A stretch of DNA of 64,000 bases from Candidatus Magasanikiibacteriota bacterium. Its GTDB lineage: Bacteria > Patescibacteriota > Patescibacteriia > Magasanikbacterales > UBA922. Made by a program: the position numbers and the translations under genes. Numbering within the stretch: position 1 is the first letter of the stretch; each line of letters opens with the position of its first letter. Under the pieces are notes generated by a model. The model was not told the DNA's origin and did no database searches. It was given only the letters and a program-made list of their open reading frames with translations. This document shows, one piece after another, positions 1-64,000 of this stretch. The DNA lies in the NCBI GenBank assembly GCA_018652595.1, contig JABIBU010000013.1, positions 93,043 through 157,042 of the forward strand, read 5' to 3'.

Positions 1-104
1 TCGACAAGTGCTTAAGTGTTTGCGCGCCCAAGTTATCCACAGCATACCAGCTGTTACCAAACAATTCTGAAATTTGTGTAGATTTGTGTTAAGATTCGTG
101 GGCA

Positions 105-133
105 TTGACAAATTCAAATTAACCTGCTATAAT
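105..133 (+). promoter_or_regulatory. Consensus sigma70 promoter TTGACA-N17-TATAAT upstream of rny, with a long leader
   Basis: TTGACA at 105-110 and TATAAT at 128-133 with a 17-nt spacer, read directly. rny starts 260 nt downstream, so either a long 5' UTR or a small leader ORF (235-342) lies between. Confidence 0.45.
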
Positions 134-393
134 GTATTTACACTTTAATCATTAAGGTGATGAAATCGATATTATTTTAGTAGAGAAGGAATACGAGAAA
201 AAACTGTTTTATCGAACAAGAAATATAAATAATTATGCTGAAATTAGCTAAATTATCACTTCTTCAAGAATACAATTACTCTCTTCAATCTGACTATTCA
301 GATTCTTTTGAGCTAGGCAAAAATTCTTTGCTTTTAGCTTAATTCTTCTCACAATATTAGTATCATTCTCATCACGTATGGGAAATTTTTTAT

Positions 394-1926
394 ATGCAAG
401 ACTTACTAATATTAGCAATTGCTGGTGGTGGCCTAGGTATCTTTGTGGGTATCCCTCTGGGTTATTTTTTGCGCAAGCAACTAGCCCAAGGTCAAGCCAA
501 TTCAGTAGAAGCTAAGGCCGAAAAGATGATGTCTGAGGCCAAAAACAAAGAGCAAGAGATCTTACTAAAATCCAAAGAAAAGGCCATCAAAATGATTGAT
601 GATGCCAAAAAAGAAGAGACAGACAGACGATCTGAGATGCAAAAAACTCAATCTAGACTCGAACAGCGTGAAAACATGTTTGACAAAAAGTTACTTGAGT
701 TTGAAGATCGCAAAACAAATCTACAAAAAAAAGTAGAAGAAATCCAAACAATCAAACAAAAGATTGATGTCGCAAAAGAAGAAGTTGGAAAAAAACTAGA
801 AGAAGTTTCTGGTTATTCCAAAGATCAAGCTGTGGATGAGCTCTTTCATCGTGTAGAAGAAGAAAGTAGCGAAGACTTGGCCATGCGCATCATGAAGATG
901 GAAAAGACAAACAGTGAAACTTACGAAGAAAAAGCCACGAGAATAGTTTTGGAATCTATCCAAAGATGTGCCACCGATCACTCTAGTGAGACAACTTCCT
1001 CATCTATTCCACTACCAAGTGAAGAGATGAAAGGTAGAATTATTGGAAAAGACGGTCGCAATATCAAGACTATTGAAAAGATGACTGGATGTGAGCTTAT
1101 TATTGATGAGACTCCAGAAATGCTTTTGATCTCTAGCTTCTCCCCTATTCGCAGACGAGTATGTTATCTAGCTTTGGAAAAACTGATCAAAGATGGTCGC
1201 ATACAACCAGCTAGAATTGAAGCATTTATAGAGGAGGCAAAAAAAGAAATAGCAATTGATATCAAAAAAACTGGCGAAGAAACTTTGTACAAACTTGGGT
1301 TCACAGGTATTGAGCCAAAATTAGTTTCCATTGCTGGGAGACTAAAATATCGTACTAGTTATGGTCAAAACATATTAAACCACTCTATCGAAGTCGCCCA
1401 ACTCTCTGGTTTAATCGCCGAAGAACTTGGAGCTGATGTAGCAAAAGCCAAAAAAGCTGGCTTCTTCCACGATATTGGAAAAGCTGTTGACCAAGAAACT
1501 CAAGGCTCTCATCCAGAAATTGGTGGTGTTATTTTGAAAAAATTTGGTTTGGATGAAGATCTCCAAGATGCTGCAATGAACCACCACGAAGATAAACCAG
1601 AAAAACTTATCACTCAGATTGTAAAAGCAGCCGATGCTATCTCTGGTGCCAGAGTCGGTGCTAGACGAGATACTTATGAGCAATATGTTGCTCGCTTGGA
1701 AGAACTAGAAGGAACTGCAAAACAATTTCCTGGTGTTGAAAAAGTTTATGCTATACAAGCTGGTCGTGAAGTTAGAGTATTTGTTAGCCCAGAAGAAATT
1801 GATGATTACAAAGCTTATAACTTAGCCAAAGATATTGCTCGTAAAATTGAAAATGAATTGCAATATCCTGGAGAGATCAAAGTCTGTGTAATTCGCGAAA
1901 GTCGTGTGATTGAATACGCAAAATAA
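394..1926 (+). CDS. rny: Ribonuclease Y (N-terminal TM anchor, coiled coil, KH domain, HD domain)
   Basis: N-terminal hydrophobic segment, a long K/E-rich coiled coil, the KH motif IIGKDGRNIKTIE, and the HD motif FHDIGKA...HHE. The length and domain order are typical of RNase Y. Confidence 0.9.
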   Translation: MQDLLILAIAGGGLGIFVGIPLGYFLRKQLAQGQANSVEAKAEKMMSEAKNKEQEILLKSKEKAIKMIDDAKKEETDRRSEMQKTQSRLEQRENMFDKKLLEFEDRKTNLQKKVEEIQTIKQKIDVAKEEVGKKLEEVSGYSKDQAVDELFHRVEEESSEDLAMRIMKMEKTNSETYEEKATRIVLESIQRCATDHSSETTSSSIPLPSEEMKGRIIGKDGRNIKTIEKMTGCELIIDETPEMLLISSFSPIRRRVCYLALEKLIKDGRIQPARIEAFIEEAKKEIAIDIKKTGEETLYKLGFTGIEPKLVSIAGRLKYRTSYGQNILNHSIEVAQLSGLIAEELGADVAKAKKAGFFHDIGKAVDQETQGSHPEIGGVILKKFGLDEDLQDAAMNHHEDKPEKLITQIVKAADAISGARVGARRDTYEQYVARLEELEGTAKQFPGVEKVYAIQAGREVRVFVSPEEIDDYKAYNLAKDIARKIENELQYPGEIKVCVIRESRVIEYAK

Positions 1927-1940
1927 ACATTTTGAGACTT

Positions 1941-1978
1941 AAAAAAACCCGCTAATACAGCGGGTTTTTGTTTTTTAT
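1941..1978. terminator. Bidirectional rho-independent terminator between the convergent rny and the GC-rich ORF
   Basis: aaaaaaaCCCGCTaatacAGCGGGtttttgtttttt: a 6-bp GC stem flanked by an A-run and a T-run. Confidence 0.6.
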
Positions 1979-2044
1979 AAAAACGAAAAAACTCGACGTC
2001 AGCATAAATGCAAAACGTCGAGCCCTTCCTCCCTCTACACCTCC

Positions 2045-2593
2045 TTACCTCTTCAAGAAACTATCAATCTCAAAGAAGTTCTCTACTAGAATATCGTGTG
2101 AATCCCCAAGAACAACGAAACATTCCACTCCATCAATATGTTGGATTGCCGTTATTGGCTCTCCATCACTGCTGGAGAGTGGAACAAGTCCTCGTAAAAT
2201 CCTCACTGCTTCTTCGGCACCGGAGAACCCCAGCACCTTCCATGGAACAGTCTCGTCGAGACTAATGATCCTCTTCTCTTGAGGATGGCTTGCCTGATCA
2301 ACTACGAAACTAAACAGACAGACCAACACATAAGGATTATCATACCCCAACTTTTCCAAAAGCGCCCTATAAGGCGGGCGTCTCCAGGTCCACTCTCTTC
2401 TCTTGTGCTGATTGAGCCTCCAGGTTACCTCACCAGCAGTCTCAAGTTTAAAGAGTGTGTTCTGAATCTCGTTTGGACTTGCTAGATTGTCCCAACCCCA
2501 ATCTGGATCATTGTGATCCACACACCTCTCGCCTTCTTCTCCCCATTGCTCAGCAAAGAGGAGGATGGATAAAACCAGCTCTCTGATTTCCAT
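2045..2593 (-). CDS. Hypothetical protein with atypically high GC. Start reassigned to the internal Met (MEIREL...) preceded by AGAGGAGA
   Basis: The ORF track gives 2045..2644. The second ATG has a strong SD (agaggagaagtcATG). The segment is much more GC-rich than its neighbours and throws off overlapping spurious plus-strand ORFs. I recognise no family. Confidence 0.4.
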   Translation of the reverse strand: MEIRELVLSILLFAEQWGEEGERCVDHNDPDWGWDNLASPNEIQNTLFKLETAGEVTWRLNQHKRREWTWRRPPYRALLEKLGYDNPYVLVCLFSFVVDQASHPQEKRIISLDETVPWKVLGFSGAEEAVRILRGLVPLSSSDGEPITAIQHIDGVECFVVLGDSHDILVENFFEIDSFLKR

Positions 2594-2756
2594 GACTTCT
2601 CCTCTAAATTGTGGGTTCTGTTTTTTCTCTCTTACATAGAACAAAAGGAGGGAACCCCCTTATTAATATATAGTAAAGCATATTTTAAAAAAAATTTCAA
2701 CCATTATTTTAAATTTTTATTAAGATATGTCTATCCACAGATATTTTTTCGCTCTG

Positions 2757-2785
2757 TTGACGGCTTTTTTAAAAAAAGCTATAAT
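2757..2785 (+). promoter_or_regulatory. Sigma70-type promoter TTGACG-N17-TATAAT for hup
   Basis: TTGACG at 2757-2762, a 17-nt spacer (gcttttttaaaaaaagc), and TATAAT at 2780-2785, about 75 nt upstream of the HU start. Confidence 0.5.
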
Positions 2786-2862
2786 AGCAATATAAATTAA
2801 ATTAACTTTTAACTCTTTCCGTACCCCGACTATGCTCGGGTTCGGAATTATAGGAGAATATT

Positions 2863-3141
2863 ATGAACAAAGCAGAACTAGCCGCTACAATTGCCGACAA
2901 GGTCGGCGTATCAAAAAAAGAAGGAGAGGGAATGGTAGCCGCTTTTGTAGAGACCGTTACCACCACACTAGTATCTGGTGGCGAAGTATCTATTGCTGGT
3001 TTTGGTGCCTTTAGCGCCAAACTAAGAGCCGGTAGAGTTGGTGTTAATCCACAAAACCCAACAGAAAAAATTCAAATCCCTCCAGTGACTGTACCGAAGT
3101 TTAAGGCTGGCAAAGGATTGAAAGATGCTTTGAAGAAATAA
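2863..3141 (+). CDS. hup: HU/IHF-family nucleoid DNA-binding protein
   Basis: The 92-aa product MNKAELA...GFGAF...RAGRVGVNPQNP...IPPVTVPKFKAGK matches the HU fold signature (arm with R-N-P). An RBS (aggagaa) precedes the ATG. Confidence 0.9.
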   Translation: MNKAELAATIADKVGVSKKEGEGMVAAFVETVTTTLVSGGEVSIAGFGAFSAKLRAGRVGVNPQNPTEKIQIPPVTVPKFKAGKGLKDALKK

Positions 3142-3180
3142 CACTGATTTAGACAGATTTTAAAAGATTACACAGATAAA

Positions 3181-3212
3181 AAACCACTCGCTAAATAGCG
3201 AGTGGTTTTTTG
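3181..3212. terminator. Bidirectional rho-independent terminator. It ends hup on the plus strand and the tRNA operon on the minus strand.
   Basis: aaaaCCACTCGCTaaatAGCGAGTGGtttttt. Confidence 0.6.
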
Positions 3213-3214
3213 TG

Positions 3215-3271
3215 TAAGGAGGGAGATTTGCCACCCTCGCGGGTGGTCAGCCTTGGGCTGAAACTCCCGAC
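3215..3271 (-). other. tRNA-Met 3'-half-like fragment (T-arm plus acceptor 3' strand) interrupted by a 30-nt GC-rich double hairpin
   Basis: taaGGAGGGAGATTTG[ccaccctcgcgggtggtcagccttgggctg]AACTCCCGAC matches the 3' end of the downstream tRNA-Met (tcaGGAGGGAGATTTGAACTCCCGACC), except for an insertion within the T-loop. No D or anticodon arm is present upstream. Confidence 0.4.
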
Positions 3272-3318
3272 TTGCTTTGTAAAAAAAATAAGTCCTGTGT
3301 TTTACAGAACTTATTTTG

Positions 3319-3392
3319 TGTCAGGAGGGAGATTTGAACTCCCGACCTTAGGGTTATGAATCCTACGCTCTCACCAACTGAGCTACCCTGAC
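3319..3392 (-). tRNA. tRNA-Met (anticodon CAT; initiator, elongator or Ile-lysidine type not resolved)
   Basis: Manual fold of the reverse complement: acceptor GTCAGGG, D-arm GCTCAGTTGGTGAGAGC, anticodon loop TTCATAA, T-arm GGGAGTTCAAATCTCCC, acceptor 3' TCCTGAC+A. Confidence 0.8.
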
Positions 3393-3429
3393 ATAGAAAA
3401 ATAAATTGTCTAGATGATCCCGACACTCG

Positions 3430-3501
3430 TAGCCCCAAGGGGAATCGAACCCCTGTTTTATGGATGAGAACCATATGTCCTAACCACTAGACGATGGGGC
3501 C
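3430..3501 (-). tRNA. tRNA-Glu (anticodon CTC)
   Basis: The reverse complement GGCCCCATCGTCTAGTGGTTAGGACATATGGTTCTCATCCATAAAACAGGGGTTCGATTCCCCTTGGGGCTA matches canonical tRNA-Glu architecture (GUCCCCU-UC-GUCUAG...). The anticodon loop is TTCTCAT. Confidence 0.75.
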
Positions 3502-3584
3502 AGAAGTCTCGGGACTATCCACTAGACGACCGGACCATTATACAGACAAAATTATACAGGAAATATAATTTTTTGTCAATATTT

Positions 3585-4868
3585 TTATCTTAGCAAAACA
3601 AAAGGTGCACTATATAGTTGTTTTATTGAAACAGGTTCACCCAATGGCAAAAAACCTCGCGGAGACGCTATTAATAATAGATAGTTCCAGACGAAAAAAA
3701 TAAAAATAATACCTAAATAAACTATAGCTTTAACTTTACTTTTATCTACTCTGTCAAACAAATAAGCAAAACCAAATGCAAATATAAACAATGAACCAAT
3801 CATCTTTCGAGCTCCAAAAGCTGAGCCACCCCACCAATCCAACAAACTTGCATTAAGATAAACCTGCACAAACAGCATTATAGACATTGCTGTAACTAAA
3901 AACTTATTTTTTCTAAAGGCCAGAATTAAACCCAACACACCTACCAATAAAAATGGATGCCAACTAAATAGACCATGATAACCAGAAAATAATACGGATA
4001 AAATTTTGGGTTGTAGAAACTGTATAAAACCAGATCCTTGCGGTACTAGAAAAAAAGAACCATATAAAAATTTCCACATTAAAAATTGTGGTAATAAAAT
4101 TAGCAAAACAACAAGAGGAGAGATAAATACCTTACTAGTTATTATTTTTCTTTCTTGTATTTTTTTGAGATAAATTATAGCAGGGAATAGTACAAAAATA
4201 ATATTTTGCCACCTCACTAAGACTGTCAAACCAATGGAAAGACCTAGAAATATTAGTGTTTTGCTGTCTATTTTTTCTTTTTTTAAAAAAACTACAGAAT
4301 ACCAAAAAAGTAAACAGCATGCAAAAAAAGACAGACCATGTGACATCATCGGTTCGTATATAACATAGTGCAAAAGGGGCGAACAAAAAATAACCACTAT
4401 CACCGACAACCAACTAGACAGGCTAGAAAAAAAACTTTGCAGGGCCTTGAATAAAAAGACAGCCCCCAGCAATACATAGAAAATAGAACCAAAACTTAAA
4501 AATAGCTGGTAATAAATACTAAAACCAAGTAAACCAAATTGGGCAAAACCTGAAAAGAAATCTAGTAAAATAGCCGGAATAAAAAATGGGGACAGTAGTA
4601 TGCTCATACCGATAGCAAAAGGATTTCCATGCTTACCAATCGATGTAGTTGCTTGATTGCTTAAATCTGTTCCATAAATACCATCATAACGAATGTATTC
4701 GTTAGTAAAATCAAAATCCCCGTCAAAAGCTAGGGACCTTAGATACATATAATAACCATGGCCATCCCCCGCTATATCCCATTTTGGATTTAAAATAAAA
4801 ATTGAAATTGAAAAAACTAATACTAAAAATAATACTAGAGATAATGAAGAAAATAATTTAAATTTCAT
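3585..4868 (-). CDS. Polytopic integral membrane protein, possibly a GT-C-type glycosyltransferase or mannosyltransferase-like
   Basis: 427 aa with at least 10 hydrophobic helices and an N-terminal periplasmic-loop motif (DGHGYYMY...DGDFDF). No soluble catalytic domain is visible, so function is inferred only from topology. Confidence 0.4.
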   Translation of the reverse strand: MKFKLFSSLSLVLFLVLVFSISIFILNPKWDIAGDGHGYYMYLRSLAFDGDFDFTNEYIRYDGIYGTDLSNQATTSIGKHGNPFAIGMSILLSPFFIPAILLDFFSGFAQFGLLGFSIYYQLFLSFGSIFYVLLGAVFLFKALQSFFSSLSSWLSVIVVIFCSPLLHYVIYEPMMSHGLSFFACCLLFWYSVVFLKKEKIDSKTLIFLGLSIGLTVLVRWQNIIFVLFPAIIYLKKIQERKIITSKVFISPLVVLLILLPQFLMWKFLYGSFFLVPQGSGFIQFLQPKILSVLFSGYHGLFSWHPFLLVGVLGLILAFRKNKFLVTAMSIMLFVQVYLNASLLDWWGGSAFGARKMIGSLFIFAFGFAYLFDRVDKSKVKAIVYLGIIFIFFVWNYLLLIASPRGFLPLGEPVSIKQLYSAPFVLLR

Positions 4869-4910
4869 AAGAAACCAATTATATTTCGTAATTCCTAAAT
4901 TTGTATATTT

Positions 4911-6710
4911 TTATCGACCTGGTGGAACTTGGTAGTATTCCAAAATAAACTTGGCTATATCACCAAAGACTGGTGCGGCAGTGACTGAGGAATATTGCCG
5001 TTCTGGTTTTTCAAACTTTACTATCATGGCAAATTTTGGATCATCTACCGGTCCAAACCCTATAAAAGAGTGGTTAGTGTCTTCGGTATAACCACCTAAC
5101 CCAGAAATCTGAGCCGTTCCAGTCTTTCCAGCTATGTAATAACCATCTACTTTGGCAGACGAAGCTTGCCCCCTATCTATAACATTGACTAGCATACCAG
5201 ACAAAAGCATGGCGCTACGACTATCTAAGACTTTTCTTATTTCTTGTGGATAAAATCTTTCTATTTTTCCATTTGCATAACGCAATTCTTCCACCACATA
5301 TGGTTTCATCAAATTTCCTCCATTAGCGATCGCGCCAAATGCTGATACCATTTGCAAGGGGGTGGCTGTAAGACCCTGGCCAAAGGAAGCTGTGGCTGTA
5401 TAACAATCTACACTATCACCCTTATTTTGACTAAGGGAATCAATCGTGCCAGAAGCTTCGCTATCTAATTCAATACCAGTCTTTACACCAAAACCAAAAT
5501 CTTCTACATATTTTTTAAATTTTTTCTTACCCAAAACATTTACCACTTCTACCATTCCAGTATTAATAGAATTTTCCAAAACACCGGTCATGGTCTGATC
5601 TTCATAAATTTTGCTACCAGCGTTCTCTATCAATTTGGTACAACCACCATCAACTTTTCCACTATCATAAAAATAAGTATCTGGAGTAATTAAATTTTCA
5701 TTCAAAGCCGCTGCCATAGCAATTGGCTTAAAAACAGATCCCGGCTCATATGGAGTAAAGATACTGTCATTATTATAAATAATAACAGAATCAACCTGAT
5801 TATACTGATTTGGATCAAAATCTGGAGATCCACAGATAGCCCTTATTTTGCCCGTATTAGGCTCCATTATTACAAGTGAGGCCGATGTCGCCCCAAACCC
5901 CTCTCTCGCTTCTGAGAGCCTCTTACAAGCCTTGAATTGCAGGGTACGATCGATGGTGAGAAGCATGTCCAACCCATCTTCAGCTGCTTCAAAATTCCAG
6001 CCAGCCAAAGGAATCCTACCGCCACCAACACTTTTGGACCCCTCAAAAAATCCACCCTTTCCTGCTAGCTCTTTTTGCCAATAACCCTCTATGCCATAAT
6101 GACCAATACTATCACCATCCTTGTCTTTACCAAGGAAGCCAATAACATGAGCAGCTAGATTTTCTTCTGGATAAAAACGTAGTGGGTGACGCGAAAAAGC
6201 AATACCGAGTAAATCAAGTTCTTTTAATCTATCAACAATACTTTCATCTACTTTATTCTCAATTGGCTCATATGGATCATCGCGTTTATTTATCCTCAAA
6301 TAAACGTCAAACTTTTTTTCATCATCATAATTAAATATTTCAGCCAATTTACTAGCAACATTCTCAGCCTCTTCATCTGTTTTTATTACACGAGTATCAG
6401 CATAGACAATGAAATAATCTCTGTTCATTGCCAAAGGATATTCCTCACCGGTTCTAGAATCTTGCACATACACCTGGCCGCGAACTGGAAAAAGATTTCT
6501 ATAAACCTCTCTAGATCCAGCCGCCAAAGCAACATAAAAACTATGTTGAAAAATCATCAAAATTACAAGACGTACTACAATTATAGAGGAGACAACAAAA
6601 AAAAATCCTAAAATAAATCTGAGTCTGGGGTCCCCTGACTCCTTCTTATTAGCTTTGAAGCCGAGATTGTCACGTGATTTTACTCTAATTTTTTGCATAA
6701 AGAAATACAA
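4911..6710 (-). CDS. Class B penicillin-binding protein (PBP2/FtsI-type peptidoglycan D,D-transpeptidase)
   Basis: N-terminal TM segment, SVFK (SxxK), SIN (SxN) and KTGTA (KTG) active-site motifs in canonical order and spacing. Confidence 0.85.
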   Translation of the reverse strand: MYFFMQKIRVKSRDNLGFKANKKESGDPRLRFILGFFFVVSSIIVVRLVILMIFQHSFYVALAAGSREVYRNLFPVRGQVYVQDSRTGEEYPLAMNRDYFIVYADTRVIKTDEEAENVASKLAEIFNYDDEKKFDVYLRINKRDDPYEPIENKVDESIVDRLKELDLLGIAFSRHPLRFYPEENLAAHVIGFLGKDKDGDSIGHYGIEGYWQKELAGKGGFFEGSKSVGGGRIPLAGWNFEAAEDGLDMLLTIDRTLQFKACKRLSEAREGFGATSASLVIMEPNTGKIRAICGSPDFDPNQYNQVDSVIIYNNDSIFTPYEPGSVFKPIAMAAALNENLITPDTYFYDSGKVDGGCTKLIENAGSKIYEDQTMTGVLENSINTGMVEVVNVLGKKKFKKYVEDFGFGVKTGIELDSEASGTIDSLSQNKGDSVDCYTATASFGQGLTATPLQMVSAFGAIANGGNLMKPYVVEELRYANGKIERFYPQEIRKVLDSRSAMLLSGMLVNVIDRGQASSAKVDGYYIAGKTGTAQISGLGGYTEDTNHSFIGFGPVDDPKFAMIVKFEKPERQYSSVTAAPVFGDIAKFILEYYQVPPGR

Positions 6711-6713
6711 ATA

Positions 6714-7748
6714 TCAAATTCGTTTCTGTCTACCTGTCCTCTTCTCAACCATGCCCTCGTCAATCAAATCTTCTTTAACTAGTTGTTTCAAAGAATTTTC
6801 CAAAGTAGACATGCCATCTTTCATACCAGTCTGAATAGAACTTGGAATCTGAGCAATATTGTTTTCACGAATCAAATTAGAGATAGCCGGCGTATTAACT
6901 AAAATTTCACGAGCAGCCACTCGTTTGCCATCTTTTGTTGGTATTAATTGCTGAGACACCACACCTCGCAATACTGCTGACAATTGAATCAAAATCTGTT
7001 TTTGTTTTGCGCCATCAAACACATCTACTATTCTCTCAATAGCTTCGGCAGCACTAGAGGTGTGCAATGTAGAAAATACCAGGTGACCAGTCTCAGCAGC
7101 TGTCAAAACAGTAGCAATAGTCTCCGGGTCACGCATCTCACCAACCAAAATCACATTTGGGTCCTGACGCAAAACATGTTTTAGGGCAGCAGCAAAAGAC
7201 TTTGTATCAGTTCCCACTTCTCGCTGTTCTATCATGCTTTCTTTATCCTCAAATAAAAATTCTATTGGATCCTCTATTGTTATTATATGAGCTTTTCTGG
7301 TTTTATTAATTTCTTCTATCATCGAAGCCAGTGTGGTAGATTTGCCATGACCAGTTGGACCTACCACCAAAACCAAACCATTGAGTAAATTCGTAAAATC
7401 ATTCAAAATTGACTCGAAACGTAAATCTTCTGGACTAGGTATGTCATGTGGAATAAGACGAGCTGCCATACCAATTTTTTCTTGCTGTTGATGCAAGTTA
7501 ACACGAAAACGCATATCTTTGTCTTGATAACCAAAATCAAGTTCTAATTCTTCTTGATACTTCTTTTTTTGCTCAGCACTAAGTAGACTTAATAAGCCGG
7601 TTTCTAGTTCTTTTTCTGGTAAATCTTTGTCTTCTATATCTACTAGATTACCATCTACACGCAATGTTGGTCTCTCCCCTGACACCAGATGCAAATCTGA
7701 GGCTCCTTTTCCAATTGCTAAGTCAAAGTATGATTTTATACTCTTCAT
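6714..7748 (-). CDS. pilT: Type IV pilus retraction ATPase PilT
   Basis: Walker A GPTGHGKSTT, Asp box, His box FSTLHTSSAAEAIERI, and length 344 aa, all typical of PilT/PilU. Confidence 0.85.
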   Translation of the reverse strand: MKSIKSYFDLAIGKGASDLHLVSGERPTLRVDGNLVDIEDKDLPEKELETGLLSLLSAEQKKKYQEELELDFGYQDKDMRFRVNLHQQQEKIGMAARLIPHDIPSPEDLRFESILNDFTNLLNGLVLVVGPTGHGKSTTLASMIEEINKTRKAHIITIEDPIEFLFEDKESMIEQREVGTDTKSFAAALKHVLRQDPNVILVGEMRDPETIATVLTAAETGHLVFSTLHTSSAAEAIERIVDVFDGAKQKQILIQLSAVLRGVVSQQLIPTKDGKRVAAREILVNTPAISNLIRENNIAQIPSSIQTGMKDGMSTLENSLKQLVKEDLIDEGMVEKRTGRQKRI

Positions 7749-7822
7749 AATAAAAATACTTAAAATGCCAAAAAAGCTATAGACACTTAAAAGGCTTACT
7801 AATACACTTATTTTAACATAAT

Positions 7823-7851
7823 AAAAACCAAGCTACAATGCTTGGTTTTCT
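7823..7851. terminator. Rho-independent terminator hairpin
   Basis: aaaaACCAAGCtacaatGCTTGGTtttc, downstream of the minus-strand gene 7882..8199. Confidence 0.5.
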
Positions 7852-7881
7852 GCATATTCCAAAAGTTCCGTACTTTATGTC

Positions 7882-8199
7882 TTATTTCTCCATCTCACCT
7901 TTTAAATTCTTATATTGAGCACTGACGACCTTAACGACCATTTTTTTCACATTTTCAGCTAATCCATTTTCAACAGCATATTTATTAACCGACTCACGAA
8001 CCAATTTTACATATTGATTCTTATTTAAGTTTTTGTACTCCTTGGACACCAAAACTTTTTCTTTTAGCCCCACATAAACTTCAGCAGCATGATCGAGCAT
8101 CTGCTCACGCATATCCCTTCCTTTTTGTGTTGTGTTGAGCCAGACTAAACCAGCACCCAGTAAACCACCTAGGCACAGACCTTTTTTAAATTTTCCCAT
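7882..8199 (-). CDS. Small membrane-anchored protein, YtxH/DUF948-like
   Basis: 105 aa: an N-terminal Gly-rich hydrophobic segment (GLCLGGLLGAGLVW) followed by a K/E-rich helical region. Weak family assignment. Confidence 0.35.
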   Translation of the reverse strand: MGKFKKGLCLGGLLGAGLVWLNTTQKGRDMREQMLDHAAEVYVGLKEKVLVSKEYKNLNKNQYVKLVRESVNKYAVENGLAENVKKMVVKVVSAQYKNLKGEMEK

Positions 8200-8270
8200 A
8201 TAAATAAATTAAGATTAAAGACTAAAAATTAAAGATTGTTTATAGTATACCAAACAAAACCACAAAACAA

Positions 8271-8298
8271 AAGGCCATCCACAAGGATGACCTTTTAA
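8271..8298. terminator. Rho-independent terminator (imperfect stem) after the dsbA-like gene
   Basis: aaaAGGCCATCCacaaGGATGACCTtttaa. Confidence 0.4.
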
Positions 8299-8316
8299 TT
8301 CATTTAAATTAGTCTG

Positions 8317-9078
8317 CTATTTCAATCCCAACTGAGTTGCAGCTTTTTTGAAGTTTGTTACACTCATAGTTCCGGCCTCTGATAAAACAAACAGTTCATC
8401 ATGCATTTCAAAAGCTTTTCCTTGTTCTTTTGCACACTCAAATGCTTCTGCTGCTTTTTGAGCCTGTTGATGAAAAGATAGTGGGAAATGACGGAAAGTA
8501 AATCTAACATCATCACCATAATTGGCCAAAACCTGCTCAACAGTTGGTACAAAACGAGCACAGTATGGACATTCAAAATCAGAAAACTCCACAATTGTAA
8601 TAGGAGCATCTTTTTCTCCTCTCCAAACAACATCTTTTAGCTCAGGCATATCTACCTTTGTTAGATTGCCAGCATCATCTTTCATAAATTCAAAATCTGG
8701 TTCTTCTCCTGCAAGCAGAGCATCAATCACTTGCTTTGCCATATCATATGGTAAGGCACCGCTCATAAGATAACCGTTTACAAAAGTAGCTGGAGTACCA
8801 CGAACACCCAGACTAGAACCCAATTGCATATCAGCATTTACTGCGCTAGCATACTTATCAGTATCTAGACACTCACTAAATTTTTTCGGACCATCAACAT
8901 CTTCTGAGCCAGTTTTACCACTAGACTTGTCAGAATCAATTGCACCACCATTTAGCATTATACCCAAAAGGATAAAAAAACCAATGGCACATAGTACCAA
9001 AAAACCAGCAACCAAACCAAACCCGAAAGCTTGTTTACCACCCATATTACCGAGTGGATTTGAACTCTTATTTTCCAT
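8317..9078 (-). CDS. Membrane-anchored DsbA-family thiol:disulfide oxidoreductase
   Basis: N-terminal TM segment plus a thioredoxin-fold CxxC motif (FECPYCARF) and a downstream cis-Pro region. Confidence 0.8.
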   Translation of the reverse strand: MENKSSNPLGNMGGKQAFGFGLVAGFLVLCAIGFFILLGIMLNGGAIDSDKSSGKTGSEDVDGPKKFSECLDTDKYASAVNADMQLGSSLGVRGTPATFVNGYLMSGALPYDMAKQVIDALLAGEEPDFEFMKDDAGNLTKVDMPELKDVVWRGEKDAPITIVEFSDFECPYCARFVPTVEQVLANYGDDVRFTFRHFPLSFHQQAQKAAEAFECAKEQGKAFEMHDELFVLSEAGTMSVTNFKKAATQLGLK

Positions 9079-9129
9079 ATGTAATTTATTAAATATGATT
9101 TATTTCGTCTGTATATACTATCATCTAGC

Positions 9130-10329
9130 TCATTTTTTGGCAAGCTGTTGATAAATAGTATCTAAATTTTTTGTAATTTTAGTCCAATTATACTTGTTTT
9201 TGGCAACTATTCTAACCTCGCGGGCAAACTGATCCCTATCCACATCTTGAGCAAAATAATTGTAAATTGCCTCAGTCAAATCATCTGTATTATTTGGACG
9301 AACCAACACCCCACCATCTCTAGCCACAGACCTAACACCAGGTAAATCACTGGCCACCACTGGGACACCACTGGCCATAGATTCCAAAAGCACCATACCA
9401 AAAGCCTCGGCTTGGCTTACCGATGGCAATACAAATAAATCAGCCAAATTATAAAACTCAGGCAATTCTTCATTAGTGACCTTTCCAACAAACTTTACCA
9501 GACCAGACAATCCAGAAACTTTGGTCTGCATCTCAAAATCAGCACGCAAATCACCATCACCTACCAAAATACACTGAACCGGCGTTTCATTCTTTTTTAA
9601 TTTCGAAAGCGCCCTGAGTAATACTGGGACACCTTTGAAATGATGGGCCATATCCATTCCACCAACAAATAAAACTGTTGGCAACTCACTAGATAATTCT
9701 ATTTTTTCAAATAAATCTTTTGGTTTTTCTCTTGGTGCAAATCTATCCAAATCCACACCAAAAGGAAGCTCATGCCATTTTTCTGGATTGGCACGATAGA
9801 CTGCAACCGCATCACTACTTTCTATATAATCAAAGGAGCTAACCATAATGGCATCTGCTGAATTTAAAATTTTTGGCATCCAGAATTTGGAATAATACTT
9901 AAAAATCAAACCTTTCCAACCGGGTCCGCGCGTGTCCATATGATAAGTAATAACCAAAGGCTTGTCTGGATTTTTTAATTTCCATTTTCTAACAAGATTG
10001 GCAGTACCAAAAAAAGGATAGTGCAAGTGTACCAAATCAAACCCATCCAACTCTCTGCCAATTTGTGGTAAACGAGCAGCATTACCATATTGTATACTTG
10101 GCTTTAAACGTCGACCATAGTCTTGCATCTCTTCCTGCTTTTCAATATGCTCACCAACTTCTATGTCTTCTCTTCTTTCTTCAAACTTTTTTTCTTCATG
10201 GTAGTACAGTGGCGTAATGACCTCTACATCGTGCCCCAAGTCTGATAAATGACTGATTGTTTGAAACACAACATTGCCCATACCTCCGTAGTATGGTGGA
10301 TAAGTACAAACTATGTGGGCTATTTTCAT
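9130..10329 (-). CDS. GT4-family glycosyltransferase (GT-B fold). Start moved to MKIAHIV... to avoid overlap with the upstream small ORF.
   Basis: C-terminal GT4 signature EAFGMVLLESMASGVPVVASDLPG. The ORF-track start (10404) overlaps the neighbouring gene by 60 nt. Confidence 0.75.
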   Translation of the reverse strand: MKIAHIVCTYPPYYGGMGNVVFQTISHLSDLGHDVEVITPLYYHEEKKFEERREDIEVGEHIEKQEEMQDYGRRLKPSIQYGNAARLPQIGRELDGFDLVHLHYPFFGTANLVRKWKLKNPDKPLVITYHMDTRGPGWKGLIFKYYSKFWMPKILNSADAIMVSSFDYIESSDAVAVYRANPEKWHELPFGVDLDRFAPREKPKDLFEKIELSSELPTVLFVGGMDMAHHFKGVPVLLRALSKLKKNETPVQCILVGDGDLRADFEMQTKVSGLSGLVKFVGKVTNEELPEFYNLADLFVLPSVSQAEAFGMVLLESMASGVPVVASDLPGVRSVARDGGVLVRPNNTDDLTEAIYNYFAQDVDRDQFAREVRIVAKNKYNWTKITKNLDTIYQQLAKK

Positions 10330-10342
10330 AAAATCAGCTCTA

Positions 10343-10669
10343 TTAAACACTATCCAAACTATCTTTTCTAACCACTTTAGTAATATCTCGCCCAATTGAC
10401 TCAATCTTTACATGCAATCGAAACAAAATAAAAAATATTATTGCCAGAGATACGTATAGTACTAGATCTGTTCCACGGCCAATACCTAAATAATTAGCCA
10501 ACTTTACAGTACTCTCAGGCCACCAAACAAAGATTGAGGCTAGTAACCAAAATACCACCCAAAAAATCGTACCTTTTGGGCCGAGTAAACTTTCCTTTTT
10601 CTTTTTTAAAACAGAAACTATCGCAAACAATGCGAAAGCTGTAAATAAAGTTTGGAATAATATAAGCAT
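10343..10669 (-). CDS. Small membrane protein (DUF2304-like) coupled to the polyprenol-phosphate GT2
   Basis: 108 aa with 3 TM helices. Its position immediately downstream of a DPM1-like GT2 is the usual GT2-DUF2304 pairing. Confidence 0.5.
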   Translation of the reverse strand: MLILFQTLFTAFALFAIVSVLKKKKESLLGPKGTIFWVVFWLLASIFVWWPESTVKLANYLGIGRGTDLVLYVSLAIIFFILFRLHVKIESIGRDITKVVRKDSLDSV

Positions 10670-10701
10670 AAATCAAGTCTTAAGTTATAAGTTTTAAATT
10701 A

Positions 10702-11361
10702 TTATCTCAAAAACTTCCCAAATACCAAATCTTTCACAACACCCAAACCATGTATCAATCCACCGCCATATTCATGGTACACTACTCGAACAGGATACTC
10801 AACATATTTTAAATCAAGCTTCTTGGCTTTGGCTGGAATCTCGGTAGCATGAGCCATTCTATCTTGTTCTATTTTTATCTGCTCTAGCGCTTTTCTATTT
10901 AAGATTCTAAAGCCATTGTGAATATCTGTCAAATTAACCCCACCAAATAATTTATTAAATAACCTAGCTGGTGGGAATAAAATATATTTTTTGAGCCAAG
11001 GAATTTTTGTTCTATCATCCAAAAATCTGGAACCAAACAATATATCAGAATTGGTTTTCTTTAGCTCTTCTAAAGCTGGTACAATATCACCCACATCAAA
11101 TTGCCCGTCACCATCAAAATGTAGTACATAATCAGCATTGTTTTTTAAGGCATAATCATGACCAGTTTGCAAAGCTGCCCCCTGACCACGATTTATTTTG
11201 TGTTGCAATACAGTGGCACCAGCCTTACTTGCATTTTCAATAGTTTTATCTTCTGAATTATCATCCACTACTACAACCTTATCAGTATGACCAAAAAGGC
11301 TCTGGACGACAGAGCCAATATTATTTTCTTCATTATATGCCGGAACTATCACTACAAACAT
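10702..11361 (-). CDS. GT2 polyprenol-monophosphate glycosyltransferase (DPM1/GtrB-like)
   Basis: VVIVPAYNEENNI...VVVVDDNSEDKT...DGDGQ: a GT-A fold with the DxD region, about 220 aa. Confidence 0.8.
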   Translation of the reverse strand: MFVVIVPAYNEENNIGSVVQSLFGHTDKVVVVDDNSEDKTIENASKAGATVLQHKINRGQGAALQTGHDYALKNNADYVLHFDGDGQFDVGDIVPALEELKKTNSDILFGSRFLDDRTKIPWLKKYILFPPARLFNKLFGGVNLTDIHNGFRILNRKALEQIKIEQDRMAHATEIPAKAKKLDLKYVEYPVRVVYHEYGGGLIHGLGVVKDLVFGKFLR

Positions 11362-11376
11362 ATTTATTATTCACTA

Positions 11377-12393
11377 TTAACCCCCCAACATCTCTTTATT
11401 AGCTATTGTATAATCAATTGTCTTTTTCAAACCATCTTCCAAAAGGATCAAAGGAATCCACCCCAAATCTTCTTTTGCGCGTGTCAAATTTGGTATTCCT
11501 TTTGGTGTCAAAAATACCAGAGGATCCTCTGTGACGACTTGTGAAGATGAGTCTGTCATCTCAATTATCTTGCGGGCCACATCGCCTATCTTTATAGGCC
11601 TATCGTGACCCAAATTCACCAAAGACATTTCTGGTCCAGTCCTCATAAGTCGCACAATACCATCCACCATATCAGTAACATAACAAAGAGACTGTTCCAT
11701 ATCCTCAGTTCCATAAATCACCAAATCCTTGCCCTCAAGAGCGGCAATAATAAAATCCGGAATCAAAAAACCGTCACGCAATTTCATACGAGGCCCAAAA
11801 GTAGTAAATACACGCGCAATTTTTGCGTCTAAACCATAAACTTGACGGTATGTCTCAACACAGGTCTCTGCAAAACGCTTTCCCTCGTCATAACACCCTC
11901 GTGGAGACAGATGATTTACTATCCCCTCATCCTCTTCTTTAAAAACACTGTGCCCCTCTCTAGGTGGTCCATAAATAACTGAACTGGAAGCAAAAACATA
12001 CTTTGCCTTGTGTTTTACTGCAAGATCCAAAGTAGAGATCATTCCATTGGAATTTGCCCACAGAGAATTTAGTTTTAATTTTTCAAAATTCTTTGGGCTA
12101 GTTGGGCAAGCGAGGTGATAAATTTCTTGAATACCTTGAAATTTTACTTTAAATTTTGCCAACTCTTCAAAATCGTCCAGATCTATCTTTTTATTTGTAT
12201 CATATTTTATAAATTCAAAATCAGGATATTGTAAAAGATGTTCAATATTATTAATTTTGGAATTGGACAAATCATCCATGCAAATTACTTTGGCCTCTTT
12301 CAAAAGACGCTCACATAAATGTGAACCCAAAAATCCAGCCCCACCAGTAACAAGCACATTCTTTTTTTCAAAAATTGGTGTTTCTCCTATCAT
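11377..12393 (-). CDS. NAD-dependent epimerase/dehydratase, UDP-glucuronate decarboxylase (UXS)-like
   Basis: GxxGxxG (VTGGAGFLGSHL), YxxxK, and TTFGPRMKLRDGFLIPDFI, which resembles the UXS NTYGPRM...GRVVSNFI block. Confidence 0.65.
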   Translation of the reverse strand: MIGETPIFEKKNVLVTGGAGFLGSHLCERLLKEAKVICMDDLSNSKINNIEHLLQYPDFEFIKYDTNKKIDLDDFEELAKFKVKFQGIQEIYHLACPTSPKNFEKLKLNSLWANSNGMISTLDLAVKHKAKYVFASSSVIYGPPREGHSVFKEEDEGIVNHLSPRGCYDEGKRFAETCVETYRQVYGLDAKIARVFTTFGPRMKLRDGFLIPDFIIAALEGKDLVIYGTEDMEQSLCYVTDMVDGIVRLMRTGPEMSLVNLGHDRPIKIGDVARKIIEMTDSSSQVVTEDPLVFLTPKGIPNLTRAKEDLGWIPLILLEDGLKKTIDYTIANKEMLGG

Positions 12394-12452
12394 ATTTTTA
12401 TGTTATCTTTTTATATATTAAATTATACCACATTGCTAATATGTCAACAATT

Positions 12453-14426
12453 TTAATAAGTTAACAATTCAAGATTTACATGACCCAAGCCTTCAAAAGG
12501 TTCCCACTCTGCTATTTTTTTTGCTCTATATGTCCAAACTCGCATCGGCTGATCACCTTTTTTTGCATAGACTGCTACATCGTCTTTGTTGTCTCCGTCA
12601 TAGTCTATAATATCTATATCTAGAGCCCCTATATAATTTAAATTATAAGGTGAAAACTTACGCTTCAGTTTACCATTGCTCTCCAAAAATAACAAAAATG
12701 CTGATTCTTTTTCTCCACCAGTCAAAACAAACTCATCGTCACCATCATTGTCTACGTCCCCAACAGTAATATCACCCCTATCATTAAAATATTTTATTTC
12801 TACACTCTTCAACAAACTTCCATTACCACGATATTTTTCTAATTTTAGGGAATTACTTTTGTAGTACACCACCACGTCATATTTTCCAGCGCTTCTTTTG
12901 TATAAATCTAGCGAAACACCTTTGTGGTTTTTTTCTAGATCAACTTTTTTCAGTAATTTTCCTTCCAGATTGTAAACCTGAAATAAATTCTTTGATTTAT
13001 TTTTTGGGGCAATAATTATCTCTTTATTACTATCACCATAAACATCTCCGACCACAATACTTTGCCCACCCTCAGCAGAGACTCTAAAACCACCAATCTG
13101 ATCACCTAATTTATTTTTTGTCAAAATTTCTATCTGACCCTCTACAAATGAATCTCTCGCTACTACAAATAAGTCAGCACCTGACTTTTTATAAACCGCC
13201 ACATCATAAATATCTTTCAAAAATAACTTATCATCCGAAAAACCGCGGTTATCTATCTTTTGATCCCAACTAGATCCAGTGTCTGTATTGAATGAAAGAA
13301 TGTGATTAAATTTAGAACCACCATTCAAAAAACCAGCAGCATACTTAACAGCCTCATTTGCTTGCACAAAACCAGCACCAAAAAGTTGAGCATAACCCTC
13401 AACATCATCATTTGGAGTACGGTGTACTGTGCTAATCAAGGCTTCCATGATCTCTATTGGATTCCAACTAGGTTGCAGACTCTTTACCAATGCCGCTACC
13501 CCACTTATAATTGGTGCTGCGAAAGAAGTTCCATTCCAACCACCCATATAACGATCTTTCAATCCATTGGTAGGTGAAAACCTAACCGTAGTAGAAATAT
13601 TGGCTCCAGGAGCAGTTATATCTATACAGTCTGATCCCGTATTAGAGAAGGATGTTAAATGGTGTTTTTCATTGGTAGCACTGACTCCAAATACTGTCTG
13701 GATATCACTACCAGAATCAAAGCATATTGGATAAAGAGAGTTGTCACCATTTAGAGAATATGAATTATTTCCAGCGGCCGCGACCACTAGTACATTCTTT
13801 TCGTAGGCATAATCAACCGCATCTTTCATTTCTTCTGTATAGTACCCAACCATGCTGATATTTATTATATCTGCTCCATTGTCTACTGCATAGCGAATTG
13901 CCTCATCCATAGTATCTAGGCTTCCAGAGCCAAGATTGCCCAAAACTTTTATATTCATTAGCTTGACTCTCCAATTTATCCCAACTCCATCTTTTTTGTT
14001 ATCTCCCCTAGCCCCTATCAGTCCCGCCACCATAGTACCGTGACTAAAAATCTGTTTAGATATTTCAGACTCATCCAAATTATCTACTTTCGGCCTAGGA
14101 TCATTATTATCATCAGCAAAATTCCAACCATAGACATCATCTATATATCCGTTATCGTCATCATCTAGACCGTTATTTTTTATCTCATCATTATTTATCC
14201 ACAAATTATCGCGCAAATCAGGATGAAAACTGTCAAAACCATTGTCAATTATGGCGACTATCACTTCGTCTGATCCAACAGTATAGTCCCAAGCTTCATA
14301 AAGGCCAATATCCTTATAGGCCCACTGATATACAAAAGGATCGTTTGGTTCTAGAGCCAAACAAAAACTAGGCATTAAAAAAATGCTTATTACCAAAAAT
14401 GATATTGATTTGTAATATTTAAACAT
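12453..14426 (-). CDS. Secreted subtilisin-like serine protease (S8) with C-terminal FG-GAP/VCBS-like repeats
   Basis: Signal peptide, catalytic triad motifs VAIIDNGFD / HGTMVAG / GTSFAAPIISG, and C-terminal VGDVDNDGDDE repeats. Confidence 0.85.
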   Translation of the reverse strand: MFKYYKSISFLVISIFLMPSFCLALEPNDPFVYQWAYKDIGLYEAWDYTVGSDEVIVAIIDNGFDSFHPDLRDNLWINNDEIKNNGLDDDDNGYIDDVYGWNFADDNNDPRPKVDNLDESEISKQIFSHGTMVAGLIGARGDNKKDGVGINWRVKLMNIKVLGNLGSGSLDTMDEAIRYAVDNGADIINISMVGYYTEEMKDAVDYAYEKNVLVVAAAGNNSYSLNGDNSLYPICFDSGSDIQTVFGVSATNEKHHLTSFSNTGSDCIDITAPGANISTTVRFSPTNGLKDRYMGGWNGTSFAAPIISGVAALVKSLQPSWNPIEIMEALISTVHRTPNDDVEGYAQLFGAGFVQANEAVKYAAGFLNGGSKFNHILSFNTDTGSSWDQKIDNRGFSDDKLFLKDIYDVAVYKKSGADLFVVARDSFVEGQIEILTKNKLGDQIGGFRVSAEGGQSIVVGDVYGDSNKEIIIAPKNKSKNLFQVYNLEGKLLKKVDLEKNHKGVSLDLYKRSAGKYDVVVYYKSNSLKLEKYRGNGSLLKSVEIKYFNDRGDITVGDVDNDGDDEFVLTGGEKESAFLLFLESNGKLKRKFSPYNLNYIGALDIDIIDYDGDNKDDVAVYAKKGDQPMRVWTYRAKKIAEWEPFEGLGHVNLELLTY

Positions 14427-14433
14427 TTTAAAA

Positions 14434-15960
14434 TTATAAATTACTTAGATTTCCTTCTTTACTTACGCGCTGTGGAATAGATATTTTCTGGTCTCCCATG
14501 CTTACATTACCTGAATTACTAAAAGGTACAGTAATTGGTGATTTAACAATAAACTTAGCTTGGAAGTTATTAGATTTAAAACGCTTATCACTAGACTTAC
14601 TAGACACATAACGATAGGATCCTTCGTGATCACGATAGTAATATTTGTTATTTTTTCTAACTAGCGTACCTTTGGCATATTCATAAGTACCAGCACCTGC
14701 CTCAGTTATTGCACTTACCCCAACTGGTGAAAAACCACTGACCACTTCCACCCCGTCTTTAAAGCCATCATTATCACTATCATCGTCTACCGGATCAGAA
14801 AACCAATAAAAAATTTCTTCATAATCGGACAAACCATCAGAATCCGTATCTTTATTGTGATCACTAGAACCATATACATCTTCTGTGCTATCCTCTACTC
14901 CATCTTTATCGCTATCAGTATAATCTTCGTCTTCACCTAATAAATAGTGTGGATAATTGACTTTATAATAACTTTTTAAGACTAGATCTAACTCTAAAAT
15001 TCTGTTTGACCAATTTACCCCATAAATAAGACTGGCTTCTGCCTCTGAACGCAATAGTCTCAATTGGCAACCAGGTTCCACTGCATATACATGTGGCAAA
15101 CTTTTAAATTTTACCAACCAGGTACCCTGCCTCACACAAACAGGAGACCCAACTTTATATTGACTTAATTTTGAATTACTAACATATTGTATTTTGTCAA
15201 AATTTTCATGCCAAGAATGATAGATAGCACCATTGAAAAATGGATGGATCCTTCCATCATATCCCAAATAATAAACGGTGCTTACCTGCCCTTTGAGCAA
15301 GGTACCCTCTGAGATATAATAACCTGGCTGTTCATATCTAATTTCTTTTTTTATTGTTTTTGTCTCACCTCTGATATCCTTAAATTGAACAAATACTTCC
15401 TTGTCGCCAGTTTCTGCAGTTAAAATCCAGGCAGCAGTATCTTCTATCCACAACCAACTAGAATCTGAAAAATCGTTTGAATTGCTTATTCTAATTTTTT
15501 CTACTCCAGGTGACCAATCTAAATTTAATTGTATATAACGAGAATCAACAATCCCGTCACTCTCTTCGTCATCACCACCATCATCAACAATTTCGAAATC
15601 AACGGACATATTAATTGGTGAAGATAATAGTATATAATCCCGATAAATACCGGAAATATCGTTATCCTTGGTTTTAAATCGAACATATACAGTCTGATAC
15701 CCGCTACCATATTCCAAATACCATACTTTAGAAGTTTTGAAGGACTCCCAATTGGAACCGGAAAAATCAGCTATATTCGATATTCTCATCTCCTTAACAT
15801 TTTCTGGTCCTTTTAGGTATAGGTTTACTTTTCTAGCCTGAGTAGAAAGACTGCCTTTGTTAATTCGAACATATGGCTCTTCTACTGCCAAAACCCGAAA
15901 AACACCGCCAAAAACACAGGTAAATAAAATTAAGCAAAGAAAGACTTGATTTTTCTTCAT
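14434..15960 (-). CDS. Secreted protein with TSP3/dockerin-like acidic Ca-binding repeats
   Basis: Signal peptide and repeated DxDxDGxxD motifs (DSDGLSDYEE, DSDNDGFKDG). Confidence 0.45.
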   Translation of the reverse strand: MKKNQVFLCLILFTCVFGGVFRVLAVEEPYVRINKGSLSTQARKVNLYLKGPENVKEMRISNIADFSGSNWESFKTSKVWYLEYGSGYQTVYVRFKTKDNDISGIYRDYILLSSPINMSVDFEIVDDGGDDEESDGIVDSRYIQLNLDWSPGVEKIRISNSNDFSDSSWLWIEDTAAWILTAETGDKEVFVQFKDIRGETKTIKKEIRYEQPGYYISEGTLLKGQVSTVYYLGYDGRIHPFFNGAIYHSWHENFDKIQYVSNSKLSQYKVGSPVCVRQGTWLVKFKSLPHVYAVEPGCQLRLLRSEAEASLIYGVNWSNRILELDLVLKSYYKVNYPHYLLGEDEDYTDSDKDGVEDSTEDVYGSSDHNKDTDSDGLSDYEEIFYWFSDPVDDDSDNDGFKDGVEVVSGFSPVGVSAITEAGAGTYEYAKGTLVRKNNKYYYRDHEGSYRYVSSKSSDKRFKSNNFQAKFIVKSPITVPFSNSGNVSMGDQKISIPQRVSKEGNLSNL

Positions 15961-16023
15961 ATATATGCTAATATTAAATTGTTTTATGGTATAATTATAC
16001 CAAAAGTAACCACAAAATACAAT

Positions 16024-17412
16024 ATGAAAATTGTCTATAGGATAAAGCAGTTGATGTTAGGAAGTGGAGACTTCCTTGCTTTTGTTGTCGCATTTTGGCT
16101 AAGTCTAACAATTAGAAATTGGCAAATACCAAACTGGGAGAGACTTGAAGCTCATTTGAGCCTATTCTTCTTCCTTTTCTTGGTTTGGATAGTGGTCAAC
16201 TTTATTAATGGACTTTATGATTTGGGAAAGCTAAAAAATAAAGAAATTACTCGTCATTTTATAGAAGCCGGATTGATTTCACTAGTCTTAAGCTTTGTAC
16301 TCTCTTATATAATTCCGCACAAAGGTATCGAACCAAAAACAATTCTGATTTTGAATATTCTATTCGGATATATTCTTAGCTGGTCATGGCGACTAATCTA
16401 CAACAAATATATTGGACTAAAACGACTTAATAGCAATGTAATGTTTATTGGTTTCAATGAAGAAGCCAAGGAGCTTGTAGATATTTTACAAAATAATTTA
16501 GAGACTGGCTATAAAATTGCATGTCTAATTGATCCAGAAAACAAAGTGAAGTCTGTTGACTACCCATTTTTTGATGTTTATCACAATCTGAAGGCTATCC
16601 GACCAGCAGTGACTAATCATAGTATAGATCTGGTTGTAATTGCACCACACCTAAACAAACAAAAAGATACTTTGGGTGAAGTCTATGAGCTACTATTTTG
16701 GGGCACACAAATTTATGACATGCCAAATTTTTATGAAACAATCACTGGACGCATTACACCTTCTGTTTTTTCAGAAGGATGGTTTTTGGAAAACTTAAAA
16801 AATAAATATCACCCTATTTATGAAAAACTAAAAGCAGTTGTTGACGTAATAATCGGAATTATTATTGGCTTAATTACCATACTACTATTACCACTAATTG
16901 CTTTGGGCATAAAAACAAGCTCACCAGGTCCGATTTTCTACAAACAAAAAAGAATTGGCCAAGGAGGAGTAATATTTTCTCTTTATAAATTTCGCTCCAT
17001 GTATGCCCTAACAGATGACGGCGGAGCTGAGACAGGAGGGGCGCAATTTGCCATAAAAGATGACAAACGGGTAACTAGAGTAGGAAAATTTTTGAGAAAA
17101 TCTAGATTGGACGAAATACCTCAATTTATAAATCTTCTGAAACGTGATATCACCTTAATTGGGCCCAGACCAGAAAGACCTGAAATAGTGAAGCAACTAG
17201 AAAGCCAAATGCCATTTTACTCTCTTCGTCACATGGTAAAACCAGGACTAACTGGTTGGGCAGTGATTAACCAGCACTACACTGATACCTTAGAAAAATC
17301 TCTACAAAAAATCCAATATGACTTGTACTACATAAAAAATCAAGGCTTTCTGCTTGATTTATCAATACTGCTTAGAACAGTCAATGTTATTTTGAGAATG
17401 ATGGGACAATAG
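16024..17412 (+). CDS. Initiating polyprenyl-phosphate hexose-1-phosphate transferase (WbaP/WcaJ family bacterial sugar transferase)
   Basis: N-terminal TM helices plus a C-terminal bacterial sugar transferase domain (SPGPIFYKQKRIG..G..F.LYKFRSM...DEIPQFINLLKRDITLIGPRPERPE). Start set at MKIVYRIK (16024), because the track start overlaps the divergent gene. Confidence 0.85.
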   Translation: MKIVYRIKQLMLGSGDFLAFVVAFWLSLTIRNWQIPNWERLEAHLSLFFFLFLVWIVVNFINGLYDLGKLKNKEITRHFIEAGLISLVLSFVLSYIIPHKGIEPKTILILNILFGYILSWSWRLIYNKYIGLKRLNSNVMFIGFNEEAKELVDILQNNLETGYKIACLIDPENKVKSVDYPFFDVYHNLKAIRPAVTNHSIDLVVIAPHLNKQKDTLGEVYELLFWGTQIYDMPNFYETITGRITPSVFSEGWFLENLKNKYHPIYEKLKAVVDVIIGIIIGLITILLLPLIALGIKTSSPGPIFYKQKRIGQGGVIFSLYKFRSMYALTDDGGAETGGAQFAIKDDKRVTRVGKFLRKSRLDEIPQFINLLKRDITLIGPRPERPEIVKQLESQMPFYSLRHMVKPGLTGWAVINQHYTDTLEKSLQKIQYDLYYIKNQGFLLDLSILLRTVNVILRMMGQ

Positions 17413-17462
17413 TCACTGGATCACCCTATTACCAAATCACTTAATCACATCGATAATTAATA

Positions 17463-17484
17463 AAACTGCCGACTTGGCAGTTTT
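17463..17484. terminator. Bidirectional terminator hairpin between convergent genes
   Basis: aaaACTGCCgactTGGCAGTttta. Confidence 0.55.
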
Positions 17485-17507
17485 ATTGTGATAGGGTGAT
17501 AAGGTGA

Positions 17508-18413
17508 TTAAGTGATATTCCATTCTTCTTTCAGATTTTTAATTCCCTCTTCAAGCCCTATCGTCGGTCCCCAATCTAGTAGTTTTTTTGCTTTAGTATT
17601 GTCAGCCTCTATAAATTTCATCTCACCTGGTCTTTCATCAACATTTACAGATTCACCACCAATCAATTCTGCTATTTCATTTACACTGGTTTGCACTCCT
17701 GAACCAATATTTACTCCCCTACCATCGCTGATATCTGACTGCCAAGCTTTGATATTAGCTTCTACCACATCACTAACGTAAACATAGTCTCTAGTTTGTT
17801 TTCCGTCACCAACAATTGTTAATTTCTCTCCTCTTTTCTTTTGTCCTAAAAATATTGGAACTACCATTGGATATGAACCAGTATCCAATTTACGAGGACC
17901 GAACACATTAAAATACCTTAGGCACACCGCGTCAAGATCAAATAGCTGGTGGAATAAACGACAATAATTCTCCCCCATTAATTTGTGAAGTGCATATGGG
18001 TTCATTGGATCTGTAGAATGTTTTTCTGTGATTGGTAATTTTTCTTGATCACCATAAATAGCACAAGAAGAAGAAAAAATTACCTTCTTAACATTTGACT
18101 CTTTGGCAGCTAGCAAAATATTTAAAGTGCCTGTTACATTAATCTCATGAGTACTTATTGGATCTTCAATTGAAGTTTGCAACCTAGGATCAGCGGCTAG
18201 ATGAAAGACAACCTCTACATCTTTAAATAATTTCTTAATTTTTTCTAGATTACGTATGTCTGCTTTGTAAAATTTTGATTGTTTATTAATAAATTCCTTT
18301 TTGCCGAGCATCAAATTATCTATGACTATAACATCATGACCTAATTCTATTAATTTGTCTACCAAATGTGAGCCAATAAAACCAGCCCCACCTGTTACCA
18401 AACATTTTGACAT
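17508..18413 (-). CDS. NAD-dependent nucleotide-sugar epimerase (GalE/UDP-hexose 4-epimerase-like)
   Basis: CLVTGGAGFIGSHLVDKL, a YxxxK motif, and 301 aa. Confidence 0.75.
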   Translation of the reverse strand: MSKCLVTGGAGFIGSHLVDKLIELGHDVIVIDNLMLGKKEFINKQSKFYKADIRNLEKIKKLFKDVEVVFHLAADPRLQTSIEDPISTHEINVTGTLNILLAAKESNVKKVIFSSSCAIYGDQEKLPITEKHSTDPMNPYALHKLMGENYCRLFHQLFDLDAVCLRYFNVFGPRKLDTGSYPMVVPIFLGQKKRGEKLTIVGDGKQTRDYVYVSDVVEANIKAWQSDISDGRGVNIGSGVQTSVNEIAELIGGESVNVDERPGEMKFIEADNTKAKKLLDWGPTIGLEEGIKNLKEEWNIT

Positions 18414-18426
18414 ATATTTATTTTAA

Positions 18427-19818
18427 TTATTTTTTAGCTTTTAAAAATGGAGAACCCACAGCAACAATATTAAATCCGGCATTTTGCAAATCTTCATAGC
18501 GATGCTGAAGCATGCGACGACCATCCATTATAAGTGGTTTTTTATTCCCAACCCTTTCAAGAATAAGATCACCGAGGGATTTAAACTGTGGCCAATCAGT
18601 AGCAATAATAACAACATCGCAATCTGATAGAGCCTCTAATTCGCTATCTTTATATTTAATTGTTTTAGATTCTGGAAAAACTTGCTTGAAGTATTCCATC
18701 GCAGCTGGATCAAAAATACTAACTTCACTAATACCATTATCATTTAAAAAATGCATGATGTCAATACTTGGTGAGTTGCGAATGTCATTTGTATCGCGCT
18801 TGAAGGCAACACCGAGTAAAGCAACCTTCTTATCCTTCCAATTGAAATTAGCTTCATTTTTTGCTCTGCTAATAAATAATTCCAACTGTCTTTTGTTTCC
18901 CTGATATATTTCATTCACCAATGAAGCATCTGTGCCTGAAGTTTGTAACTGGTGAGACAGCGATCTAATGTCTTTTACCAGGCAACTACCACCAGCATAT
19001 AGACTGTCAAAAAATCCCCAATTACCTATCCTCTTGTCTGTAACCAAGACATTTCGGATATTTTCAAATTTTAAATCTTCAAAAGTTTCACAAGTTCTAC
19101 CTATTACATCATAACAGGCAATTAGCTTGTAAGCTAAATAAAAATTAGCCAATAACTTGCTCGCTGCTGCCTCTTTTGGATTGATCTCGATATAACTTAC
19201 TGTTGGAGAATTATAAAATCTCTCATAAACCTCTCGCATAATTTTAAAATCCTCTTCTTTCCAAGCACCGACGACAACTCTATCAGGTTTTAGGGAGCCT
19301 TGCACAGCCTTTCCTTCTACCAAAAATTCTGGATTAGAAACTACACCATAATTTTTAACCCCGGCCTTATCCATTATCTCTTGGGTCTTGTCTACCATAT
19401 CAATCGGCACAGTGCTTTTATTAACTATGACAATATATTTATCCTGCTTTTTTTTATTTCTATTTAGCAATGCTTGAGATAATTTATCAGCAGCATCAAA
19501 ATAATAGTTCAAATTACTCTCGCCGGTTTCACCAATCTCTGGGGTTGGCAGACACATAAAAATAGCACCACATACATCCAAAAAACTCTCAACTTTTTTA
19601 TAATCGGCAGTAAATTCAATACGTTCTTTGTTACGCACAAGAAGATCTCCCAGACCTTCTTCAAAAAGACAAGACTCTATCGTGCCCCGATCACCGGAGG
19701 AAAGCATTTTAATTTTTTTCTCATCTATATCATAAACAAGGACATTGTGTCCAGAAGAGGCTGAGATAGCCGCTGAGCAGGCTCCCACGAAGCCCGAACC
19801 TATATATAGTATGTTCAT
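18427..19818 (-). CDS. Nucleotide-sugar dehydrogenase (UDP-glucose 6-dehydrogenase family)
   Basis: N-terminal NAD-binding IGSGFVGA, a central catalytic Cys region (GGSCLVKD), and a C-terminal UDP-binding domain. 463 aa. Confidence 0.8.
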   Translation of the reverse strand: MNILYIGSGFVGACSAAISASSGHNVLVYDIDEKKIKMLSSGDRGTIESCLFEEGLGDLLVRNKERIEFTADYKKVESFLDVCGAIFMCLPTPEIGETGESNLNYYFDAADKLSQALLNRNKKKQDKYIVIVNKSTVPIDMVDKTQEIMDKAGVKNYGVVSNPEFLVEGKAVQGSLKPDRVVVGAWKEEDFKIMREVYERFYNSPTVSYIEINPKEAAASKLLANFYLAYKLIACYDVIGRTCETFEDLKFENIRNVLVTDKRIGNWGFFDSLYAGGSCLVKDIRSLSHQLQTSGTDASLVNEIYQGNKRQLELFISRAKNEANFNWKDKKVALLGVAFKRDTNDIRNSPSIDIMHFLNDNGISEVSIFDPAAMEYFKQVFPESKTIKYKDSELEALSDCDVVIIATDWPQFKSLGDLILERVGNKKPLIMDGRRMLQHRYEDLQNAGFNIVAVGSPFLKAKK

Positions 19819-19822
19819 ATCA

Positions 19823-20950
19823 TTATTTGCATATAACCTTATTATACAATTCTTCTGTTTTTTTTAACATTTTATCTATTGAAAATTCACTTAAAACCTT
19901 TTCTATAGAGACAGCTCCCATTTTTTCTCTCAATCTTTTATCAATAATTAATTTTTCCAAAGATTCCTTTAATTCTTCAGCAGAATTATTTTTTAATAAA
20001 AATCCATTTATACCATCTTCTATAATTTCTCCAACTCCCCCCACATCTGAGGCAACTACGGGCAAACCAAAACTCATTGCCTCTAAAATTGTCATTGGTA
20101 GCCCCTCATACTTGGAGACTAGAACAAATACATCCGATTCATTCACCATATCAAAAACCTGATCCCTAGACAAGCTTCCTAATAAATTTACATTTTTAAC
20201 TTTATTTTGTACTATAAATTTTTCTAATTCAATTTTCTTTGGACCACCACCTATTATAATTATCTCTGACTTTTCTTTCAGTTCATTGGATAATTCCTCG
20301 TAAGCTTTTACTAAAATAATAGGGTCTTTAGGCTCTGCTAATCTGCCAACAAAAACAATCTTAATTTTTTCATTGACTTTAGACTTTTTACTTTTCAGAG
20401 AATACTGATGCCCTGTGGGTATGACTTTTGACTTAATTCCATTATATATAATTTCAAACTTTTCTTTTTTTGCTATCTTATTTTTTATTCCCAATTTTCT
20501 AACAAATTCTGAGACAGTAATTATTTTAACAGAGTACTTAGATACAAATTTTTCAGCAAGAATTGCAATTTGCTTTTGCAAAAAAGGTACCCCAATATTA
20601 AAACCCCAACCGTGGGCAGTGAATATAGTTGGAATTTTATTTCTAGTAGTCAAACGCCCAATAAAACCAGCTCCAGAACTATGGCAGTGTACGATGTCCG
20701 GATTAAATTCTTTTACAATGTTTTTTACCAATTTTATAGCTTTGAAAACCTTGAAAGGATTTATACTATTAGAAAAATATTTGTTTGAGACAAATTTGAT
20801 ATTCAAATCTTTAGACTGATCCTCCAGCCAGCCCCCAGGAAACGACATTAAAACCACTTCATTTTTCTTACCAAAATACTTACACAATTCATAAACATGT
20901 GATTGTGCCCCACCAGCCTCTGATTTTGTTATTAAGTACAAAATTTTCAT
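19823..20950 (-). CDS. GT4-family glycosyltransferase
   Basis: EGLPMTILEAMSFGLPVVASDVGGV motif in a GT-B C-terminal domain. Confidence 0.8.
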   Translation of the reverse strand: MKILYLITKSEAGGAQSHVYELCKYFGKKNEVVLMSFPGGWLEDQSKDLNIKFVSNKYFSNSINPFKVFKAIKLVKNIVKEFNPDIVHCHSSGAGFIGRLTTRNKIPTIFTAHGWGFNIGVPFLQKQIAILAEKFVSKYSVKIITVSEFVRKLGIKNKIAKKEKFEIIYNGIKSKVIPTGHQYSLKSKKSKVNEKIKIVFVGRLAEPKDPIILVKAYEELSNELKEKSEIIIIGGGPKKIELEKFIVQNKVKNVNLLGSLSRDQVFDMVNESDVFVLVSKYEGLPMTILEAMSFGLPVVASDVGGVGEIIEDGINGFLLKNNSAEELKESLEKLIIDKRLREKMGAVSIEKVLSEFSIDKMLKKTEELYNKVICK

Positions 20951-21747
20951 CTCTTAGAAATTTTTAAATAATTAATTAATCTCGACAATTTTAAAAAAAC
21001 TAAAAATCCTTTTACTCTCCATTTTAAAACACCCAAAATATAATTGGGGTATTCCTTTTTATATTTTTTAATTAAAATAATATTAGCCCTTATTTGTTTC
21101 AAATTATTTTTTTGAGTTACACCTTCTTGATTAAGCAAATAGCCAGTACTATATTCTGGAATATTGGCTAATTTGTGTTTTTTACCCATTTTCAACCACA
21201 GAGCATAATCCTCCACATATTCTTGGCTTTCATTATAATTACCACATTCATTGGCGACACTCTTTCTAAATAAAACACTGGAATGAACAAAACAATTTTT
21301 TAATAATATTTTTTGTTTAATTTTTTCAAAATCCGTGTCATGAGTAATTTTAAAAAGTTCAACTACTTTTTCATTATACACTTTTGCCCAAGTCCCAACC
21401 AAGGCATAGTCTGTATTATTGTCTAGAAAATCAACTTGTTTTTTTAATTTTTCTTTATCTATCCACCAGTCATCACTATCAATTCTAGCAATATACTCGC
21501 CCTGTGCCAAATTAATGCCCTTATTCAAATTGAAGAGGAGTCCTTTATTTTCTTCATTTTTTATATAAATAATTCTGCCATCATCAAAGCCTTTTACAAT
21601 CTCTTCTGTGTTATCCTGTGAACTATCATCAATTATAATAAACTCAAAGTTATCATAACTTTGCGACAACACGCTCTTAATTGCCTTTCCTATGTATCCA
21701 GAATCATTATAGGTGGACATTACTATAGACACTTTTTTTTTCATCAT
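20947..21747 (-). CDS. GT2-family glycosyltransferase
   Basis: VSIVMSTYNDSGYI...IIIDDSSQDNT...DSDDWW (GT-A DxD). Confidence 0.8.
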   Translation of the reverse strand: MMKKKVSIVMSTYNDSGYIGKAIKSVLSQSYDNFEFIIIDDSSQDNTEEIVKGFDDGRIIYIKNEENKGLLFNLNKGINLAQGEYIARIDSDDWWIDKEKLKKQVDFLDNNTDYALVGTWAKVYNEKVVELFKITHDTDFEKIKQKILLKNCFVHSSVLFRKSVANECGNYNESQEYVEDYALWLKMGKKHKLANIPEYSTGYLLNQEGVTQKNNLKQIRANIILIKKYKKEYPNYILGVLKWRVKGFLVFLKLSRLINYLKISKR

Positions 21748-22595
21748 ATTCTAATCCAATCAGAAGGTATTAAATCTTTTGTATCAATTTTTGAAGCTAC
21801 CAACCAACGACTTGGTGCTATCACAATTTTTTCATTATTTTTGTTTAGCCATGCTGACCACCAACTAAATGTACTATTAGCAATTATCTGATGTTTACAC
21901 AAACTCATAAGCAACAATTCCTCAACAGCACCCAGTGTTGGACGAGAAACAAAAACCATAGGGACATCAAACTTAAAATTTTCCTTAGCCCATTGAATGT
22001 CATCAGAGAAAATAAATAATTTTATGTTGGAGTGTTTTTTATTTATTTCTGCTATAGCCTTTCTATAATAATCTACAGAACAGAGACCGTTCCAATCTTT
22101 GCAGGAAGTAACATAGTCTCCCCTACGCACATGAATTGCCACAGACTGCTCAGATTCTTCAATCTCTTTTTTTAGACCCTCAGCCTCAACACCGTAACCA
22201 TTTTTTAAAACAAAATCATTGAGCAATTTTTCTCTAATAGGGTTAAGGTACTTATAGCTCTGAAAATATCCATCCAATAAAATATCTTTCCGCCTCTTTA
22301 GCAGGTGAGGATGGAATGTGAAAAAATAATTCCTATTAAAACGCCCGTTAATTCTCTCCAATATTTTTCTAATTGGGTTTGGTTTTACACTAGACACTTC
22401 TGACACATTTGCCTTATCAAATACAATATTGAATGCACCTATTTCAATCTCTCTTGGTGTCTCCCCTTTTCTCACCTCATCAAACCAAGAGAAGTCAAAT
22501 TTTAATTTATCCTGCCAATCCAAAGACAAGCGCCTACCAAGAGCATATTGAAACATTTGATTTCCCAAACCAGCCTTAACCTTTACTACAATCAT
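21744..22595 (-). CDS. Alpha-1,2-fucosyltransferase (GT11)
   Basis: GT11 motifs GLGNQMFQYALGRRL and HVRRGDY, with length about 283 aa. Confidence 0.85.
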   Translation of the reverse strand: MIVVKVKAGLGNQMFQYALGRRLSLDWQDKLKFDFSWFDEVRKGETPREIEIGAFNIVFDKANVSEVSSVKPNPIRKILERINGRFNRNYFFTFHPHLLKRRKDILLDGYFQSYKYLNPIREKLLNDFVLKNGYGVEAEGLKKEIEESEQSVAIHVRRGDYVTSCKDWNGLCSVDYYRKAIAEINKKHSNIKLFIFSDDIQWAKENFKFDVPMVFVSRPTLGAVEELLLMSLCKHQIIANSTFSWWSAWLNKNNEKIVIAPSRWLVASKIDTKDLIPSDWIRI

Positions 22596-22604
22596 AAGAG
22601 ATAG

Positions 22605-24752
22605 CTAAGATTTATTCTTTGCCTGTTCATCTACCCACTGATAAGTCTTTCTTATGCCTTCTACGAGCGGTTGCGATGGTTTCCATCCCATTTTTTCTTC
22701 AAATAAAGTATTATCAGAATTTCTTCCTCTTACTCCTTGTGGCCCATCAATATGTTTGATACTTAATTTTTTTCCAGCAATTTCTGCGGTCATATCTGCC
22801 AACTGATTAATTGTTACCATTTCTTCAGATCCAATATTTACTGGCTCTTTAAAGTCTGAATCCATCAAACGTCTAACAGCCTCTAAACATTCATCTATAT
22901 ACAGAAATGATCTTGTTTGTTTTCCATCTCCCCACATCTCTATTTCACCACCATCAGGCACCTCTGATACTTTTCTACAAAAAGCAGCAGGCGCTTTCTC
23001 CCTGCCACCTTTCCAAGTTCCTTCTGGTCCAAATATATTGTGAAATCTTGCAATTCTCACATTTAAACCATAATTTTTTGCACAAGCCAAATAAAATCTT
23101 TCGCTGAACAGTTTTTCCCAGCCATATTCGCTATCAGGTTGCGCTGGATAAGCAGTATCCTCACCACATTTTGGGTTGTCTGGGTCCTCTTGGTTAAATT
23201 CTGGATACATACAAGCAGAAGAAGAATAAAATATCTTACCAACTTTCATATCACTTGCTCTTTTGGCAATATTTAAATTAATCAATGCCGAATTATGCAT
23301 AATATCTGCATCATTGTCCCCAACAAAAACAAAACCAGCACCCCCCATATCAGCTGCCAATTGATAGACTTCGTCGAAAGGCTTATCTAAAACCTGCTCA
23401 CACACCTTAGGATCTCTCAAGTCACCCACAACAAAATCATCTGCTTGTGTCTTTGCAAATTCATGCTGTTTTAAATCAACCCCCCTGACCCAATACCCCT
23501 CTTTTTTCAATCTTTTAACCAAATGCCCACCTATAAACCCACCTGCCCCACAAACCAACGCTGTTTTAGTTTTGTCCATATGAAGTAAATTAATTTTAAA
23601 TTTAGATAATTTTCTTATTATTTTTTTATAATTTAGTTTTATTTTGGCCGATAACTCATATGGCCAGTTCCTATTCATACATGGTTTTTCAACCAAAATA
23701 AAATATATTGCACTTATAACCAAAATAGGTACTATTAGAATTATAGTTTGGAGTAAAATATTTAATTCATAGTTAGATGATATATTCCAAAAAACAGTTG
23801 TGTTACCGAAGCCTGAAATAACAACTGTATGAAATAGATAGATAGTGTAGCACATTCCACCTATCGTCGTAAATAGCTTATTACTAAATATACGACGCCA
23901 AATTGATGAGGTCAATACTATATAAATAAAAACAAATAATAGTGTAACAAATACTAATTTGTTAAAAAGTGGTACTATGTCAATAATATACAAAACAGAA
24001 AATGACAACATACCGACAAATAAGGCTAACTTGTCATTTAGTTGATATTTTTCTTCTGTAATATAAAGATCTGCAATCAAAAAACCTACTAAAAAATAAA
24101 AGAGGTAGTTATAAAGTGAAATATGTTGGGATACTAGAAATACATTAACAATTGGAATACCTAGTATAGCCACAATCAACAACAGTCTACGCTTAAACTT
24201 GTCGATATAAAACACGCTTGCCAAAATCGGAGCTACCAAATAAAACTGAACTTCTACCTCCAATGTCCAAGTTATATTTCCAATCATTGGTTGAATTTCA
24301 AGCCAAGCAAAATTTTGTAAATAAGCCAAATTAAAAAACAAACCATTCACCAAATCACCCAATGGATAAACCCCCTTAATTACATGTAAAGTAAAAAAAA
24401 TTAATAATGCTATAAAATATGGTGGCTCCAATCTGGATAGTCGGCGGTAATAATAACTTTTCAAATTGGGTTTTTTTCCATCTGCCAAAAAATACTTTAC
24501 GAAGGGTAATGCTAAAATAAAACCACTAATAATGAAAAAAATTTCAACTCCTTTAAAACCATTATTAAACAGATCATACAAAACATTTTCGTAATTGTAT
24601 ACAGAATGTGTTTTTGCAACAAAAAACAATTGGATATGATAAAGTATAACCACCATAACTGCCAAAAAACGAAGACCATCTATTTCTGGAATAAAATTCC
24701 CAGATGACGTTTTTCTCTTTAATTTATTGTATAAATAAAGTTTTAGATTCAT
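22605..24752 (-). CDS. In-frame fusion (or read-through pair) of an acyltransferase-3 family membrane O-acyltransferase with an NAD-dependent sugar epimerase/dehydratase
   Basis: The N-terminal ~390 aa carry about 10 TM helices typical of acyltransferase_3. The C-terminal ~320 aa have GAGGFIGGHL and YxxxK. An internal Met (MDKTKTALVCGAGG) sits at the junction but no stop separates the two halves. Confidence 0.6.
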   Translation of the reverse strand: MNLKLYLYNKLKRKTSSGNFIPEIDGLRFLAVMVVILYHIQLFFVAKTHSVYNYENVLYDLFNNGFKGVEIFFIISGFILALPFVKYFLADGKKPNLKSYYYRRLSRLEPPYFIALLIFFTLHVIKGVYPLGDLVNGLFFNLAYLQNFAWLEIQPMIGNITWTLEVEVQFYLVAPILASVFYIDKFKRRLLLIVAILGIPIVNVFLVSQHISLYNYLFYFLVGFLIADLYITEEKYQLNDKLALFVGMLSFSVLYIIDIVPLFNKLVFVTLLFVFIYIVLTSSIWRRIFSNKLFTTIGGMCYTIYLFHTVVISGFGNTTVFWNISSNYELNILLQTIILIVPILVISAIYFILVEKPCMNRNWPYELSAKIKLNYKKIIRKLSKFKINLLHMDKTKTALVCGAGGFIGGHLVKRLKKEGYWVRGVDLKQHEFAKTQADDFVVGDLRDPKVCEQVLDKPFDEVYQLAADMGGAGFVFVGDNDADIMHNSALINLNIAKRASDMKVGKIFYSSSACMYPEFNQEDPDNPKCGEDTAYPAQPDSEYGWEKLFSERFYLACAKNYGLNVRIARFHNIFGPEGTWKGGREKAPAAFCRKVSEVPDGGEIEMWGDGKQTRSFLYIDECLEAVRRLMDSDFKEPVNIGSEEMVTINQLADMTAEIAGKKLSIKHIDGPQGVRGRNSDNTLFEEKMGWKPSQPLVEGIRKTYQWVDEQAKNKS

Positions 24753-24762
24753 TACATCTTGA

Positions 24763-25689
24763 TTATCTGACTAATTCTAAAAAATTTTCTGCAATAACCC
24801 TGTTTGAAAAATTTATTTTTGCGTACTTTCTAGGAGAAAATGTATTAGATTCACTTAAAAAGACATTCCATTTATTTACAAAATCATCAAAATCTTTAAA
24901 AAACAGGCCAGATTGCTCATTTAAATAAGGTGCGCCTATCTTATTATCTTCCCAATAATTACCGCCGTAGGACCAGTATCCCCTATTCCATACTATTGTC
25001 GGCACATCTTTCATCCAAGCCTCGCACAAGGCTATACCCTGACTTTCTGACTCTGACAAGCATATCATAACCTTAGCACTGTCCAAAAGTTTTAAGTATT
25101 TTTTATGGGTATAAAAACCGTACTTTATAACTTCGCAAGGAGTATTATTTTTATCAAAAAAATCAACAATCTTTTTAGATAGATCCTGATCATCGTTTTT
25201 CTTATACAATAATATTTTATTCTTCTTCTGATTGATCAATGGATATACATCCACACCAACAGCCCAAACTATAATCTTGTCCTTTATGCCTGGCTTTATG
25301 CTAACCCAGAAATCCTTGACCCACTTAGATGGGGCTATAACAATATCAATGCTTGTATCACAAATAACACTATTCTTTTCATCAGGAGAAACCACCATCA
25401 CCGGACCTACAATTAATTTCTTGATCTTCTTATTCTTTTTTGCATCTATTGCCCATTTGAGTGCTTCATAACTAGCATTTACATATACAATATCATCTTC
25501 GTGTATATCACCAACATTTATATTATATTTATACTTATAACCAATCTCACGGAACCCCTTCATAAGGCTATCCGTTACGAGGTCTTGGCCTCTTTTTTGC
25601 CCCAACAAAAATTTGACAAATAATTTGAAACTTTTCATTGAGTCATTCCAATTGTAGACTGGTGATTTTGTCAAAATTACTAAGGACAT
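24763..25689 (-). CDS. Hypothetical protein, possibly a GT-B-like glycosyltransferase
   Basis: ESQGIALCEAWMKDVPTIV resembles the GT1/GT4 E-x7-E region. Otherwise unrecognised. Confidence 0.35.
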   Translation of the reverse strand: MSLVILTKSPVYNWNDSMKSFKLFVKFLLGQKRGQDLVTDSLMKGFREIGYKYKYNINVGDIHEDDIVYVNASYEALKWAIDAKKNKKIKKLIVGPVMVVSPDEKNSVICDTSIDIVIAPSKWVKDFWVSIKPGIKDKIIVWAVGVDVYPLINQKKNKILLYKKNDDQDLSKKIVDFFDKNNTPCEVIKYGFYTHKKYLKLLDSAKVMICLSESESQGIALCEAWMKDVPTIVWNRGYWSYGGNYWEDNKIGAPYLNEQSGLFFKDFDDFVNKWNVFLSESNTFSPRKYAKINFSNRVIAENFLELVR

Positions 25690-25706
25690 AAAATAATTTA
25701 TTTACT

Positions 25707-26759
25707 TTAAATATTTTTTCTAAAATATTTAATTTTTAAATTTTCTAATAACTTTATTTTTTTGAATGGTTTATAAAAGAAAGCAAATATTTTTCTTATA
25801 CCAAGGGTCACGATTGCATACTTTGCCACAACCCTTTCATTCTTCTCTAGATTTAGCAATTTTACAGGATTAATAGTACTCCTCTTGGCAAAAGACAGCT
25901 TCTGATCAAATATTTGTCTCAAAAAAACTTCAAAACCCTGATTAACCCTATCAAAGCTGTAATTTTCAGCCATAATTGGCTCATTGACAATTTGTAAGTA
26001 CAAATCATCATTTTCATCTATATCCTTTATTCTTTCGACAACTTCATCAAAACTGCCGTAATCATGGCAATTGATGATTCTACTTTTATTAAACTCACGG
26101 CCTATTTCAGGATTACCCCAATAAATAGGTATGGTATTCGCCACCAAAGATGTGACAATTTTTTCTGTTGTATAGCCCAAGCGAGAAGAATTTTCAAATG
26201 CAATTGAAAACTTATGTTTCAATTCAAATTCTAATTTGTTACCTACCCTACCTCCAATATTATTTAGATAACCTCCACCAGCATTAACTTTTTTGTAACT
26301 ACTAAGTTTATCAAAAAATATTTTACGCGTAGTGTCTGCTAAATAATTTGAGTACACAAAACTACAAAAATCTGACTTGCCAACCAAGTCATCTTTTGTA
26401 TACACTATTGGTTTATTAAAATCAAAACCACCGGCCATCTCCTTTTCACCCTCATTATAAAAAGTAGCCATCATGTAGACAGGAAACCTATAGTATCTAT
26501 CCTCAAAATTCATATAATCACAGCCTATCGCATAATCACACAAATTAAAATTTGGGGAAATATTTTCTCCAGTATAAAATATTTTTACACAATCATACTC
26601 TAGATGTTCGTAAGTCGACTCATGATAAAATAAATAGTCTGGGTCTTCTGAAAACTCAACATCGTAATACTTTTCTAATATCTTTAGAACTAGAAAACCA
26701 AAATGTGTAGCCTCACTTTTATCATCAAAATCACAGATTTTAATTTTAATTTTTTTCAT
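25707..26759 (-). CDS. Alpha-1,3(/4)-fucosyltransferase (GT10)
   Basis: GT10 motifs FCSFVYSN...R and IAFENSSRLGYTTEKI (FxxxFENSxxxxYxTEK), with length 350 aa. Confidence 0.75.
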   Translation of the reverse strand: MKKIKIKICDFDDKSEATHFGFLVLKILEKYYDVEFSEDPDYLFYHESTYEHLEYDCVKIFYTGENISPNFNLCDYAIGCDYMNFEDRYYRFPVYMMATFYNEGEKEMAGGFDFNKPIVYTKDDLVGKSDFCSFVYSNYLADTTRKIFFDKLSSYKKVNAGGGYLNNIGGRVGNKLEFELKHKFSIAFENSSRLGYTTEKIVTSLVANTIPIYWGNPEIGREFNKSRIINCHDYGSFDEVVERIKDIDENDDLYLQIVNEPIMAENYSFDRVNQGFEVFLRQIFDQKLSFAKRSTINPVKLLNLEKNERVVAKYAIVTLGIRKIFAFFYKPFKKIKLLENLKIKYFRKNI

Positions 26760-26775
26760 AGTATTTTATATAAAT

Positions 26776-29517
26776 TTATTTTACCTTATAAAGATGCAGC
26801 CCACTTCCGCTATTACTTAGCTCTGTATATTTTTCTTCTATTATTTTTTTAATCCTGATATCAAAAATATTATAATATTCCAAAGGACTTTCTACAAAAA
26901 TCTTAGTATCATTTTCATTTTCCAACAAATCAATTATCAAATTCATCTCACCAGAGAAAGGGATATCGGCAATAGAGGTTGTATCCACTATAGAGCGTGT
27001 ATTACTTTCGGCGTAATAAACGCCCTGATTAGGAGAACTCAGTATAAATATACTTTCTTTCTCATATGTATTTTCTTTTATAAAGTTAATATTTTCAAAA
27101 TAAGCAGACTCCTTTACACCAAACGATGAAACACCCGAACTAACAAAATTAAAATATTTATTTATATTAAAAAATAAACTAAATGGCGCCGAAAGAAGAA
27201 CGTAAAAAATACAAATAAACAGAATTGCTTCCCCATAGTTACCCCGCCCATGCTCCTTGATTCTATGCCACAGTACATCTGCAAAAATTACAAGTAGTAT
27301 CAATGCTGGGTATGATGTTCTAAACAAAGTAGTGTCGCTGGACTGCCCTTCGTAATAACTAAAAAGCCCAACACCTAGAATAGACAAAAATAATATTATC
27401 CTTTCAATATAGTTCGCATTCTTTAGAACAAATGATCTTACAGAGATTAAAATTCCAATCAAATATATTAAAATAACTACACTCCACATATGTGGTGGTG
27501 GTATCATTTTAATCATTAAATAACCTGACAAGAATATCTTTTGATACTGTAATAAAAAAGAAACACTAGGTAATTGCCCACTATTCAAATAGGTGACAAA
27601 AATGAAATAACCAGTGACCAAAAATAAAGCGACAGATCCCACCACAAAGTGTTTTAGCATCTTCACAATCTTAACTTTCCATATACTATCTTTTACTAAC
27701 TCATTATAAAACAAGACTGCCAGCCATGATAAAAACACCACAACACCAACATCAAAATTCCACAAAATACCGATAGAAAAAAATAAGAAAGAAATATAGT
27801 ACAAAAATCTACTATTATTTTTAAAGTAACTTACCACCAAAAATATACTTAGACAAGGAAATACATATCTAATAGGCCAATATTGAAAGTAATATTCTGG
27901 TACAGCCCTAGTAGCCAATAAGGAATAAAAAATTGTACTAAAAAATCCCAAAAATAATAGTAGTTTATTTTTTATTATTTTATACATTGAGCCAAATAAA
28001 AAGAATACTGATATAACCATTAAAAAAGCCATGACCACAGAAAATTTTAAAACACTCAAACCAACAACCTTGAATATGGGTGCTAAAAAGAATGCGTATA
28101 GACCATAAAAACTAGCTAGATTAACCAAGAGACTCTTACCTGCCATAACTTGACTAACTGGATATAAAACAGGATCAAATGTATAAGCATCAAAATAGTT
28201 TGTCAGATTAAAGACATTCATGAAAAAAACTAAAGTAAAAATAAAAAAAACTAAGATAAATAGGGTATTTTTTATTCCTTTTGAGAGATTATCATTTGCA
28301 AAAAACACCAAAAGAAACAAAGGAAATAATATTAAATTAAAAAGGTACTTACCAACTCCACTAAAATAGAAACTATCCTGTATGTAATAAAAACCAGTCA
28401 TAGCCAAACCAAGATAGACCACTGAAAAAATAAAGAAAATACTGACCCCAACCACTCTTGGGTAATATTTTTCTACAAACTCTTCTGTTCTAGATACTTT
28501 TTTATTAAATAAAGCATAAAAGAACCACAAAACAAAAGGAGAGGTTATGCTACTTAAAATAAATTGCAATCTTTCGACCGGTTTTGGTCTAAAATTTTTA
28601 TAAAAATAATCCAAATAATCACCGGAAAGCCCATTCAAAATTTCAGATATATCTGGTTTATAAAAATAATACACAAAATAATTTAAAATAAATAATAAAC
28701 CAACTGTGGAAACAATAGTGATAGAAAAAACAATAAACTGTCTTTTATATGAACTAGGTCTATTAGTAGGGCAATCTATTTGCCCATTACCCAAATATAA
28801 AAACATGACCCTCAAAATCAACCCGAATATAAAAAATATTGAAATCAAAATTAATGCAGATACAAATGGTTTAATAAGTATCTTATCATCGCCACTCCAA
28901 TTTATTAGGCTTCCAAAAAAACTCTTATAAATTGGTATTTTTGATCTGCCCAAACTAACCTCCTCAGGAGCTTCCAATACCAGAAAGCTATCATAATCTT
29001 CGACCTGCAACTCTGATTTAATTAAAGATTTATCAAAAACATGCCAATCTTTTTTTATTTGTTCTCCGCTAAAATGAAAAGGTTTATCACCAATCCATAT
29101 ATCCAAATTGGCCAAAACAGAAAGATCGTCTTCATTGAGACCAAGCAAAATCTTTTTCATAAAAACACCATCTACTGTCCATCTCTTATCTAGATTTTGA
29201 TTGGGTCTTATATATGTATAATTACCAGACCTAGCCAGTTGCATATATCTTTTTAAAGAATCTATCTCTTTACCTTGTACATCAGTCGCCTCAATCCTTA
29301 CTGGCTCAATTATTTGCCGACTACCAACCACAGAGATCATCTGACCAGCAAAAAATACCAAAAAAAATAAAATAAGTAATAAAACTCCCACTTTATACTC
29401 TTTTTTAAAAACCTTAAAAATAGAATCTGCAAATGATCTATTATAAATTATTTTCTTGAATTTTTCCAAATCAAATAGGTCTTTTTTCATAGTATATAAC
29501 ACATCTCTATTTACCAA
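26776..29517 (-). CDS. Very large polytopic membrane protein (more than 20 TM). Candidate glycan polymerase or GT-C glycosyltransferase.
   Basis: 913 aa, almost entirely hydrophobic helices, with a soluble C-terminal domain. The alternative start MKKDLF (29490) avoids the 11-nt overlap. Confidence 0.45.
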   Translation of the reverse strand: MVNRDVLYTMKKDLFDLEKFKKIIYNRSFADSIFKVFKKEYKVGVLLLILFFLVFFAGQMISVVGSRQIIEPVRIEATDVQGKEIDSLKRYMQLARSGNYTYIRPNQNLDKRWTVDGVFMKKILLGLNEDDLSVLANLDIWIGDKPFHFSGEQIKKDWHVFDKSLIKSELQVEDYDSFLVLEAPEEVSLGRSKIPIYKSFFGSLINWSGDDKILIKPFVSALILISIFFIFGLILRVMFLYLGNGQIDCPTNRPSSYKRQFIVFSITIVSTVGLLFILNYFVYYFYKPDISEILNGLSGDYLDYFYKNFRPKPVERLQFILSSITSPFVLWFFYALFNKKVSRTEEFVEKYYPRVVGVSIFFIFSVVYLGLAMTGFYYIQDSFYFSGVGKYLFNLILFPLFLLVFFANDNLSKGIKNTLFILVFFIFTLVFFMNVFNLTNYFDAYTFDPVLYPVSQVMAGKSLLVNLASFYGLYAFFLAPIFKVVGLSVLKFSVVMAFLMVISVFFLFGSMYKIIKNKLLLFLGFFSTIFYSLLATRAVPEYYFQYWPIRYVFPCLSIFLVVSYFKNNSRFLYYISFLFFSIGILWNFDVGVVVFLSWLAVLFYNELVKDSIWKVKIVKMLKHFVVGSVALFLVTGYFIFVTYLNSGQLPSVSFLLQYQKIFLSGYLMIKMIPPPHMWSVVILIYLIGILISVRSFVLKNANYIERIILFLSILGVGLFSYYEGQSSDTTLFRTSYPALILLVIFADVLWHRIKEHGRGNYGEAILFICIFYVLLSAPFSLFFNINKYFNFVSSGVSSFGVKESAYFENINFIKENTYEKESIFILSSPNQGVYYAESNTRSIVDTTSIADIPFSGEMNLIIDLLENENDTKIFVESPLEYYNIFDIRIKKIIEEKYTELSNSGSGLHLYKVK

Positions 29518-30208
29518 ATCTTAATTTTAAAATTGTAATAACATAAGTTATAGCAAATAAAAATAAATTTCTCTTTGTCTTACCAAATTCTCTTTTTTTA
29601 AATGTGTATGGCAATTCAAGAAATTTTATACTTTTATTTTTTTTCTTCAACTTAAACATTATCTCCTCTACAATATCAAAGTTATTGCAATTTAGAGACA
29701 AGTCTTTTAGTTGGTCTGATCTATACAATTTAAAACTGTTAGAAACATCTTTGCATTTCAAATTTAATATTGATGAATATAAAATATTAATAGCAAGGCT
29801 CATCAAAATCAAAATTTTGCTATTTTCAGTATTACCACCCTTTACATAACGGGAAGCAATAACAACATCAGCGTCGTTTCTATGAGAATAGAGTTTCTTT
29901 ATAAATTCAGGTGAATGCGAACCATCTGCATCCATAAAGACAAAAAATTCTCCTGTTGCATTTTTTATACCAGTCCTTATCGCGTCTCCATAATTATTTC
30001 CATTATCTCTATTTAGATAGACTACAGAATTATCTAAGCAGATATCTTTTGTGTCATCCATTGCGCGCAATGTATCCACAACTATAATCTCATAATTTAT
30101 ATTTAGTTGATTCAACCCATCTTTTATTTTGGGTAATATAACAGATAAATTTTCTGCTTCTTGATAAGCTGGTAGGACTACACTAAGTTTTATTATTTTA
30201 TTTTCCAT
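29507..30208 (-). CDS. GT2 polyprenol-phosphate glycosyltransferase (GtrB/DPM1-like)
   Basis: LSVVLPAYQEAENL...VVDT...FMDADGSHSP. Confidence 0.8.
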   Translation of the reverse strand: MENKIIKLSVVLPAYQEAENLSVILPKIKDGLNQLNINYEIIVVDTLRAMDDTKDICLDNSVVYLNRDNGNNYGDAIRTGIKNATGEFFVFMDADGSHSPEFIKKLYSHRNDADVVIASRYVKGGNTENSKILILMSLAINILYSSILNLKCKDVSNSFKLYRSDQLKDLSLNCNNFDIVEEIMFKLKKKNKSIKFLELPYTFKKREFGKTKRNLFLFAITYVITILKLRFGK

Positions 30209-30216
30209 AAACTATT

Positions 30217-31245
30217 TTAAAATATCTTATTATCTGTTATCCATTTTAGCATACTTCTTATTCCTTCCTTTTTGCCAACTTTTGGTTTCCACCCTAAAAA
30301 TCTTTCTATCTTACTAATGTCAGCGATAAAGACCTTTTGATCACTCTCTCTTGGTGGTAAATTTGTATATTTTAATTTTACCCCCAACTCTTCTTCCAAA
30401 ATATCAAAAAGCTCTAACAACGATAGACTATTTTCAACTCCCCCACCAATATTAAATACTTGCCCCTTAATCTTTTCAATATTTTTTGCAGCCAAAAAAT
30501 AAAGATCCACCATATCATCTGCATGCAAAACATCTCTAACCTGCTTACCATTACCAGATATTGTAAAAGGCTCTCTTTGTGGATTTTCTTTTGTGGAAAC
30601 TGCCTGTGCACAAAACCAACCTATCCAGCCCTGATCTTTACTTGAAAATTGACGAGATCCATACATTGAAGAATGTCTCATAACTGCAGTTTTTATACCA
30701 AATACTTTATTATAATCTAAAATATACTGATCAGCAGAACCTTTTGAGCATCCATAAGGAGATGCGAAGGATAATCCAATATTTTCATCAAAACCATCAG
30801 AAAAATCTAAGGACTTATATCTCCTTTCTTCTTCTACAAAATTAATATGTTCCAAGTCACCATAGACCTTGTTGGTTGAAGAATATATAACTGCTGTACT
30901 AGAGCTATGCTTTCTTATTGCCTCAAGTAAATTTAAAGTGCCTAATGCGTTTGTATTAAAATCTAATAGTGGATCTTCTATTGAAGATGTCATTGCAACT
31001 TGTCCGGCAAAATGAAATACTACATCTGGCCTCTCATCAATTATTACTCTCTCTATTTCACCATACTTACTAATATCACCCTGAACAAAAGTAAAATCAC
31101 CCAATGTATTTAACCATTCTAAATTTTTTTCTGACCCAAATCTAGATAAATTATCAAAAATAATTAATTCGTCACCTTTTTGTAAAATTTCTTTTGATAG
31201 GTTTGACCCCAAAAAACCACAGCCTCCGGTTATTAAATACTTCAT
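30217..31245 (-). CDS. CDP-paratose 2-epimerase (tyvelose epimerase RfbE)-like SDR
   Basis: MKYLITGGCGFLGSNL...HFAGQVAMT...IYSSTNKVYGDLE...SPYGCSKGSADQY...HSSMYG.RQF...DQGWIGWF...FTISGNGKQVRDVLH tracks Salmonella RfbE block by block (recalled, not searched). Confidence 0.7.
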   Translation of the reverse strand: MKYLITGGCGFLGSNLSKEILQKGDELIIFDNLSRFGSEKNLEWLNTLGDFTFVQGDISKYGEIERVIIDERPDVVFHFAGQVAMTSSIEDPLLDFNTNALGTLNLLEAIRKHSSSTAVIYSSTNKVYGDLEHINFVEEERRYKSLDFSDGFDENIGLSFASPYGCSKGSADQYILDYNKVFGIKTAVMRHSSMYGSRQFSSKDQGWIGWFCAQAVSTKENPQREPFTISGNGKQVRDVLHADDMVDLYFLAAKNIEKIKGQVFNIGGGVENSLSLLELFDILEEELGVKLKYTNLPPRESDQKVFIADISKIERFLGWKPKVGKKEGIRSMLKWITDNKIF

Positions 31246-31251
31246 AACTTT

Positions 31252-32148
31252 TTATATTATACTTTTTAACTCAAAATCAAGTGTTTTTTTTATCCCATCT
31301 TCCAAAGAAGTTCCGCACTCCCAACCAAATTTCTTAATTGCGCTTGTGTCTGCTATGCACTCCATTACTTCGTGTTTTCTATATGGCAATGCTCCAAAAT
31401 TCAAAACTGTTTTATTAAGAGGTAATAATTCTTTCATCATTTCCACAAGCTTTCTAATTGTAACAGCCTTATTACTTCCAATTTCAAAATAATAAAAATC
31501 AGAACTAAAACTATCTAAGTTCTCCAAAATTGTCATAAAGGCATTCACCACATCATCTACGAACACAAAGTCTCTTTTTTGCTCGCCCTTAGTCAAATCT
31601 ATATTATCTACACCTTCTACAAGCTTACGAAGTATGTTTGAGACAAATTTAGTACTATCGTCTCCGGGACCATAAAAATGTTCTAATGCAATATTGATGC
31701 ACACTAAGTCATTTTTATAACTAGTTAGCCAATCCTTAAATTGCCTTTTTGATAAGGAGTAATTATTTATTCTTTTATCAAGGATAGTATCTGTGTTTAT
31801 AAAATATGTTACACCATTTTCTCTTCCAAGCTCCAGCAAGCTCAACGGCAACAATAAATTGGCCTCGAGTGTGTGTATTGGATCTCTACCCTTTCTTCCA
31901 TAGTCAGTTGCACAATGTAAAATAATATCTATTTTATTTTCTTCAAAAATCTTTCTCAATTTTGTCTCGTCTGTATTATAAGTCTTTATTTTATCTATAT
32001 ATTCATCAATTCTAAACGTATTTGAAAAAGATCTCTTCAAAACTATAATAGAATACCCCTTATAAATTAATTTTTTTAAGATACTACTACCAAGATATCC
32101 AGTAGCCCCCGTCAATAAAATTACTTTTTTATCTTTTTCCATATACAA
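31252..32148 (-). CDS. CDP-3,6-dideoxyhexose synthase-like SDR (RfbS/RfbJ-like 4-ketoreductase)
   Basis: LLTGATGYLGSSI, LEHFYGPGDDSTKF and TKGEQKRDFVFVDDVVNAFMTILEN resemble CDP-abequose/paratose synthases (recalled). 298 aa. Confidence 0.55.
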   Translation of the reverse strand: MYMEKDKKVILLTGATGYLGSSILKKLIYKGYSIIVLKRSFSNTFRIDEYIDKIKTYNTDETKLRKIFEENKIDIILHCATDYGRKGRDPIHTLEANLLLPLSLLELGRENGVTYFINTDTILDKRINNYSLSKRQFKDWLTSYKNDLVCINIALEHFYGPGDDSTKFVSNILRKLVEGVDNIDLTKGEQKRDFVFVDDVVNAFMTILENLDSFSSDFYYFEIGSNKAVTIRKLVEMMKELLPLNKTVLNFGALPYRKHEVMECIADTSAIKKFGWECGTSLEDGIKKTLDFELKSII

Positions 32149-32153
32149 ATATA

Positions 32154-33089
32154 TTACTCAATATGTGCTATAACCTGACTTATATATTTCTCGTCACAAC
32201 AATCTTCCGGATCTCTTTCGTTTATTTCATTAAAATACTTATGTGAGACCTTTATTTGCTTGTCTGCCTTTCTCAAAAACATTTCGTACTCCATGTCTAT
32301 ATGACCGATATCTACAACACGATAACCCAGCAAGAACAAATCATAAGCCAAGACTTTTGCCGTTGGCCCAAGAGAAAGTAATATGAGTTTATCCTTATCT
32401 ATTTTCAAGGCTTCATTTTTTATTTTTTCGTATTTATCATAAGCACTTTCAGGTGGACATAAGATCCTTTGCAAAGACTTTACACTATCAAACATATCAT
32501 TGCCAACACCCAAACGACTTTTTGAACCTTCAACAAGCACTACATCTTTATTCGCCCAAATAGAAAATAATTTTTTAAAAACATATGCAGAGTTTGACCT
32601 ATCAACGTATGCCAAATAAGGACGGGTCATATTGGTATCACCATATTTTTTTTTGTAAGACAGTAGTTTTTTCCACACATGCCCATGTCTATACAAGTGA
32701 TGCATATTAAACCAATATGCGTAACTCTTGAATCCATTCAATTTTTCCCAAATACCTGGAATACATATTAATAGACCATCTCTGTTGCTTTTCAAAATTA
32801 GTTCTAATTTTCTAGACAATTCTTCATTTGTTTTCTGAAAAGCAAGCGTCAAATTATCTATTAAAGAAATTTCTCCATCCCCAAACCTAATTACAGACAT
32901 ATTTTTTTCTACTACCAAATCTACAGTCTCTGGAATAGAGAGCACATCTGGACGTTTTCGTTTTTTTCTTAAATAGACATTGAATACGTACAATACAAAT
33001 GCAATGACAGGGCCTATCTTTTGTCTAATGCCAAGTGGTGTAAAATCTCTCAATTTTTGAATAAAATTTTGTATTAATGATTTTTTCAT
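32154..33089 (-). CDS. GT-D-fold glycosyltransferase (DUF1792 family)
   Basis: RFGDGE motif near the N-terminus and the overall size match the DUF1792/GT-D family. Confidence 0.5.
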   Translation of the reverse strand: MKKSLIQNFIQKLRDFTPLGIRQKIGPVIAFVLYVFNVYLRKKRKRPDVLSIPETVDLVVEKNMSVIRFGDGEISLIDNLTLAFQKTNEELSRKLELILKSNRDGLLICIPGIWEKLNGFKSYAYWFNMHHLYRHGHVWKKLLSYKKKYGDTNMTRPYLAYVDRSNSAYVFKKLFSIWANKDVVLVEGSKSRLGVGNDMFDSVKSLQRILCPPESAYDKYEKIKNEALKIDKDKLILLSLGPTAKVLAYDLFLLGYRVVDIGHIDMEYEMFLRKADKQIKVSHKYFNEINERDPEDCCDEKYISQVIAHIE

Positions 33090-33101
33090 AATATATTTGA
33101 T

Positions 33102-33941
33102 TTAAGAATCAAAATCTTTTAACAGATCTTCTTTTGACAGACTATACTTTTCTTCTATGCTTTCTAAAGTAATGTTATTTTCAAGCTCAAAGAGTCTGGC
33201 ATACGCCATCAATCTAAAAAATGCGTAACTCAGTATAATTATTATACCAAGCCTACCACTTCTCCAGCCTCTCTTTCCATAAATCCAAATATAACGCAAC
33301 ATAGCAGCGAGCATTCGAATAATGCTAAATTTTTTTTCTAAAAGATATTTTTCAGCTGCCTCAGCTTCAGCATATCGCAAATGTCCAATCACAAATTTAT
33401 TTATACTATATGTACTAAAATGCTTCAATGCATATTTTTCTTTATTTGGAAGCTTGAGTTTTTGATCTTTTGAGCCCAAAAACTGTCCCATTCCATGAAT
33501 GTAATTCTCTTTATAATTTATGAAATCTTTATGAAACAAAAATGGTGAATATGCTTTTTGTATATAGTTATCTGTATTACCCCACAAATATGTATATAGA
33601 GGTACGAGTACATATTTATATTTATCTTGCATAGAAATCTCAATCATTTTTTCCACCAAACTTTTTGGAGCAATATTATCAACATACCCCCAATAAATCC
33701 AATCAGTATTCAGATTTGATTTTAAAAAATCAAAATTTTCCTGTGTTTCAACCTGAGGCTTTTTGCTTGGCGGCCTCGAGAGAAATCTAGCCCCAAGCGA
33801 TTCAGCGATCTCTTGTGTTTTATCAGTACTACCGCCATCCATCAATATTACCTCACCACACTTAATAAAATTCCTAATAGCATAGGAAATTCTTTTTTCC
33901 TCGTTATAAGTAAACAAAACAAATGTAATATTATTATTCAT
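33102..33941 (-). CDS. GT2-like glycosyltransferase with a C-terminal membrane segment
   Basis: ITFVLFTYNEEKRI...LMDGGSTDKT N-terminal GT-A half, with a hydrophobic C-terminus. Confidence 0.5.
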   Translation of the reverse strand: MNNNITFVLFTYNEEKRISYAIRNFIKCGEVILMDGGSTDKTQEIAESLGARFLSRPPSKKPQVETQENFDFLKSNLNTDWIYWGYVDNIAPKSLVEKMIEISMQDKYKYVLVPLYTYLWGNTDNYIQKAYSPFLFHKDFINYKENYIHGMGQFLGSKDQKLKLPNKEKYALKHFSTYSINKFVIGHLRYAEAEAAEKYLLEKKFSIIRMLAAMLRYIWIYGKRGWRSGRLGIIIILSYAFFRLMAYARLFELENNITLESIEEKYSLSKEDLLKDFDS

Positions 33942-33943
33942 AT

Positions 33944-34855
33944 TTATAATTTTCCAAATAACCTCTTTATAAAATCACGAACATTCTGACTTCTAAATAA
34001 GTACTTTCTCAAAACACTAATGATCCAGGTTTTAAATAAATTAATTACTTGCTTTATTTTTAAGATCCATTTAGAATATTTTAACTCGTATGTATCGAGG
34101 ATCCACATTTGCAATTTGGATGTAGACTCTGCGCGCTTCGATAAAGTTTCTAATCCAGGAAAAACATCCCAGCGAATATTGGCAGCACGAACCTTAATTA
34201 GAGGCTTTGAAATAATTGCAAAACGCCTACCTTTCATAGCAGACAACAAAATATACACATGCACGGCATTAGAACCCACATGTTCAGTTTTGTTTTTCAA
34301 AGATTTCCAAAATTCTCTTTTAAATAATTGCATAGAAAGCCCGCAAAATTGACCGACTAGATCATTTTTTTTCATCTCTGATACGCGATCATCTACTAAT
34401 TTATAATATTGATTTGATTCAATAATAAAATTAGGCTGTGACACAGAGGGCTTACTTAGCGAATTATTATAACCCAGACAATTAACTATACAATAATCAA
34501 ACTTATCCAATTTTAACTCCTCTAGCATGTGCTCTAGTGCGCCCTCAAACAAAGCATCGTCATCTCCCAAAAACCAAACAAAGTCACCTTTTGCTTTTTC
34601 TACAACATTTATTATATTCCGATCTACTCTTATATTCTCTGAATTTCTATAATAAAAAATATTTGAATAATCCCTTTGAAATTCATTTACAATTTTTTCA
34701 GTATTGTCCGTGCTTGCATTATCTGATATTACAATCTCAACACTCTCTCGTACGACAGAATCTTCGAACTGCAAAACAATGCTATTTAGACATTGTCTCA
34801 AGCATTCATCGCGATTATAAGTCGGTATACATATACTGATAATAGGATTGTTCAT
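33944..34855 (-). CDS. GT2-family glycosyltransferase
   Basis: ISICIPTYNRDECL...ISDNASTDNT...DDD. Confidence 0.75.
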   Translation of the reverse strand: MNNPIISICIPTYNRDECLRQCLNSIVLQFEDSVVRESVEIVISDNASTDNTEKIVNEFQRDYSNIFYYRNSENIRVDRNIINVVEKAKGDFVWFLGDDDALFEGALEHMLEELKLDKFDYCIVNCLGYNNSLSKPSVSQPNFIIESNQYYKLVDDRVSEMKKNDLVGQFCGLSMQLFKREFWKSLKNKTEHVGSNAVHVYILLSAMKGRRFAIISKPLIKVRAANIRWDVFPGLETLSKRAESTSKLQMWILDTYELKYSKWILKIKQVINLFKTWIISVLRKYLFRSQNVRDFIKRLFGKL

Positions 34856-34883
34856 TTTATTTAAAGATTAAAATTAAAAATCT

Positions 34884-35894
34884 CTATGCTTTATCTTTCC
34901 TTATCTTGTCTATTAGTACTTGAACTTTATGCCCCTCCACAAATGAGGGTAATATTTGTTCCTTGTTATTACACCCTACAACAAATCTAGTTGCTATTTT
35001 TCTAACAGTATCAACTCTTTCATCTTCTTCGTTATCTATTTTAACTTTTTTATCCTCCACAAGGATCCTTTTTGATTCTTCTTTGGTATAAATATTTATA
35101 GTAAAATTTTCAGTTACACTATTTTTGTTTTCCAAAATAATTTTACCTTTTTCACATTCAAATATTAGTTGGTGCCTATTTAAGCCTGCATTGCTTGCAT
35201 TAATATGAGCACTACCATCAACTCCATTTTTAAATTTTATAATTATATCTAGGCCAGATTCTCCTCCATTGGCACTGCCATCTGAATAAGAGAAAGAGCT
35301 CTTTACATCTAGTATTTCACCGGCATAATATTCCAAATAATAGAGCGAATGAGAAAAATAAAAAGACAGCGCACCTCCACCCTCATTTATATCTGTCTTC
35401 CATGAAGAAATGCCGTTTTTTATATCATAACTCAAAAAATCCCAATTCACAGAAACATGCTTTAACTTTCCGTAAGTATCCTGATCTAGCATTTTTTTTA
35501 CTTCTTGCCATGCCTTTATTTCCGGAAAAATAAAATCGACTGCATGCACGATACCATTCTTTTCTGCCAGATCCAGAAGTTCTTTTGTTTGCTCTTGATT
35601 TAAAGCAAGTGGTTTTTCAGCAAATATATTTATTTTCTTTTTTATTGCAACCCTTGCTATTTCATACTGAGTTCTTGGTCTAACTGCAATTGCCAAAGCA
35701 TCTAGGTCTTCGTTTTTCAGCATATCTTTCCAATCTGTATAAACATTATCCAAATTTATGCTTTTGCAGTATTTCAATAAACGATCTGTTTTCTTTCCAC
35801 AAATAGAAACCACATGACAATCATTTATATCACTGAATGCAGGAAGCAGTCCATAAAGACCAAATCCTGAACCAATTATACCTACTTTTAACAT
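34884..35894 (-). CDS. Gfo/Idh/MocA-family NAD(P)-dependent oxidoreductase
   Basis: N-terminal Rossmann motif KVGIIGSGFG and a length of 336 aa. This family is common in sugar 3-oxidation and amination steps. Confidence 0.65.
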   Translation of the reverse strand: MLKVGIIGSGFGLYGLLPAFSDINDCHVVSICGKKTDRLLKYCKSINLDNVYTDWKDMLKNEDLDALAIAVRPRTQYEIARVAIKKKINIFAEKPLALNQEQTKELLDLAEKNGIVHAVDFIFPEIKAWQEVKKMLDQDTYGKLKHVSVNWDFLSYDIKNGISSWKTDINEGGGALSFYFSHSLYYLEYYAGEILDVKSSFSYSDGSANGGESGLDIIIKFKNGVDGSAHINASNAGLNRHQLIFECEKGKIILENKNSVTENFTINIYTKEESKRILVEDKKVKIDNEEDERVDTVRKIATRFVVGCNNKEQILPSFVEGHKVQVLIDKIRKDKA

Positions 35895-35903
35895 AAATTA
35901 ATA

Positions 35904-37184
35904 TTATACATCTTCATTTTTTACTATTTCAAAGTCTGGCAATGGTATTACAAAATCGGACTTCAACCCCCTTGCCTTCAATTGTTCCATTATTGGCTTG
36001 GCATAATGCCAAGCCAAAATAATAACATAGTCAGGCTGTTCATCGATAAGGATCTGATTGTTAACCACAGGAATATGCTTGCCCGGCAAATATTTGCCCA
36101 ATTTGAGCGATGCTGGCTGTTCTGCTAAGTATGGTAGTAATTCTGTGCCTACTCCATAATAATTTAATAGAGTTGAACACCTGCCAGGACATGAATTTCC
36201 CACTATACTCTTCCCTTCCCTATTGGTGCTGATCAAAAAATCCATAAACTTTAGACGGGCCATCTTTACTCGATCTGCAAATTTCTGAAATGTTTCTAGT
36301 TTTCCAAGACCTGATGCATCTTCTAAAGCAAGCAAATCAGTCACCGCTTGGCTCACAGGCCTCCCCTTTCCTTTGGTAACATGAACACGAATATTTCCAC
36401 CATATCTATCGCCTCTTTCTACATCAGTCACAGTAAAGTCGTATTGATCAAACAGAGCCACAAGAGCACGCAATGAATAGGTGCGCAGATGTTCGTGGTA
36501 GACTGTATCAAACTGCCCACCTTCAACCACATTCAAAAGATAGTGGGTCTCAGAGACAAAAACCCCATCTTCTTTTAAGAGTGTATATGCACCCATAATA
36601 ACCTCTCCCAAGGTCTGCATATGTGCAAATGTATTTGTAGTCACAATGACAGACGCTTCTCCATGCTTTTCCTTAATCATTTCGGCGGTCTTAATATCAA
36701 AGAAAGATTGAACTGTCTCAATACCCCTTTCATTTGCAAACTTTGCAATATTTGTAGGTTCGACACCAATAGTTTTAATACCAGTACCCTCAAAACCACT
36801 GAGCAAAGTCCCATCATTTGCACCGACATCAACCACTAAATCACCCTCTTGAAGATTATATTTATTGATAAGTGATTCGGCAATCTTTACTTGGTATTCC
36901 ACCAATTCTTTTGTCACACCACTCTTGTATGGATAGTCTGGATGATAGACCTCTTTACCATCGACACAGTAATCTATCTGAGCGTCAGTACAATTTTCAC
37001 ACCAAATCATACGAAGTGGAAAAGTTTTTTCTGGCTGATCAAGCATTTCTTTTGTCAAAAGTGTGTCACATAAAGGCTGATGCCCAAGATCAAGTATGGT
37101 GTGCAATTTATCTGAATTACAAACTTGACACCTGCTAATGTGCCCAGTTTTTATATCGTGATGTTCTGGATAGTTTAGACTCAT
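35904..37184 (-). CDS. NDP-hexose C-methyltransferase (Zn ribbon + class I SAM MTase + C-methyltransferase C-terminal domain)
   Basis: CQVCNS...CENC zinc ribbon, the SAM motif VVDVGANDGTLL, and a C-terminal domain as in TylCIII-type sugar 3-C-methyltransferases. Confidence 0.7.
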   Translation of the reverse strand: MSLNYPEHHDIKTGHISRCQVCNSDKLHTILDLGHQPLCDTLLTKEMLDQPEKTFPLRMIWCENCTDAQIDYCVDGKEVYHPDYPYKSGVTKELVEYQVKIAESLINKYNLQEGDLVVDVGANDGTLLSGFEGTGIKTIGVEPTNIAKFANERGIETVQSFFDIKTAEMIKEKHGEASVIVTTNTFAHMQTLGEVIMGAYTLLKEDGVFVSETHYLLNVVEGGQFDTVYHEHLRTYSLRALVALFDQYDFTVTDVERGDRYGGNIRVHVTKGKGRPVSQAVTDLLALEDASGLGKLETFQKFADRVKMARLKFMDFLISTNREGKSIVGNSCPGRCSTLLNYYGVGTELLPYLAEQPASLKLGKYLPGKHIPVVNNQILIDEQPDYVIILAWHYAKPIMEQLKARGLKSDFVIPLPDFEIVKNEDV

Positions 37185-37231
37185 AAAATTAATATTAAAT
37201 TAAGTTAAATTATTTTTTATTATTTAAGTTT

Positions 37232-38542
37232 TCAAGTTTTATTCATATTTTTTATAAATTCATTAAATTCATTTACTATATAATTCAGCATATCCTTGGA
37301 CAACCCAGGATGAACACCGATCCAAAAAGTATTAGTCATTACAAGATCAGTATTAACAAGATTATCTACAATCCTATATTTAATATTCTTTTCCACAAAA
37401 TAAGGTTGTTTTATAACGTTGCCGGCAAATAGAAGCCGTGTACCAATTTTCTTTTCATTTAAATGTTTTATTAAATCATCCCGTGTAAAACCCGCATCAT
37501 CTTTCACTGTCAAAAGAAAACCAAACCAACTAGACTCAGCCTTATCCGACCAACTAGGAAGAATAAAATAGTCTTCGTGTTTTTTTAATTTCTCATAAAG
37601 ATAGTCAAAATTGTCTCTTCTCTTTTGTATAAAATCCTCCAGTTTATCCAATTGTGCAACACCTAGAGCAGCCTGTATATCGGTCACCTTCAAATTATAA
37701 CCCATCTCAGAATAAATATATTTATGATCATACCCAAGAGGTAAATTGCCAAGCTTCCAAGAAAAACGTCTTTTACATGTATCATCCATACCTGTTCTAC
37801 ACCAGCAATCCCTACCCCAATCACGAATTGATTTAATTATGCGATATAGCAAAGCATCATCTGTAAACACAGCTCCACCCTCCCCCATAGTAATATGGTG
37901 TGCGGGATAAAAACTACATGTAGCCACATGTCCAAATGTACCTGTTTTTTTACCATCATACACAGAACCTAGAGCATCACAATTGTCTTCTACAAACCAA
38001 AGACCATGCTCTTCGCACAACTCGGCTATCTTATCCAACTCGCAAGGATTTCCCAAAGTATGTGCCAAAAAAATTGCTCGTGTTTTTGGGCCAATTGCTT
38101 TTTTTAATTTCTCTATATTTATATTGTATGTACCCAAATCAACATCTACAAAAACAGGAACCAAACCATTTTGAACTATAGGATTCACTGTTGTTGGAAA
38201 TCCTGCCGCAACACTAATAACCTCATCACCTGGTTTCAGTCTCCTATCCTTTAGCTTTGCAGACATCAGGGCAGAAAAAGCAACTAAATTTGCAGATGAA
38301 CCTGAATTAACTATAGCTGTAAACTTTACCCCCAACCACTCACTAAGCCTTTTTTCAAATAAATCTGAAAATCTTCCCTCTGTCCACCACCCGTCCAAAA
38401 CTGCTTCGGTCATATTTAATATTTCCTTCTCATCAAATGTTTTACCAGAGACAGGAATAAAAGATTCTCCTGGTACAAATTCTTTGGGAGAAAATCTTTC
38501 TTTGTATTCTTCTCCCAATAATTTTTTTAAGTTATCATTCAT
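37232..38542 (-). CDS. rfbH: CDP-4-dehydro-6-deoxyglucose 3-dehydrase E1 (RfbH/DdhC; PMP-dependent, DegT family)
   Basis: 436 aa. LKPGDEVISVAAGFPTTVNP, SFYPAHHITMGEGGAVFT and RDWGRDCWC...YDHKY..EMGYNLK are near-identical in pattern to Salmonella RfbH (recalled). Confidence 0.8.
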   Translation of the reverse strand: MNDNLKKLLGEEYKERFSPKEFVPGESFIPVSGKTFDEKEILNMTEAVLDGWWTEGRFSDLFEKRLSEWLGVKFTAIVNSGSSANLVAFSALMSAKLKDRRLKPGDEVISVAAGFPTTVNPIVQNGLVPVFVDVDLGTYNINIEKLKKAIGPKTRAIFLAHTLGNPCELDKIAELCEEHGLWFVEDNCDALGSVYDGKKTGTFGHVATCSFYPAHHITMGEGGAVFTDDALLYRIIKSIRDWGRDCWCRTGMDDTCKRRFSWKLGNLPLGYDHKYIYSEMGYNLKVTDIQAALGVAQLDKLEDFIQKRRDNFDYLYEKLKKHEDYFILPSWSDKAESSWFGFLLTVKDDAGFTRDDLIKHLNEKKIGTRLLFAGNVIKQPYFVEKNIKYRIVDNLVNTDLVMTNTFWIGVHPGLSKDMLNYIVNEFNEFIKNMNKT

Positions 38543-39425
38543 ACAAAAAATCTTTTTTATTTAATTTATTTAAAATAGTTTTATAATATTTTATCAACTC
38601 TAGCAATGATTGGTCTAGTTCAGTATATTCTATATTTTTTAGCTCTGATTTTAATCTTGAGATATCACATGTATACTCTTTATTCAAGTCAGGTTTATTA
38701 ATTTTTATATCTTTTTCCTCATCTAAAACATATAAAATTCTATGAACTATTGACGACAGAGACACTCTCTCCCCCCTGCCTATATTATAAAATTTGTGCT
38801 TTGTCTTTTCATTTTCAATAAAATATCCTAAAATTTTTACAAAATCATTCACATACAAATAGTCGAAATAAGTGTCTTGATTCATTGTTACAGGAAGACC
38901 TAGCAATACTTTGCAGATAATATTTGAAATAAATCTAGTTTTATAATCTTCATATTTCCCATAAACCCCAAACAATCTCAGGTGGGTAATGAAGCTAGCT
39001 TCCTCACAGTATTTTGCACATACATATTTATAAAAACCATATGGATCTTCTGGTACAGATTTATCAAAATCAGATTCTCTTATATTTTTTAATTCTTGTT
39101 GTTTATTATATTCTGCACCAGAACCTAAGAAAATCATCCTCTTGTACATTTTTTTTGCCCTAACTAGATTGAAAAACATTTTTAAATTATCCAATACAAT
39201 ACCTGGATTATCTTTCTCATTTCTAGCAACGCCCACTGCTGCTGCATGAATTACAATATCTACTTTTTCTTTTTTTAAAAAATTATAAACCAAGCTAGTG
39301 TCTAATAAATTTAATTCTTTACTATTTGGTGCCAGTATTTCGTACTTATCTCCCAATAGCTCAACTATATTTCTACCAAAAAAACCACTACCACCGGTTA
39401 AAAGAATTTTAATTTTCTTTTTCAT
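38535..39425 (-). CDS. NAD(P)-dependent sugar epimerase/reductase (SDR)
   Basis: ILLTGGSGFFGRNIV, YxxxK (YKYVCAKY), and 296 aa. Confidence 0.6.
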   Translation of the reverse strand: MKKKIKILLTGGSGFFGRNIVELLGDKYEILAPNSKELNLLDTSLVYNFLKKEKVDIVIHAAAVGVARNEKDNPGIVLDNLKMFFNLVRAKKMYKRMIFLGSGAEYNKQQELKNIRESDFDKSVPEDPYGFYKYVCAKYCEEASFITHLRLFGVYGKYEDYKTRFISNIICKVLLGLPVTMNQDTYFDYLYVNDFVKILGYFIENEKTKHKFYNIGRGERVSLSSIVHRILYVLDEEKDIKINKPDLNKEYTCDISRLKSELKNIEYTELDQSLLELIKYYKTILNKLNKKDFLYE

Positions 39426-40335
39426 ATATTTCCTTTATTATACCGACCACATTAGAGGTGGATAGACCAGACACACCTCTTAAATAATCTTGTCTGCCTA
39501 TTAATTTTGGGTACTCGTCATTAATTCCAATTCTTTTAAAACTGCATTTTTTATCAGATTCAGCAATAACCTCGGACACTGCACTACCCAGACCTCCTAT
39601 GTAGCTGTGTTCTTCAAGGGTGATAATAATTTTTCTATTGGAAATTAAATTCTCTATCAAGTCTACATCCAGTGGTTTTAAGGTGTGAAAACTAATTACT
39701 TCTACGTCAATCTTATCATTTTTAAGCAATTGGGCGGCTTCTAGAGCAATTTCTGTAATAGAACCTGTGGACAATATACTAACTTCTTTACCTTCTCGTA
39801 AAATACGCCCCTTACCAAAACTAATTTCTTTATTTTTTGAACTTAAATTTTCTTCACCACCCCTATTCAATCTAATAAAAAAAGGGCCTTTGTTTTTAAT
39901 AATATATTCTATTAATTTTTCTGCCTCCAAAGGATCTGCTGGAGATATAATTTTCATATTTGGCAAAACACGCATCACTGCTATATCCTCAATAGAATGA
40001 TGTGTGGCACCCAAAGTGCCGTAAGCAAAACCAGCACCAACCCCCACAACCGTTACATCCAAATTTTGATAACAAATATCAACTCGTATTTGTTCCAAAC
40101 AGCGCATAGTCACAAAAGGCATTATTGAATAAATAAAAACTTTTTTACCCTGCAAGGCTAATCCAGCGGCAACACCAACCATATTTTGCTCAGAAATACC
40201 GACATTAAAGACCTGCTCTGGTAATTCATTTTGAAAATCTTCTATAACTGAAAAACCCAAATCTGCCGTTAAAAAAATAATATTTTTATTCTTCCTGGCA
40301 GCCTCATGAATTGTATTTATAACCGTATTTCTCAT
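39409..40335 (-). CDS. Transketolase, C-terminal (pyrimidine-binding + C-terminal domain) subunit
   Basis: About 308 aa matching the C-terminal half of split transketolases (IFLTADLG...GISEQNMVGVAAG...GATHHSIEDIA). Confidence 0.8.
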   Translation of the reverse strand: MRNTVINTIHEAARKNKNIIFLTADLGFSVIEDFQNELPEQVFNVGISEQNMVGVAAGLALQGKKVFIYSIMPFVTMRCLEQIRVDICYQNLDVTVVGVGAGFAYGTLGATHHSIEDIAVMRVLPNMKIISPADPLEAEKLIEYIIKNKGPFFIRLNRGGEENLSSKNKEISFGKGRILREGKEVSILSTGSITEIALEAAQLLKNDKIDVEVISFHTLKPLDVDLIENLISNRKIIITLEEHSYIGGLGSAVSEVIAESDKKCSFKRIGINDEYPKLIGRQDYLRGVSGLSTSNVVGIIKEIYEKEN

Positions 40336-41144
40336 ATTTTTTCTAATTCACTAATTGCCATTTTATACTCTTCTTCATTAGGGCTTTTGTAATGCCACTT
40401 GATCTTATCCTCCATAAAGGATACACCTTTACCTTTCACAGTATTGGCAATTAAGACTGAGGGCTTTTCTCCCTTTTTTTGAGAAAAAGAAGTTAATTGA
40501 GTATCTAGCGCATTTAAATCATGCCCATCAACTTCTTTTACATCCCAACCAAAAGACTCCCATTTTTTAGCCATTTCATTCATATTAATAATATTATCAG
40601 TTTTTCCCAAACCCTGTTGCTTGTTAACATCTACGATTAAAATAATATTTTTAAGTTTAAACTGGCTACAAAACATAGCAGCCTCCCAAACTGAACCCTC
40701 ATTACACTCTCCATCACCCAAAATACAATAAAATTTTCTATTATTATATCTATTTGCCAAGGCCATACCAGCTGTCATGGATAAACCATGCCCCAAAGAA
40801 CCAGCAGTAGCCTCTACTCCAGATAGGCAATCTTTTATTACATGCCCAGCTATTTTTGAACCATTTTCACAAAAACCTTCCAAATTACTTATAGGAAAAA
40901 ACCCCCTCAAAGCCAAGGTGGAATACAGTGCTGCAGCAGCGTGCCCCTTACTCAATACAAAAATATCCCTATCTTCAAAATTTGGTTTTGATGGTTTGAT
41001 ATTCATTACTTGAAAATATAAGACAGTCAGTATGTCAATAATACTAAAACACGAACCAATATGAGAACTCTTCGACTTATAAATCATCTCTAATACCTGT
41101 CGTCTAATCTCCGAAGTCTTAATTTTTAATTCTTTTTTATTCAT
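40332..41144 (-). CDS. Transketolase, N-terminal ThDP-binding subunit
   Basis: GHAAAALYS...GSLGHGLS...LGDGECNEG (ThDP motif GDG-x-N). Start set at MNKKEL to avoid a 58-nt overlap with the upstream gene. Confidence 0.8.
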   Translation of the reverse strand: MNKKELKIKTSEIRRQVLEMIYKSKSSHIGSCFSIIDILTVLYFQVMNIKPSKPNFEDRDIFVLSKGHAAAALYSTLALRGFFPISNLEGFCENGSKIAGHVIKDCLSGVEATAGSLGHGLSMTAGMALANRYNNRKFYCILGDGECNEGSVWEAAMFCSQFKLKNIILIVDVNKQQGLGKTDNIINMNEMAKKWESFGWDVKEVDGHDLNALDTQLTSFSQKKGEKPSVLIANTVKGKGVSFMEDKIKWHYKSPNEEEYKMAISELEKI

Positions 41145-42102
41145 GTCCAAAATATTTTTTATACCAATTATAGGTCTCTTTAATACTATCTTCAAAGCTA
41201 CTCTTTGCTTTCCAATTTAAAACTTTTTCTGCTTTATCATAATTTAAACTTTGAGCTGGAATCTCATTTGTTTGATTATTTACTATTTTATAATCAATTT
41301 TTTCTTCCAAAACCGCCCCCATCTTCTCAATCAAATCTAATACAGAAAAATTATAACCGGAACTAAAATTGAAAGCTTCGCCTTTTGATTTGTCTATTTG
41401 TTCAGCAAGTTGAATATAGCCATCTACCACATCCTTTACATAAACATAATCGCGAACAAAAGTACCATCGCTTCTTAATTCCAAAGTACTCTTATCTAAA
41501 ACAGACTTCACAACCCCTGGTATAATACGATTCATATTCAAATCTCCAGGACCATAGATATTCCCGAACCTACTAACTGTTACGGGTAAATCGTAAGTAT
41601 TGTGATATGCCAAAGAAATCAAATCAGCACAAGACTTTGAAACATCGTATGGATGGTCACCGCCCATAGCATTTTCTTCTGTGGCATCTGTACAATCCTT
41701 GCCATATGCTTTGTCACTAGAAGCAACCACCAATGCCTTAACTCTGGGAGACATTTTGACTGCCTCTAGAATATTTACTGTACCCATTACATTGGTACTA
41801 ATAGCTTCATAAGGATTGATCACTGCGGTTGGCACTATAGCTTGGGCGCCTATATGAAATACATAATCAATTTCATATTTTGTTACTACATTCATAATTC
41901 TTTCTTTATCATTCAAGTCACCGTATGCACAAACAACACTCTCATCCAATTTGTTCATATAAAAATATGAACTAGGGTCCTTACTACGAACCAGACAAAC
42001 TATTTTATAAGGTTTCAATTTCAAAAGCTCTTCCACCAAGTGAGAGCCAACCAAACCAGTCGCTCCTGTTATCAAAATATTTTTTCCTGTTAGATTTGAC
42101 AT
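41137..42102 (-). CDS. CDP-glucose 4,6-dehydratase-like SDR (RfbG/DdhB-like)
   Basis: ILITGATGLVGSHL, STNVMGTVNILEA and SSDKAYG resemble RfbG blocks (STNVMGT, SDKCYDN). Confidence 0.65.
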   Translation of the reverse strand: MSNLTGKNILITGATGLVGSHLVEELLKLKPYKIVCLVRSKDPSSYFYMNKLDESVVCAYGDLNDKERIMNVVTKYEIDYVFHIGAQAIVPTAVINPYEAISTNVMGTVNILEAVKMSPRVKALVVASSDKAYGKDCTDATEENAMGGDHPYDVSKSCADLISLAYHNTYDLPVTVSRFGNIYGPGDLNMNRIIPGVVKSVLDKSTLELRSDGTFVRDYVYVKDVVDGYIQLAEQIDKSKGEAFNFSSGYNFSVLDLIEKMGAVLEEKIDYKIVNNQTNEIPAQSLNYDKAEKVLNWKAKSSFEDSIKETYNWYKKYFGHE

Positions 42103-42117
42103 AAAAAAATTATTATA

Positions 42118-42906
42118 TTAATTCCAAACTTTCCAAAAAGGATTTTTTGCCCAAAGTTCGTTCATCTCCTCGACCTCTTTATAATTGTCCATGCATTTCC
42201 ATCTTCCTGGACTATTATAAACCATGACCTGACCATCTTTGGCGAGTTTTGAGAAAACACTTTCAATCATACTATCATCTTCGATAAAATCAAAGATATC
42301 TCTTCTAAATACCATAAACCCCCCATTAATAAGATCCTTTGCGCCTTCATTTTCATCCTCTGTAGTGACATTGTGTTGTGCAAAGTTAATCACTTTACTA
42401 TCAGCATCAATATTTAAAAAACCAAAACGAGTAGCCGGCTTCACTCCAGTAATGGTCGCCACAAGACCGTGCTCTTTGTGAAATTCAACAAGTTTAGAAA
42501 TATCTATATCAGCAACACCATCACCATAAGTAACCATAAAATGCTCGTCATTGCCTATATATTTTTTCAGACGCTTGATACGCTCACCTGTTAAACTTTT
42601 TAAACCTGTCTCTGCGAGAGTAACATTAAAATCATCGCAATGATTATTATGCATTACCATATCACCTGTCTTGGTGTTTAGGGTAAAATCATTAACAAAG
42701 GTACGCTCATGTAAGAAATAATCTTTTATCAGATCACCCTTATACCCCAAGGCCAATATAAAATCATTGAAACCATAGTGAGCATATATTTTCATAATAT
42801 GCCACAATATTGGCTTGCCACCTACCGATACCAATGGTTTTGGCTTAAACTCTGTCTCCTCCTTCATACGTGTGCCTGTTCCCCCACACAAAATTATTGT
42901 TTTCAT
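42118..42906 (-). CDS. rfbF: Glucose-1-phosphate cytidylyltransferase (RfbF/DdhA)
   Basis: MKTIILCGGTGTRMKEE...KPKPLVSVGGKPILWHIMKIY...TYGDGVADIDI...INGGFMVF parallels Salmonella RfbF throughout (recalled). Confidence 0.8.
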   Translation of the reverse strand: MKTIILCGGTGTRMKEETEFKPKPLVSVGGKPILWHIMKIYAHYGFNDFILALGYKGDLIKDYFLHERTFVNDFTLNTKTGDMVMHNNHCDDFNVTLAETGLKSLTGERIKRLKKYIGNDEHFMVTYGDGVADIDISKLVEFHKEHGLVATITGVKPATRFGFLNIDADSKVINFAQHNVTTEDENEGAKDLINGGFMVFRRDIFDFIEDDSMIESVFSKLAKDGQVMVYNSPGRWKCMDNYKEVEEMNELWAKNPFWKVWN

Positions 42907-42922
42907 ATGTTAAATATTATAT

Positions 42923-43792
42923 TTATTTTTTTAAAATTATATCCCACTGATCTTTGCCTAGAATAATCTGACCCAGTAAGAGACTTTTTATTAGACGGAA
43001 TAGTCTTTTTTTCTCTGACCAGTCAAACTTTTTTATTAAACTAATAATATTTTCATTTCCTGCTCTCACTGCTTTTTTATTTAAAATTTTTAAGCCACTT
43101 TTTTCACAAATATAATCAATTGATCCTGAAGAAAAGAAATTTAAATGACCAAATGGCAATACCATGCCCCATTTACCTTTCATCATCCTGGCTTTCAAAC
43201 AATCTTTATTAGGAAAATTTAAATATATGATTGCATCCTCGTTCGCTACTTTACTTACTTTTTTTATCATAGACTTTGGATCAGCAACGTGCTCTAAAAC
43301 ATCCCCAAAAACTATAATATCAAACCTAACACCCACTGGTAAATCATTTACATCTTGGACAACTTTCAATTTTTCACTTTTTCCCCACCATCCTGGCTCA
43401 ACACCATATGACATATCCGCCCTTTCAGAAAAATACTTCAACAAATTTCCACTTCCACATCCTATTTCTAAATAATTAAACTCGGTTTTATCAATACACC
43501 TAGTCAGTCTTGAGAAAATTTTCTCAGCATAAATATTATCAGGAGATGTCCCACTATAACCAGGTGGATAAACTACAAATCCAGAACCCTCTCCATACCA
43601 CTTCGATAATACTTCTTGTCTTGGCATAGGATCAATCCACCAATGACTACAGATACTACACTCACGTAAACTTACCTTGTCATCGCAATTTTTATTTATA
43701 ATTTGTACATAATTATCAATAATTTTTGATTTACCAGAACAAACTGTACAATCTACTTGGGCTATTAACCAACTATTATCTATCTTGTCCAT
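42923..43792 (-). CDS. Class I SAM-dependent methyltransferase with an N-terminal Cys-rich zinc ribbon
   Basis: CTVCSG...CSICSHWW followed by LEIGCGSGNLL and DIIVFGDVLEH. Confidence 0.65.
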   Translation of the reverse strand: MDKIDNSWLIAQVDCTVCSGKSKIIDNYVQIINKNCDDKVSLRECSICSHWWIDPMPRQEVLSKWYGEGSGFVVYPPGYSGTSPDNIYAEKIFSRLTRCIDKTEFNYLEIGCGSGNLLKYFSERADMSYGVEPGWWGKSEKLKVVQDVNDLPVGVRFDIIVFGDVLEHVADPKSMIKKVSKVANEDAIIYLNFPNKDCLKARMMKGKWGMVLPFGHLNFFSSGSIDYICEKSGLKILNKKAVRAGNENIISLIKKFDWSEKKRLFRLIKSLLLGQIILGKDQWDIILKK

Positions 43793-43842
43793 ATTAATTT
43801 TTTTAAAATAAAAATATATATTTATTTACACAATGTCAATAA

Positions 43843-44685
43843 TTATTTTATATAATCAATTAAGGCTTCTTGCCAATTGCGTAATACTGGCACATTTATT
43901 TCTTTCAATCTTTTGTTTTCCAAAATAGAATTTTGTGGTCTTTTTATTTTTGTCCCACTCTCACTTGTCTTTATTGGAATAGGAGCAGATTCAATCTTAG
44001 AAAATTCTAATATTTTATTTGCAAATTCATACCAGGAACAATGCCCACTATTCGTTATGTGATAAACTCCAGGCTCAGCATCTAATACTATCAATTCATT
44101 TATTTTTTTTGCTAGATCATTTGTATATGTTGGAGAGCCAATCTGATCTTCCACTACTCTAATTTCTTCTTTTTCTCTGGCTTTCAAAATCATTGTCTTT
44201 ACAAAATTTTTCTCACTATTATCTTTATTATTACCAAAGAGCCAGCTCGTACGTATAATTAAATTATTTTCATTTGCCAACTGCACCATATATTCTCCAG
44301 ATAGTTTTGATGCACCATATACATTTAGGGGTCTTGGGCAATCTATTTCGGAAAAACTATTTTGGTCTCCACCAAACACATAGTCAGTACTTATGTGTAC
44401 AATTTTTGCTCCAAAATCATTAGATACTTTTGCAAGAAGATACGGCCCGAAAGCATTAACCCTATAAGCATCCTCTATACATTCTTCTGCTTGTTCCACC
44501 TTATTATATGCGGCACAATTTATCACAATATTAGGATTATATTTACCAAACACTTCTAGTATAGCGTCTTTATTTGTAATATCCAAACCGATCCTATCCA
44601 ATGCAATATAGTCTACTCCCAATCCAGAAAACAGCTGTTGCAATGCATTTCCAAGTTGTCCATTAGACCCAGTAATCAATATCAT
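43843..44685 (-). CDS. rmlD: dTDP-4-dehydrorhamnose reductase
   Basis: MILITGSNGQLG, VINCAAY, HISTDYVFGG and NVYGASKLSGE match the RmlD pattern. Confidence 0.8.
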   Translation of the reverse strand: MILITGSNGQLGNALQQLFSGLGVDYIALDRIGLDITNKDAILEVFGKYNPNIVINCAAYNKVEQAEECIEDAYRVNAFGPYLLAKVSNDFGAKIVHISTDYVFGGDQNSFSEIDCPRPLNVYGASKLSGEYMVQLANENNLIIRTSWLFGNNKDNSEKNFVKTMILKAREKEEIRVVEDQIGSPTYTNDLAKKINELIVLDAEPGVYHITNSGHCSWYEFANKILEFSKIESAPIPIKTSESGTKIKRPQNSILENKRLKEINVPVLRNWQEALIDYIK

Positions 44686-44697
44686 ATTGCAAAAACT

Positions 44698-47007
44698 CTA
44701 ATAATAATCTGCTCTCTGTTGACGATCATAATGTTTAATAAACTCTTCTTTATTTTTTACATCTTTCCACCATGCTTCATTGTTAATATACCACTCTACA
44801 GTATGTTTCATAGCATCTTCGAAATTATGCTGAGACGACCAGCCGAGATTCTGACTTAATTTTGTAGAATCTGGAGCATAACGCAAATCTGCACCAGGAC
44901 GATCATTTGTGTGCTCTACACACTCAGATAGCTCCTTCTCCAATGCCAACATATCTCTAATTGATCCTAAAATTTCAAGATTAGTTTTTGGTGTACCACT
45001 CACATTATATATATGCCCATCCTCTCCTTTGTGTATTACAATATCAATAGCGTTACAAAAATCATTAACATATATCCATGATCGTATATGCATGCCATCA
45101 CCATGGACAGGAATTTTTTTATCTTCAATCAAATTTGAAATTGCAAGTGGAATCAATTTTTCTGGATATTGATATGGACCAAAATTATTTGACCCTCTTA
45201 TAATTAGAGCGGGTAATCCATGACTACGAATATAAGACCTAACAACCAGATCTGCACTAGCTTTAGAGGCGGCATAAGGATTGGATGGATTTGGAGAAGA
45301 CATTTCTGTAGAATGCCCCTCTGGTATATCTCCATAAACCTCATCTGTTGATATCTGCAAAAAACGTGGTATACCGTGTATACGACACTCTTCTACCAAC
45401 ATATGGGTTCCAACAATATTAGTATTTATAAAATCATAAGATGAACACAGTGAACGATCAACATGGGACTCCGCAGCAAAATTTACAACTACATCAAACT
45501 TATTATTGCTAAAAAGATTATCTAGAAAAACCTTATCACAAATATTACCATGAATAAAATTGTATCTTTTATTTTCCTTGGTTTTTCCCAACTCTATTTC
45601 TGTTATGTCTAACAAATTATTTTGATTTCCAGAATAAGTAAGTAAGTCTAGATTAAATAATTCATAATCTTCATACTTATTATAAAGATGGCGTATAAAA
45701 TTTGAGCCGATAAAACCAGAACCACCGCAAATCAATATCTTTTTCCTGTCACCCTTGGGAACACTTTTTAATTTACTATTGCTAGAAATTACTTCACCAC
45801 TTGGCAAGATAAAAGAACCGCCCGCCTCTAAAAAATCTTTCTCTTTTTCAAGAATAACTTCCAGGTAATTCCAGGCTAACAATAAAAAATAATCTGGTAA
45901 ATTTTGATGTGCAGAAACACTATCGATAGTTGGGATGTGCATACCAGGAGTAAATAATCCCTGTTTGGCTTGTAAATCCTCCAAAGCATAGTTTAGTACG
46001 CTATCATCTAAACCACAGTAATTTAGCATGGTATTCCCCTTTGCAGGTGCCCCATAAGCAGCTATTTTTTTACCGGAATTTTTCAAATCAGTCAAGAGTC
46101 CAACTAATTTTTGTTTTTGTGCCTTAACCTTTTGTGCCAACACACTATATGCGCTTATAGAATTCAAGCCCAACTCTAATTCTCTGTCAATCCATTTTTG
46201 TACACTATTACTAACACTATGTTTGCCAGCACGCCCCACAAACAAGCGCAAGGATCTTCCTTGTACTTTGTGAACCTCCACATCAAAAATTTCAAATCCA
46301 TACTGTTCAAAAAGTTTTTTCAATGGGCGAACCGCCAAAAATGATAAATGCTCATGATAAATAGTATCGTATGTCAAATTTTCAAACATATCAATCAAAT
46401 AAGGGGCCTCCATAACAAATACTCCGTCTTCATCGAGTAATTTATCAATACCTTTTACTAGATCGTGGTGATCATCTATATGTGCGACCACATTATTAGC
46501 CATTATTATTTTGGCTTTCCCGTGTTTTTCTGCAATATTTGCACCCACCACTTCTGAAAAGTAATCTACGATTGTTTCTACCCCCACCCTATCTGCAACT
46601 TTCACTACATTTTCAGCTGGGTCTACTCCCAAGGCTCTATAACCCAGATCTTTAAAAAATTTTAATAATATACCATCATTACTTGCTATTTCTACAACAA
46701 AATTTCCAGGTTCCAAAAAACGCTCTACAACATCTTCGGCATATACCTGAAAATGATTTGATAGCTTGGGCATTCCAGAAGAAAAATAAATATAATCAGC
46801 AAACATCTCTTCCTTATTCACAACATCCAAAAGCTGTGCGAGATTACACTCATGACAAAAATATGCAGCAAGTGGATACTTTTTTTCATTTGAAAAATCA
46901 GATTTATTTTTCAAAAAAGAATTGGCAAGGGGCTGATCGCCCAAATCCAAAAATTTTGTTAATTCTTCACTCTTACAAATTCTACATTTTGTATTATGTT
47001 TATGCAT
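44698..47007 (-). CDS. Bifunctional fusion of a sugar C-methyltransferase (N-terminal) and dTDP-glucose 4,6-dehydratase RmlB (C-terminal)
   Basis: N-terminal CRICKS...CHECN zinc ribbon plus a SAM MTase and C-MT C-terminal domain. The C-terminal ~330 aa carry ILICGGSGFIGSNFI, YAASKASAD and DGMHIRSWIYVNDF (RmlB). There is no internal start codon at the junction. Confidence 0.75.
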   Translation of the reverse strand: MHKHNTKCRICKSEELTKFLDLGDQPLANSFLKNKSDFSNEKKYPLAAYFCHECNLAQLLDVVNKEEMFADYIYFSSGMPKLSNHFQVYAEDVVERFLEPGNFVVEIASNDGILLKFFKDLGYRALGVDPAENVVKVADRVGVETIVDYFSEVVGANIAEKHGKAKIIMANNVVAHIDDHHDLVKGIDKLLDEDGVFVMEAPYLIDMFENLTYDTIYHEHLSFLAVRPLKKLFEQYGFEIFDVEVHKVQGRSLRLFVGRAGKHSVSNSVQKWIDRELELGLNSISAYSVLAQKVKAQKQKLVGLLTDLKNSGKKIAAYGAPAKGNTMLNYCGLDDSVLNYALEDLQAKQGLFTPGMHIPTIDSVSAHQNLPDYFLLLAWNYLEVILEKEKDFLEAGGSFILPSGEVISSNSKLKSVPKGDRKKILICGGSGFIGSNFIRHLYNKYEDYELFNLDLLTYSGNQNNLLDITEIELGKTKENKRYNFIHGNICDKVFLDNLFSNNKFDVVVNFAAESHVDRSLCSSYDFINTNIVGTHMLVEECRIHGIPRFLQISTDEVYGDIPEGHSTEMSSPNPSNPYAASKASADLVVRSYIRSHGLPALIIRGSNNFGPYQYPEKLIPLAISNLIEDKKIPVHGDGMHIRSWIYVNDFCNAIDIVIHKGEDGHIYNVSGTPKTNLEILGSIRDMLALEKELSECVEHTNDRPGADLRYAPDSTKLSQNLGWSSQHNFEDAMKHTVEWYINNEAWWKDVKNKEEFIKHYDRQQRADYY

Positions 47008-47013
47008 ATTTCA

Positions 47014-47652
47014 TTAGACTACGTTATAAATAAAATTCTCTGACCTAATATCTTTTGACCAATCCTGCAAAGATAGCCCATGCTTATCTCTATTGCCCAT
47101 TAAATAATCTTTACTTATAAATTCATCGAACTCTTTCTTTAGGTCTTTATCACATAGTGCCCAATCAATTCCTTTTGACAATGGGGAAATGCCTGCCTCA
47201 CCCTCTGGGTTATAATCTCCAGAAAAAAAGTATTCTATTGTACTATCCTCCAAAAAAAAGCTACCGTGTGCAATACCAGGTGGCAACCAAAGCCACTCAC
47301 CATAGTCCGAGCTACCATCAAATGGCATATCATATAGAATGATCTTCCCCTCTGTAGGAGAACCTTTTCTTATGTCTAGCATTATATCTACCATATGACC
47401 GGACACAGTTCTAATCAATTTTCCAAGAGCTGGCTCCCACTGAAAATGAAGCCCCTTAAGCACGCCTGCTTTTGAAAAATTCTCATTAAACTGAACAAAA
47501 TCAACATCTTTTAAAAACCCTAATTCTTTATTTTTTTTAATATCACTTTTTCTTAATATTTCAGAAAAATAACCCCGCTCATCCGCAAATCTTCCAAATC
47601 GGATCACTTGTACACCCGGTAATTCTAATTGTTTTACCTCAATTAATTTCAT
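47014..47652 (-). CDS. rmlC: dTDP-4-dehydrorhamnose 3,5-epimerase-like cupin (RmlC family)
   Basis: FADERGYFSE, KGLHFQ and KLIRTVSGHMVDIMLDIRKGSPTEGK parallel the RmlC blocks. Confidence 0.7.
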   Translation of the reverse strand: MKLIEVKQLELPGVQVIRFGRFADERGYFSEILRKSDIKKNKELGFLKDVDFVQFNENFSKAGVLKGLHFQWEPALGKLIRTVSGHMVDIMLDIRKGSPTEGKIILYDMPFDGSSDYGEWLWLPPGIAHGSFFLEDSTIEYFFSGDYNPEGEAGISPLSKGIDWALCDKDLKKEFDEFISKDYLMGNRDKHGLSLQDWSKDIRSENFIYNVV

Positions 47653-47656
47653 ATGC

Positions 47657-48547
47657 TTATTTGAGCACTCTTTTTATACCCCTGTACAGTTTGCCCGCAG
47701 ACTTTCTTGAATAACTATATGCAACATTGAATGGTAGCAAAAGTGTAAGGAAAAACGAAGGCTTTTCTTTTGTGTTATACGGAGGCTTGTAGATCAAATC
47801 AGAACTATCTAAATTTGATAGTTCATAAAACATTGGTGTCTCCATCCCCTCTTTGACAACCAGGCTTTTTCCATCTTGGCTTTTTGAATATTTTTTATCA
47901 AAAAACTCATTATTAACTGCGGAATATTTTCCAACACCTCCATCTGTTTTTTCTGATATATTTGCCCATCCAGCATTTTCTTGGGGTGCAACATAGTTAA
48001 CTATCCCATGACAGACAAATTCGGGAACATCTTTTCCTTTTGCCAAAATACGATTTATATAATCGCCATCTTCCTGCCCAGTACCCAACAGTCTCTCCTC
48101 AAACCAGCCAACCTCTTTCATAAAACTCTTTGAAATTAAGAAGTGGCTCCAACTCTTATTAATTATAAAAAATGAACTATTGTTTTCTAAAACTTTTTCA
48201 AATTGTTTTCTAAATAATAAATTCAAGCTAACATCATCATTGATAATCAAGGATCTTTTTGCAAAAGACATCATTGCGATCCAATTAAAGCATTTTGCGA
48301 GAGACTGATGCTTCTCATTTGTAATATAATGAACATTGGGAAATTTGTTCAAAAAAGCTGTAACCTGCTTTAGATAATTGATCTGCAACGCCTCGTCATG
48401 ATGGCCATTGATAATACAGATGATTTCTTTGTCAGGAAAAACCTCAACCAACTGATTAATTAGAGGTATAAAAAATTCTTCAAATCTCGCTACATAGGTA
48501 ACAACCCCAATAGAATATTCAAGATTTATCTTTTTTTTATTACTCAT
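47657..48547 (-). CDS. Hypothetical protein, possible divergent glycosyltransferase
   Basis: No recognised motif except a DxD-like LGTGQEDGDY. Its placement inside a glycan operon suggests a glycosyltransferase. Confidence 0.3.
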   Translation of the reverse strand: MSNKKKINLEYSIGVVTYVARFEEFFIPLINQLVEVFPDKEIICIINGHHDEALQINYLKQVTAFLNKFPNVHYITNEKHQSLAKCFNWIAMMSFAKRSLIINDDVSLNLLFRKQFEKVLENNSSFFIINKSWSHFLISKSFMKEVGWFEERLLGTGQEDGDYINRILAKGKDVPEFVCHGIVNYVAPQENAGWANISEKTDGGVGKYSAVNNEFFDKKYSKSQDGKSLVVKEGMETPMFYELSNLDSSDLIYKPPYNTKEKPSFFLTLLLPFNVAYSYSRKSAGKLYRGIKRVLK

Positions 48548-50082
48548 ACTCTAAATTTAATTGCCTTATTAAAAAAAGTTTTGAACAGTTCCAATTCATC
48601 TCTTTCAAAAAATCCAAAAAGTCTAAATAGACCAAAGAATGCGACAATACTAACCCCACCCAAAATAATAACGGAAAATAAATTAGTTATATAAGGAGTC
48701 AAAATTAGTGAGGATAGTAGATATATTATTATAGCAACAAAGACTATTTTAGAAATATTAGTTGTATAAAAATGAATAATCTTTTTTGTCGAAAAACCGA
48801 GCATTTTTCTTTCTACATAGAATAAAATAAATGGGATCGGCAACACGCCGATAAGATATGCAATTGAAGCGCCCACCGCCTTATACGATGGAACCAGCAA
48901 AAACATAGAGACGATATTTAATATCGCCATTGACATGGTACTAATAGCTATAAATTTTAATCTTCTTGTCCCACTTAGATAAAAATGCATAAAAACATTT
49001 ATTGAAAATAAAAAATATGTGACAGTGAGGATATACATTGGGATTGTAGCATTGTCTGCAAACTCTTGTCCCAACCAATACTTTAGCAACCAATAGCCGT
49101 ATACGAAGACTAGTGTGGCCAAAGAAGCAGAGATCAGTAATATAATCTTTATATACCTATGAAAAATATTTTTAATCTTTTCACTGTCCTGCAAAAAGCT
49201 AATATTGGAAAAAACTGGGAATAATGATGTAGACAAACTAAAGCTTGTTGCCTGGATCTTTTCTGGGATCATCTGTGCCGAAGCATAGTATGATACATAC
49301 ACTGGGCCCCAAAAAGCACTCATTACAAATTTATCAAACTGTGTAAGAATATTATTCATTATATTACTTACAGAAACCCAGAAACCATCTTTCATCAAAC
49401 CTTTGAAAATACTTGGTGAAAAAAATAAGACAAACTTTAGATCTGGCAATAATTTCTTCCATATATATACATAGGCCACGAACAAAAACATGGATGATAA
49501 TGCCTGTAGAATAACTAGAGACATTATACCGTACCCAGTGTAAACAGCTACGATACTAGATATTTGTAAAAAAGTTATACTTATCAGGTGCGCCTTGGTC
49601 ATAATTCCAACCCTCTGTAGAGCATAAGGAATTTGAATTAACGGACTAACTATCATCTTAAAAAAGAATGCAAACCCCAAAAACATGAAAGTTACTTTAT
49701 ACGAGTAAACAAAACCATCTGGAATCTTGAGAACCCCCCTAAAGAAATCTGGCAACAACAGTAGTAAAAAAAATACCAAACACCCAATAAATAAATATAA
49801 AATAAATGTAGAACTAAACACCTTGGACAGCTCCTCATTATTTCTTGAGTCTGGATTTTCAGAAAGTTTTTTTACAAAAGTATAATTAAAACCAAAATCC
49901 AATAAAGAAAATAAGGCTAGACTGGCATTTAAGAGGACATAAAATCCATATTTTGAAGGACCCAACCGACTTATCAAAATCGGCATAACAACAAAAGCCA
50001 AAGCCATTGGCCAGATAAAACCAATGAAGCTATAGGCAGAATTTTTTATTGTTCTATTTGCCAATTCACTCATAATTACCAA
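48544..50082 (-). CDS. wzx: Wzx-type oligosaccharide flippase (MOP superfamily polysaccharide biosynthesis protein)
   Basis: 512 aa, about 14 TM, with an N-terminal region typical of Wzx/RfbX. Confidence 0.7.
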   Translation of the reverse strand: MVIMSELANRTIKNSAYSFIGFIWPMALAFVVMPILISRLGPSKYGFYVLLNASLALFSLLDFGFNYTFVKKLSENPDSRNNEELSKVFSSTFILYLFIGCLVFFLLLLLPDFFRGVLKIPDGFVYSYKVTFMFLGFAFFFKMIVSPLIQIPYALQRVGIMTKAHLISITFLQISSIVAVYTGYGIMSLVILQALSSMFLFVAYVYIWKKLLPDLKFVLFFSPSIFKGLMKDGFWVSVSNIMNNILTQFDKFVMSAFWGPVYVSYYASAQMIPEKIQATSFSLSTSLFPVFSNISFLQDSEKIKNIFHRYIKIILLISASLATLVFVYGYWLLKYWLGQEFADNATIPMYILTVTYFLFSINVFMHFYLSGTRRLKFIAISTMSMAILNIVSMFLLVPSYKAVGASIAYLIGVLPIPFILFYVERKMLGFSTKKIIHFYTTNISKIVFVAIIIYLLSSLILTPYITNLFSVIILGGVSIVAFFGLFRLFGFFERDELELFKTFFNKAIKFRV

Positions 50083-50321
50083 TCTTTAGTTTTATCTATA
50101 GTTTTAATTTTTACTTTTTGATATAAATTTGTTGCCTTTTTATCAACCTCTGGAGAGACTATACGCAACAATTCATGCCCTAAAATCCTATATTGTTTGC
50201 CAACTTTATTGGCTCTAAGAAGCCCCTTCTTTAGAAGACGTTTCATGGTGCTATTACTGACTTTTAGCAATTTTTCAGCTTCGGCAGTTGTATACACCTC
50301 ATTTGGGTTGATTTCTCCCAT
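50076..50321 (-). CDS. Small HTH DNA-binding protein (excisionase/MerR-like HTH_17 family), first gene of the wzx operon
   Basis: 81 aa. YTTAEAEKLLKVSNSTMKRLLKKGLL is a helix-turn-helix. Confidence 0.6.
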   Translation of the reverse strand: MGEINPNEVYTTAEAEKLLKVSNSTMKRLLKKGLLRANKVGKQYRILGHELLRIVSPEVDKKATNLYQKVKIKTIDKTKDW

Positions 50322-50349
50322 ATTTTAGCAGAAAATGAATAATAATACA

Positions 50350-50379
50350 AGTATAGCATGTGGTGTCATTGGGTGTCAA
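50350..50379 (-). promoter_or_regulatory. Sigma70 promoter TTGACA-N18-TATACT (minus strand) for the HTH_17-wzx operon. Its -35 is embedded in a triple direct repeat.
   Basis: Minus-strand TTGACA = plus 50374-50379 and TATACT = plus 50350-50355, with an 18-nt spacer. Located about 30 nt upstream of the HTH ATG. Confidence 0.5.
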
Positions 50380-50388
50380 ACGGTGTCA
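50362..50388. repeat. Three tandem 10-bp-phased direct repeats GGTGTCA (minus: TGACACC) overlapping the -35
   Basis: tGGTGTCAttgGGTGTCAaacGGTGTCAtcc. Confidence 0.7.
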
Positions 50389-50450
50389 TCCTAAGTTATC
50401 CACAAAATATCACTTTTGTCAAGCTTTTTCACCTTTTTACGCATAAAATC

Positions 50451-50477
50451 AAAAAATCACCTAATTGGTGATTTTTA
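50451..50477. terminator. Rho-independent terminator downstream of fcl
   Basis: AAAATCACCtaattGGTGATTTTt. Confidence 0.55.
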
Positions 50478-50493
50478 TATAAATAATGTTGTT

Positions 50494-51444
50494 TTATTGA
50501 TTTTTGAACCACTCATAACTCAATTTTACCCCCTCTTCCAGGTCAATCTTGTGTTTCCAGCCCAAATCATGCATTTTACCCATATCCAAGAGCTTGCGGG
50601 GAGTTCCATCTGGCTTGGAAGTATCCCAGACAATCTCACCCTCAAACCCAACTACTTTTTTGACTATTTCTGTCAATTCCTTGATGCTCACATCCTCCCC
50701 CACACCCAAATTCATGAAAATCTCTCCTTTTTCATTCTGGGCCTCATTTGGATCAAAATTATTCATAATAAATACAGATCCACCAGCCATATCATCCACA
50801 TAGAGAAATTCGCGTTTTGGACTGCCTGTACCCCAAGCTATGACTTCCTTATCCCCTTTTTCTTTGGCCTCATGGAACTTTCGGACTAATGCTGGCAATA
50901 CATGAGAGGTTTCTAAATCAAAATTGTCCCCCGGACCATAAAGGTTTGTTGGCATTACTGCAATAAAATTTGTTCCGTACTGTCGATTGTAGCTCTGGCA
51001 CATCTTAATACCAGCAATTTTGGCCAAAGCATACGGTTCGTTTGTCGGCTCGAGCAATCCAGTGAGCAGATACTCTTCTTTCATTGGCTGTGGGCACATC
51101 TTGGGATATATACAAGAAGAACCCAAAAATAATAGCTTCTTGATGCCGTTCAAATATGCTTGATGGATAATATTATTTTGAATCTGCAAATTTTCATAAA
51201 TAAATTGTGCCGGATAGGTATTATTAGCCATTATTCCACCAACCTTGGCAGCTGCCAAAAACACATACTCGGGTTTTTCTGCAATGAAAAAATCAGTAAC
51301 AGCCTTTTGATCTAATAAATCCAACTCTGTGTGAGTTTTTACAACTAGATTAGTGTATCCATCTGATTCTAATTTGCGAACAACAGCAGAACCAACCAAA
51401 CCTCGATGGCCTGCAATATATATTTTTGCATTTTTATCCATCAT
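50494..51444 (-). CDS. fcl: GDP-L-fucose synthase (GDP-4-keto-6-deoxymannose 3,5-epimerase/4-reductase)
   Basis: [38 protein letters not shown] and [12 protein letters not shown] are near-identical in pattern to E. coli Fcl. Confidence 0.9.
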
Positions 51445-51448
51445 AATT

Positions 51449-52339
51449 TTAACTATTAACTGTCTTTTTGAGATATTCCTCTGAATCTTGGTCTAATTTG
51501 GGATCTATTAGACTCTGCAAGTGATCACAAATTAATCTAGCGACCTCTTCTTGATATTGTGCATATGTCTTTACCTCGACCAAACCGTCATCTACACTCT
51601 CGCAATCACCCACTTCAACCACTTCTCCGGCATCATCAAAACCCAAACCCTCTTTATACAAAAAAGGATAGCGCTCTTTAAATTTACCAGCTTCCATCCT
51701 CTCACCTGTTGTTACAAATTTTGTATCTCCTTTTGTACCAGGTAGAGGTGAAGATGTCATATCATCTGCCAAATGAACTATCATATCTTCGATACTTCTA
51801 TCTGGATTCAAAACTAACTCTCCATCTTCATCTAAGCTAATGAAATCTTCTAGACTCCCATGACCTGTTTCTTTGCCAGATGCTTCTACATAGCTCAATA
51901 AATCTTCTGAAATCCCCTGATCTTTCAATAAACTCTGCATGGTCTCGTAAGCCTCTTTATCATAAACACCCTCAGATTGATGCGAGCCTCTAGCTTTTTT
52001 TCTAAAAATTTCAAAGCGCTTATTAGCATCGTGTATTAAAGATCTTTCTGTAATATTTCTATACATTTCATCATCAATGGCCCCTGAACTCAATAATTTC
52101 TCAGCTATTTTATTTGCACAAATTCCGACGGATATACAATGTTCCCCCACATTACGAAAATCTTCAGCGTCTGGTTCATTATCTTTGTATGGATTGGGAA
52201 CTGCTTCAGTTTTATCTGGATGCACTCCGCCAACCTCCAAAACCTTGAAAGCCTGTGGAAATTCTTTTGTAAATTCTACTTTTGCCTCTGCATATCTCTG
52301 TTCCCAAGGTTTAAATTTTCCTGTGTCATGTGTGCTCAT
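51449..52339 (-). CDS. Hypothetical HD-domain-like protein, atypically GC-rich, inserted between fcl and gmd
   Basis: Candidate HD motifs [15 protein letters not shown] and VHLADDM. GC content is clearly above the surroundings, with spurious overlapping plus-strand ORFs. Confidence 0.4.
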
Positions 52340-52367
52340 ATTATAAAATACTATATTTTATTAATTT

Positions 52368-53420
52368 TTATACTAAATAATCCTTTGATACGAGACCCAT
52401 CTCTTCAAACTCAGCCTCTACCATTAATTTTACAAGCTCTTCAAATTTTACTTTCGGCTCCCAACCCAAAGTGTTTTTTGCCTTAGTAGCATCGCCAAGC
52501 AGTTTCTCAACTTCTGCTGGACGAAAATACTTCTCATCAATTTCGATCAGAACCTTCCCAGTCTTTAGATCTACACCTTTTTCATCTACACCACTCCCCT
52601 TCCATTCTATCTCATATCCAAGAAGTCGTGCACTGTGTTCTACAAACTCACGAACAGTATGTGTCTCACCAGTAGCCACAACATAGTCATCTGGCTTTTC
52701 TTGCTGGAGCATTAGCCACATGGCCTCTACATAATCTTTTGCATAGCCCCAATCACGCTTGGCATCTAGATTTCCCAAATATAATTTATCTTGCTTTCCT
52801 AGTTTAATCTTGGCAAATGCATTGGTAATTTTTTTTGTTACAAAGGTACCACCACGACGAGGAGATTCATGATTGAATAATAATCCATTGCAAATAAACA
52901 TGTCATAACTCTCGCGATAGTTTATACAGATATTATGCGCAAAAACTTTGGCGCAAGCATACGGACTACGCGGATAAAATGGTGTAGTCTCTTTTTGTGG
53001 AGTCTCAAAGACCTTACCAAACATCTCAGAAGATCCTGCCTGATAAAATTTTACATCAACACCTTTATCTTTTATTGCATCTATTAGCCTAAGAGTACCA
53101 AGGCCATCAGCATTACAAGTATACTCAGGTATTTCAAAACTTACTTTCACATGGCTCTGGGCACCAAGATTATAAATCTCATCTGGTTTTATTTTATCCA
53201 AAACACGACTGATATTACTAGAATCTGTAAGATCTCCGTAATGCAAAAACATTTTTACATTTTTTTCATGTGGATCTCTATATATATGATCAATTCTATC
53301 AGTATTAAAGCTACTAGAGCGACGAATAATACCGTGAACCTCATACCCCTTTTTTAATAAAAATTCTGCCAAATAAGAACCATCTTGACCAGTAATACCC
53401 GTAATTAGTGCTTTCTTCAT
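52368..53420 (-). CDS. gmd: GDP-mannose 4,6-dehydratase
   Basis: [22 protein letters not shown], YxxxK, and conserved GMD blocks over 350 aa. Confidence 0.9.
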
Positions 53421-53436
53421 AAAAACATATTAAATA

Positions 53437-55461
53437 TTATTCACTCTGCAAAATAGAATCCACTACACCACTGCCCTTTGCATCAAAAACAATACCATCG
53501 TCCATTGCCTCTTGTAAAATTTCTTTTGCCTTTTCAACGTCTCCCATCTGCTTATAAAGCAAAGCCATTCTCCACCAACCCTCACCAATTCGCGGGTCAT
53601 TGTCAATACTGTCTTGTAATATTTTAACAGCCTCATCATTTTTATTTAGTTGGGACTTTAGTGATGCCAATGTATATTGAAGCTGTTGGCGTTTTGGTGA
53701 AAGAACCAAAGCATCTTCCAAATACTGCTCTGCCTCAAACAAAAGATCTGGGCTCTGCTCTAGTTGGGCTCCTAGCGTGTTGATAAATGCTAATTCAATA
53801 TTAATTCTAATATCCATTGGATGTAATTCTAAGTTTTTTTGCAACTCAGAATGCATCAACTCAAACAATCTAAAAGCCTCTAACCCCTTATTATTTTGGG
53901 ATAGTTTGGGAATTATATTGCCTGATATACGAGCAACATCTTTTCTAATGTCATCTATGTGTGGTGAGGGTGTGCTAGTAGCATGATTATATACTTCTGA
54001 TATATCTTGCCCTGTGTTTAGTACCCTTATGACATTGAGGGCTGCTATGTTTGCTCTAGCTGGGTTTATATTTGTAGAAAACACCATCAACAAAACTACC
54101 AGGCTCACAATAGTAGTCAGACCAACAGAAATATTTTTAGATGTCTTTTTCTCTGCACGTACATCCAAATTATTTGTATGTCTCGATATTAGTGCCAAAA
54201 AGAAAAAGAAATACAAATACGAAGTTGGGTTATCAAAAACAGTAACCAGACTTACCAGGTGTGCGATTAAAAACGCAGAGCCAACAGCAACAATATGTGG
54301 ATCTAAATTATCTTTTTTACGACTTCTCCATAGCATAATAAAAGCTACGACGAAAACCCCAAGATAAGTCACAATACCAACTCCACCCTGCACAGCTAGT
54401 GTATTCATTACTACACTATGAGCGTTATCAAACCAAGTTTCACCCCATCCGTGTTCCAAAAATTCTGCCCTATAGTACTTATTAAAGGCGTAATAATAAT
54501 TATTGGGCCCCCAACCAAATACTGGTCTTTCTTTCCAAGCATCCACAGCAATACCCCAAGCCATAATACGAGTGTTGGCTGTACCACCAGAGATCTGTGT
54601 ATTTACCAAACGACCAACTGCTGGAATATTTTTTACAAAATCAGTCTGTCTAAAATTGAATAGCAGGGCTAAAACAATAACACCTAGAATTATCAAAATA
54701 CCCAATCCTTGTCTAATTTTTTTGTGCTCTCTAAGGCTAATAATATATGAAACTGCCAAAACACCCAATCCTGCAACTAGCCCCAAAAAAGCACCACGAG
54801 TACCACCACCAAAAATACCCCAAAAACCAAGCAAGCCACCTACCACAGCATACCAAAACCATAGATTGGTCTTTTTTATTTTTTCTTTTATGGCCAATAA
54901 ATAACCAACAAACAACAAGAATAAACCATAACCACTAAAATATATTGCATTGCCCAATGTAGAAGATACACGAGATACCTTGCCCTGATTCACAACCAAA
55001 TCATGATTGACATATGTCTGCAAAAAACCTATAAACATCACGATTCCACCAGCAAACAAAAAGGCCCGAAGTAGCCATTTCCAGTCTTCCCACTCTCGAA
55101 CTACAGATGTAGCAATAAAATAATAAACTACATAATGAAAAATAGTAAAAAGCCCCAACATCCTCTCATGATTATCCCAAAGACTGTGATACCAATCCAC
55201 ACCAGCAAAAGTAGAAATAGCAAAACTAATAAAAAATAGACCTACCACAGTATTTATAGGCGTTAGTCTAATCCTATACCTAGCCCAATTACTAGCCAAA
55301 AGCAAAATATACGCCCCAAGCATGAGCATTACAAAGCTCCTAAACCAGACAATCTTCGGTACTATAAAAGGAAAAATGTAACTATCTGGTATAACAATCA
55401 AAGGCACGAAAAAGGTTGCGCAGATCAATATTTTAATTATGTATTCTAATTTTTTTTGCAT
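53437..55461 (-). CDS. O-antigen ligase-family (Wzy_C) membrane protein with a C-terminal TPR domain. Candidate O-oligosaccharyltransferase.
   Basis: About 12 TM with a large periplasmic loop in the N-terminal ~430 aa. The C-terminal ~230 aa carry TPR-like repeats (ALLYKQMGDVEKAKEIL...). Confidence 0.65.
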   Translation of the reverse strand: MQKKLEYIIKILICATFFVPLIVIPDSYIFPFIVPKIVWFRSFVMLMLGAYILLLASNWARYRIRLTPINTVVGLFFISFAISTFAGVDWYHSLWDNHERMLGLFTIFHYVVYYFIATSVVREWEDWKWLLRAFLFAGGIVMFIGFLQTYVNHDLVVNQGKVSRVSSTLGNAIYFSGYGLFLLFVGYLLAIKEKIKKTNLWFWYAVVGGLLGFWGIFGGGTRGAFLGLVAGLGVLAVSYIISLREHKKIRQGLGILIILGVIVLALLFNFRQTDFVKNIPAVGRLVNTQISGGTANTRIMAWGIAVDAWKERPVFGWGPNNYYYAFNKYYRAEFLEHGWGETWFDNAHSVVMNTLAVQGGVGIVTYLGVFVVAFIMLWRSRKKDNLDPHIVAVGSAFLIAHLVSLVTVFDNPTSYLYFFFFLALISRHTNNLDVRAEKKTSKNISVGLTTIVSLVVLLMVFSTNINPARANIAALNVIRVLNTGQDISEVYNHATSTPSPHIDDIRKDVARISGNIIPKLSQNNKGLEAFRLFELMHSELQKNLELHPMDIRINIELAFINTLGAQLEQSPDLLFEAEQYLEDALVLSPKRQQLQYTLASLKSQLNKNDEAVKILQDSIDNDPRIGEGWWRMALLYKQMGDVEKAKEILQEAMDDGIVFDAKGSGVVDSILQSE

Positions 55462-55573
55462 ACTAAAAAGCCTAAAATGCCTTAAAAGCTGAAAAAGCTG
55501 AGAAGGCTTATAAAAATAATATACTAATTATAGCCTTTTTAAAAATTTTTGGCAATAGTACGCAAGACAAACC

Positions 55574-55606
55574 AAAACCCCCCCGACTAGGTCGGGAGGG
55601 TTTTGT
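55574..55606. terminator. Bidirectional rho-independent terminator downstream of the giant surface-protein gene
   Basis: aaaaCCCCCCGACtagGTCGGGAGGGtttt. Confidence 0.6.
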
Positions 55607-55654
55607 ATTCTGAGTATAAAATTTATACTAGAAAATTAGAACACTAAACAACTA

Positions 55655-58600
55655 TTAGTTGTTTGTTGGGGCTGATATCTTTGTACCGCCAATACTTGTA
55701 GTATCTAGTAATAGATAATCGAAGTTACTAGCTGTAGCATAAACAGTATCATAACCATCAAACCAATCAATATTGTTGTTTGCATCAGCAGCTCCACCCT
55801 TTAGATCATCCAATCCAACCTGAATCCAGTTGGTAATATTTGATGTTGGGCTTAAGCTGTTAATGTTAGCGTTTAGAGCAAAGTAAGCTGTTGTTCCGGC
55901 ATCGATGAAAGCGTCGTTTCCAAGAGTGGATGTAACGCTAGTCATTGTCCAGTCACCAGCAATATCTGCTGTAGTTGCGCCAGTACTACTTCCTGTTACA
56001 GTCAAATTAACTGCACCATTTGCACCACCAATTCTCTCGATAGTAGCACCACTAATAGAAGTAGATGCAAACTTTGTCATATCGAACAAGAAATTGTCAA
56101 TACCTAATTTTAGAGCATTGCCATTGGCGTCAGTATTACTACCAGCTTCAACAGTAATGGCCACGATACCTACAGTAGTACTACCAGTACCTGCAATAGT
56201 TGAGGCAACTGTCTTACCACCATAAGAACTAACTAATTCTACATTGCTGATCTTTGTACCAGATATATAGAAAATAGTTGTACTTGCTGTACCGGTAAGA
56301 TCGGCTTCTTCACCAAAAGTACCATTGACATCAAGATCGAATACTATATCACCTGCGGCAATAGCGGCAGCAGAGCTAGAATAATAAGCTAACTCATCAC
56401 CAGATTCTACACCTTGAGCAGTCAAATGACCACTAGAAGTAACAATTCCAAACTGTACTAGGTCTTGTGAGTCTGCAGTAGCAGCACCAGCATTACCCAT
56501 TTCGTTTGTGGCCACATAGATATACCAATCATGTGTACCCATTGTCACTGTTTCATTGATATTATCAAAGAAAGCAAGCTGACTATTAACAGTAGTACAA
56601 CCAATTAGGTTTTCAGCAACAGCAGACATAGCAGAATACAGACATACTGATTCTACTGAGTCTTCGTCACCTGCGCTACTATTTGTCAACTTAAGATCTT
56701 TTACCATGATATCCTCAAAATCAGCTCTCATACGCAATTTACCAACCCAAGCATCTGAACCTGCCATCAACACTCTATCTTTGTCGAAGCTAGTATCAGC
56801 ATTACGCATTTGAACATATAGAATACCCTTTGAATTCAATGTTAGAATACGAGTAGTATCCAACTCATTACCAGCACTATCAAGAGCTGTGCCAGCTGAA
56901 TTGACAACACTAGCATCGTCATTATCTACATCTTTTGCTGTCAAACCGTCCATACGGATATGAACTATATTGGCAGTAGTACTTACAGTACTAGCGACGC
57001 TACCTTTCACAACAAAGGTGGCTTTGTCACCAGATGCGACAGTAAAGTCTAGGGTGTCAAAATCCAAATCATCAGCAGTCATTCCTGAGTTAGTGATGTT
57101 TTGTTGTAATTCATATTCACCAGCATCGCTAACCAAGTAAAAGCCCATATCAGACCAATTTGTAATAGCAAATAAATTGGTAGTAGTAGCTTCGAATTGT
57201 GCGCGTTCTATTCTAACATCACCAGCAGTAGCATCCATTGTACCTTGGAATAAGATTACGCTACTATCATTTACTACTGCATTACCAGTATTCATTGGAG
57301 TAGCTTTTACAGTCAAAGTAGGTTTTCTTACAGTAATCAACTTACCAGTAACAGTACCTACAGAGAAATTGCTAACAGAGTCTCCTGCAGGAACAGTCTC
57401 AGCTGTAATATTTGCAGTATTGACGCTTAGCTTGTAGCTATCATCTTCACCAGCAGTAGTACTAGCTGGGATATCACCACGAACAAGCAAAGTGATTGAT
57501 TCGCCGGCTGAAAGATAAATTTCATCAGTATAAACCCAATCTTCAGTTACAGCGTCAGTATCTACTCCGCTAGCAGTAGTACCAGAATAAGCAGCGCCAG
57601 AAACAACGTCTACCAATTCTAGATCGTCTACAGCTATTACAAAAGTACCAGTATCGGCACCGTCTGTTTCGTCAACATCTACTTGAATAGATGTAATCTT
57701 GATATCTGTAGAACCAGAGCTAAGTGTAAGACGACCGAATTCTACATCAGTAGAATCATCAGCAGTTTCTAGAGCAACACTAGTTAGACCTACATTAAGC
57801 TCTGCACCAGCGATGGTAATAATATTACCTTCAGTGGCTGCATCATAGTTATCATCTGTAACAGTAAGTCTTGTGTTGTATGTATCACCAATTACATTCA
57901 AATCAGTTGTTGAGTCCAACACAAATTCAACTGTATTGGCAGCACCATTCACAATATCACCTTTTACAGTGAAAGTTTCATTCTTACTCTTAGAAATTGG
58001 AAATGCTTCATCCAAAACAAAAGTAATCTTGTCACTTACCATTGAAACAGGACCAGCCAATAAATCAGCGCCTTGATAAAGATAGATATTAGCTAAATTA
58101 TCATCAGCAGCGTTATTAGTCGCAGCCTTATTCTTCAATGTAATAGCGTTAAACATTGAATTTTCTACTGAATTTACAGCCAATTTGAACTTTGTCAAAG
58201 CGACATCAGTAGTACCAATATTCTTGCTTCCAGTAGTACCAACACCTGTAATAGTAACTCCACCAGTAGTTACAGAGACACCTGTCATCTGATTACCATA
58301 TAGAGGAGTACCACCTACATCACCGTCGTTTCCTAGACCCAAGTCTAGAATACCAATGGAGTTATAAGTTCCAGCTGTAAGTAAGTTAACAACGACAGTC
58401 AATTCCTTTGAAGTACCTGCTGTGATTGTCCAACCACCAGAGATATTATAAGTCATATAACCATCTGAGTGCCATGATGTTCTAGTACTACCAAGTTTTG
58501 TAGCACCATCATACAATGTAACAGATGTAAAGTCACCAGTAGCACCAAGACCGGTACGACCAATCTTTACAGAATTAACTACAGCATCATTGTCGTCACT

Positions 58601-59455
58601 AGCACGTAATATAGCCTTTAAGAAGACTACATTGTCAGTAGCTACAACAACATTACCTGCGTCAGGTGTGTTGGCTGATAGACTTACAGTCACATCACCA
58701 CCAACAACAGCTGGAGTTTCTGTATCATCATCAGCATCATCCCCTGCACTAGCAGTAATCTGACCTGGATCCTCTACTAGAGAGCCGGTAGTAACAGTTT
58801 CAGCACCCATTTCTAAGCTATCAAACGCAGCTTGAGAAACAGTATACAATACACCATTATAATCGCCATCTACCTCGTATGTCATGCCGTCTACAACAGA
58901 GTATACTTTTTCACCATCAACGGTGACAACCATACCATTTTGTAAAGTAACGTCAAGTGTTTCGGCTCCAGTAGTATAGTTAGCCCAATGAAAAGCGTGC
59001 ACATCTCTTACCATTGAAGCCCAAGCATCTCCGAAAAGACCTTTTGCAACTGCCTCGCTAGTAATTTTTGTACGCATATTACCTGGAAGAACAGCAAAGA
59101 CAGATGGACCGTCAATACGTTTTACTAGGTAAGAACCAGGGCGATAGTTTACGCCAGCTGGATCACCTTGTGGATATAACTCATTACAGGCAGCTGAAAT
59201 TTCTTCAACACCTGAATAATCTACAAACCAAGTTTTGTATACTTCCGCATTTGGGAAGTACATACTTTCCATATCTGCATTCAAGATGTACACAGCTGTA
59301 CCAGCACTTGTTTTGTACAAGTCACCAGCTTCTAGCTCTGGACATGCATCTTCTGCTACAGCAACCATAGGAACCAAGGCAGCAAGGCCAACGCTCCATA
59401 CAATTGTCATAGCGACAACAGACACGGTAAAGAATTTTTTTGCAATTTTTACCAT
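55655..59455 (-). CDS. Giant secreted surface protein (S-layer-like or adhesin-like), Thr/Ser/Gly/Val/Asp-rich
   Basis: 1266 aa. N-terminal signal peptide (MVKIAKKFFTVSVVAMTIVWSVGLAALVPMVAVA), no TM, low-complexity beta-rich repeats, and higher GC than neighbours. Confidence 0.65.
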   Translation of the reverse strand: MVKIAKKFFTVSVVAMTIVWSVGLAALVPMVAVAEDACPELEAGDLYKTSAGTAVYILNADMESMYFPNAEVYKTWFVDYSGVEEISAACNELYPQGDPAGVNYRPGSYLVKRIDGPSVFAVLPGNMRTKITSEAVAKGLFGDAWASMVRDVHAFHWANYTTGAETLDVTLQNGMVVTVDGEKVYSVVDGMTYEVDGDYNGVLYTVSQAAFDSLEMGAETVTTGSLVEDPGQITASAGDDADDDTETPAVVGGDVTVSLSANTPDAGNVVVATDNVVFLKAILRASDDNDAVVNSVKIGRTGLGATGDFTSVTLYDGATKLGSTRTSWHSDGYMTYNISGGWTITAGTSKELTVVVNLLTAGTYNSIGILDLGLGNDGDVGGTPLYGNQMTGVSVTTGGVTITGVGTTGSKNIGTTDVALTKFKLAVNSVENSMFNAITLKNKAATNNAADDNLANIYLYQGADLLAGPVSMVSDKITFVLDEAFPISKSKNETFTVKGDIVNGAANTVEFVLDSTTDLNVIGDTYNTRLTVTDDNYDAATEGNIITIAGAELNVGLTSVALETADDSTDVEFGRLTLSSGSTDIKITSIQVDVDETDGADTGTFVIAVDDLELVDVVSGAAYSGTTASGVDTDAVTEDWVYTDEIYLSAGESITLLVRGDIPASTTAGEDDSYKLSVNTANITAETVPAGDSVSNFSVGTVTGKLITVRKPTLTVKATPMNTGNAVVNDSSVILFQGTMDATAGDVRIERAQFEATTTNLFAITNWSDMGFYLVSDAGEYELQQNITNSGMTADDLDFDTLDFTVASGDKATFVVKGSVASTVSTTANIVHIRMDGLTAKDVDNDDASVVNSAGTALDSAGNELDTTRILTLNSKGILYVQMRNADTSFDKDRVLMAGSDAWVGKLRMRADFEDIMVKDLKLTNSSAGDEDSVESVCLYSAMSAVAENLIGCTTVNSQLAFFDNINETVTMGTHDWYIYVATNEMGNAGAATADSQDLVQFGIVTSSGHLTAQGVESGDELAYYSSSAAAIAAGDIVFDLDVNGTFGEEADLTGTASTTIFYISGTKISNVELVSSYGGKTVASTIAGTGSTTVGIVAITVEAGSNTDANGNALKLGIDNFLFDMTKFASTSISGATIERIGGANGAVNLTVTGSSTGATTADIAGDWTMTSVTSTLGNDAFIDAGTTAYFALNANINSLSPTSNITNWIQVGLDDLKGGAADANNNIDWFDGYDTVYATASNFDYLLLDTTSIGGTKISAPTNN

Positions 59456-59790
59456 ATTAATAGATATCCTAACTTATTTTAGGGCGCGATCCACTTTAAA
59501 GTAGACGTCTCCAAAATAAGCGAGTTTGTCGTTCTCCTAATCGAAGTAACGACTATTACATCCGACGACCGTCAGGCCTCAACCTTTGGTCAGATGGTTC
59601 TCCCCTTTCGCTGAAGCTACAGGGGATAAATCCCCCTTTCTTTTGCTAATTAGCAAAATTAGGGAGAAAAGATGCCTCCCCTCGACGTAACGTCGAGGTT
59701 ACTGTATGGCACGGGTCCTTCTAGCCAAACAAGTGCTACAAGGACCTAGCCGTACAGTATTTTAAAGGGCGATTAATAAACTCTTCTTTT
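59456..59790 (-). promoter_or_regulatory. About 335-nt GC-rich, highly structured 5' leader of the surface-protein gene
   Basis: Multiple perfect palindromes and hairpins (CCTCGACGttaCGTCGAGG, TTTTGCTAATTAGCAAAA, GGGGGATTTATCCCC, CTTATTTT...AAAATAAG). No ORF. Confidence 0.45.
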
Positions 59791-61203
59791 TTATTCAATA
59801 TTATTCTCTACCCAGCCCGAGACTGCCTGCCCACCAGATTGGAGGGGCCCGCCTTGGGTGGAAAAAACCTCTTCTACAATATCTGTACTAGTAGAATTTT
59901 CTACATTGGAATCAGCATTATGATCTACAACTTCTTCCTGCTCTACATCTAAAACATTCTCAACATCTATATCGCCCACAACATCTACAACACCTTCTTC
60001 TAATAAAATCTTTGTCTCTTTTGAGATTTCATCTATAGCTTTTTTTACTTCGTTTACTTCTTGTCCTGTTTGCTCTGTAGTATCTGACGCTTGTCTTACT
60101 CTTTCTAGAGCTTCTGATATTTGATTATTATCAACCAAATCCCTCATTTCTTCTAAGTCTTTTACAACCTCTTCTGTGTCATCAGTCTTTTTTACAACAC
60201 TGTCTACTGCAGTCTCTACATCTGCCAATTGAACACTACTAGTGGAAACAATATTTTCGACAACTGGTGCGGTACTAGTTGGCATACTAGTCTCGTCAAT
60301 CTCATCTTCTTTTTTTTCTTCCAGCTCATCCAATACGACCTTCATTTCTTCCAAATCTTTTACTACCCCATCTGTCTCCGTCTTTAGATCTCCCACATCC
60401 TCCAAAATACTATCTATCTGATCCTTTATTAAACCTTGCAAATCCTCGTCTGAAACTTCTACACCCTCTCCCTTTACCTGAACCACAGCTTCTACTGCCG
60501 AAATATTGGCCTCATTTACTTTTTTCTTTGTAGCAGACATATCTAGACCCTCTTCAGACGATTTTTCAGCATCTCTCAAATCATCCTTTATTTCCTTGGT
60601 CTTTTCTGCTACCACCTTACTAGCTTCTACTACTTTTTCTGGTTGATTTTCTGTGACTTTTTTCAACTTATCATTAGCAGAATCAATTGACTTTTCTAGG
60701 TGCTCTATAGCTATGCCTACATTTTTAGAAGTTTCTTCTTTGGATATTTCTTCGTCTTTTTTTTCTACTATTTTTTTCACTTCTTTTGCGCGACGAGTGG
60801 CAAATTCTAGATGTAACTCTGCTTCTTTTTGGTCCGAAGAAGTCATAGATGCTACAATTTGTTGTGTTTTTTCGGTAGCCATCTTTACTCCATAGCCTAT
60901 ATCTCCTGGCAAGGAATTGGCCGTAGCTCCCACACTAGCTATCCATCCACTAGTTGCGACTGCTCCGATGAGCAAGAACACAAGCACTGGACGAACAACT
61001 GAATAAACCATCTGACCCGGCACAATGACATTAATCATGTCCCAAATATATGTAAAAGAAAATGTATTTTTTTCATTAGTAGTGCTATTGCCAATTTGGC
61101 ACATCATCTTTTCTTTGTTTTCCAAAACCCAAGAACGATCGGGGTTAATCCGACTGTTAGTATTTTTTAGTTTCTTCAATTGTTCTTTGGTGTTGTGGTA
61201 CAT
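59791..61203 (-). CDS. Putative anti-sigma factor: single-pass membrane protein with a long acidic coiled-coil extracytoplasmic domain (DUF5667-like)
   Basis: It lies immediately downstream of the ECF sigma gene. About 70 aa of cytoplasmic N-terminus, one TM (PVLVFLLIGAVATSGWIASV), then a D/E/K-rich helical domain. Confidence 0.5.
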   Translation of the reverse strand: MYHNTKEQLKKLKNTNSRINPDRSWVLENKEKMMCQIGNSTTNEKNTFSFTYIWDMINVIVPGQMVYSVVRPVLVFLLIGAVATSGWIASVGATANSLPGDIGYGVKMATEKTQQIVASMTSSDQKEAELHLEFATRRAKEVKKIVEKKDEEISKEETSKNVGIAIEHLEKSIDSANDKLKKVTENQPEKVVEASKVVAEKTKEIKDDLRDAEKSSEEGLDMSATKKKVNEANISAVEAVVQVKGEGVEVSDEDLQGLIKDQIDSILEDVGDLKTETDGVVKDLEEMKVVLDELEEKKEDEIDETSMPTSTAPVVENIVSTSSVQLADVETAVDSVVKKTDDTEEVVKDLEEMRDLVDNNQISEALERVRQASDTTEQTGQEVNEVKKAIDEISKETKILLEEGVVDVVGDIDVENVLDVEQEEVVDHNADSNVENSTSTDIVEEVFSTQGGPLQSGGQAVSGWVENNIE

Positions 61204-61211
61204 AACTATGA

Positions 61212-61760
61212 TTAGTCTTGTTCCAAAAGCTCTTGAAGTTTTTTAGTTGCACGATGCAAGGTCACTCTTACATTAGTTTTTGATTTGTCTAGTATTGAAG
61301 ATATTTCTGAAGTTGTCAGCTCTTCTACAAAACGCAGTAGTATCACTTCCTGATATTCCTGCTTCATTCTTTTTACAACTATCATTATTTTTTCCACCTC
61401 AATATCTATTTCAACTTTTTCATAATTTTTATCATCAGCCAGCAAGACTACTGAATCAAGTGAACACTCTTGCCTTTTTGCTCTCTGGCGATAAAAATCA
61501 ATTATTGAATTTCGAGCTATTCTATAAATTAATCCTGTAAAGCTTCCTATTTCTTTTTTTCTATTTTCAATTAAATAGTTCCAAACTTTCAAAAAAACAT
61601 CACTCGTAATATCTTCGGTCTCTTCCTTATTATTAATTTTAAAGAAAACAAACCGATAAATTTTTTCTACATACAAATTATAAAGCTCACCAAAAGCAGC
61701 AGAATCTTTCTTTGTTCTAATCTTAAATAGTAATGCTTTTTCTTCCATTTTTAGCTTCAT
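61212..61760 (-). CDS. ECF-type RNA polymerase sigma-70 factor (sigma-24 family)
   Basis: Region 2 (FGELYNLYVEKIYRFV...DVFLKVW) and a region 4 HTH (LTTSEISSILDKSKTNVRVTLHRATKKL). 182 aa. Confidence 0.85.
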   Translation of the reverse strand: MKLKMEEKALLFKIRTKKDSAAFGELYNLYVEKIYRFVFFKINNKEETEDITSDVFLKVWNYLIENRKKEIGSFTGLIYRIARNSIIDFYRQRAKRQECSLDSVVLLADDKNYEKVEIDIEVEKIMIVVKRMKQEYQEVILLRFVEELTTSEISSILDKSKTNVRVTLHRATKKLQELLEQD

Positions 61761-62047
61761 AGTAGAAGACGTGAAAGTTAGTAAAGTGTTACACTTGGAC
61801 TATCTAGGCAAATTACGATGTAAACGTAATCAAAATAAGCCACCCGTTACGGTGAGCCCTAAATACTGTACGAGATGCATTATAGCACAACTTAGCACAA
61901 AAAAGCAAGATTGGGACCCTAAACTGGGGATAAGTAGGCTTAGGTATAATAGGTATTAGGTGTGTAGATTTTACTTTTCATTTTAAACGATACTGATTAT
62001 TTTTTATCTAAAACTTTATGCTTTCCCCCTTTCTACTTTATACTCAA

Positions 62048-62134
62048 TTGTATACACTACTCTATACATTTTTAAATTAAACGCTATTTTTTGCCTAATT
62101 CTAAATAAGTATTTTTGTATACACTACTCTATAC
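62048..62134. repeat. Two copies of a 20-bp direct repeat TTGTATACACTACTCTATAC, 67 bp apart, in a 610-bp AT-rich divergent promoter region. A related TGTATA...TATACA palindrome lies at 62219-62240.
   Basis: Exact 20/20 match read directly at 62048-62067 and 62115-62134. Both copies are followed by a T-run and TAA. Confidence 0.7.
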
Positions 62135-62369
62135 TTTTTAATATATTTCTTATAAAAATATTGTTTTTCTACCCAAAGATACTTAAAACTTGACATATTT
62201 TCACAAAAATGTTAAAATTTGTATAGACAAACATATACAAATGCAAGTTAAAAGACAATAGTAGAATGAATTACTTTAAAAAATACGCAAGGGTTAAATA
62301 ATCCAATGTATTACATCTTCGAAAGATCCCTCCTCGTCGTTCCTCCTCATTCGGGATTTTACTAAAAAT

Positions 62370-62699
62370 ATGGTTGATTCAACTATACAAAAACCAGATA
62401 CTAGTGAAAAAGAGATAGTAAGAGTTTCTATTTCAGAGGCCGGCCGTCTTTTTGGTGTAAATCCACAGACAATCAGGCGTGCTATCCAAGCTGAAGAAAT
62501 CACTTACATAATAGTGGCTGGTAGGTATAAGATAAACTTTGAGAGTCTAGTAAAATGGTCACAAGCCAAAACAACTGTGAAAAATAAAAGCGATCAAAGA
62601 GGAATCGGACAATATGTGGATAGATGGAAGATAAAGAACAAGCTATACTCTCCGAGTAAAAAAACGATTAAATCTAAAAATAAAGACTCTGCTGAATAG
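62370..62699 (+). CDS. Small HTH DNA-binding protein (excisionase-like HTH_17 family)
   Basis: ISEAGRLFGVNPQTIRRAIQAEEI helix-turn-helix. 109 aa with a basic C-terminal tail. Confidence 0.55.
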   Translation: MVDSTIQKPDTSEKEIVRVSISEAGRLFGVNPQTIRRAIQAEEITYIIVAGRYKINFESLVKWSQAKTTVKNKSDQRGIGQYVDRWKIKNKLYSPSKKTIKSKNKDSAE

Positions 62700-62873
62700 G
62701 CAGGGTCTTTTTGACTATCTATAATCTTAGAACACCGCTTCTCCTTGACAGGGAGAAGGACAGCCTGCCCGCCAGTGCCAGGCATGGCAGGCGGGGATGA
62801 GGTTATGGGTGAGTGTTGGAGTAAAGACATAAGTTTTATATACTACGTAGCTTCTATGAGACCTCGCCCCTAA

Positions 62874-62918
62874 CCCCTCTCCTTATAAAGGAGGGGGGGG
62901 ATACTTTCTTTTCTTCCC
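62874..62918 (+). terminator. GC-rich hairpin plus T-rich tract downstream of the HTH gene
   Basis: CCCCTCTCCTTataaAGGAGGGGGGgg followed by atactttcttttcttcc. Confidence 0.4.
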
Positions 62919-62970
62919 TAAACTTGAATAAAATAGTATAATACATATAATATTACTTCGATTAAACAGT

Positions 62971-64000
62971 ATGCAATTTGTAGAAGAACATCTAACCCGA
63001 CACCATCTGCTCAACAAACCCCACAGATGGTTTTTGGCATTCTTATCCTCCCCTATCCACTTTGCCGAGATGCACTATAAGAAAAAGTATCATCTCAATT
63101 TTAAGCATGCAAAAAAACTGTTTATCTTTGATATGGTTTTGGTCTTTTCCATTCTTATTTTGGCAAGCTCATCTATTTCTTGGTACTATTACAATCCAGA
63201 TGTAGTTGACCAAATTGACTTATCAATAGCACCATCCTCAGACCGTATTATTAGTGGTGACTATATTACTTATGAAATCAAGTACAAAAACAATAGCGAC
63301 AAAAAATTGACTAACGCATCCCTGCTTATAAACTTACCAAAAGGTCTGATTGTGGATAAAATTGAACCAAACGAAATCTACCAAAAAGAAAATCACAGCT
63401 TTGACTTGAAAGAACTATCAAAAAACGAGGCGGGTGAGATAAAAATATCTGGCTGGTACTACGATACACCGCACCAAGAGACCCACATTACGACCGAACT
63501 CATATACAACCAAGAAGATAGAAAAACCCAAGAAATTAAGCTGGTAAACCTAATTCAAATTCATCGTGGCTCTATCTTGCAAGGAGTTTTAAATATCTCC
63601 AATTCCTCTCTTGCTCAAGGCAGTATACCTTTGAAAATTAGCTTGAAAAATACTGGCAAACAAAAATTAGAAAAACTAGTTTTACCACTCAACTTACCCG
63701 CTGGATTGCAAATTTTAAATCCTACCAGCAAAGATGGAATAGTAGAAAATTTGACATGGAAGATTGACCAACTTACTCCAGACGAAGAAGTGGTATTGGA
63801 TGCAGTAGTTCAGACCAATCTAAATCCTAATACCTATAGTATTGATCTTGAACTAACTCCCAAAATAACGATTAATAATGTATTGATAGACCAGGAGAGT
63901 CTAAGCCACAAATTAAACATTGTTCATCCAGAATTAAAATTAAATGCCCTATGGCAGGAAGGTATCGGCTCTATTTCTCCTGGCGATAAGAAAATACTGG
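62971..64000 (+). CDS. Membrane-anchored protein with DUF11/CARDB-like repeat domains (partial; continues beyond the window)
   Basis: Manual translation from ATG 62971 stays open to the window end. It has an N-terminal TM (LFIFDMVLVFSILILA) and repeats of the form Y.T.EI.YKNNSDKKLTNASLLINLPKGL / ...LKNTGKQKLEKLVLPLNLPAGL (DUF11-like ...N.G...L.LP.GL). It is absent from the ORF track because it runs off the end. Confidence 0.5.
   Translation, partial: MQFVEEHLTRHHLLNKPHRWFLAFLSSPIHFAEMHYKKKYHLNFKHAKKLFIFDMVLVFSILILASSSISWYYYNPDVVDQIDLSIAPSSDRIISGDYITYEIKYKNNSDKKLTNASLLINLPKGLIVDKIEPNEIYQKENHSFDLKELSKNEAGEIKISGWYYDTPHQETHITTELIYNQEDRKTQEIKLVNLIQIHRGSILQGVLNISNSSLAQGSIPLKISLKNTGKQKLEKLVLPLNLPAGLQILNPTSKDGIVENLTWKIDQLTPDEEVVLDAVVQTNLNPNTYSIDLELTPKITINNVLIDQESLSHKLNIVHPELKLNALWQEGIGSISPGDKKIL

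Follow-up and report, generated by a model that had tools for sequence, protein, structure and literature searches.

We propose that a split transketolase encoded in a glycan operon of a Candidatus Magasanikiibacteriota bacterium (CPR) probably extends an activated keto-sugar by a two-carbon branch, and that the operon as a whole may be a multi-branch factory for CDP-sugars, in which a common trunk and three branches (A, B and C) would feed a cell-surface glycan. We hold this second, broader reading with moderate confidence; its predicted products are tyvelose/paratose, a 4-C two-carbon-branched sugar and a 3-C-methyl-6-deoxyhexose. The window, that is, the whole stretch of DNA that was analysed, consists of 64,000 nt of the forward strand of contig JABIBU010000013.1 (assembly GCA_018652595.1, positions 93,043-157,042). 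Every gene listed in the first-pass annotation was found where it had been placed, all on the minus strand, and the domain matches of these ORFs agreed with its labels. Neighbouring genes between positions 30217 and 42906 (minus strand) overlap or are separated by gaps of at most 47 bases, which indicates a single operon.

The RfbF-like glucose-1-phosphate cytidylyltransferase (42118..42906; NTP_transferase domain) matched TIGR02623 with 273.7 bits, slightly below the cut-off of 300.25, and its homologs (40-66% identity) stand first in the RfbG/RfbH operons of 67 out of 83 loci. The adjacent gene encodes a short CDP-glucose 4,6-dehydratase-like SDR of 321 aa (RfbG-like; 41137..42102), whose best NCBIfam match was TIGR02622 (199.5 bits, under its cut-off) and whose PDB matches include two CDP-glucose 4,6-dehydratases, 1rkx and 1wvg. 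Its SSDK and YDVSK (YxxxK) motifs are of the CDP type, and the RmlB-type TDE motif is absent. This short type, which is the sole dehydratase-like match in many RfbF/RfbH loci, has homologs that are 41-69% identical to the protein studied here, whereas the canonical long RfbG found in other loci reaches 25-30%. RfbH/E1, the PMP- and [2Fe-2S]-dependent CDP-4-keto-6-deoxy-D-glucose 3-dehydrase (37232..38542), scored 697 bits with NF011936 (equivalog cut-off, 423) and 572 bits with the Yersinia pseudotuberculosis E1 (PDB 3bcx). We strongly infer that these three enzymes form a CDP-3,6-dideoxyhexose trunk, as had been claimed in the first-pass annotation, with an E1 of the Fe-S type. RfbF would produce CDP-D-glucose, the supply for all of the CDP branches, the short RfbG-like SDR would convert it to CDP-4-keto-6-deoxy-D-glucose, and RfbH would remove the 3-OH to give CDP-4-keto-3,6-dideoxy-D-glucose.

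Branch A would be carried by two genes located at the other end of the operon. The product of the first, an RfbE-like CDP-tyvelose (paratose) 2-epimerase homolog (30217..31245), matched the CDP-tyvelose 2-epimerases 9rl0 (508 bits, full length) and 1orr (454 bits). The second encodes an RfbS-like SDR of the Epimerase family (31252..32148), a candidate CDP-paratose synthase (4-ketoreductase) on the basis of synteny: its homologs (39-57% identity) directly precede a tyvelose-epimerase homolog in loci L005, L008, L020 and L055, the last of which is a classical cluster (E3-RfbF-RfbG-RfbH-S-E). This close homology and synteny suggest that the pair makes CDP-paratose and CDP-tyvelose. The first-pass prediction of a sugar outside the classical tyvelose/paratose set is poorly supported, given this close CDP-tyvelose 2-epimerase homolog and an S-E pair arranged as in L055. 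RfbF, RfbH, the RfbS-like enzyme and the RfbE homolog are shared with the classical CDP-tyvelose pathway of Salmonella and Yersinia (RfbF, RfbG, RfbH/E1, RfbI/E3, RfbS and RfbE), with RfbH and RfbE showing high similarity to the enterobacterial enzymes of solved structure. However, the present operon lacks E3, its 4,6-dehydratase is of the divergent short type, and two modules, transketolase plus SDR and C-methyltransferase plus Gfo/Idh/MocA oxidoreductase, are inserted. The intervening glycosyltransferases, one GT-D (32154-33089) and two GT2 (33102-33941 and 33944-34855) enzymes according to Pfam, would install the CDP-activated sugars; this trio recurs in the CPR loci L004 and L167 (43-70% identity). 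Another GT2 gene (29507..30208; Glycos_transf_2) travels with the RfbS/RfbE pair: in L002 and L005, its homologs (61-62% identity) come directly after the epimerase homolog.

In RfbH, the catalytic histidine (H215, equivalent to His220) and all four [2Fe-2S] cysteines (C188, C246, C248 and C256, equivalent to Cys193, Cys251, Cys253 and Cys261) are conserved, so that an electron donor is still required. Neither an E3 reductase nor a ferredoxin is encoded within the 64-kb window, as the first-pass annotation had stated for E3. Fer2, FAD_binding_6 and NAD_binding_1 were absent in a Pfam scan of 54 ORFs (covering the glycan locus and almost every other ORF of 100 aa or more), an HMM made from 10 E3 proteins gave zero matches among the six-frame window ORFs of 50 aa or more with a threshold as lax as E <= 10, and a ferredoxin-motif scan of the window gave a single match, which was spurious and out of frame. 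The absence of E3 had also been put forward as a distinguishing trait, but it is not special: a linked reductase is absent from 45 of the 56 related RfbH loci with 8 kb or more of flanking sequence on each side (about 80%), and the E1-type enzyme SpnQ, which can draw on general ferredoxin or flavodoxin reductase pairs, provides a precedent (PMC8987622). SpnQ, from the forosamine pathway of spinosyn, is likewise an Fe-S, PMP and His enzyme without a cognate reductase in its cluster; its substrate is a dTDP-2,6-dideoxy sugar in an actinomycete, whereas the present RfbH is a close E1 ortholog with a CDP-glucose trunk. RfbH would be supplied with electrons by a general ferredoxin/flavodoxin system or by a reductase whose gene lies beyond the window.

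The split transketolase consists of an N-terminal, PP-domain subunit (TKN; 40332..41144; Transketolase_N, 151.7 bits), for which a longer TTG-start ORF extends to 41195, and a C-terminal subunit comprising the Pyr and C domains (TKC; 39409..40335; Transket_pyr and Transketolase_C). They match the N chain (6yak, 222 bits) and C chain (6yaj, 205 bits, ~43% identity) of the canonical split transketolase of Carboxydothermus hydrogenoformans, which is likewise divided between two genes. Canonical transketolases, including 6yaj/6yak, have in common with the pair the GDG...N ThDP motif, the cofactor Glu and the donor-side histidines; TKN keeps the equivalents of E. coli His26, His66, His100, Asp155, Asn185 and His261, and TKC those of Glu411, His473, Arg358 and Arg520. 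In contrast, His461, Glu468 and Asp469 of the E. coli enzyme are replaced by Gly, Thr and Leu in TKC, the Ser385 region is altered, and the context is glycan synthesis rather than the pentose-phosphate pathway. From the yeast, E. coli and Geobacillus literature, we take His461 and Asp469 to be acceptor-site residues and the histidines to lie on the donor side. His461 and the GEDG motif are missing in 15 of 15 RfbH-linked homologs, and among the 150 best database cluster representatives a Gly occupies the His461 position in 145 and an Asp the Asp469 position in only 7. These homologs all scored at least 230 bits, against 205 for the best solved canonical transketolase.

The sequence and context of the pair indicate that it is a dedicated glycan enzyme. 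That it should be a housekeeping pentose-phosphate transketolase or DXP synthase, located by chance in a glycan operon, is highly improbable, even though central-metabolism genes are often split or minimal in small CPR genomes, the best-scoring models of the pair are transketolase and DXS, and TKC is labelled '1-deoxy-D-xylulose-5-phosphate synthase' by NCBI. The NCBIfam scores are far under the equivalog cut-offs, and the pair lacks the His461 and Asp469/GEDG equivalents that the E. coli, human and C. hydrogenoformans enzymes possess. Moreover, the TKN and TKC genes both overlap their glycan neighbours, and the subfamily, which spans CPR bacteria, Proteobacteria, Chloroflexota, Acidobacteriota and others, is found in glycan loci in all four of these groups. 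Such free-living bacteria are also expected to have a canonical transketolase of their own. The initial assignment of the pair to a glycan pathway is borne out by these contexts, overlaps and missing acceptor residues.

Comparison of the genomic contexts showed that the transketolase homologs are located in glycan loci in every context read, with or without E3. The genes are present in 11 of the 56 full-flank RfbH loci, in several phyla, and directly adjoin RfbH in at least 10 loci; an SDR lies beside them in most of the transketolase-bearing RfbH loci. Transketolases can oxidise their own ThDP intermediate with artificial acceptors, and the pair could be imagined to replace E3 by oxidising a ThDP-bound ketol and passing the electrons to the [2Fe-2S] cluster of RfbH, whose ligands are kept when no E3 is present. 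This idea, the least probable of those considered, is already disfavoured by the co-occurrence data: canonical E3 and transketolase are found together in L025, L048, L052 and L064, RfbH is absent from most transketolase loci, and the transketolase is absent from most E3-less RfbH loci. The subunits also lack any Fe-S or flavin domain.

The same counts bear on the acceptor. Most metagenome loci of the subfamily lack RfbH (E1-type RfbH in only 6, ColD-like dehydratase in 2, Lys-type aminotransferases in about 20), so that the 3,6-dideoxy sugar is not necessarily the acceptor. It is possible, if unlikely, that the enzyme uses CDP-4-keto-6-deoxyglucose, before or independently of RfbH, or a small non-phosphorylated aldehyde to give a ketol building block. 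The transketolase genes stand before RfbH in the operon, replacement of Asp469 by a hydrophobic residue has been used in E. coli transketolase engineering for non-hydroxylated aldehydes, and a complete set of ErwE/ErwI/ErwJ-like donor-building genes accompanies the transketolase in L002, L084 and L164, so that it is not simply interchangeable with YerE. However, the direct adjacency to RfbH speaks against another acceptor, and no ThDP enzyme other than the transketolase is present in the window or in the Burkholderiales loci, which leaves nothing else there to attach a free ketol to a sugar.

Branch C would rely on a Zn-ribbon NDP-4-keto-sugar 3-C-methyltransferase homolog (C-MT; 35904..37184; Methyltransf_13/23/14) and a Gfo/Idh/MocA oxidoreductase (34884..35894; N and C domains), a putative 4-ketoreductase. 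The best PDB matches of C-MT were MtmC (4rv9, 246 bits), KijD1 and TcaB9, its YHEH motif is kept, and its identity across many CPR lineages is 75-89%. The Gfo/Idh/MocA gene directly follows C-MT in L166 and L167 (51% identity for the L167 copy), and L166 contains a C-MT, Gfo, RfbF and RfbG-like cassette without transketolase or RfbH. We infer from this conserved module that the two enzymes convert CDP-4-keto-6-deoxyglucose to a 3-C-methyl-6-deoxyhexose.

The first-pass annotation had placed the C-methyltransferase and the transketolase on one sugar. A single linear pathway leading to one CDP-3,6-dideoxyhexose that bears a two-carbon branch at C4 as well as a C-methyl group would agree with the translational coupling of all genes in one operon, with a natural fusion of TKC to a sugar C-methyltransferase (P0240), with L167, where C-MT, Gfo, RfbF, TKN, TKC and SDR296 form one run beside a 3-dehydratase, and with L095, which has RfbH, transketolase and a distant C-MT. 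We nevertheless find it quite doubtful. The modules are separable, C-MT and Gfo being found with RfbF/RfbG alone in L166, and transketolase plus SDR with RfbH but without C-MT in L001, L088 and L105; no C-MT lies within 10 kb in any RfbH-linked genome locus that carries the transketolase. In addition, the RfbS- and RfbE-like enzymes suggest a separate, unbranched product, and known 3-C-methyltransferases act on 4-keto sugars, whereas C4 branching removes the 4-keto group. Since C-MT plus Gfo, RfbS plus RfbE and transketolase plus SDR are each found separately elsewhere, several CDP-sugars are likelier than a single sugar with both modifications.

For the transketolase pair, the most parsimonious assignment is two-carbon branching of a 4-keto sugar. 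In branch B, the enzyme would form a ThDP-bound two-carbon carbanion, probably dihydroxyethyl-ThDP derived from hydroxypyruvate or from a ketose, given the retained donor-side histidines, and this carbanion would attack the C4 carbonyl of the CDP-4-keto sugar to give a 4-C-glycolyl (hydroxyacetyl) tertiary alcohol. The adjacent Epimerase-family SDR (SDR296; 38535..39425), a candidate branch-keto reductase with a YerF/ErwF-like role, would then reduce the ketone in the side chain, leaving a 1,2-dihydroxyethyl branch. Homologs of SDR296 (38-56% identity) follow the TKC gene in L001 and occur after or close to YerE/ErwE-like genes in L002, L084, L005, L011, L018 and L038; in L005, a syntenic Magasanikbacteria locus, a YerE-like enzyme takes the place of the transketolase. 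TKC is also found in natural fusions with a Zn-ADH, with methyltransferases and with a sugar C-methyltransferase.

Branch B would parallel YerE/YerF (yersiniose A) and ErwE/ErwF (erwiniose), in which ThDP-dependent C4 branching of CDP-4-keto-3,6-dideoxy-D-glucose is followed by side-chain reduction (PMC9306805, PMC12247030). The upstream trunk (RfbF, RfbG and RfbH/E1) is the same, and the ThDP enzyme stands in the corresponding place in the operon, with an SDR after it. However, YerE and ErwE are single-chain, decarboxylase-type enzymes (TPP_enzyme_N/M/C) using pyruvate or a longer 2-oxo acid, whereas the present enzyme is a heteromeric split transketolase (Transketolase_N and Transket_pyr/C) whose predicted donor, a ketol or hydroxypyruvate, would give a glycolyl branch, in an operon without a linked E3. 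Two-subunit transketolases had been described at first pass as associated with two-carbon branching; the role fits here, but the association consists of untested proposals only, in which split-gene transketolases carry out hydroxyacetyl branching for miharamycin/amipurimycin and in 13 Streptomyces clusters (PMC12247030). By description, those enzymes share the split architecture and a proposed keto-sugar acceptor with ours; they belong to actinomycete secondary-metabolite clusters, whereas the present transketolase is part of a primary cell-surface glycan operon with a CDP-sugar trunk and of a much wider taxonomic set. Ketone-accepting transketolases were still unproven according to a 2025 review (PMC12247030), and branch B, if true, would represent a reaction that has so far been proposed for the transketolase class but never demonstrated.

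All of the genes named by the first-pass annotation were found, with the expected domains, in Pfam and NCBIfam searches. The operon lies on the minus strand, within a glycan locus extending from about 17.5 to 55.5 kb of the window that also carries a Wzx-type flippase, a Wzy_C/TPR protein, an initiating Bac_transf enzyme, GDP-fucose genes and more than 10 glycosyltransferases. RfbF (42118..42906) matched TIGR02623 with 273.7 bits and RfbH (37232..38542) matched NF011936 with 697.2 bits, an equivalog-level score for a cut-off of 423. The remaining genes of the operon encode a short RfbG-like SDR (41137..42102), a Transketolase_N protein (TKN, 40332..41144), a Transket_pyr and Transketolase_C protein (TKC, 39409..40335), an SDR (SDR296, 38535..39425), a Zn-ribbon C-methyltransferase (35904..37184), a Gfo/Idh/MocA oxidoreductase (34884..35894), three glycosyltransferases, two further SDRs (RfbS-like, 31252..32148, and RfbE-like, 30217..31245) and a GT2 glycosyltransferase (29507..30208). 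These genes were assigned to a single operon because neighbours overlap or are separated by no more than 47 bases.

Several other minus-strand ORFs of the window were noted. The 913-aa ORF at 26776-29517 matched no Pfam family and has about 14 hydrophobic segments; homologs with 32-36% identity were located downstream of the RfbS/RfbE/GT2 module in the related loci L002 (two copies) and L005, and this ORF may encode a large membrane glycosyltransferase or polymerase. A 715-aa fusion of an Acyl_transf_3 membrane acyltransferase and a GDP-fucose-synthase-like SDR (22605-24752) was found amid genes of the GT10/GT11 fucosyltransferase families. Neither a 1266-aa ORF (55655-59455) nor a 296-aa ORF (51449-52339), the latter situated between the GDP-mannose 4,6-dehydratase and GDP-fucose synthase genes, had a Pfam match or a homolog among the fetched loci.

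The closest solved relative of the TKN/TKC pair was the split transketolase of Carboxydothermus hydrogenoformans (222 bits for the N subunit, 6yak, and 205 bits for the C subunit, 6yaj). Residues were numbered with the E. coli TktA sequence as the ruler, and the key substitutions were cross-checked on HMMER alignments to the split and human transketolases of the PDB. In transketolases, His461 helps to bind the substrate phosphate, Asp469 forms a hydrogen bond with the C2-hydroxyl of the aldose acceptor, and His100 and His473 select hydroxylated donors. The pair was canonical in its ThDP motif GDG...N (LGDGE...DVN in TKN), in the cofactor-activating Glu411 (ISEQN in TKC) and in all of the donor-side histidines (His26, His66, His100 and His261 in TKN and His473 in TKC), and the phosphate-side residues Arg358 and Arg520 were also kept in TKC. 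It departed from canonical transketolases at the acceptor site of TKC, where His461 was replaced by Gly, Glu468 by Thr and Asp469 by Leu (the invariant GEDG becoming GTLG), and where the region of Ser385 was altered. This pattern of residues suggests a transketolase with normal donor chemistry and a changed acceptor.

His461 and the GEDG motif were missing in all 15 TKC homologs from RfbH loci. The set was widened to the best 150 cluster representatives (50% identity) from 1.84 billion proteins, all of which outscored the best solved canonical transketolase. Among these best 150 representatives, the His461 position was a glycine in 145 and the Asp469 position was an aspartate in only 7, and Glu411 and His473 were essentially invariant. 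A subgroup from Burkholderiales and Rhodobacterales (L020, L025, L039, L043, L048, L052, L059, L064 and L078) had a leucine in place of His100 in TKN, and most of its members had a lysine in place of Arg520; the leucine hints that the donor may be different in this subgroup, possibly pyruvate. Natural fusions of TKC were also observed with a sugar C-methyltransferase (database representative P0240), with a Zn-dependent alcohol dehydrogenase (P0143) and with class I methyltransferase domains (P0179 and P0186), and these fusions point to tailoring of the side chain made by the transketolase.

The reading frames of the transketolase pair overlap the gene of the 4,6-dehydratase-like SDR on the upstream side and that of SDR296 on the downstream side, and RfbH is two genes away. 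This location of a split transketolase in a sugar-nucleotide cluster, beside enzymes forming keto sugars, was shared with other loci. The cassette RfbF, short RfbG, TKN, TKC, SDR and RfbH was repeated in CPR contigs, the order [E3]-RfbF-RfbG-RfbH-TKN-TKC-SDR, in which E3 is the Fer2/FAD/NAD reductase partner of RfbH, was found in Variovorax, Ideonella, Curvibacter, Paucibacter, Rubrivivax, Thiobacillus and a Rhodobacterales isolate, and Geobacter sp. M21 had a similar gene run with the transketolase. The context was consistently that of glycan biosynthesis. A housekeeping transketolase or a DXP synthase, the latter being the NCBI label of TKC in an exact-sequence look-up ("1-deoxy-D-xylulose-5-phosphate synthase"), was rejected on the basis of the active-site substitutions and of the glycan synteny conserved across phyla, and the dedication of the transketolase to glycan synthesis, as first annotated, was upheld on the same grounds.

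A scan of metagenome contigs for the transketolase subfamily showed many loci without RfbH, and the DegT-family neighbours in the metagenome loci were of the E1 type (6), ColD-like with the His and no Fe-S Cys (2) or Lys-type aminotransferases (about 20). It follows that the subfamily uses more than one keto sugar, and the acceptor in the window could be the 6-deoxy rather than the 3,6-dideoxy intermediate. In the locus L132, a PDH-E1-beta-like protein and a lipoyl-bearing 2-oxoacid dehydrogenase E2 acyltransferase (6909-9163) were encoded immediately upstream of TKN/TKC, which were also accompanied by a C-methyltransferase and an RfbF-like gene.

The trunk of the pathway consists of RfbF, the RfbG-like SDR and RfbH. 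RfbH matched the E1 enzyme of Yersinia pseudotuberculosis (PDB 3bcx) with 572 bits. The active-site histidine (E1 His220), which stands where aminotransferases have a Lys, was kept as H215, an invariant column, in a segment identical to that of E1 (YPAHHITMGE), and the [2Fe-2S] ligands Cys193, 251, 253 and 261 of E1 aligned with C188, C246, C248 and C256. Since the catalytic His and the four Cys are conserved, RfbH is of the E1 type, needing two electrons per turnover, and not of the ColD type, which unlike E1 regenerates PMP via transamination (PMC8987622). With only 321 aa, the RfbG-like SDR scored under the TIGR02622 cut-off, and its identity to the canonical long RfbG of other loci was 25-30%. 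It nevertheless carries the SDK and YxxxK motifs of CDP-glucose 4,6-dehydratases and not the TDE of RmlB, and homologs of this short type (41-69% identical) were the sole dehydratase-like match in many RfbF/RfbH loci. RfbH-like proteins with 36-40% identity, the catalytic His and only one of the four Fe-S Cys were found in L167 (5546-6772, minus strand), L099 (11635-12945, minus strand) and L096 (6254-7555, minus strand), in RfbF-type, presumably CDP-sugar, loci where they adjoin a non-canonical transketolase; from these residues they are predicted to be ColD-like, reductase-independent 3-dehydratases.

The operon had been described as lacking E3, and this was true within the 64-kb window. Pfam searches found no Fer2 or FNR-type domain in 54 window ORFs (those of the glycan locus plus almost every other ORF of 100 aa or more), an HMM built from 10 E3 proteins matched none of the six-frame ORFs of 50 aa or more with the threshold relaxed to E ≤ 10, and no ferredoxin motif was found in the window. 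However, this absence proved to be ordinary. We compared the 80 genome loci with the closest RfbH, which came from many phyla and had 52-68% identity (the best match among genome contigs being 68% identical). Their ORFs were scored by BLAST and the E3 HMM, and representatives were confirmed by Pfam; a strict Fer2/FNR regular expression under-detects these reductases when used by itself (9 E3-like proteins). A linked reductase was found in 16 of the 80 loci and in 11 of the 56 with full flanks (at least 8 kb on either side). These 11 comprised eight canonical Fer2-FAD-NAD E3s and three divergent FNR-like proteins, and the 45 other full-flank loci had neither. The CPR relatives L001, L002, L004 and L005 had no linked E3 either, so that a locus without E3 is the rule in this clade, and the reading of its absence as an anomaly was rejected on these counts. 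General ferredoxin or flavodoxin reductase pairs suffice for the E1-type enzyme SpnQ (PMC8987622). The possibility that the transketolase is a surrogate of E3 was also rejected, as a canonical E3 and the transketolase occur together in L025, L048, L052 and L064, and there was no anticorrelation between the two genes.

Non-canonical FNR-like proteins were also seen among the relatives. Short FNR-like proteins (229-247 aa) with NAD_binding_1 and no Fer2 were encoded directly beside RfbH in L011 (11371-12060), L021 (11285-11974) and L041 (8483-9226), and may represent a second, minimal class of E3-like reductase. The actinobacterial loci L063 and L067 encoded an FNR-like protein, and in the Pfam-checked L063 its Fer2 domain was C-terminal.

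The only carbonyl on the trunk intermediates is at C4. Once YerE or ErwE has added a ThDP-bound acyl anion at C4 of its sugar, the side chain is reduced by YerF or ErwF (PMC12247030; PMC9306805). These pairs are the closest systems in function to that of the window, although its enzyme does not belong to the YerE family; by protein family, the closest is the proposed class of split-transketolase branching enzymes of the miharamycin/amipurimycin type. The window ORFs that were scanned included no single-chain TPP_enzyme_N/M/C protein, the YerE type; 28 of the 80 related genome loci had such proteins. The transketolase is linked to the logic of YerE and YerF in three ways. In most of the loci that were read, the transketolase genes have an SDR gene as a neighbour; homologs of SDR296 (38-56% identical) are located beside YerE/ErwE-like genes in L005, L011, L018 and L038, which have no transketolase, and also in the transketolase-bearing L002 and L084; and in the syntenic Magasanikbacteria locus L005, which shares SDR296, RfbH, the RfbS-like and RfbE-like SDRs, the GT2 and the large membrane protein, a YerE-like enzyme occupies the position of the window's transketolase. 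The transketolase would transfer a glycolaldehyde unit, predicted from the conservation of the donor-side histidines, to give a 4-C-glycolyl sugar, which SDR296 would reduce to a 1,2-dihydroxyethyl branch. A 2025 review presents ketone acceptance by split transketolases as a proposal only, listing miharamycin/amipurimycin and 13 sequences from Streptomyces, all uncharacterised in vitro (PMC12247030).

The transketolase is not a simple substitute for YerE, because the two coexist in the CPR loci L002, L084 and L164, which have the split transketolase and a full ErwE/ErwI/ErwJ-like set. This erwiniose-type set comprises a YerE/ErwE-like ThDP enzyme, a DmpG-like aldolase and a DmpF-like acetaldehyde dehydrogenase, to which L164 adds an HpcH aldolase. 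Each of these glycan loci thus has two different ThDP branching systems.

The other genes of the operon point to further products. The RfbE-like SDR (342 aa) was similar over its full length to CDP-tyvelose 2-epimerase, scoring 507.9 bits against 9rl0 (residues 1-337) and 453.6 against 1orr. The RfbS-like SDR (298 aa) is paired with such an epimerase in L005, L008, L020 and L055, the last being a classical E3-RfbF-RfbG-RfbH-S-E cluster, and a GT2 follows the RfbS/RfbE pair in the window, L002 and L005. On the basis of this homology, pairing and synteny, ordinary CDP-paratose and CDP-tyvelose are very probably among the products of the operon as well. RfbS and RfbE as dedicated partners of branching enzymes were dropped from consideration, since their co-occurrence (4 of 6 loci) was not above the background level of about 50%.

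The C-methyltransferase had a Zn-ribbon N-terminal domain, a class I SAM domain and a C-terminal Methyltransf_14 domain (Methyltransf_13/23/14). It resembles the 3-C-methyltransferases MtmC (246 bits), KijD1 and TcaB9, and its YHEH motif is preserved (VYHEHL for IYHEHL). It is a homolog of the NDP-4-keto-sugar 3-C-methyltransferase type, which also includes TylC3, the nucleotide and the methylated carbon being assigned by homology. Its identity was 75-89% across over 100 protein clusters of Magasanikbacteria, Paceibacterota, Parcubacteria and Daviesbacteria, and its operon neighbours were far less conserved (up to 68% for RfbH and up to 65% for the transketolase).

The first-pass annotation had assigned the transketolase and the C-methyltransferase of the operon to one product, a 3,6-dideoxyhexose with a C-branch and/or a C-methyl group. 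The locus L167, in which the C-methyltransferase/Gfo pair is beside RfbF, TKN, TKC and SDR with a ColD-like dehydratase nearby, has the same two modules together. However, a cassette of GT2, C-methyltransferase, Gfo, RfbF and RfbG-like SDR stands alone in L166, without a transketolase or RfbH, and no C-methyltransferase was found within 10 kb in the RfbH-linked genome loci carrying the transketolase. The modules are therefore separable, the conserved neighbour of the C-methyltransferase being usually the Gfo/Idh/MocA gene, and a doubly branched sugar is improbable. The operon is better read as a shared trunk feeding three CDP-sugar branches.

Another C-methyltransferase was encoded in the window, in a 769-aa fusion (44698-47007, minus strand) of a Zn-ribbon sugar C-methyltransferase and an RmlB (TIGR01181, 388 bits, above the cut-off, with STDE). 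It is flanked by an RmlC-like epimerase (47014-47652), RmlD (43843-44685) and a methyltransferase (42923-43792), and no RmlA was found in the window. Together these genes look like a second, dTDP-based route to a (possibly O-methylated) 3-C-methyl-6-deoxy-L-hexose. Stand-alone homologs of the methyltransferase half of the fusion (37-40% identical) adjoin transketolase genes in L103, L132, L146 and L147.

An E1 without E3, a tyvelose branch and a 3-C-methyltransferase are of kinds already known. The new elements are the candidate transketolase-type branching enzyme, which a CPR bacterium carries on a CDP-sugar trunk in an operon for a primary glycan, and the recognisable signature of its subfamily, for whose wide distribution we found no description in the literature consulted; nothing relevant was found that links a transketolase to rfbH, CDP-glucose or O-antigen. 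The branching of keto sugars by ThDP enzymes gives tertiary-alcohol sugars, which are chemically hard to make and which shape bacterial surface antigens. To our knowledge, it has been shown only for enzymes of the YerE and PDH-E1 types, and we know of proposals for the transketolase type in only a few Streptomyces clusters. We advance tentatively, and with more doubt than confidence, that the split transketolases marked by the loss of His461 and Asp469 are a third major class of ThDP sugar C-branching enzymes, beside the YerE-type decarboxylases and the PDH-E1-like alpha/beta enzymes, present in glycan loci of many phyla and not only in Streptomyces antibiotic clusters, and that the class makes here a 4-C-glycolyl or dihydroxyethyl (di)deoxyhexose, as yet described in no glycan, which enters the same polymer as tyvelose and two different 3-C-methyl sugars.

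This locus and roughly 150 or more similar sequence clusters provide a clear subfamily signature, many candidate enzymes and a defined trunk for tests of the reaction. They give a practical way of testing an enzyme activity that was proposed long ago. The candidates include those of the cultured hosts Geobacter sp. M21, Variovorax sp. PCZ-1, Ideonella azotifigens and Curvibacter cyanobacteriorum. Glycolyl transfer, if true, would yield alpha-functionalised tertiary alcohols of biocatalytic interest. Public annotation mislabels the split transketolase genes as DXP synthase or generic transketolase. For the organisms themselves, this locus shows that CPR bacteria, small as their genomes are, devote genes to elaborate glycans with a high content of branched sugars.

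Follow-up and report, generated by a model that had tools for sequence, protein, structure and literature searches.

A Fused Sugar C-Methyltransferase and dTDP-Glucose 4,6-Dehydratase Encoded in a Surface-Polysaccharide Locus of a CPR Bacterium

A single gene of a Candidatus Magasanikiibacteriota bacterium encodes a sugar C-methyltransferase (C-MT) joined to a dTDP-glucose 4,6-dehydratase (RmlB), and the fused reading frame is genuine with near certainty. The gene lies in an rmlC/fusion/rmlD operon within a surface-polysaccharide locus (Table 1), in a 64-kb stretch of DNA that was analyzed as a whole (hereafter, the window). Its product is probably a bifunctional enzyme of a module that combines the rhamnose pathway with C-methylation. 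No published description of a C-MT/4,6-dehydratase fusion was found in a full-text literature search. The fusion is a modest, evolutionarily labile variant and represents neither new chemistry nor a new type of system.

Sugar C-methyltransferases have been studied almost solely in actinomycete antibiotic pathways. Here, members of this family occur within rml operons in archaea, in Nitrospirales, and in CPR bacteria, with fusion to RmlB in one clade. C-methyl-branched 6-deoxyhexoses are thus predicted for the surface glycans of these organisms, the envelopes of which have hardly been characterized. If this is true, branched-chain deoxysugars, found so far mainly in antibiotics and a few types of LPS, would reach the envelopes of major uncultivated lineages. 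The fused enzyme could also serve glycoengineering as a compact natural two-step catalyst from NDP-glucose to a branched 4-keto sugar, and the fused and unfused forms provide a natural series for asking whether fusion of consecutive nucleotide-sugar enzymes alters flux at a branch point.

Domain Organization and Conserved Motifs of the Fused Protein

From its N-terminus, the fused protein comprises a C-methyltransferase at residues 6-402, a linker of 19 residues, and, at residues 423-750, a dTDP-glucose 4,6-dehydratase. In the C-MT half, PF08421, the class I SAM domain, and PF08484 each exceed the gathering score, and this half aligns end to end with the solved structures of MtmC (4rv9), KijD1 (5t6b), and TcaB9 (3ndi), with E-values from 3.5e-95 (MtmC, the best) to 8.8e-73. 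The SAM domain, which aligns with the same three enzymes, contains the motif VEIASNDG, His176, and Tyr217-His-Glu219-His220. The TcaB9 active-site residues Tyr76, His181, Tyr222, Glu224, and His225 correspond to Y72, H176, Y217, E219, and H220 of the fused protein when mapped via the alignment with KijD1, which is numbered as TcaB9 is, once an offset of 2 residues for a tag is taken into account. By these features, the C-MT half is identified as a complete TylC3/MtmC/TcaB9-type sugar C-methyltransferase.

The RmlB half scores 388.4 bits against the NCBIfam equivalog TIGR01181 (cutoff 365.1), covering model positions 1-321, and matches RmlB structures in the PDB (best E = 4e-92). The Pfam domains and this score bear out the preliminary description of a single polypeptide with a complete sugar C-MT and a complete RmlB, and the RmlB motifs quoted there (GxxGxxG, YxxxK, and DGMHIRSWIYVNDF) are all present. 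GGSGFIGS occupies residues 428-435 (GxxGxxG, 428-434; G428, G431, and G434), the catalytic motifs are S-T-D-E at 553-556 (Thr554-Asp555-Glu556) and Y578xxxK582, and the DGMHIRSWIYVNDF motif begins at residue 636 of the fused protein.

Table 1. Features of the fused gene and its surroundings (positions in the window).
Feature	Position	Strand	Size or residues	Basis
Fused C-methyltransferase::dTDP-glucose 4,6-dehydratase gene	44698..47007	(-)	769 aa, ATG start	
Zn-ribbon domain	46801..46986	(-)	Residues 8-69 (Cys8/Cys11/Cys51/Cys54)	PF08421 Methyltransf_13, 77.5 bits
Class I SAM-binding methyltransferase domain	46288..46743	(-)	Residues 89-240	PF13489 Methyltransf_23, 69.5 bits
C-methyltransferase C-terminal domain	45802..46266	(-)	Residues 248-402	PF08484 Methyltransf_14, 160.2 bits
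Interdomain linker, polar, Lys-rich	45745..45801	(-)	Residues 403-421	Read from DNA
RmlB domain (extended SDR)	44758..45741	(-)	Residues 423-750	TIGR01181
RmlC-family cupin epimerase	47014..47652	(-)	212 aa	PF00908, 115.9 bits
RmlD (dTDP-4-dehydrorhamnose reductase)	43843..44685	(-)	280 aa	TIGR01214, 295.3 bits (cutoff 224)
SAM methyltransferase, candidate O-methyltransferase of the product	42923..43792	(-)	289 aa	PF13489
Glucose-1-phosphate cytidylyltransferase-like gene	42118-42906			Sole nucleotidyltransferase in the window
Putative glycosyltransferase	47657..48547	(-)	296 aa	Weak PF10111 match
Wzx-type flippase, head of operon block	48544..50082	(-)		PF13440 and PF01943
Stand-alone C-MT	35904..37184			

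The four zinc-ribbon cysteines (8, 11, 51, and 54) are conserved in 16 of 16 fused orthologs, in which GxxGxxG, Thr554-Asp555-Glu556, and Tyr578/Lys582 are likewise invariant. The four cysteines, Tyr72, His176, and Tyr217/Glu219/His220 are invariant across 56 fusions. Mean pairwise identity among the fused orthologs is 62-64% in the domains vs. 15% in the linker, the length of which varies. This difference, together with the invariance of the catalytic residues, indicates at the sequence level that both halves are under selection, and both are very probably enzymatically active. An AF2 model (pLDDT 89.9) contains two confident domains with a disordered linker between them; pLDDT falls below 50 solely at residues 412-419, and a pTM of 0.56 denotes no defined interdomain geometry.

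Authenticity of the Read-Through

As first described, the junction (residues 403-421; DNA 45745-45801) has neither a stop codon nor a Met. The fused CDS has 0 nucleotide differences among four independently assembled contigs (two from NCBI, one from ENA, and one from Logan). A database search for the same architecture found 15 diverged fused orthologs with 55-83% identity, each of which is also one ORF; three of them were re-checked as such in DNA. An artefact of sequencing or assembly, by which a frameshift or chimera merged two separate genes, might be suspected: in relatives the genes lie in differing, overlapping frames, where one error of 1 nt could be enough to join them, and the linker DNA is A-rich. 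However, its longest A-run is just 5 nt, the identical CDS comes from assemblies of different sources and assemblers, and the 15 single-ORF orthologs differ in linker sequence and length, which makes such an artefact extremely unlikely. The sequencing error that was initially feared is not the source of the read-through, since it is reproduced in these assemblies and orthologs; nor does every orthologous locus have a stop between the domains, as some are fused.

An in-frame TTG at codon 425 of the fused gene follows an AGGA sequence. An internal start yielding free RmlB was rejected as a conserved feature, as no in-frame start is kept in the fused loci L005, L007, and L008.

Neighboring Genes and the Surface-Glycan Locus

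The rmlC and rmlD genes that had been noted nearby directly flank the fusion: the RmlC-family gene lies 6 nt upstream and the RmlD equivalog 12 nt downstream. The RmlC-like protein scores 110.5 bits against TIGR01221, under the cutoff of 155.75, and matches RmlC structures in the PDB. Its gene has a 60% ortholog at the same position in L010, and the protein is just 32% identical to the RmlC proteins encoded at other fused loci. Orthologs of RmlD with 68-72% identity directly follow the fusion in L005, L008, and L010.

The putative glycosyltransferase has a 68% ortholog that adjoins RmlC in L010 and may be a candidate transferase for the product sugar. The Wzx-type flippase gene occupies the corresponding place in both L010 and the contig of P0017. 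The SAM methyltransferase downstream of RmlD could possibly O-methylate the product sugar and is weakly linked to the module: it has no counterpart in L010, and other Methyltransf_23 genes, which neighbor the fusion in L005, L007, and L008, are just 24-28% identical to it.

The second, stand-alone C-MT mentioned in the preliminary description does exist, and is 35% identical to the fused C-MT. Although it was then treated as sharing the logic of the fusion, it falls in a different sub-cluster, of the CDP-3,6-dideoxyhexose type, along with RfbH/E1, a gene resembling CDP-glucose dehydratase, and a split transketolase.

Proposed Pathway and Product

The substrates, step order, regiochemistry, and kinetic coupling given here for the fused enzyme are those that we infer. 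In the proposed pathway, the RmlB domain, an NAD+-dependent extended SDR, would oxidize and dehydrate an NDP-glucose and so form NDP-4-keto-6-deoxy-D-glucose; the substrate is most likely dTDP-glucose, which would come from outside the window. The TylC3/MtmC/TcaB9-type domain would then use SAM to methylate a carbon beside the 4-keto group via an enolate, with C-3 favored and C-5 possible. The upstream RmlC-family epimerase and the downstream RmlD reductase would complete the sugar as a dTDP-C-methyl-6-deoxy-L-hexose of the 3-C-methyl-L-rhamnose type, which, possibly O-methylated, would be taken by the glycosyltransferases and Wzx/Wzy machinery of the locus. The likely benefit of fusion would be 1:1 stoichiometry and proximity, which may bias the shared 4-keto intermediate to methylation before RmlC and RmlD convert it to rhamnose. 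To our knowledge, every characterized enzyme of the C-MT family acts on NDP-4-keto sugars.

The end product is likely a C-methyl-6-deoxyhexose. A C-methyl-branched 6-deoxyhexose for a surface glycan, as had been proposed, is the most reasonable product; the mycarose-like (2-deoxy) logic proposed with it is unsupported because the module has no 2,3-dehydratase or 3-ketoreductase beside it. Methylation at C-3 is moderately favored, on prior expectation and similarity to 3-C-methyltransferases. Noviose-type methylation at C-5 by a NovU-like C-MT half, giving a 5-C-methyl (gem-dimethyl) L-rhamnose derivative, would suit the gene set, which matches NovT/U/W/S (RmlB, C-MT, RmlC-like, and RmlD-like, respectively), as well as the atypical RmlC-like partner, which scores under the equivalog cutoff. 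This is nevertheless unlikely, as the nearest relatives of solved structure are without exception 3-C-methyltransferases, and 5-C-methylation is not known outside aminocoumarin clusters. The RmlC-like protein also matches canonical RmlC (88.7 bits) better than NovW (48.3 bits), though none of these points is decisive; comparison of this protein with NovW, EvaD, and RmlC does not discriminate between C-3 and C-5.

The order of steps and the nucleotide of the substrate may be questioned in a similar manner. The fused domains might perform non-consecutive steps, with RmlC first producing dTDP-4-keto-L-rhamnose for the C-MT, as in the order of nogalose synthesis with SnogG2. In this locus and in L010, an RmlC gene stands immediately before the fusion, as it does before the counterpart in the contig of P0017, the closest unfused relative; in the protein P0018, the domains run RmlB-RmlC-RmlD-CMT. 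This order of steps is judged somewhat unlikely: CMT-rmlB-rmlD is constant in several bacterial loci where RmlC lies far off, is tiny, or was not detected, and TylC3, the homologous C-MT of mycarose biosynthesis, precedes both the 5-epimerase and the 4-ketoreductase in that pathway. As to the substrate, no RmlA homolog was found in the window with an NCBIfam profile and an E. coli RfbA sequence (used solely as a probe, with 67% identity matches on other loci), in agreement with the preliminary description, and rmlA was not found in any fused-type locus examined. The RmlB half could therefore act on another nucleotide sugar, e.g., UDP-glucose, or CDP-glucose from the neighboring cytidylyltransferase-like enzyme, which in the window is encoded two genes downstream and in L010 immediately follows RmlD. 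Close homologs of RmlB include UDP-glucose 4,6-dehydratases. A UDP-Rha route has been described (PMC9415975). Yet the RmlB half scores 388 bits against TIGR01181 vs. 77 bits against the CDP-glucose dehydratase model, the nucleotidyltransferase groups with its own CDP-dehydratase-like and RfbH genes, and homologous archaeal operons hold bona fide rmlA, so that a substrate other than dTDP-glucose is quite improbable. Of the lower-identity archaeal matches to the RfbA probe, those in L012 and L026 were confirmed by NCBIfam.

Distribution and History of the Module

Judging from the loci compared, the fusion is one state of a widespread, conserved, and so far undescribed module of rhamnose genes and a C-methyltransferase. 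The unfused arrangement is the commoner one across phyla: other Patescibacteria and one Nitrospirales chromosome have CMT-rmlB-rmlD as separate, often overlapping genes, and archaeal loci have the order rmlA-rmlD-rmlC-CMT-rmlB, with rmlA of the long form (360 bits vs. a cutoff of 320). Among GTDB species representatives, a true fusion occurs in L010 only, and in a set of 1.84 billion representatives, the RmlB-type forward fusions all fall into one cluster (P0012) at 50% identity. The loci L011, L012, L013, and L019, which gave single full-length tblastn HSPs, were rejected as fusions: they contain in-frame stops and consist of adjacent genes.

In close relatives, the unfused CMT/rmlB pairs have a stop and an rmlB Met of their own, with an overlap of 14-20 nt or a gap of 1-5 nt; overlapping junctions are seen in L015, L017, and L018. 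The fusion probably arose from such an adjacent, coupled CMT-then-rmlB pair when the stop was lost or the overlap shifted by 1 nt. In bootstrapped trees built by a fast distance method, fused and unfused forms interleave (P0014 with L017, 99%; P0017 with P0001-P0005, 100%), which indicates that fusion or fission has been repeated. Together with the separate genes of close relatives, this pattern suggests that fusion is readily gained or lost where the two genes are translationally coupled, and that it is not a specially evolved machine.

Channeling, which the preliminary description took the fusion to imply, was conjectural, and the separate genes of close relatives and the interleaved tree tell against it; true channeling by the fused enzyme is doubtful. 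At nearly even chance, the fusion is real and kinetically meaningless, having resulted from near-neutral loss of a stop in a coupled pair, so that the domains act like free enzymes. The interleaving on the trees, the unconserved and disordered linker, the pTM of the model, and the prevalence of unfused genes across phyla all agree with such neutrality, and the use of unfused genes by the closest relatives in particular means that the fusion itself may be selectively near-neutral. However, the same activities have been fused independently in the opposite order (the dehydratase-like::C-MT proteins P0156 and P0165) and in the four-domain P0018 (1181 aa; RmlB, RmlC, RmlD, and C-MT, in that order), and the fused state is kept down to ~55% identity; these independent fusions and this persistence suggest some benefit of co-localization. 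The most extended version of the proposed pathway, in which five activities (RmlA, RmlB, C-MT, RmlC, and RmlD) make a C-methyl-branched L-rhamnose-type surface sugar widespread in CPR bacteria, Nitrospirales, and methanogen-related/ANME archaea, and, in the fused forms, real kinetic channeling lets the tethered C-MT take up the 4-keto intermediate ahead of RmlC and RmlD, is regarded as somewhat unlikely.

Comparison with Known Systems

The fused C-MT half has the three-domain architecture common to MtmC, KijD1, TcaB9, and TylC3/EryBIII, and shares the four zinc cysteines and the Tyr/His/Tyr-x-Glu-His active-site residues of the first three. MtmC, KijD1, TcaB9, and TylC3/EryBIII are separate proteins of ~410-426 aa from actinomycete antibiotic clusters, with 2,6-dideoxy or 3-amino sugars as substrates, whereas the fused C-MT is joined to RmlB in a CPR surface-glycan locus without 2-deoxygenation genes nearby. 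The C-terminal half shares all catalytic motifs with RmlB (6bi4, 2hun, 1g1a). Unlike stand-alone RmlB, it lacks its own start codon and forms the C-terminal part of a predicted ~88-kDa protein, and rmlA is absent from the locus.

The pathways of noviose (NovT/U/W/S), nogalose (SnogG2), and, as proposed, virenose follow the same logic, in which a 4,6-dehydratase is followed by C-methylation beside the 4-keto group, with RmlC-like and RmlD-like enzymes; there, the enzymes are separate, and the products occur in antibiotics or Coxiella LPS. Four of the five members of the noviose-type set (NovT/U/V/W/S) are present and contiguous at the locus, RmlA being absent from the window. For virenose, the proposed TDP route consists of TDP-glucose 4,6-dehydratase and then NDP-hexose 3-C-methyltransferase (PMC3539893).

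Fusions of the plant RHM, NRS/ER, and ArnA types also place consecutive nucleotide-sugar steps in one polypeptide; RHM joins 4,6-dehydratase, 3,5-epimerase, and 4-ketoreductase activities (PMC9415975). Here, in contrast, the partner is a SAM C-methyltransferase and not an epimerase/reductase or formyltransferase, and the downstream enzyme comes first. With this partner, and with RmlC and RmlD encoded by separate genes, membership in the RHM and NRS/ER families was rejected, and these are analogues only.

Elsewhere in uncultivated lineages, members of this C-MT family are joined to NDP-sugar SDRs, in C-MT::UXS-like and C-MT::GalE-like proteins and in the RmlB-RmlC-RmlD-C-MT protein. C-MT::UXS-like proteins of ~770 aa account for 60 of the 120 best database matches. 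These ~770-aa C-MT::SDR proteins (33-41% identity) were considered as distant orthologs and rejected: in these and other C-MT::SDR fusions, the SDR halves are 22-28% identical to the fused RmlB half and fall below the RmlB cutoff (TIGR01181). The ~770-aa proteins carry UXS/ArnA-like motifs, those of another 4-keto-sugar generator, and by sequence are a different fusion family. In public annotation, the fused protein of the present locus is named a plain dTDP-glucose 4,6-dehydratase, its C-MT half having been missed.

The Fused Gene and Its Domains

The minus-strand ORF at 44698–47007 starts with ATG and encodes a 769-aa protein (the fusion), in which the Pfam trio of sugar C-methyltransferases (C-MTs) is followed by an extended SDR domain (see the table). 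The SDR half scores 388.4 bits against the NCBIfam dTDP-glucose 4,6-dehydratase (RmlB) model TIGR01181 (cutoff 365.1) and matches solved RmlB enzymes with E-values as low as 4e-92. The junction DNA translates as ...ILPSGEVISSNSKLKSVPKGDRKKILICGGSGFIGS..., with neither a stop nor a Met. The C-MT half aligns end to end with three solved homologs, MtmC (4rv9; E = 3.5e-95), KijD1 (5t6b) and TcaB9 (3ndi), each a 3-C-methyltransferase acting on dTDP-4-keto sugars (TcaB9 is described as a C-3′-MT; PMC9539859). Each domain is a typical representative of an established family, and the NCBI product name of the fusion is plain ‘dTDP-glucose 4,6-dehydratase’. Alignment with KijD1 maps Tyr72, His176, Tyr217, Glu219 and His220 as candidate active-site residues of the C-MT half, which we take to be the counterparts, in position and role, of TcaB9 Tyr76, His181, Tyr222, Glu224 and His225. 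The AlphaFold2 model (mean pLDDT 89.9, below 50 only at residues 412–419; pTM 0.56) indicates two well-folded domains joined by a flexible tether, and a PDB search found no chain spanning both halves.

Authenticity of the Read-Through

The preliminary description took C-MT::RmlB to be a single polypeptide, and its motifs, coordinates and neighbor genes all proved right on re-examination of the window. An identical protein is present on at least 23 contigs, and the CDS shows no nucleotide differences on four contigs of separate sources (two NCBI MAGs named Candidatus Magasanikbacteria, one ENA assembly and one Logan assembly), which match the window at ≥99.99% identity across 14–22 kb. The database search that the description had proposed recovered the same architecture in 15 more 90%-identity clusters (P0002–P0016; 55–83% identity, 758–795 aa), three of which were verified as single ORFs at the DNA level. 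Cys8/11/51/54, the SAM motif, His176 and Tyr217-x-Glu219-His220 of the C-MT half are invariant in 16/16 fused proteins, as are GxxGxxG, Thr554-Asp555-Glu556 and Tyr578-xxx-Lys582 of the RmlB half; the two domains average 62% and 64% pairwise identity and the linker 15%, and the linker also differs in length, with a 26-residue insertion in P0005. An assembly artefact is ruled out because the identical CDS recurs independently and diverged orthologs are fused as well, and a dead domain in either half because the catalytic residues are invariant, the domains are conserved relative to the variable linker and the model has two domains. The gene is real, both domains are intact and conserved, and it lies inside an rml-type operon; the fusion was correctly observed and is a new architecture made from known enzymes.

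Fusions of consecutive nucleotide-sugar enzymes have been reported, such as RHM and NRS/ER (PMC9415975). We found no publication on a C-MT::RmlB fusion, or on an operon of rml and C-MT genes in CPR bacteria or archaea.

Genomic Neighborhood

From ~5 kb to ~61.8 kb, every gene save one plus-strand ORF (15946–17412) is on the minus strand, and this region is a large surface-polysaccharide locus encoding Wzx, a Wzy_C protein, many glycosyltransferases (GTs) and GDP-fucose enzymes. The fusion belongs to a tight gene block running from Wzx to a SAM methyltransferase, and profile and sequence searches of the window revealed no RmlA homolog. Since gmd and an fcl-like gene are present, the locus encodes at least three nucleotide-sugar pathways (GDP, CDP and dTDP type).

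The second, stand-alone C-MT noted nearby does exist, but it is only 35% identical to the C-MT half and belongs to a different pathway, that of a CDP-3,6-dideoxyhexose-type sub-cluster downstream of and separate from the fusion block. This sub-cluster also encodes a cytidylyltransferase-like protein (slightly under cutoff), a CDP-glucose dehydratase-like protein, RfbH/E1 (697 bits), a split transketolase pair, an SDR and a GFO/IDH/MocA oxidoreductase, with no sign of an E3 reductase. Local GC at the second C-MT is 0.40 vs. ~0.32. The split transketolase is a possible donor of a two-carbon branch, and the product may be a doubly branched dideoxy sugar.

Features of the fusion, its neighborhood and related loci
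Feature	Location	Strand	Remarks
Zn ribbon PF08421	fusion residues 8–69		Pfam
Class I SAM domain	fusion residues 89–240		Pfam
PF08484	fusion residues 248–402		Pfam
Extended SDR	fusion residues 423–750		Pfam
Acyltransferase–SDR protein	22605–24752	-	second fusion protein in the locus, 715 aa; Acyl_transf_3 membrane acyltransferase (22–349), SDR epimerase/dehydratase (398–703), GDP-fucose-synthase-like
913-aa ORF	26776–29517	-	no Pfam family match; inside or beside glycan locus
CDP sub-cluster	34884–42906	-
SAM methyltransferase	42923–43792	-	after RmlD
RmlD	43843–44685	-	12 nt past fusion; 295 bits (cutoff 224)
RmlC-family epimerase	47014–47652	-	6-nt gap to fusion
GT	47657–48547	-	4-nt gap to RmlC-family gene
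Wzx	48544–50082	-	4-nt overlap with GT gene
HTH_17	50076–50321	-	81 aa, excisionase-like DNA-binding; between GDP-fucose genes and Wzx flippase, marking edge of operon block
GDP-L-fucose genes	50494–53420	-	gmd 589.6 bits (over cutoff), fcl-like 497.2 (cutoff 500); 296-aa ORF without family match between them
1266-aa ORF	55655–59455	-	no Pfam family match; inside or beside glycan locus
PMT/PMT_2 (GT-C) gene	L005 10780–12126; L007 8831–10327; L008 10854–12209		after module; two small GT2 genes before
rmlA(long)-rmlD-rmlC-CMT-rmlB	L012 5477–10178; L013; L026 5502–10152		compact operon; Methanocellales, Methanophagales (ANME-1), Methanosarcinales MAGs

Fused and Unfused Relatives

The order Wzx-GT-RmlC-fusion-RmlD is kept in a Magasanikbacteria locus (L010) with an 80%-identical ortholog. 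Two more distant fused loci, L005 and L008, have the order GT2-GT2-fusion-RmlD-RmlC-MT-PMT_2 (PMT_2 being a GT-C glycosyltransferase), with RmlD 68% identical to that of the window; the arrangement in these and in fused locus L007 recalls lipid-carrier-mediated extracytoplasmic glycosylation (GtrB/ArnC plus ArnT-like). In a 50%-clustered set of 1.84 billion representatives, forward fusions of the RmlB type make up just one cluster. Among GTDB species representatives, the true fusion occurs only in L010, and elsewhere C-MT and RmlB are adjacent separate genes: in Lloydbacteria, Giovannonibacteria, two MAGs labelled ‘Saccharibacteria’, another Patescibacteria MAG, a complete Nitrospirales chromosome, Methanocellales, Methanophagales, Methanosarcinales and one Nanoarchaeota MAG. 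Several full-length tblastn HSPs first taken as fusions contain in-frame stops and represent separate genes.

At all nine junctions read directly (L011, L012, L014, L015, L017, L018, L019, L022, L026), the C-MT gene closes with a stop codon. Where its start is visible, rmlB has its own Met, overlapping by 14–20 nt in another frame or lying 1–5 nt downstream (~35 nt in L012); the RmlB match of L011 and L019 starts ~160–200 nt past the C-MT stop. The in-frame stop at 8102 within the C-MT match of L013 may reflect pseudogenization or an error. At the overlaps in L015 and L018, one frame reads ...PVGDEIEII* and another MKSKSFKKILICGG, and a 1-nt shift would yield a linker resembling that of the window.

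Bacterial loci have the order CMT-rmlB-rmlD and archaeal loci rmlA-rmlD-rmlC-CMT-rmlB, the latter over curated cutoffs (rmlA 360 vs. 320, rmlD 290 vs. 224, rmlB 461–472 vs. 365); the module around C-MT/rmlB is conserved across loci. Given this operon, the surface glycans of the archaea would be expected to contain a C-methyl deoxyhexose. P0017, at 72% identity the closest stand-alone C-MT, terminates exactly at the C-MT domain boundary, and its gene has an RmlC gene on one side and, on the other, a 374-aa SDR gene that overlaps it by 4 nt.

In NJ trees (200 bootstrap replicates) of the concatenated alignment and of each half, fused P0014 pairs with unfused L017 (99% concatenated, 97% C-MT half), and P0017 is sister to the fused clade P0001–P0005 (100%). 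In the C-MT-half tree, P0006 and P0007 cluster with P0010, and in the RmlB-half tree with P0001–P0005 (100% each), in agreement with their identities to the query (58% and 78% in the respective halves). Because fused and unfused forms are intermixed and the half-trees conflict, fusion or fission must have happened more than once, and the halves must have recombined.

Other Fusions of These Enzyme Families

P0018, a 1181-aa ENA metagenome protein, joins RmlB (3–329), RmlC (340–492), RmlD (494–768) and C-MT (778–1174) in one chain, its RmlB and RmlD parts exceeding equivalog cutoffs. P0156 and P0165 have the reverse order, a 4,6-dehydratase-like domain (best model TIGR01181, yet under cutoff) preceding the C-MT. 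A larger C-MT::SDR family accounts for 60 of the best 120 matches (60 clusters in P0041–P0120, ~770 aa), with UXS/ArnA-like SDR motifs (consensus SSEIYGD, CYDESKR); a smaller class has a GalE-like SDR (P0021/22/23/25/28). Hosts of both are MAGs named Woesebacteria, Magasanikbacteria, Udaeobacter and Woesearchaeota, and these proteins may make C-methyl-branched pentoses. The UXS/ArnA-like motifs of the larger family fit a general rule that such C-MTs fuse to whichever SDR makes their 4-keto substrate.

Further types, found among P0124, P0127, P0259, P0026, P0032/34, P0040 and P0019/46, are DegT/RfbH-like::RmlB, GT2::RmlB, RmlB::RmlD, [SIS+transaldolase]::C-MT and GT2::C-MT (C-MT C-terminal in both), C-MT::DegT, and proteins of ~855 aa that resemble double C-MTs, judged by length and Pfam listing.

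Proposed Pathway and Channeling

From family knowledge, the RmlB domain would form NDP-4-keto-6-deoxy-D-glucose, the C-MT domain would methylate the carbon beside the keto group via an enolate, and the RmlC-like epimerase and RmlD would finish a C-methyl-6-deoxy-L-hexose. Methylation is rather probably at C-3, since every relative with a solved structure is a 3-C-MT and 3-C-methyl sugars occur much more often; noviose-like C-5 methylation by the C-MT half is less probable. Analogy with TylC3 favors methylation before epimerization, and a nogalose-like order of steps is likewise less probable. The proposed TDP route to virenose places a 3-C-methyltransferase straight after the 4,6-dehydratase (PMC3539893), the order proposed here for the fusion domains.

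The preliminary description further held that the fusion channels its intermediate. The fusion itself stands, and true channeling seems doubtful, because the fused/unfused pattern is labile and interdomain geometry is undefined in the model. Proximity at a branch-point intermediate may be beneficial, to judge from the C-MT/SDR fusion rule and from the reverse-order fusions that arose independently.

What the first reader, a model, noticed from the sequence alone, without database searches (positions are those of the whole stretch)
50341..50400. HTH_17 mini-regulator operon promoter with three helically phased TGACACC repeats covering the -35
Upstream of the HTH_17-wzx operon, a canonical TTGACA-N18-TATACT promoter is overlapped by three exact GGTGTCA/TGACACC direct repeats at 10-bp spacing (50362, 50372, 50382). 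The middle repeat contains the -35 hexamer itself. This looks like an operator for cooperative binding of a repressor or activator on one DNA face. The adjacent 81-aa HTH protein is a plausible autoregulator. A second HTH_17 paralogue (62370..62699) sits beside a different repeat set.
Basis: seen in the sequence. Interest (0 to 1): 0.55.

Follow-up and report, generated by a model that had tools for sequence, protein, structure and literature searches.

The report
Conserved repeat operator of glycan-operon regulator
Three TGACACC words, one per DNA turn, lie over the promoter of a small DNA-binding protein that heads a surface-sugar gene cluster in a Candidatus Magasanikbacteria genome; the same protein and repeat array recur across many candidate-phyla-radiation bacteria, so this is very probably a conserved self-regulating switch of a known type, not yet tested by experiment.

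Summary
GGTGTCA (TGACACC on the coding strand) sits at 50362, 50372 and 50382. The middle copy holds the -35 of TTGACA-N18-TGcTATACT. This is the only exact 7-mer triple at steps 7-15 in the window (0.0015 expected).

The 81-aa HTH_17 protein is conserved at 64-88% identity in the 80 best of 362 species genomes of Patescibacteria. In 71 of 81 loci the same array is present: TTGACACC is invariant, and TGACACC recurs in the spacer and 10 bp upstream. Copy number ranges from 2 to 6. Successive copies are 10 bp apart in 79 of 87 pairs.

The gene almost always heads a glycan export and synthesis operon. Its predicted fold matches BldC best. BldC is a small MerR-like winged-helix protein that binds direct repeats head-to-tail, one protomer per turn.

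My best reading is that the protein oligomerises on the array and occludes its own strong sigma-70 promoter, autorepressing the glycan operon. Binding and the sign of regulation are inferred.

The protein fails NCBI's BldC-family model and carries an extra C-terminal helix, so I file it as a new member of a known kind. Interest is moderate, because no regulator-operator pair was found described for this lineage in five full-text searches.

The parts
50382..50388 (-). Repeat 1 (promoter-distal unit, TGACACC; 10-bp unit TGACACCGTT), centred near -45
   Evidence: Exact match. The equivalent upstream unit is conserved at 55-90% per position in 71 related loci.
50372..50379 (-). Repeat 2, TTGACACC. 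It contains the -35 hexamer TTGACA (50379..50374).
   Evidence: All eight positions are at least 90% conserved in 71 loci, including the CC that the sigma-70 consensus does not require.
50362..50368 (-). Repeat 3 (TGACACC), inside the 18-nt promoter spacer
   Evidence: The spacer unit is conserved as T.85 G.83 A.94 C.70 A.79 C.89 C.68 in 71 loci.
50350..50358 (-). Extended -10, TGcTATACT
   Evidence: Promoter scan gives 11/12 with TG. A TG extension is present in 55 of 71 related promoters, and spacers are 17 nt (27 loci) or 18 nt (42 loci).
50396..50404 (-). Perfect DnaA-box 9-mer (TTATCCACA on +, TGTGGATAA on the coding strand), starting 16 nt upstream of repeat 1. Possible second regulatory input; function unknown.
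   Evidence: 6 exact boxes in the window against 0.9 expected; the box (up to 1 mismatch) lies upstream of unit 1 in 22 of 81 loci, 13-16 nt upstream in 19 of them, against 0.006 expected per locus.
50076..50321 (-). Gene for the 81-aa HTH_17 / excisionase-family winged-helix protein, the candidate autoregulator
   Evidence: Pfam HTH_17 scores 41.6 bits against a cut-off of 27. TIGR01764 scores 36.7 against 28.8. The AF2 model has pLDDT 90 and its best PDB match is BldC. 851 close homologues; relatives in 362 species genomes.
48544..50082 (-). Wzx-type flippase gene, overlapping the HTH gene by 7 nt (same operon)
   Evidence: In related loci the downstream gene is Wzx-type in 30 of 68, ABC-2 (Wzm) in 11 and a sugar-nucleotide enzyme in 13.
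17508..48547 (-). Remainder of the co-oriented, tightly packed glycan biosynthesis cluster. I infer, but have not shown, that this promoter drives at least part of it.
   Evidence: ORF map. Pfam content is epimerases, glycosyltransferases, methyltransferases and aminotransferases.
50452..50476 (-). Hairpin plus T-run terminator ending the upstream gmd-fcl unit. It isolates the HTH promoter as the start of a new transcription unit.
   Evidence: Terminator scan finds a 10-bp stem and T-run.

Best explanation
The three TGACACC words form a direct-repeat operator for the 81-aa winged-helix protein encoded immediately downstream.

Proposed mechanism:
- One protomer binds each 10-bp unit, head-to-tail, so all protomers sit on one face of the helix. 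This is how BldC, lambda Xis and RdfS bind.
- The units cover roughly -48 to -18 of a near-consensus sigma-70 promoter with an extended -10. The middle unit is the -35 hexamer and the proximal unit fills the spacer.
- A filled array should therefore exclude sigma region 4 and RNA polymerase.
- The protein would then autorepress its own transcript. That transcript continues into the flippase gene and the variable glycan-synthesis genes, so output of a long surface-polysaccharide operon is held at a set level.

Shown here: the repeat geometry; its conservation with the protein across Patescibacteria; the promoter overlap; the fold; and the operon-leader position.

Inferred: that this protein is the binder, that binding is cooperative, and that the effect is repression.
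For: Geometry and chance.

Orthologues: there are 851 proteins, the 120 listed at 74-100% identity, and relatives in 362 species-level genomes of Magasanik-, Wolfe-, Buchanan-, Doudna-, Komeili- and Falkowbacteria and Paceibacter.

Array conservation:
- Within 200 nt upstream, TGACACC (up to 1 mismatch) occurs at 10.1 per kb against 0.72 per kb elsewhere.
- Spacing is 10 bp in 79 of 87 successive pairs.
- The longest 10-bp-phased run of units is 0 in 5 loci, 1 in 19, 2 in 38, 3 in 18 and 6 in 1.
- All 12 further phased pairs in about 0.9 Mb of flanks (both strands counted) lie on the same strand, upstream of the HTH gene. They sit either after a long leader or in front of sugar-nucleotide genes that precede the HTH gene in the same operon.
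- The position-specific footprint extends beyond the sigma hexamers.
- Other promoters in the window lack the motif.
- Homologues of only 48-63% identity keep the exact array and a glycan gene downstream.

Protein:
- The recognition helix and wing are nearly invariant.
- The AF2 model is confident.
- The best PDB match is the BldC-DNA complexes 6AMA and 6AMK (rmsd 1.3-1.8 A over 50-51 alignment columns, target TM 0.72-0.83). The RdfS excisionase, a MerR-family protein and RacA follow.

Precedents from the literature:
- BldC binds variable numbers of direct repeats head-to-tail (PMC5859096).
- BldC spaces protomers one DNA turn apart, and RdfS represses its own promoter across -35 and -10 (PMC11963761).
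- D29 Gp36 represses through direct repeats (PMC12266134).

The promoter is near-consensus (11/12 with TG), so it should not need an activator.
Against: - There are no binding or expression data.
- I found no covariation between protein residues and operator variants. Loci with TGACCC units carry no distinctive change in the helix or wing. The link between protein and site therefore rests on co-conservation and adjacency alone.
- The pattern is not diagnostic on its own. Of 120 metagenome hits to TGACACC-N3-TGACACC-N3-TGACA, only 17 have the gene downstream. Most of the rest look like perfect 10-mer tandem repeats in unrelated, mostly GC-richer DNA.
- One CPR-like contig (L090) has the array but no -10 and no HTH gene.
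- The 18-nt spacer in 42 of 71 loci, and the protein's MerR/BldC ancestry, leave activation by DNA distortion open.
- An adjacent, conserved DnaA-box-like element shows that at least one other factor may act here.
Confidence: 0.55

Rival explanations
1. The same protein binds the same array, but as an activator or a dual regulator. Oligomerisation bends or untwists the slightly over-long spacer, in the manner of MerR or BldC, or the distal unit recruits RNA polymerase. The glycan operon would then be switched on.
For: The fold belongs to the MerR/BldC lineage. BldC distorts DNA and regulates both positively and negatively (PMC5859096, PMC6428758). The spacer is 18 nt, one more than optimal, in 42 of 71 loci. 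One unit lies upstream of the -35, where class I and class II activators bind.
Against: The promoter already matches 11 of 12 consensus positions with a TG extension, and 27 of 71 loci have an optimal 17-nt spacer. The best-conserved units are the -35 itself and the spacer, positions where a bound protein normally occludes polymerase. MerR-type activation uses 19-20-nt spacers and palindromes.
Confidence: 0.2
2. The array is a real operator, but a different trans-acting factor binds it. The HTH gene would simply be the first gene of the regulated operon.
For: There is no covariation between protein and site. A second conserved element, the DnaA-box 9-mer, sits beside the array. An orphan array exists without the gene (L090).
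Against: Array and gene co-occur in essentially all 81 loci and in homologues down to 48% identity. Where the array lies further upstream, it still heads the operon that contains the gene. A contig with two gene copies has an array in front of each (L021 and L066). The protein's fold is the one known to read phased direct repeats.
Confidence: 0.12
3. No dedicated protein is involved. The phased -35-like words would be an intrinsic promoter feature, for example extra docking sites for sigma region 4 or the alpha subunit, or DNA curvature that tunes promoter strength.
For: Each unit resembles a -35 hexamer (TTGACA or ATGACA). The 10-bp phasing is compatible with curvature.
Against: The other strong promoters in the window lack the words. 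The CC extension and the spacer copy have no known role in sigma-70 contacts, yet they are 68-99% conserved. Only one copy is correctly spaced from the -10.
Confidence: 0.06
4. The protein is a recombination directionality factor (excisionase). The array would be its arm-type site at the edge of an exchangeable glycan cassette.
For: The domain family is named for excisionases (TIGR01764). RdfS is the second-best structural match. The cluster downstream is hypervariable (Wzx median 31% identity) while the upstream gmd and fcl genes are conserved.
Against: None of the window ORFs scanned individually matched an integrase or recombinase, and none appeared in the truncated family summary of the remaining glycan-cluster ORFs. 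Gene order wzy-gmd-fcl-HTH-transporter is chromosomal and conserved. The array always overlaps a promoter in a fixed register. None of 120 viral contigs carrying the motif pair encodes the protein.
Confidence: 0.03

Closest known systems
BldC (Streptomyces; PDB 6AMA, 6AMK; PMC5859096)
   Same: It is a small single-domain MerR-like winged-helix protein of the HTH_17/TIGR01764 group and the best structural match. It binds direct repeats head-to-tail, in variable numbers, about one protomer per turn. Here the DNA side of that pattern is seen as 2-6 units at 10 bp.
   Different: The window protein does not match NCBI's BldC-family model. It is only 24% identical to BldC over the aligned core, and the profile alignment is weak. 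It has an extra conserved, lysine-rich C-terminal helix (residues 57-79) ending in an invariant Trp. BldC's unit is AT-rich (AATTnnnnC) with about 9-bp register, and BldC is a pleiotropic regulator encoded away from its targets. Here the unit is TGACACC, includes the -35 hexamer, and the arrays found so far are confined to the protein's own glycan locus.
RdfS and other wHTH recombination directionality factors that double as repressors (RdfS PDB 8DGL, PMC11963761; lambda Xis, P2 Cox and 186 Apl from general knowledge)
   Same: They share the HTH_17-type fold and oligomerise along DNA. RdfS binds across the -35 and -10 of its own promoter and autorepresses. Xis and Cox use phased direct repeats.
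   Different: Those proteins belong to mobile elements and work with an integrase. Here no integrase was found in the window ORFs scanned, the context is a conserved chromosomal glycan locus, and the operator has a sharp consensus, unlike RdfS.
Mycobacteriophage D29 Gp36 (PMC12266134)
   Same: It is a MerR-like small protein that represses transcription by binding GC-containing direct repeats.
   Different: It is a phage protein. Its repeats are spaced 15-19 nt apart rather than a strict 10 bp, and it is not an operon-leader autoregulator.
Classical MerR-family regulators
   Same: They have a related winged-helix DNA-binding domain, and their operator lies within the promoter spacer.
   Different: MerR proteins dimerise through a long coiled coil, carry an effector domain, bind palindromes and act on 19-20-nt spacers. 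None of these holds here.
MamR (magnetosome island protein, NCBIfam NF040990)
   Same: It is the best-scoring named NCBIfam model for the wHTH core (46.3 bits).
   Different: The score is far below the family cut-off of 100 bits, the genomic context differs, and I know of no DNA target for MamR.

Membership tests
Pfam HTH_17 (PF12728) / TIGR01764 excisionase-family DNA-binding domain | Score above the curated cut-off of the family model | tested here: met
   HTH_17 scores 41.6 bits against 27. TIGR01764 scores 36.7 against 28.8.
Pfam HTH_17 (PF12728) / TIGR01764 excisionase-family DNA-binding domain | Winged-helix core: strand, two helices, beta-hairpin wing, helix | tested here: met
   The AF2 model (pLDDT 90.4) gives E9-11, H12-19, H23-32, E37-40, E43-47, H48-55. 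It superposes on BldC, RdfS and MerR-family cores.
BldC family | Sequence membership (NCBIfam NF033787 HTH_BldC, cut-off 77 bits) | tested here: not met
   There is no hit at E<=0.01, whereas BldC itself scores 107.9. hhalign aligns only 30 columns at 22% probability.
BldC family | Structural match of the wHTH to BldC | tested here: met
   Top Foldseek hits are 6AMA and 6AMK, with rmsd 1.3-1.8 A over 50-51 alignment columns and target TM 0.72-0.83.
BldC family | Single wHTH domain with no further dimerisation or effector domain | tested here: inconclusive
   The 81-aa protein has no effector domain, but it has a conserved extra helix at 57-79 of unknown role.
BldC family | Head-to-tail cooperative binding to direct repeats of variable number | not testable with these tools
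   Only the DNA side is visible: 2-6 direct units at a strict 10-bp step, all in one orientation.
Classical MerR regulators | C-terminal coiled-coil dimerisation helix plus effector-binding domain | tested here: not met
   The protein is only 81 aa. The MerR_1 Pfam score is 17.3, below the cut-off of 21.6. Structural matches cover only the wHTH.
Classical MerR regulators | Palindromic operator inside a 19-20-nt spacer | tested here: not met
   The repeats are direct and the spacers are 16-18 nt.
Excisionase / recombination directionality factor | Encoded in a mobile element next to a cognate integrase and att sites | tested here: not met
   The context wzy-gmd-fcl-HTH-transporter is conserved. 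None of the window ORFs scanned individually matched an integrase. The remaining glycan-cluster ORFs were seen only through a family summary truncated at 25 of 60 families, which lists none. None of 120 viral contigs carrying the motif pair has the gene.
MamR (NF040990) | Score above the equivalog cut-off (100 bits) | tested here: not met
   The score is 46.3 bits.
Negatively autoregulated operon-leader repressor (functional class) | Operator overlapping the core promoter of the regulator's own transcription unit | tested here: met
   The units cover the -35 and the spacer. The gene overlaps or abuts the next gene.
Negatively autoregulated operon-leader repressor (functional class) | Protein binds the operator and lowers transcription | not testable with these tools
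   This needs EMSA or footprinting and a transcription assay.
DnaA box (adjacent element) | Match to the 9-mer TTATCCACA | tested here: met
   An exact match lies at 50396-50404. The box is conserved in 22 of 81 loci. DnaA binding itself was not testable.

The most novel reading that the evidence does not exclude
The array may be more than a simple autorepressor site. Each operator word is itself a -35-like TTGACA or ATGACA. The winged-helix filament and sigma-70 region 4 would then compete for the same sequence, giving a conserved Patescibacteria-wide master switch for surface-glycan expression, which plausibly matters for attachment to host cells. In Magasanikbacteria the adjacent perfect DnaA box would tie that switch to replication or cell-cycle status. 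The conserved lysine-rich C-terminal helix would be a new oligomerisation or polymerase-contact element absent from BldC and Xis.
Probability: 0.12. Interest if true: 0.75.

Novelty: new member of a known kind. Interest (0 to 1): 0.55.

Why it matters
Five full-text searches found no described transcription factor-operator pair for candidate-phyla-radiation bacteria. These organisms have tiny genomes and few regulators, and they depend on cell-surface contact with hosts.

This site offers three things:
- a short, sharply defined DNA word (TGACACC at 10-bp steps);
- an 81-residue protein that can be made synthetically;
- a clear target, the head of the hypervariable surface-polysaccharide cluster.

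All three are conserved across several classes, so the hypothesis can be tested directly in vitro without cultivating the organism. Confirmation would give a first regulon anchor for these bacteria and a second well-defined example of the BldC-style mode of direct-repeat recognition, this time with a crisp consensus sequence. If the hypothesis is wrong, the array is still a strongly conserved cis-element that needs an explanation.

Tried and rejected
- A sequence search of the PDB with the family profile gave only noise. The link to BldC came from fold comparison alone.
- I looked for covariation between operator variants (TGACCC against TGACACC) and residues of the recognition helix or wing, and found none.
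- The metagenome scan for the triple word was meant to reveal a wider regulon. It mostly returned what look like unrelated perfect 10-mer tandem repeats in mostly GC-richer DNA. No distant HTH_17 gene lies downstream of those. The pattern alone is therefore not a usable marker.
- The viral scan gave 120 motif pairs and none with the gene.
- Two simulation scripts for the chance estimate timed out. An analytic estimate plus 3000 shuffles replaced them.
- Rfam found only two tRNAs in the window, so no known RNA element explains the region.
- I considered a second promoter at the upstream TTGACA (50420..50415) and rejected it, because its putative -10 is poor and overlaps the DnaA-like box.
- I considered that repeat 3 is conserved only as the arm of a hairpin around the -10, as seen in many related loci. 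The window and several other loci keep the unit without any inverted partner, so that cannot be the whole reason.
- The excisionase reading is unlikely, because no recombinase was found and the chromosomal context is conserved.

Full report
**What is in the sequence.**
On the minus (coding) strand the region reads TGTGGATAAC-ttagga-TGACACCgtt-TGACACCcaa-TGACACCaca-TGcTATACT, then 28 nt, then ATG. The three TGACACC words are exact and start 10 bp apart; on the + strand they are GGTGTCA at 50382, 50372 and 50362.

The promoter scan finds TTGACA (50379..50374), an 18-nt spacer and TATACT (50355..50350). This matches 11 of 12 consensus positions and has a TG extension. The middle word therefore contains the -35, the proximal word lies in the spacer, and the distal word is centred near -45.

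A hairpin plus T-run terminator (50476..50452) closes the upstream gmd-fcl unit, so this promoter starts a new transcript.

The heptamer occurs only four more times in 64 kb, always singly. No other exact 7-mer is repeated three times at any fixed step from 7 to 15 nt. The expectation is 0.0015 per window, and 3 of 3000 shuffles showed one.

**The gene behind it.**
The ORF 50321..50076 encodes 81 aa. It matches Pfam HTH_17 (41.6 bits against a cut-off of 27) and TIGR01764, the excisionase-family DNA-binding domain (36.7 against 28.8). It overlaps a Wzx-type flippase gene by 7 nt. About 33 kb of co-oriented sugar-nucleotide, glycosyltransferase and methyltransferase genes follow. Upstream lie wzy-like, gmd, an unassigned ORF and fcl. 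An identical protein is annotated from Candidatus Magasanikbacteria.

**Comparative test.**

The protein has 851 database homologues; the 120 listed are 74-100% identical. Relatives occur in 362 species-level genomes spanning Magasanik-, Wolfe-, Buchanan-, Doudna-, Komeili- and Falkowbacteria and Paceibacter. The best 80 are 64-88% identical. This is at least as conserved as the neighbouring enzymes Gmd (median 75%) and Fcl (70%), while the downstream Wzx has a median of only 31%.

Upstream of these genes the word recurs:
- TGACACC (up to 1 mismatch) occurs at 10.1 per kb in the 200 nt upstream, against 0.72 per kb elsewhere.
- 79 of 87 successive copies are exactly 10 bp apart.
- The longest 10-bp-phased run of units is 0 in 5 loci, 1 in 19, 2 in 38, 3 in 18 and 6 in 1.

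I aligned 71 loci on the -35:
- TTGACACC is essentially invariant, at least 0.90 at all eight positions.
- The spacer copy reads T.85 G.83 A.94 C.70 A.79 C.89 C.68.
- The upstream copy reads T.90 G.80 A.82 C.55 A.69 C.65 C.66.
- Spacers are 17 nt (27 loci) or 18 nt (42 loci), and 55 of 71 promoters have the TG extension.

Promoter spacers are not normally conserved in sequence, so this footprint indicates a site read by something other than sigma. The ten loci left out of the alignment are accounted for. They carry degenerate or variant units (TGACCC), or an array further upstream at the head of the operon.

In the roughly 0.9 Mb of flanking sequence (both strands counted), all 12 additional phased pairs are on the same strand and upstream of the HTH gene; none is antisense or downstream. 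Four of them head sugar-nucleotide genes that precede the HTH gene in the same operon: L036, L051, L054 and L086. A contig with two copies of the gene has an array before each: L021 and L066. Homologues of only 48-63% identity, found through the metagenome scan, still carry exact arrays 53-99 nt upstream. The ten whose downstream gene was scanned nearly all lead into glycan genes.

The gene immediately downstream of the HTH gene, across 68 loci, is a Wzx-type flippase in 30, an ABC-2 (Wzm) permease in 11 and a sugar-nucleotide enzyme in 13. The other strong promoters in the window lack both the CC extension and the phased copies.

**The protein.**
The alignment shows that the putative recognition helix (SNSTMKRLLK) and the wing (ANKxGKQYRIxG) are nearly invariant. 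This fits an invariant target.

AlphaFold2 gives a confident model (pLDDT 90.4). It has a strand, two helices, a beta-hairpin wing and a helix, followed by an extra long helix at 57-79.

Foldseek against the PDB ranks the BldC-DNA complexes 6AMA and 6AMK first (rmsd 1.3-1.8 A over 50-51 alignment columns, target TM 0.72-0.83, 24% identity). The RdfS excisionase, the MerR-family protein HiNmlR and RacA follow. Sequence-only searches miss this link. The protein does not reach NCBI's BldC-family model, and its best named hit (MamR) is far below cut-off.

The literature supplies precedents:
- BldC is a 68-residue MerR-like protein that binds variable numbers of direct repeats as head-to-tail multimers and distorts DNA (PMC5859096).
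- The RdfS paper groups BldC, RdfS and Pukovnik Xis as HTH_17 proteins, notes one DNA turn between bound BldC molecules, and shows that RdfS binds across the -35 and -10 of its own promoter, consistent with autorepression (PMC11963761).
- D29 Gp36 is a further repressor that acts through direct repeats (PMC12266134).

**Most likely mechanism.**
I propose that protomers of the 81-aa protein bind one per 10-bp unit, head-to-tail and on one face of the helix, covering roughly -48 to -18. The promoter is close to consensus and should fire without help. Occupancy of the -35 and the spacer should therefore exclude polymerase, giving negative autoregulation of a transcript that continues into the glycan export and synthesis genes.

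The geometry, conservation, fold and operon position are shown. Binding by this protein, cooperativity and the sign of regulation are inferred.

I put about 0.9 on the array being a functional protein-binding element, about 0.75 on this protein being the binder, and 0.55 on the full autorepression statement.

The main rival (0.2) is that the same protein activates or has a dual role through MerR/BldC-like distortion. The 18-nt spacers and the upstream unit allow this. Smaller rivals are another factor as the binder (0.12), an intrinsic promoter feature (0.06) and an excisionase arm site (0.03). No recombinase was found among the window ORFs scanned: individually, and as a truncated summary.

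**Limits.**
I found no covariation between protein and operator variants.

The triple word is not specific on its own. Of 120 metagenome hits, only 17 have the gene downstream, and most of the others look like perfect tandem 10-mers in unrelated, mostly GC-richer DNA. One CPR-like contig (L090) has a DnaA-like box and five units but no -10 and no gene.

A genome-wide regulon could not be assessed, because only flanks were available.

**Comparison and novelty.**
In operation this looks like BldC, Xis or RdfS on phased direct repeats, combined with the ordinary logic of an operon-leader autorepressor. As for membership, the protein belongs to the HTH_17/TIGR01764 domain family but not to the BldC family by sequence. 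It is not a classical MerR: it has no coiled coil or effector domain, its repeats are direct, and its spacers are 16-18 nt. It is not an excisionase by context.

The distinctive points are:
- a conserved extra C-terminal helix;
- an operator word that embeds the -35 hexamer;
- conservation across many Patescibacteria lineages at the boundary between conserved and hypervariable glycan genes.

Five literature searches found nothing on this protein or motif. I classify it as a new member of a known kind, with moderate interest (0.55). The mechanism is conventional, but the pair is sharply defined, widespread in a poorly understood lineage and directly testable in vitro.

**The second HTH gene.**
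The ORF at 62370-62699 belongs to a different family. It has no significant similarity to the 81-aa protein and scores 26.2 on HTH_17, just under the cut-off of 27. It is itself widespread, with 1701 homologues, and its context is conserved: an ECF sigma factor and a DUF5667 protein encoded divergently, and a large CLIPPER-domain protein downstream. Its repeats are roughly 20-bp elements of the form TGTATA-N8-TATACA. One lies directly after a TTGACA-N17-TAAAAT promoter, and that arrangement is conserved in clear form in one (L330) of the three related loci examined, and as a half-site in the other two.

Noticed in passing
window 50396-50404 (also 33-41, 5245-5253, 14195-14203, 14948-14956, 63351-63359): A perfect DnaA-box 9-mer (TTATCCACA; TGTGGATAA on the coding strand) starts 16 nt upstream of repeat 1. 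The window holds 6 exact boxes against 0.9 expected. The box (up to 1 mismatch) lies upstream of the first unit in 22 of 81 related loci, 13-16 nt upstream in 19 of them, against 0.006 expected per locus. These are mainly the closest relatives (listed first). It also lies ahead of the extra arrays in L036 and L051 and the orphan array in L090. This may be a second regulatory input; I do not know its function.
   Followed up: partly
related loci, e.g. L008, L010, L031, L035, L041, L059 (unit-based arms) and L043, L048, L052, L053, L056, L068, L079 (other arms): In many related loci an inverted repeat of 9-17 bp brackets the -10 box. The arms are either the spacer unit AATGACACCy with rGGTGTCATT just downstream, or unrelated arms that differ between species yet stay complementary. 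A-runs and T-runs often flank them, as in a bidirectional terminator. The window's promoter has no such partner. The meaning is unresolved: a terminator for the upstream operon overlapping the promoter, or an extra inverted binding site.
   Followed up: partly
L016, L018, L021, L023, L025, L028, L037, L045, L047, L060, L081 (between promoter and ATG): Some orthologous loci have 100-700-nt leaders between the array promoter and the start codon. The leaders are filled with odd short tandem or dispersed repeats, for example CAACTACAA runs in L028, GACTTT-type words in L018 and L021, and TATTAGTATA words in L037, L045 and L047. The window's leader is only about 22-28 nt.
   Followed up: no
window 62370-62699 with 62048-62252: A second HTH_17-like gene (109 aa) belongs to a separate, widespread family of 1701 homologues. 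It has three copies of a roughly 20-bp TGTATA-N8-TATACA element. One sits right after a TTGACA-N17-TAAAAT promoter (62190-62218). That promoter-proximal palindrome is conserved in L330 and as a half-site in L327 and L329. So is the synteny: ECF sigma and DUF5667 encoded divergently, and a CLIPPER-domain protein downstream.
   Followed up: partly
window 61761-61798 (minus strand, just upstream of the sigma gene 61760..61212); L327, L329, L330: A conserved GTGTAACAC...CACGTCTTCT motif lies directly upstream of the ECF-type sigma factor gene. It resembles an ECF promoter (-35 GTAAC, -10 CGTCT) and suggests the sigma factor is autoregulated. The operon continues into a DUF5667 protein and a 1266-aa protein with no Pfam match (55655-59455).
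   Followed up: no
proteins P0250, P0277, P0291, P0300: Distant relatives of the 81-aa protein consist of 4-6 tandem HTH_17 domains in one chain. These would amount to covalently linked head-to-tail arrays, presumably reading runs of direct repeats.
   Followed up: no
L090 4290-4365 (minus strand): An orphan array in a low-GC contig has TGTGGATAAC followed by five 10-bp units, but no -10 box and no HTH gene. What follows looks like the 3' end of a convergent gene. It may be a relic or a rearranged promoter.
   Followed up: no
L021 and L066 (same contig DYFM01000009.1): Two copies of the HTH gene lie about 4.6 kb apart in one glycan locus. Each has its own TGACACC array promoter.
   Followed up: partly
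window 44698-47007 and 22605-24752 (minus strand): The glycan cluster contains two fusion enzymes. One joins a C-methyltransferase to an NAD-dependent sugar 4,6-dehydratase or epimerase (769 aa). The other joins an acyltransferase_3 domain to an epimerase (715 aa).
   Followed up: no
whole window: Strand composition is strongly skewed (C 0.212 against G 0.135 on the + strand, GC 0.347), and nearly all genes lie on the minus strand.
   Followed up: no
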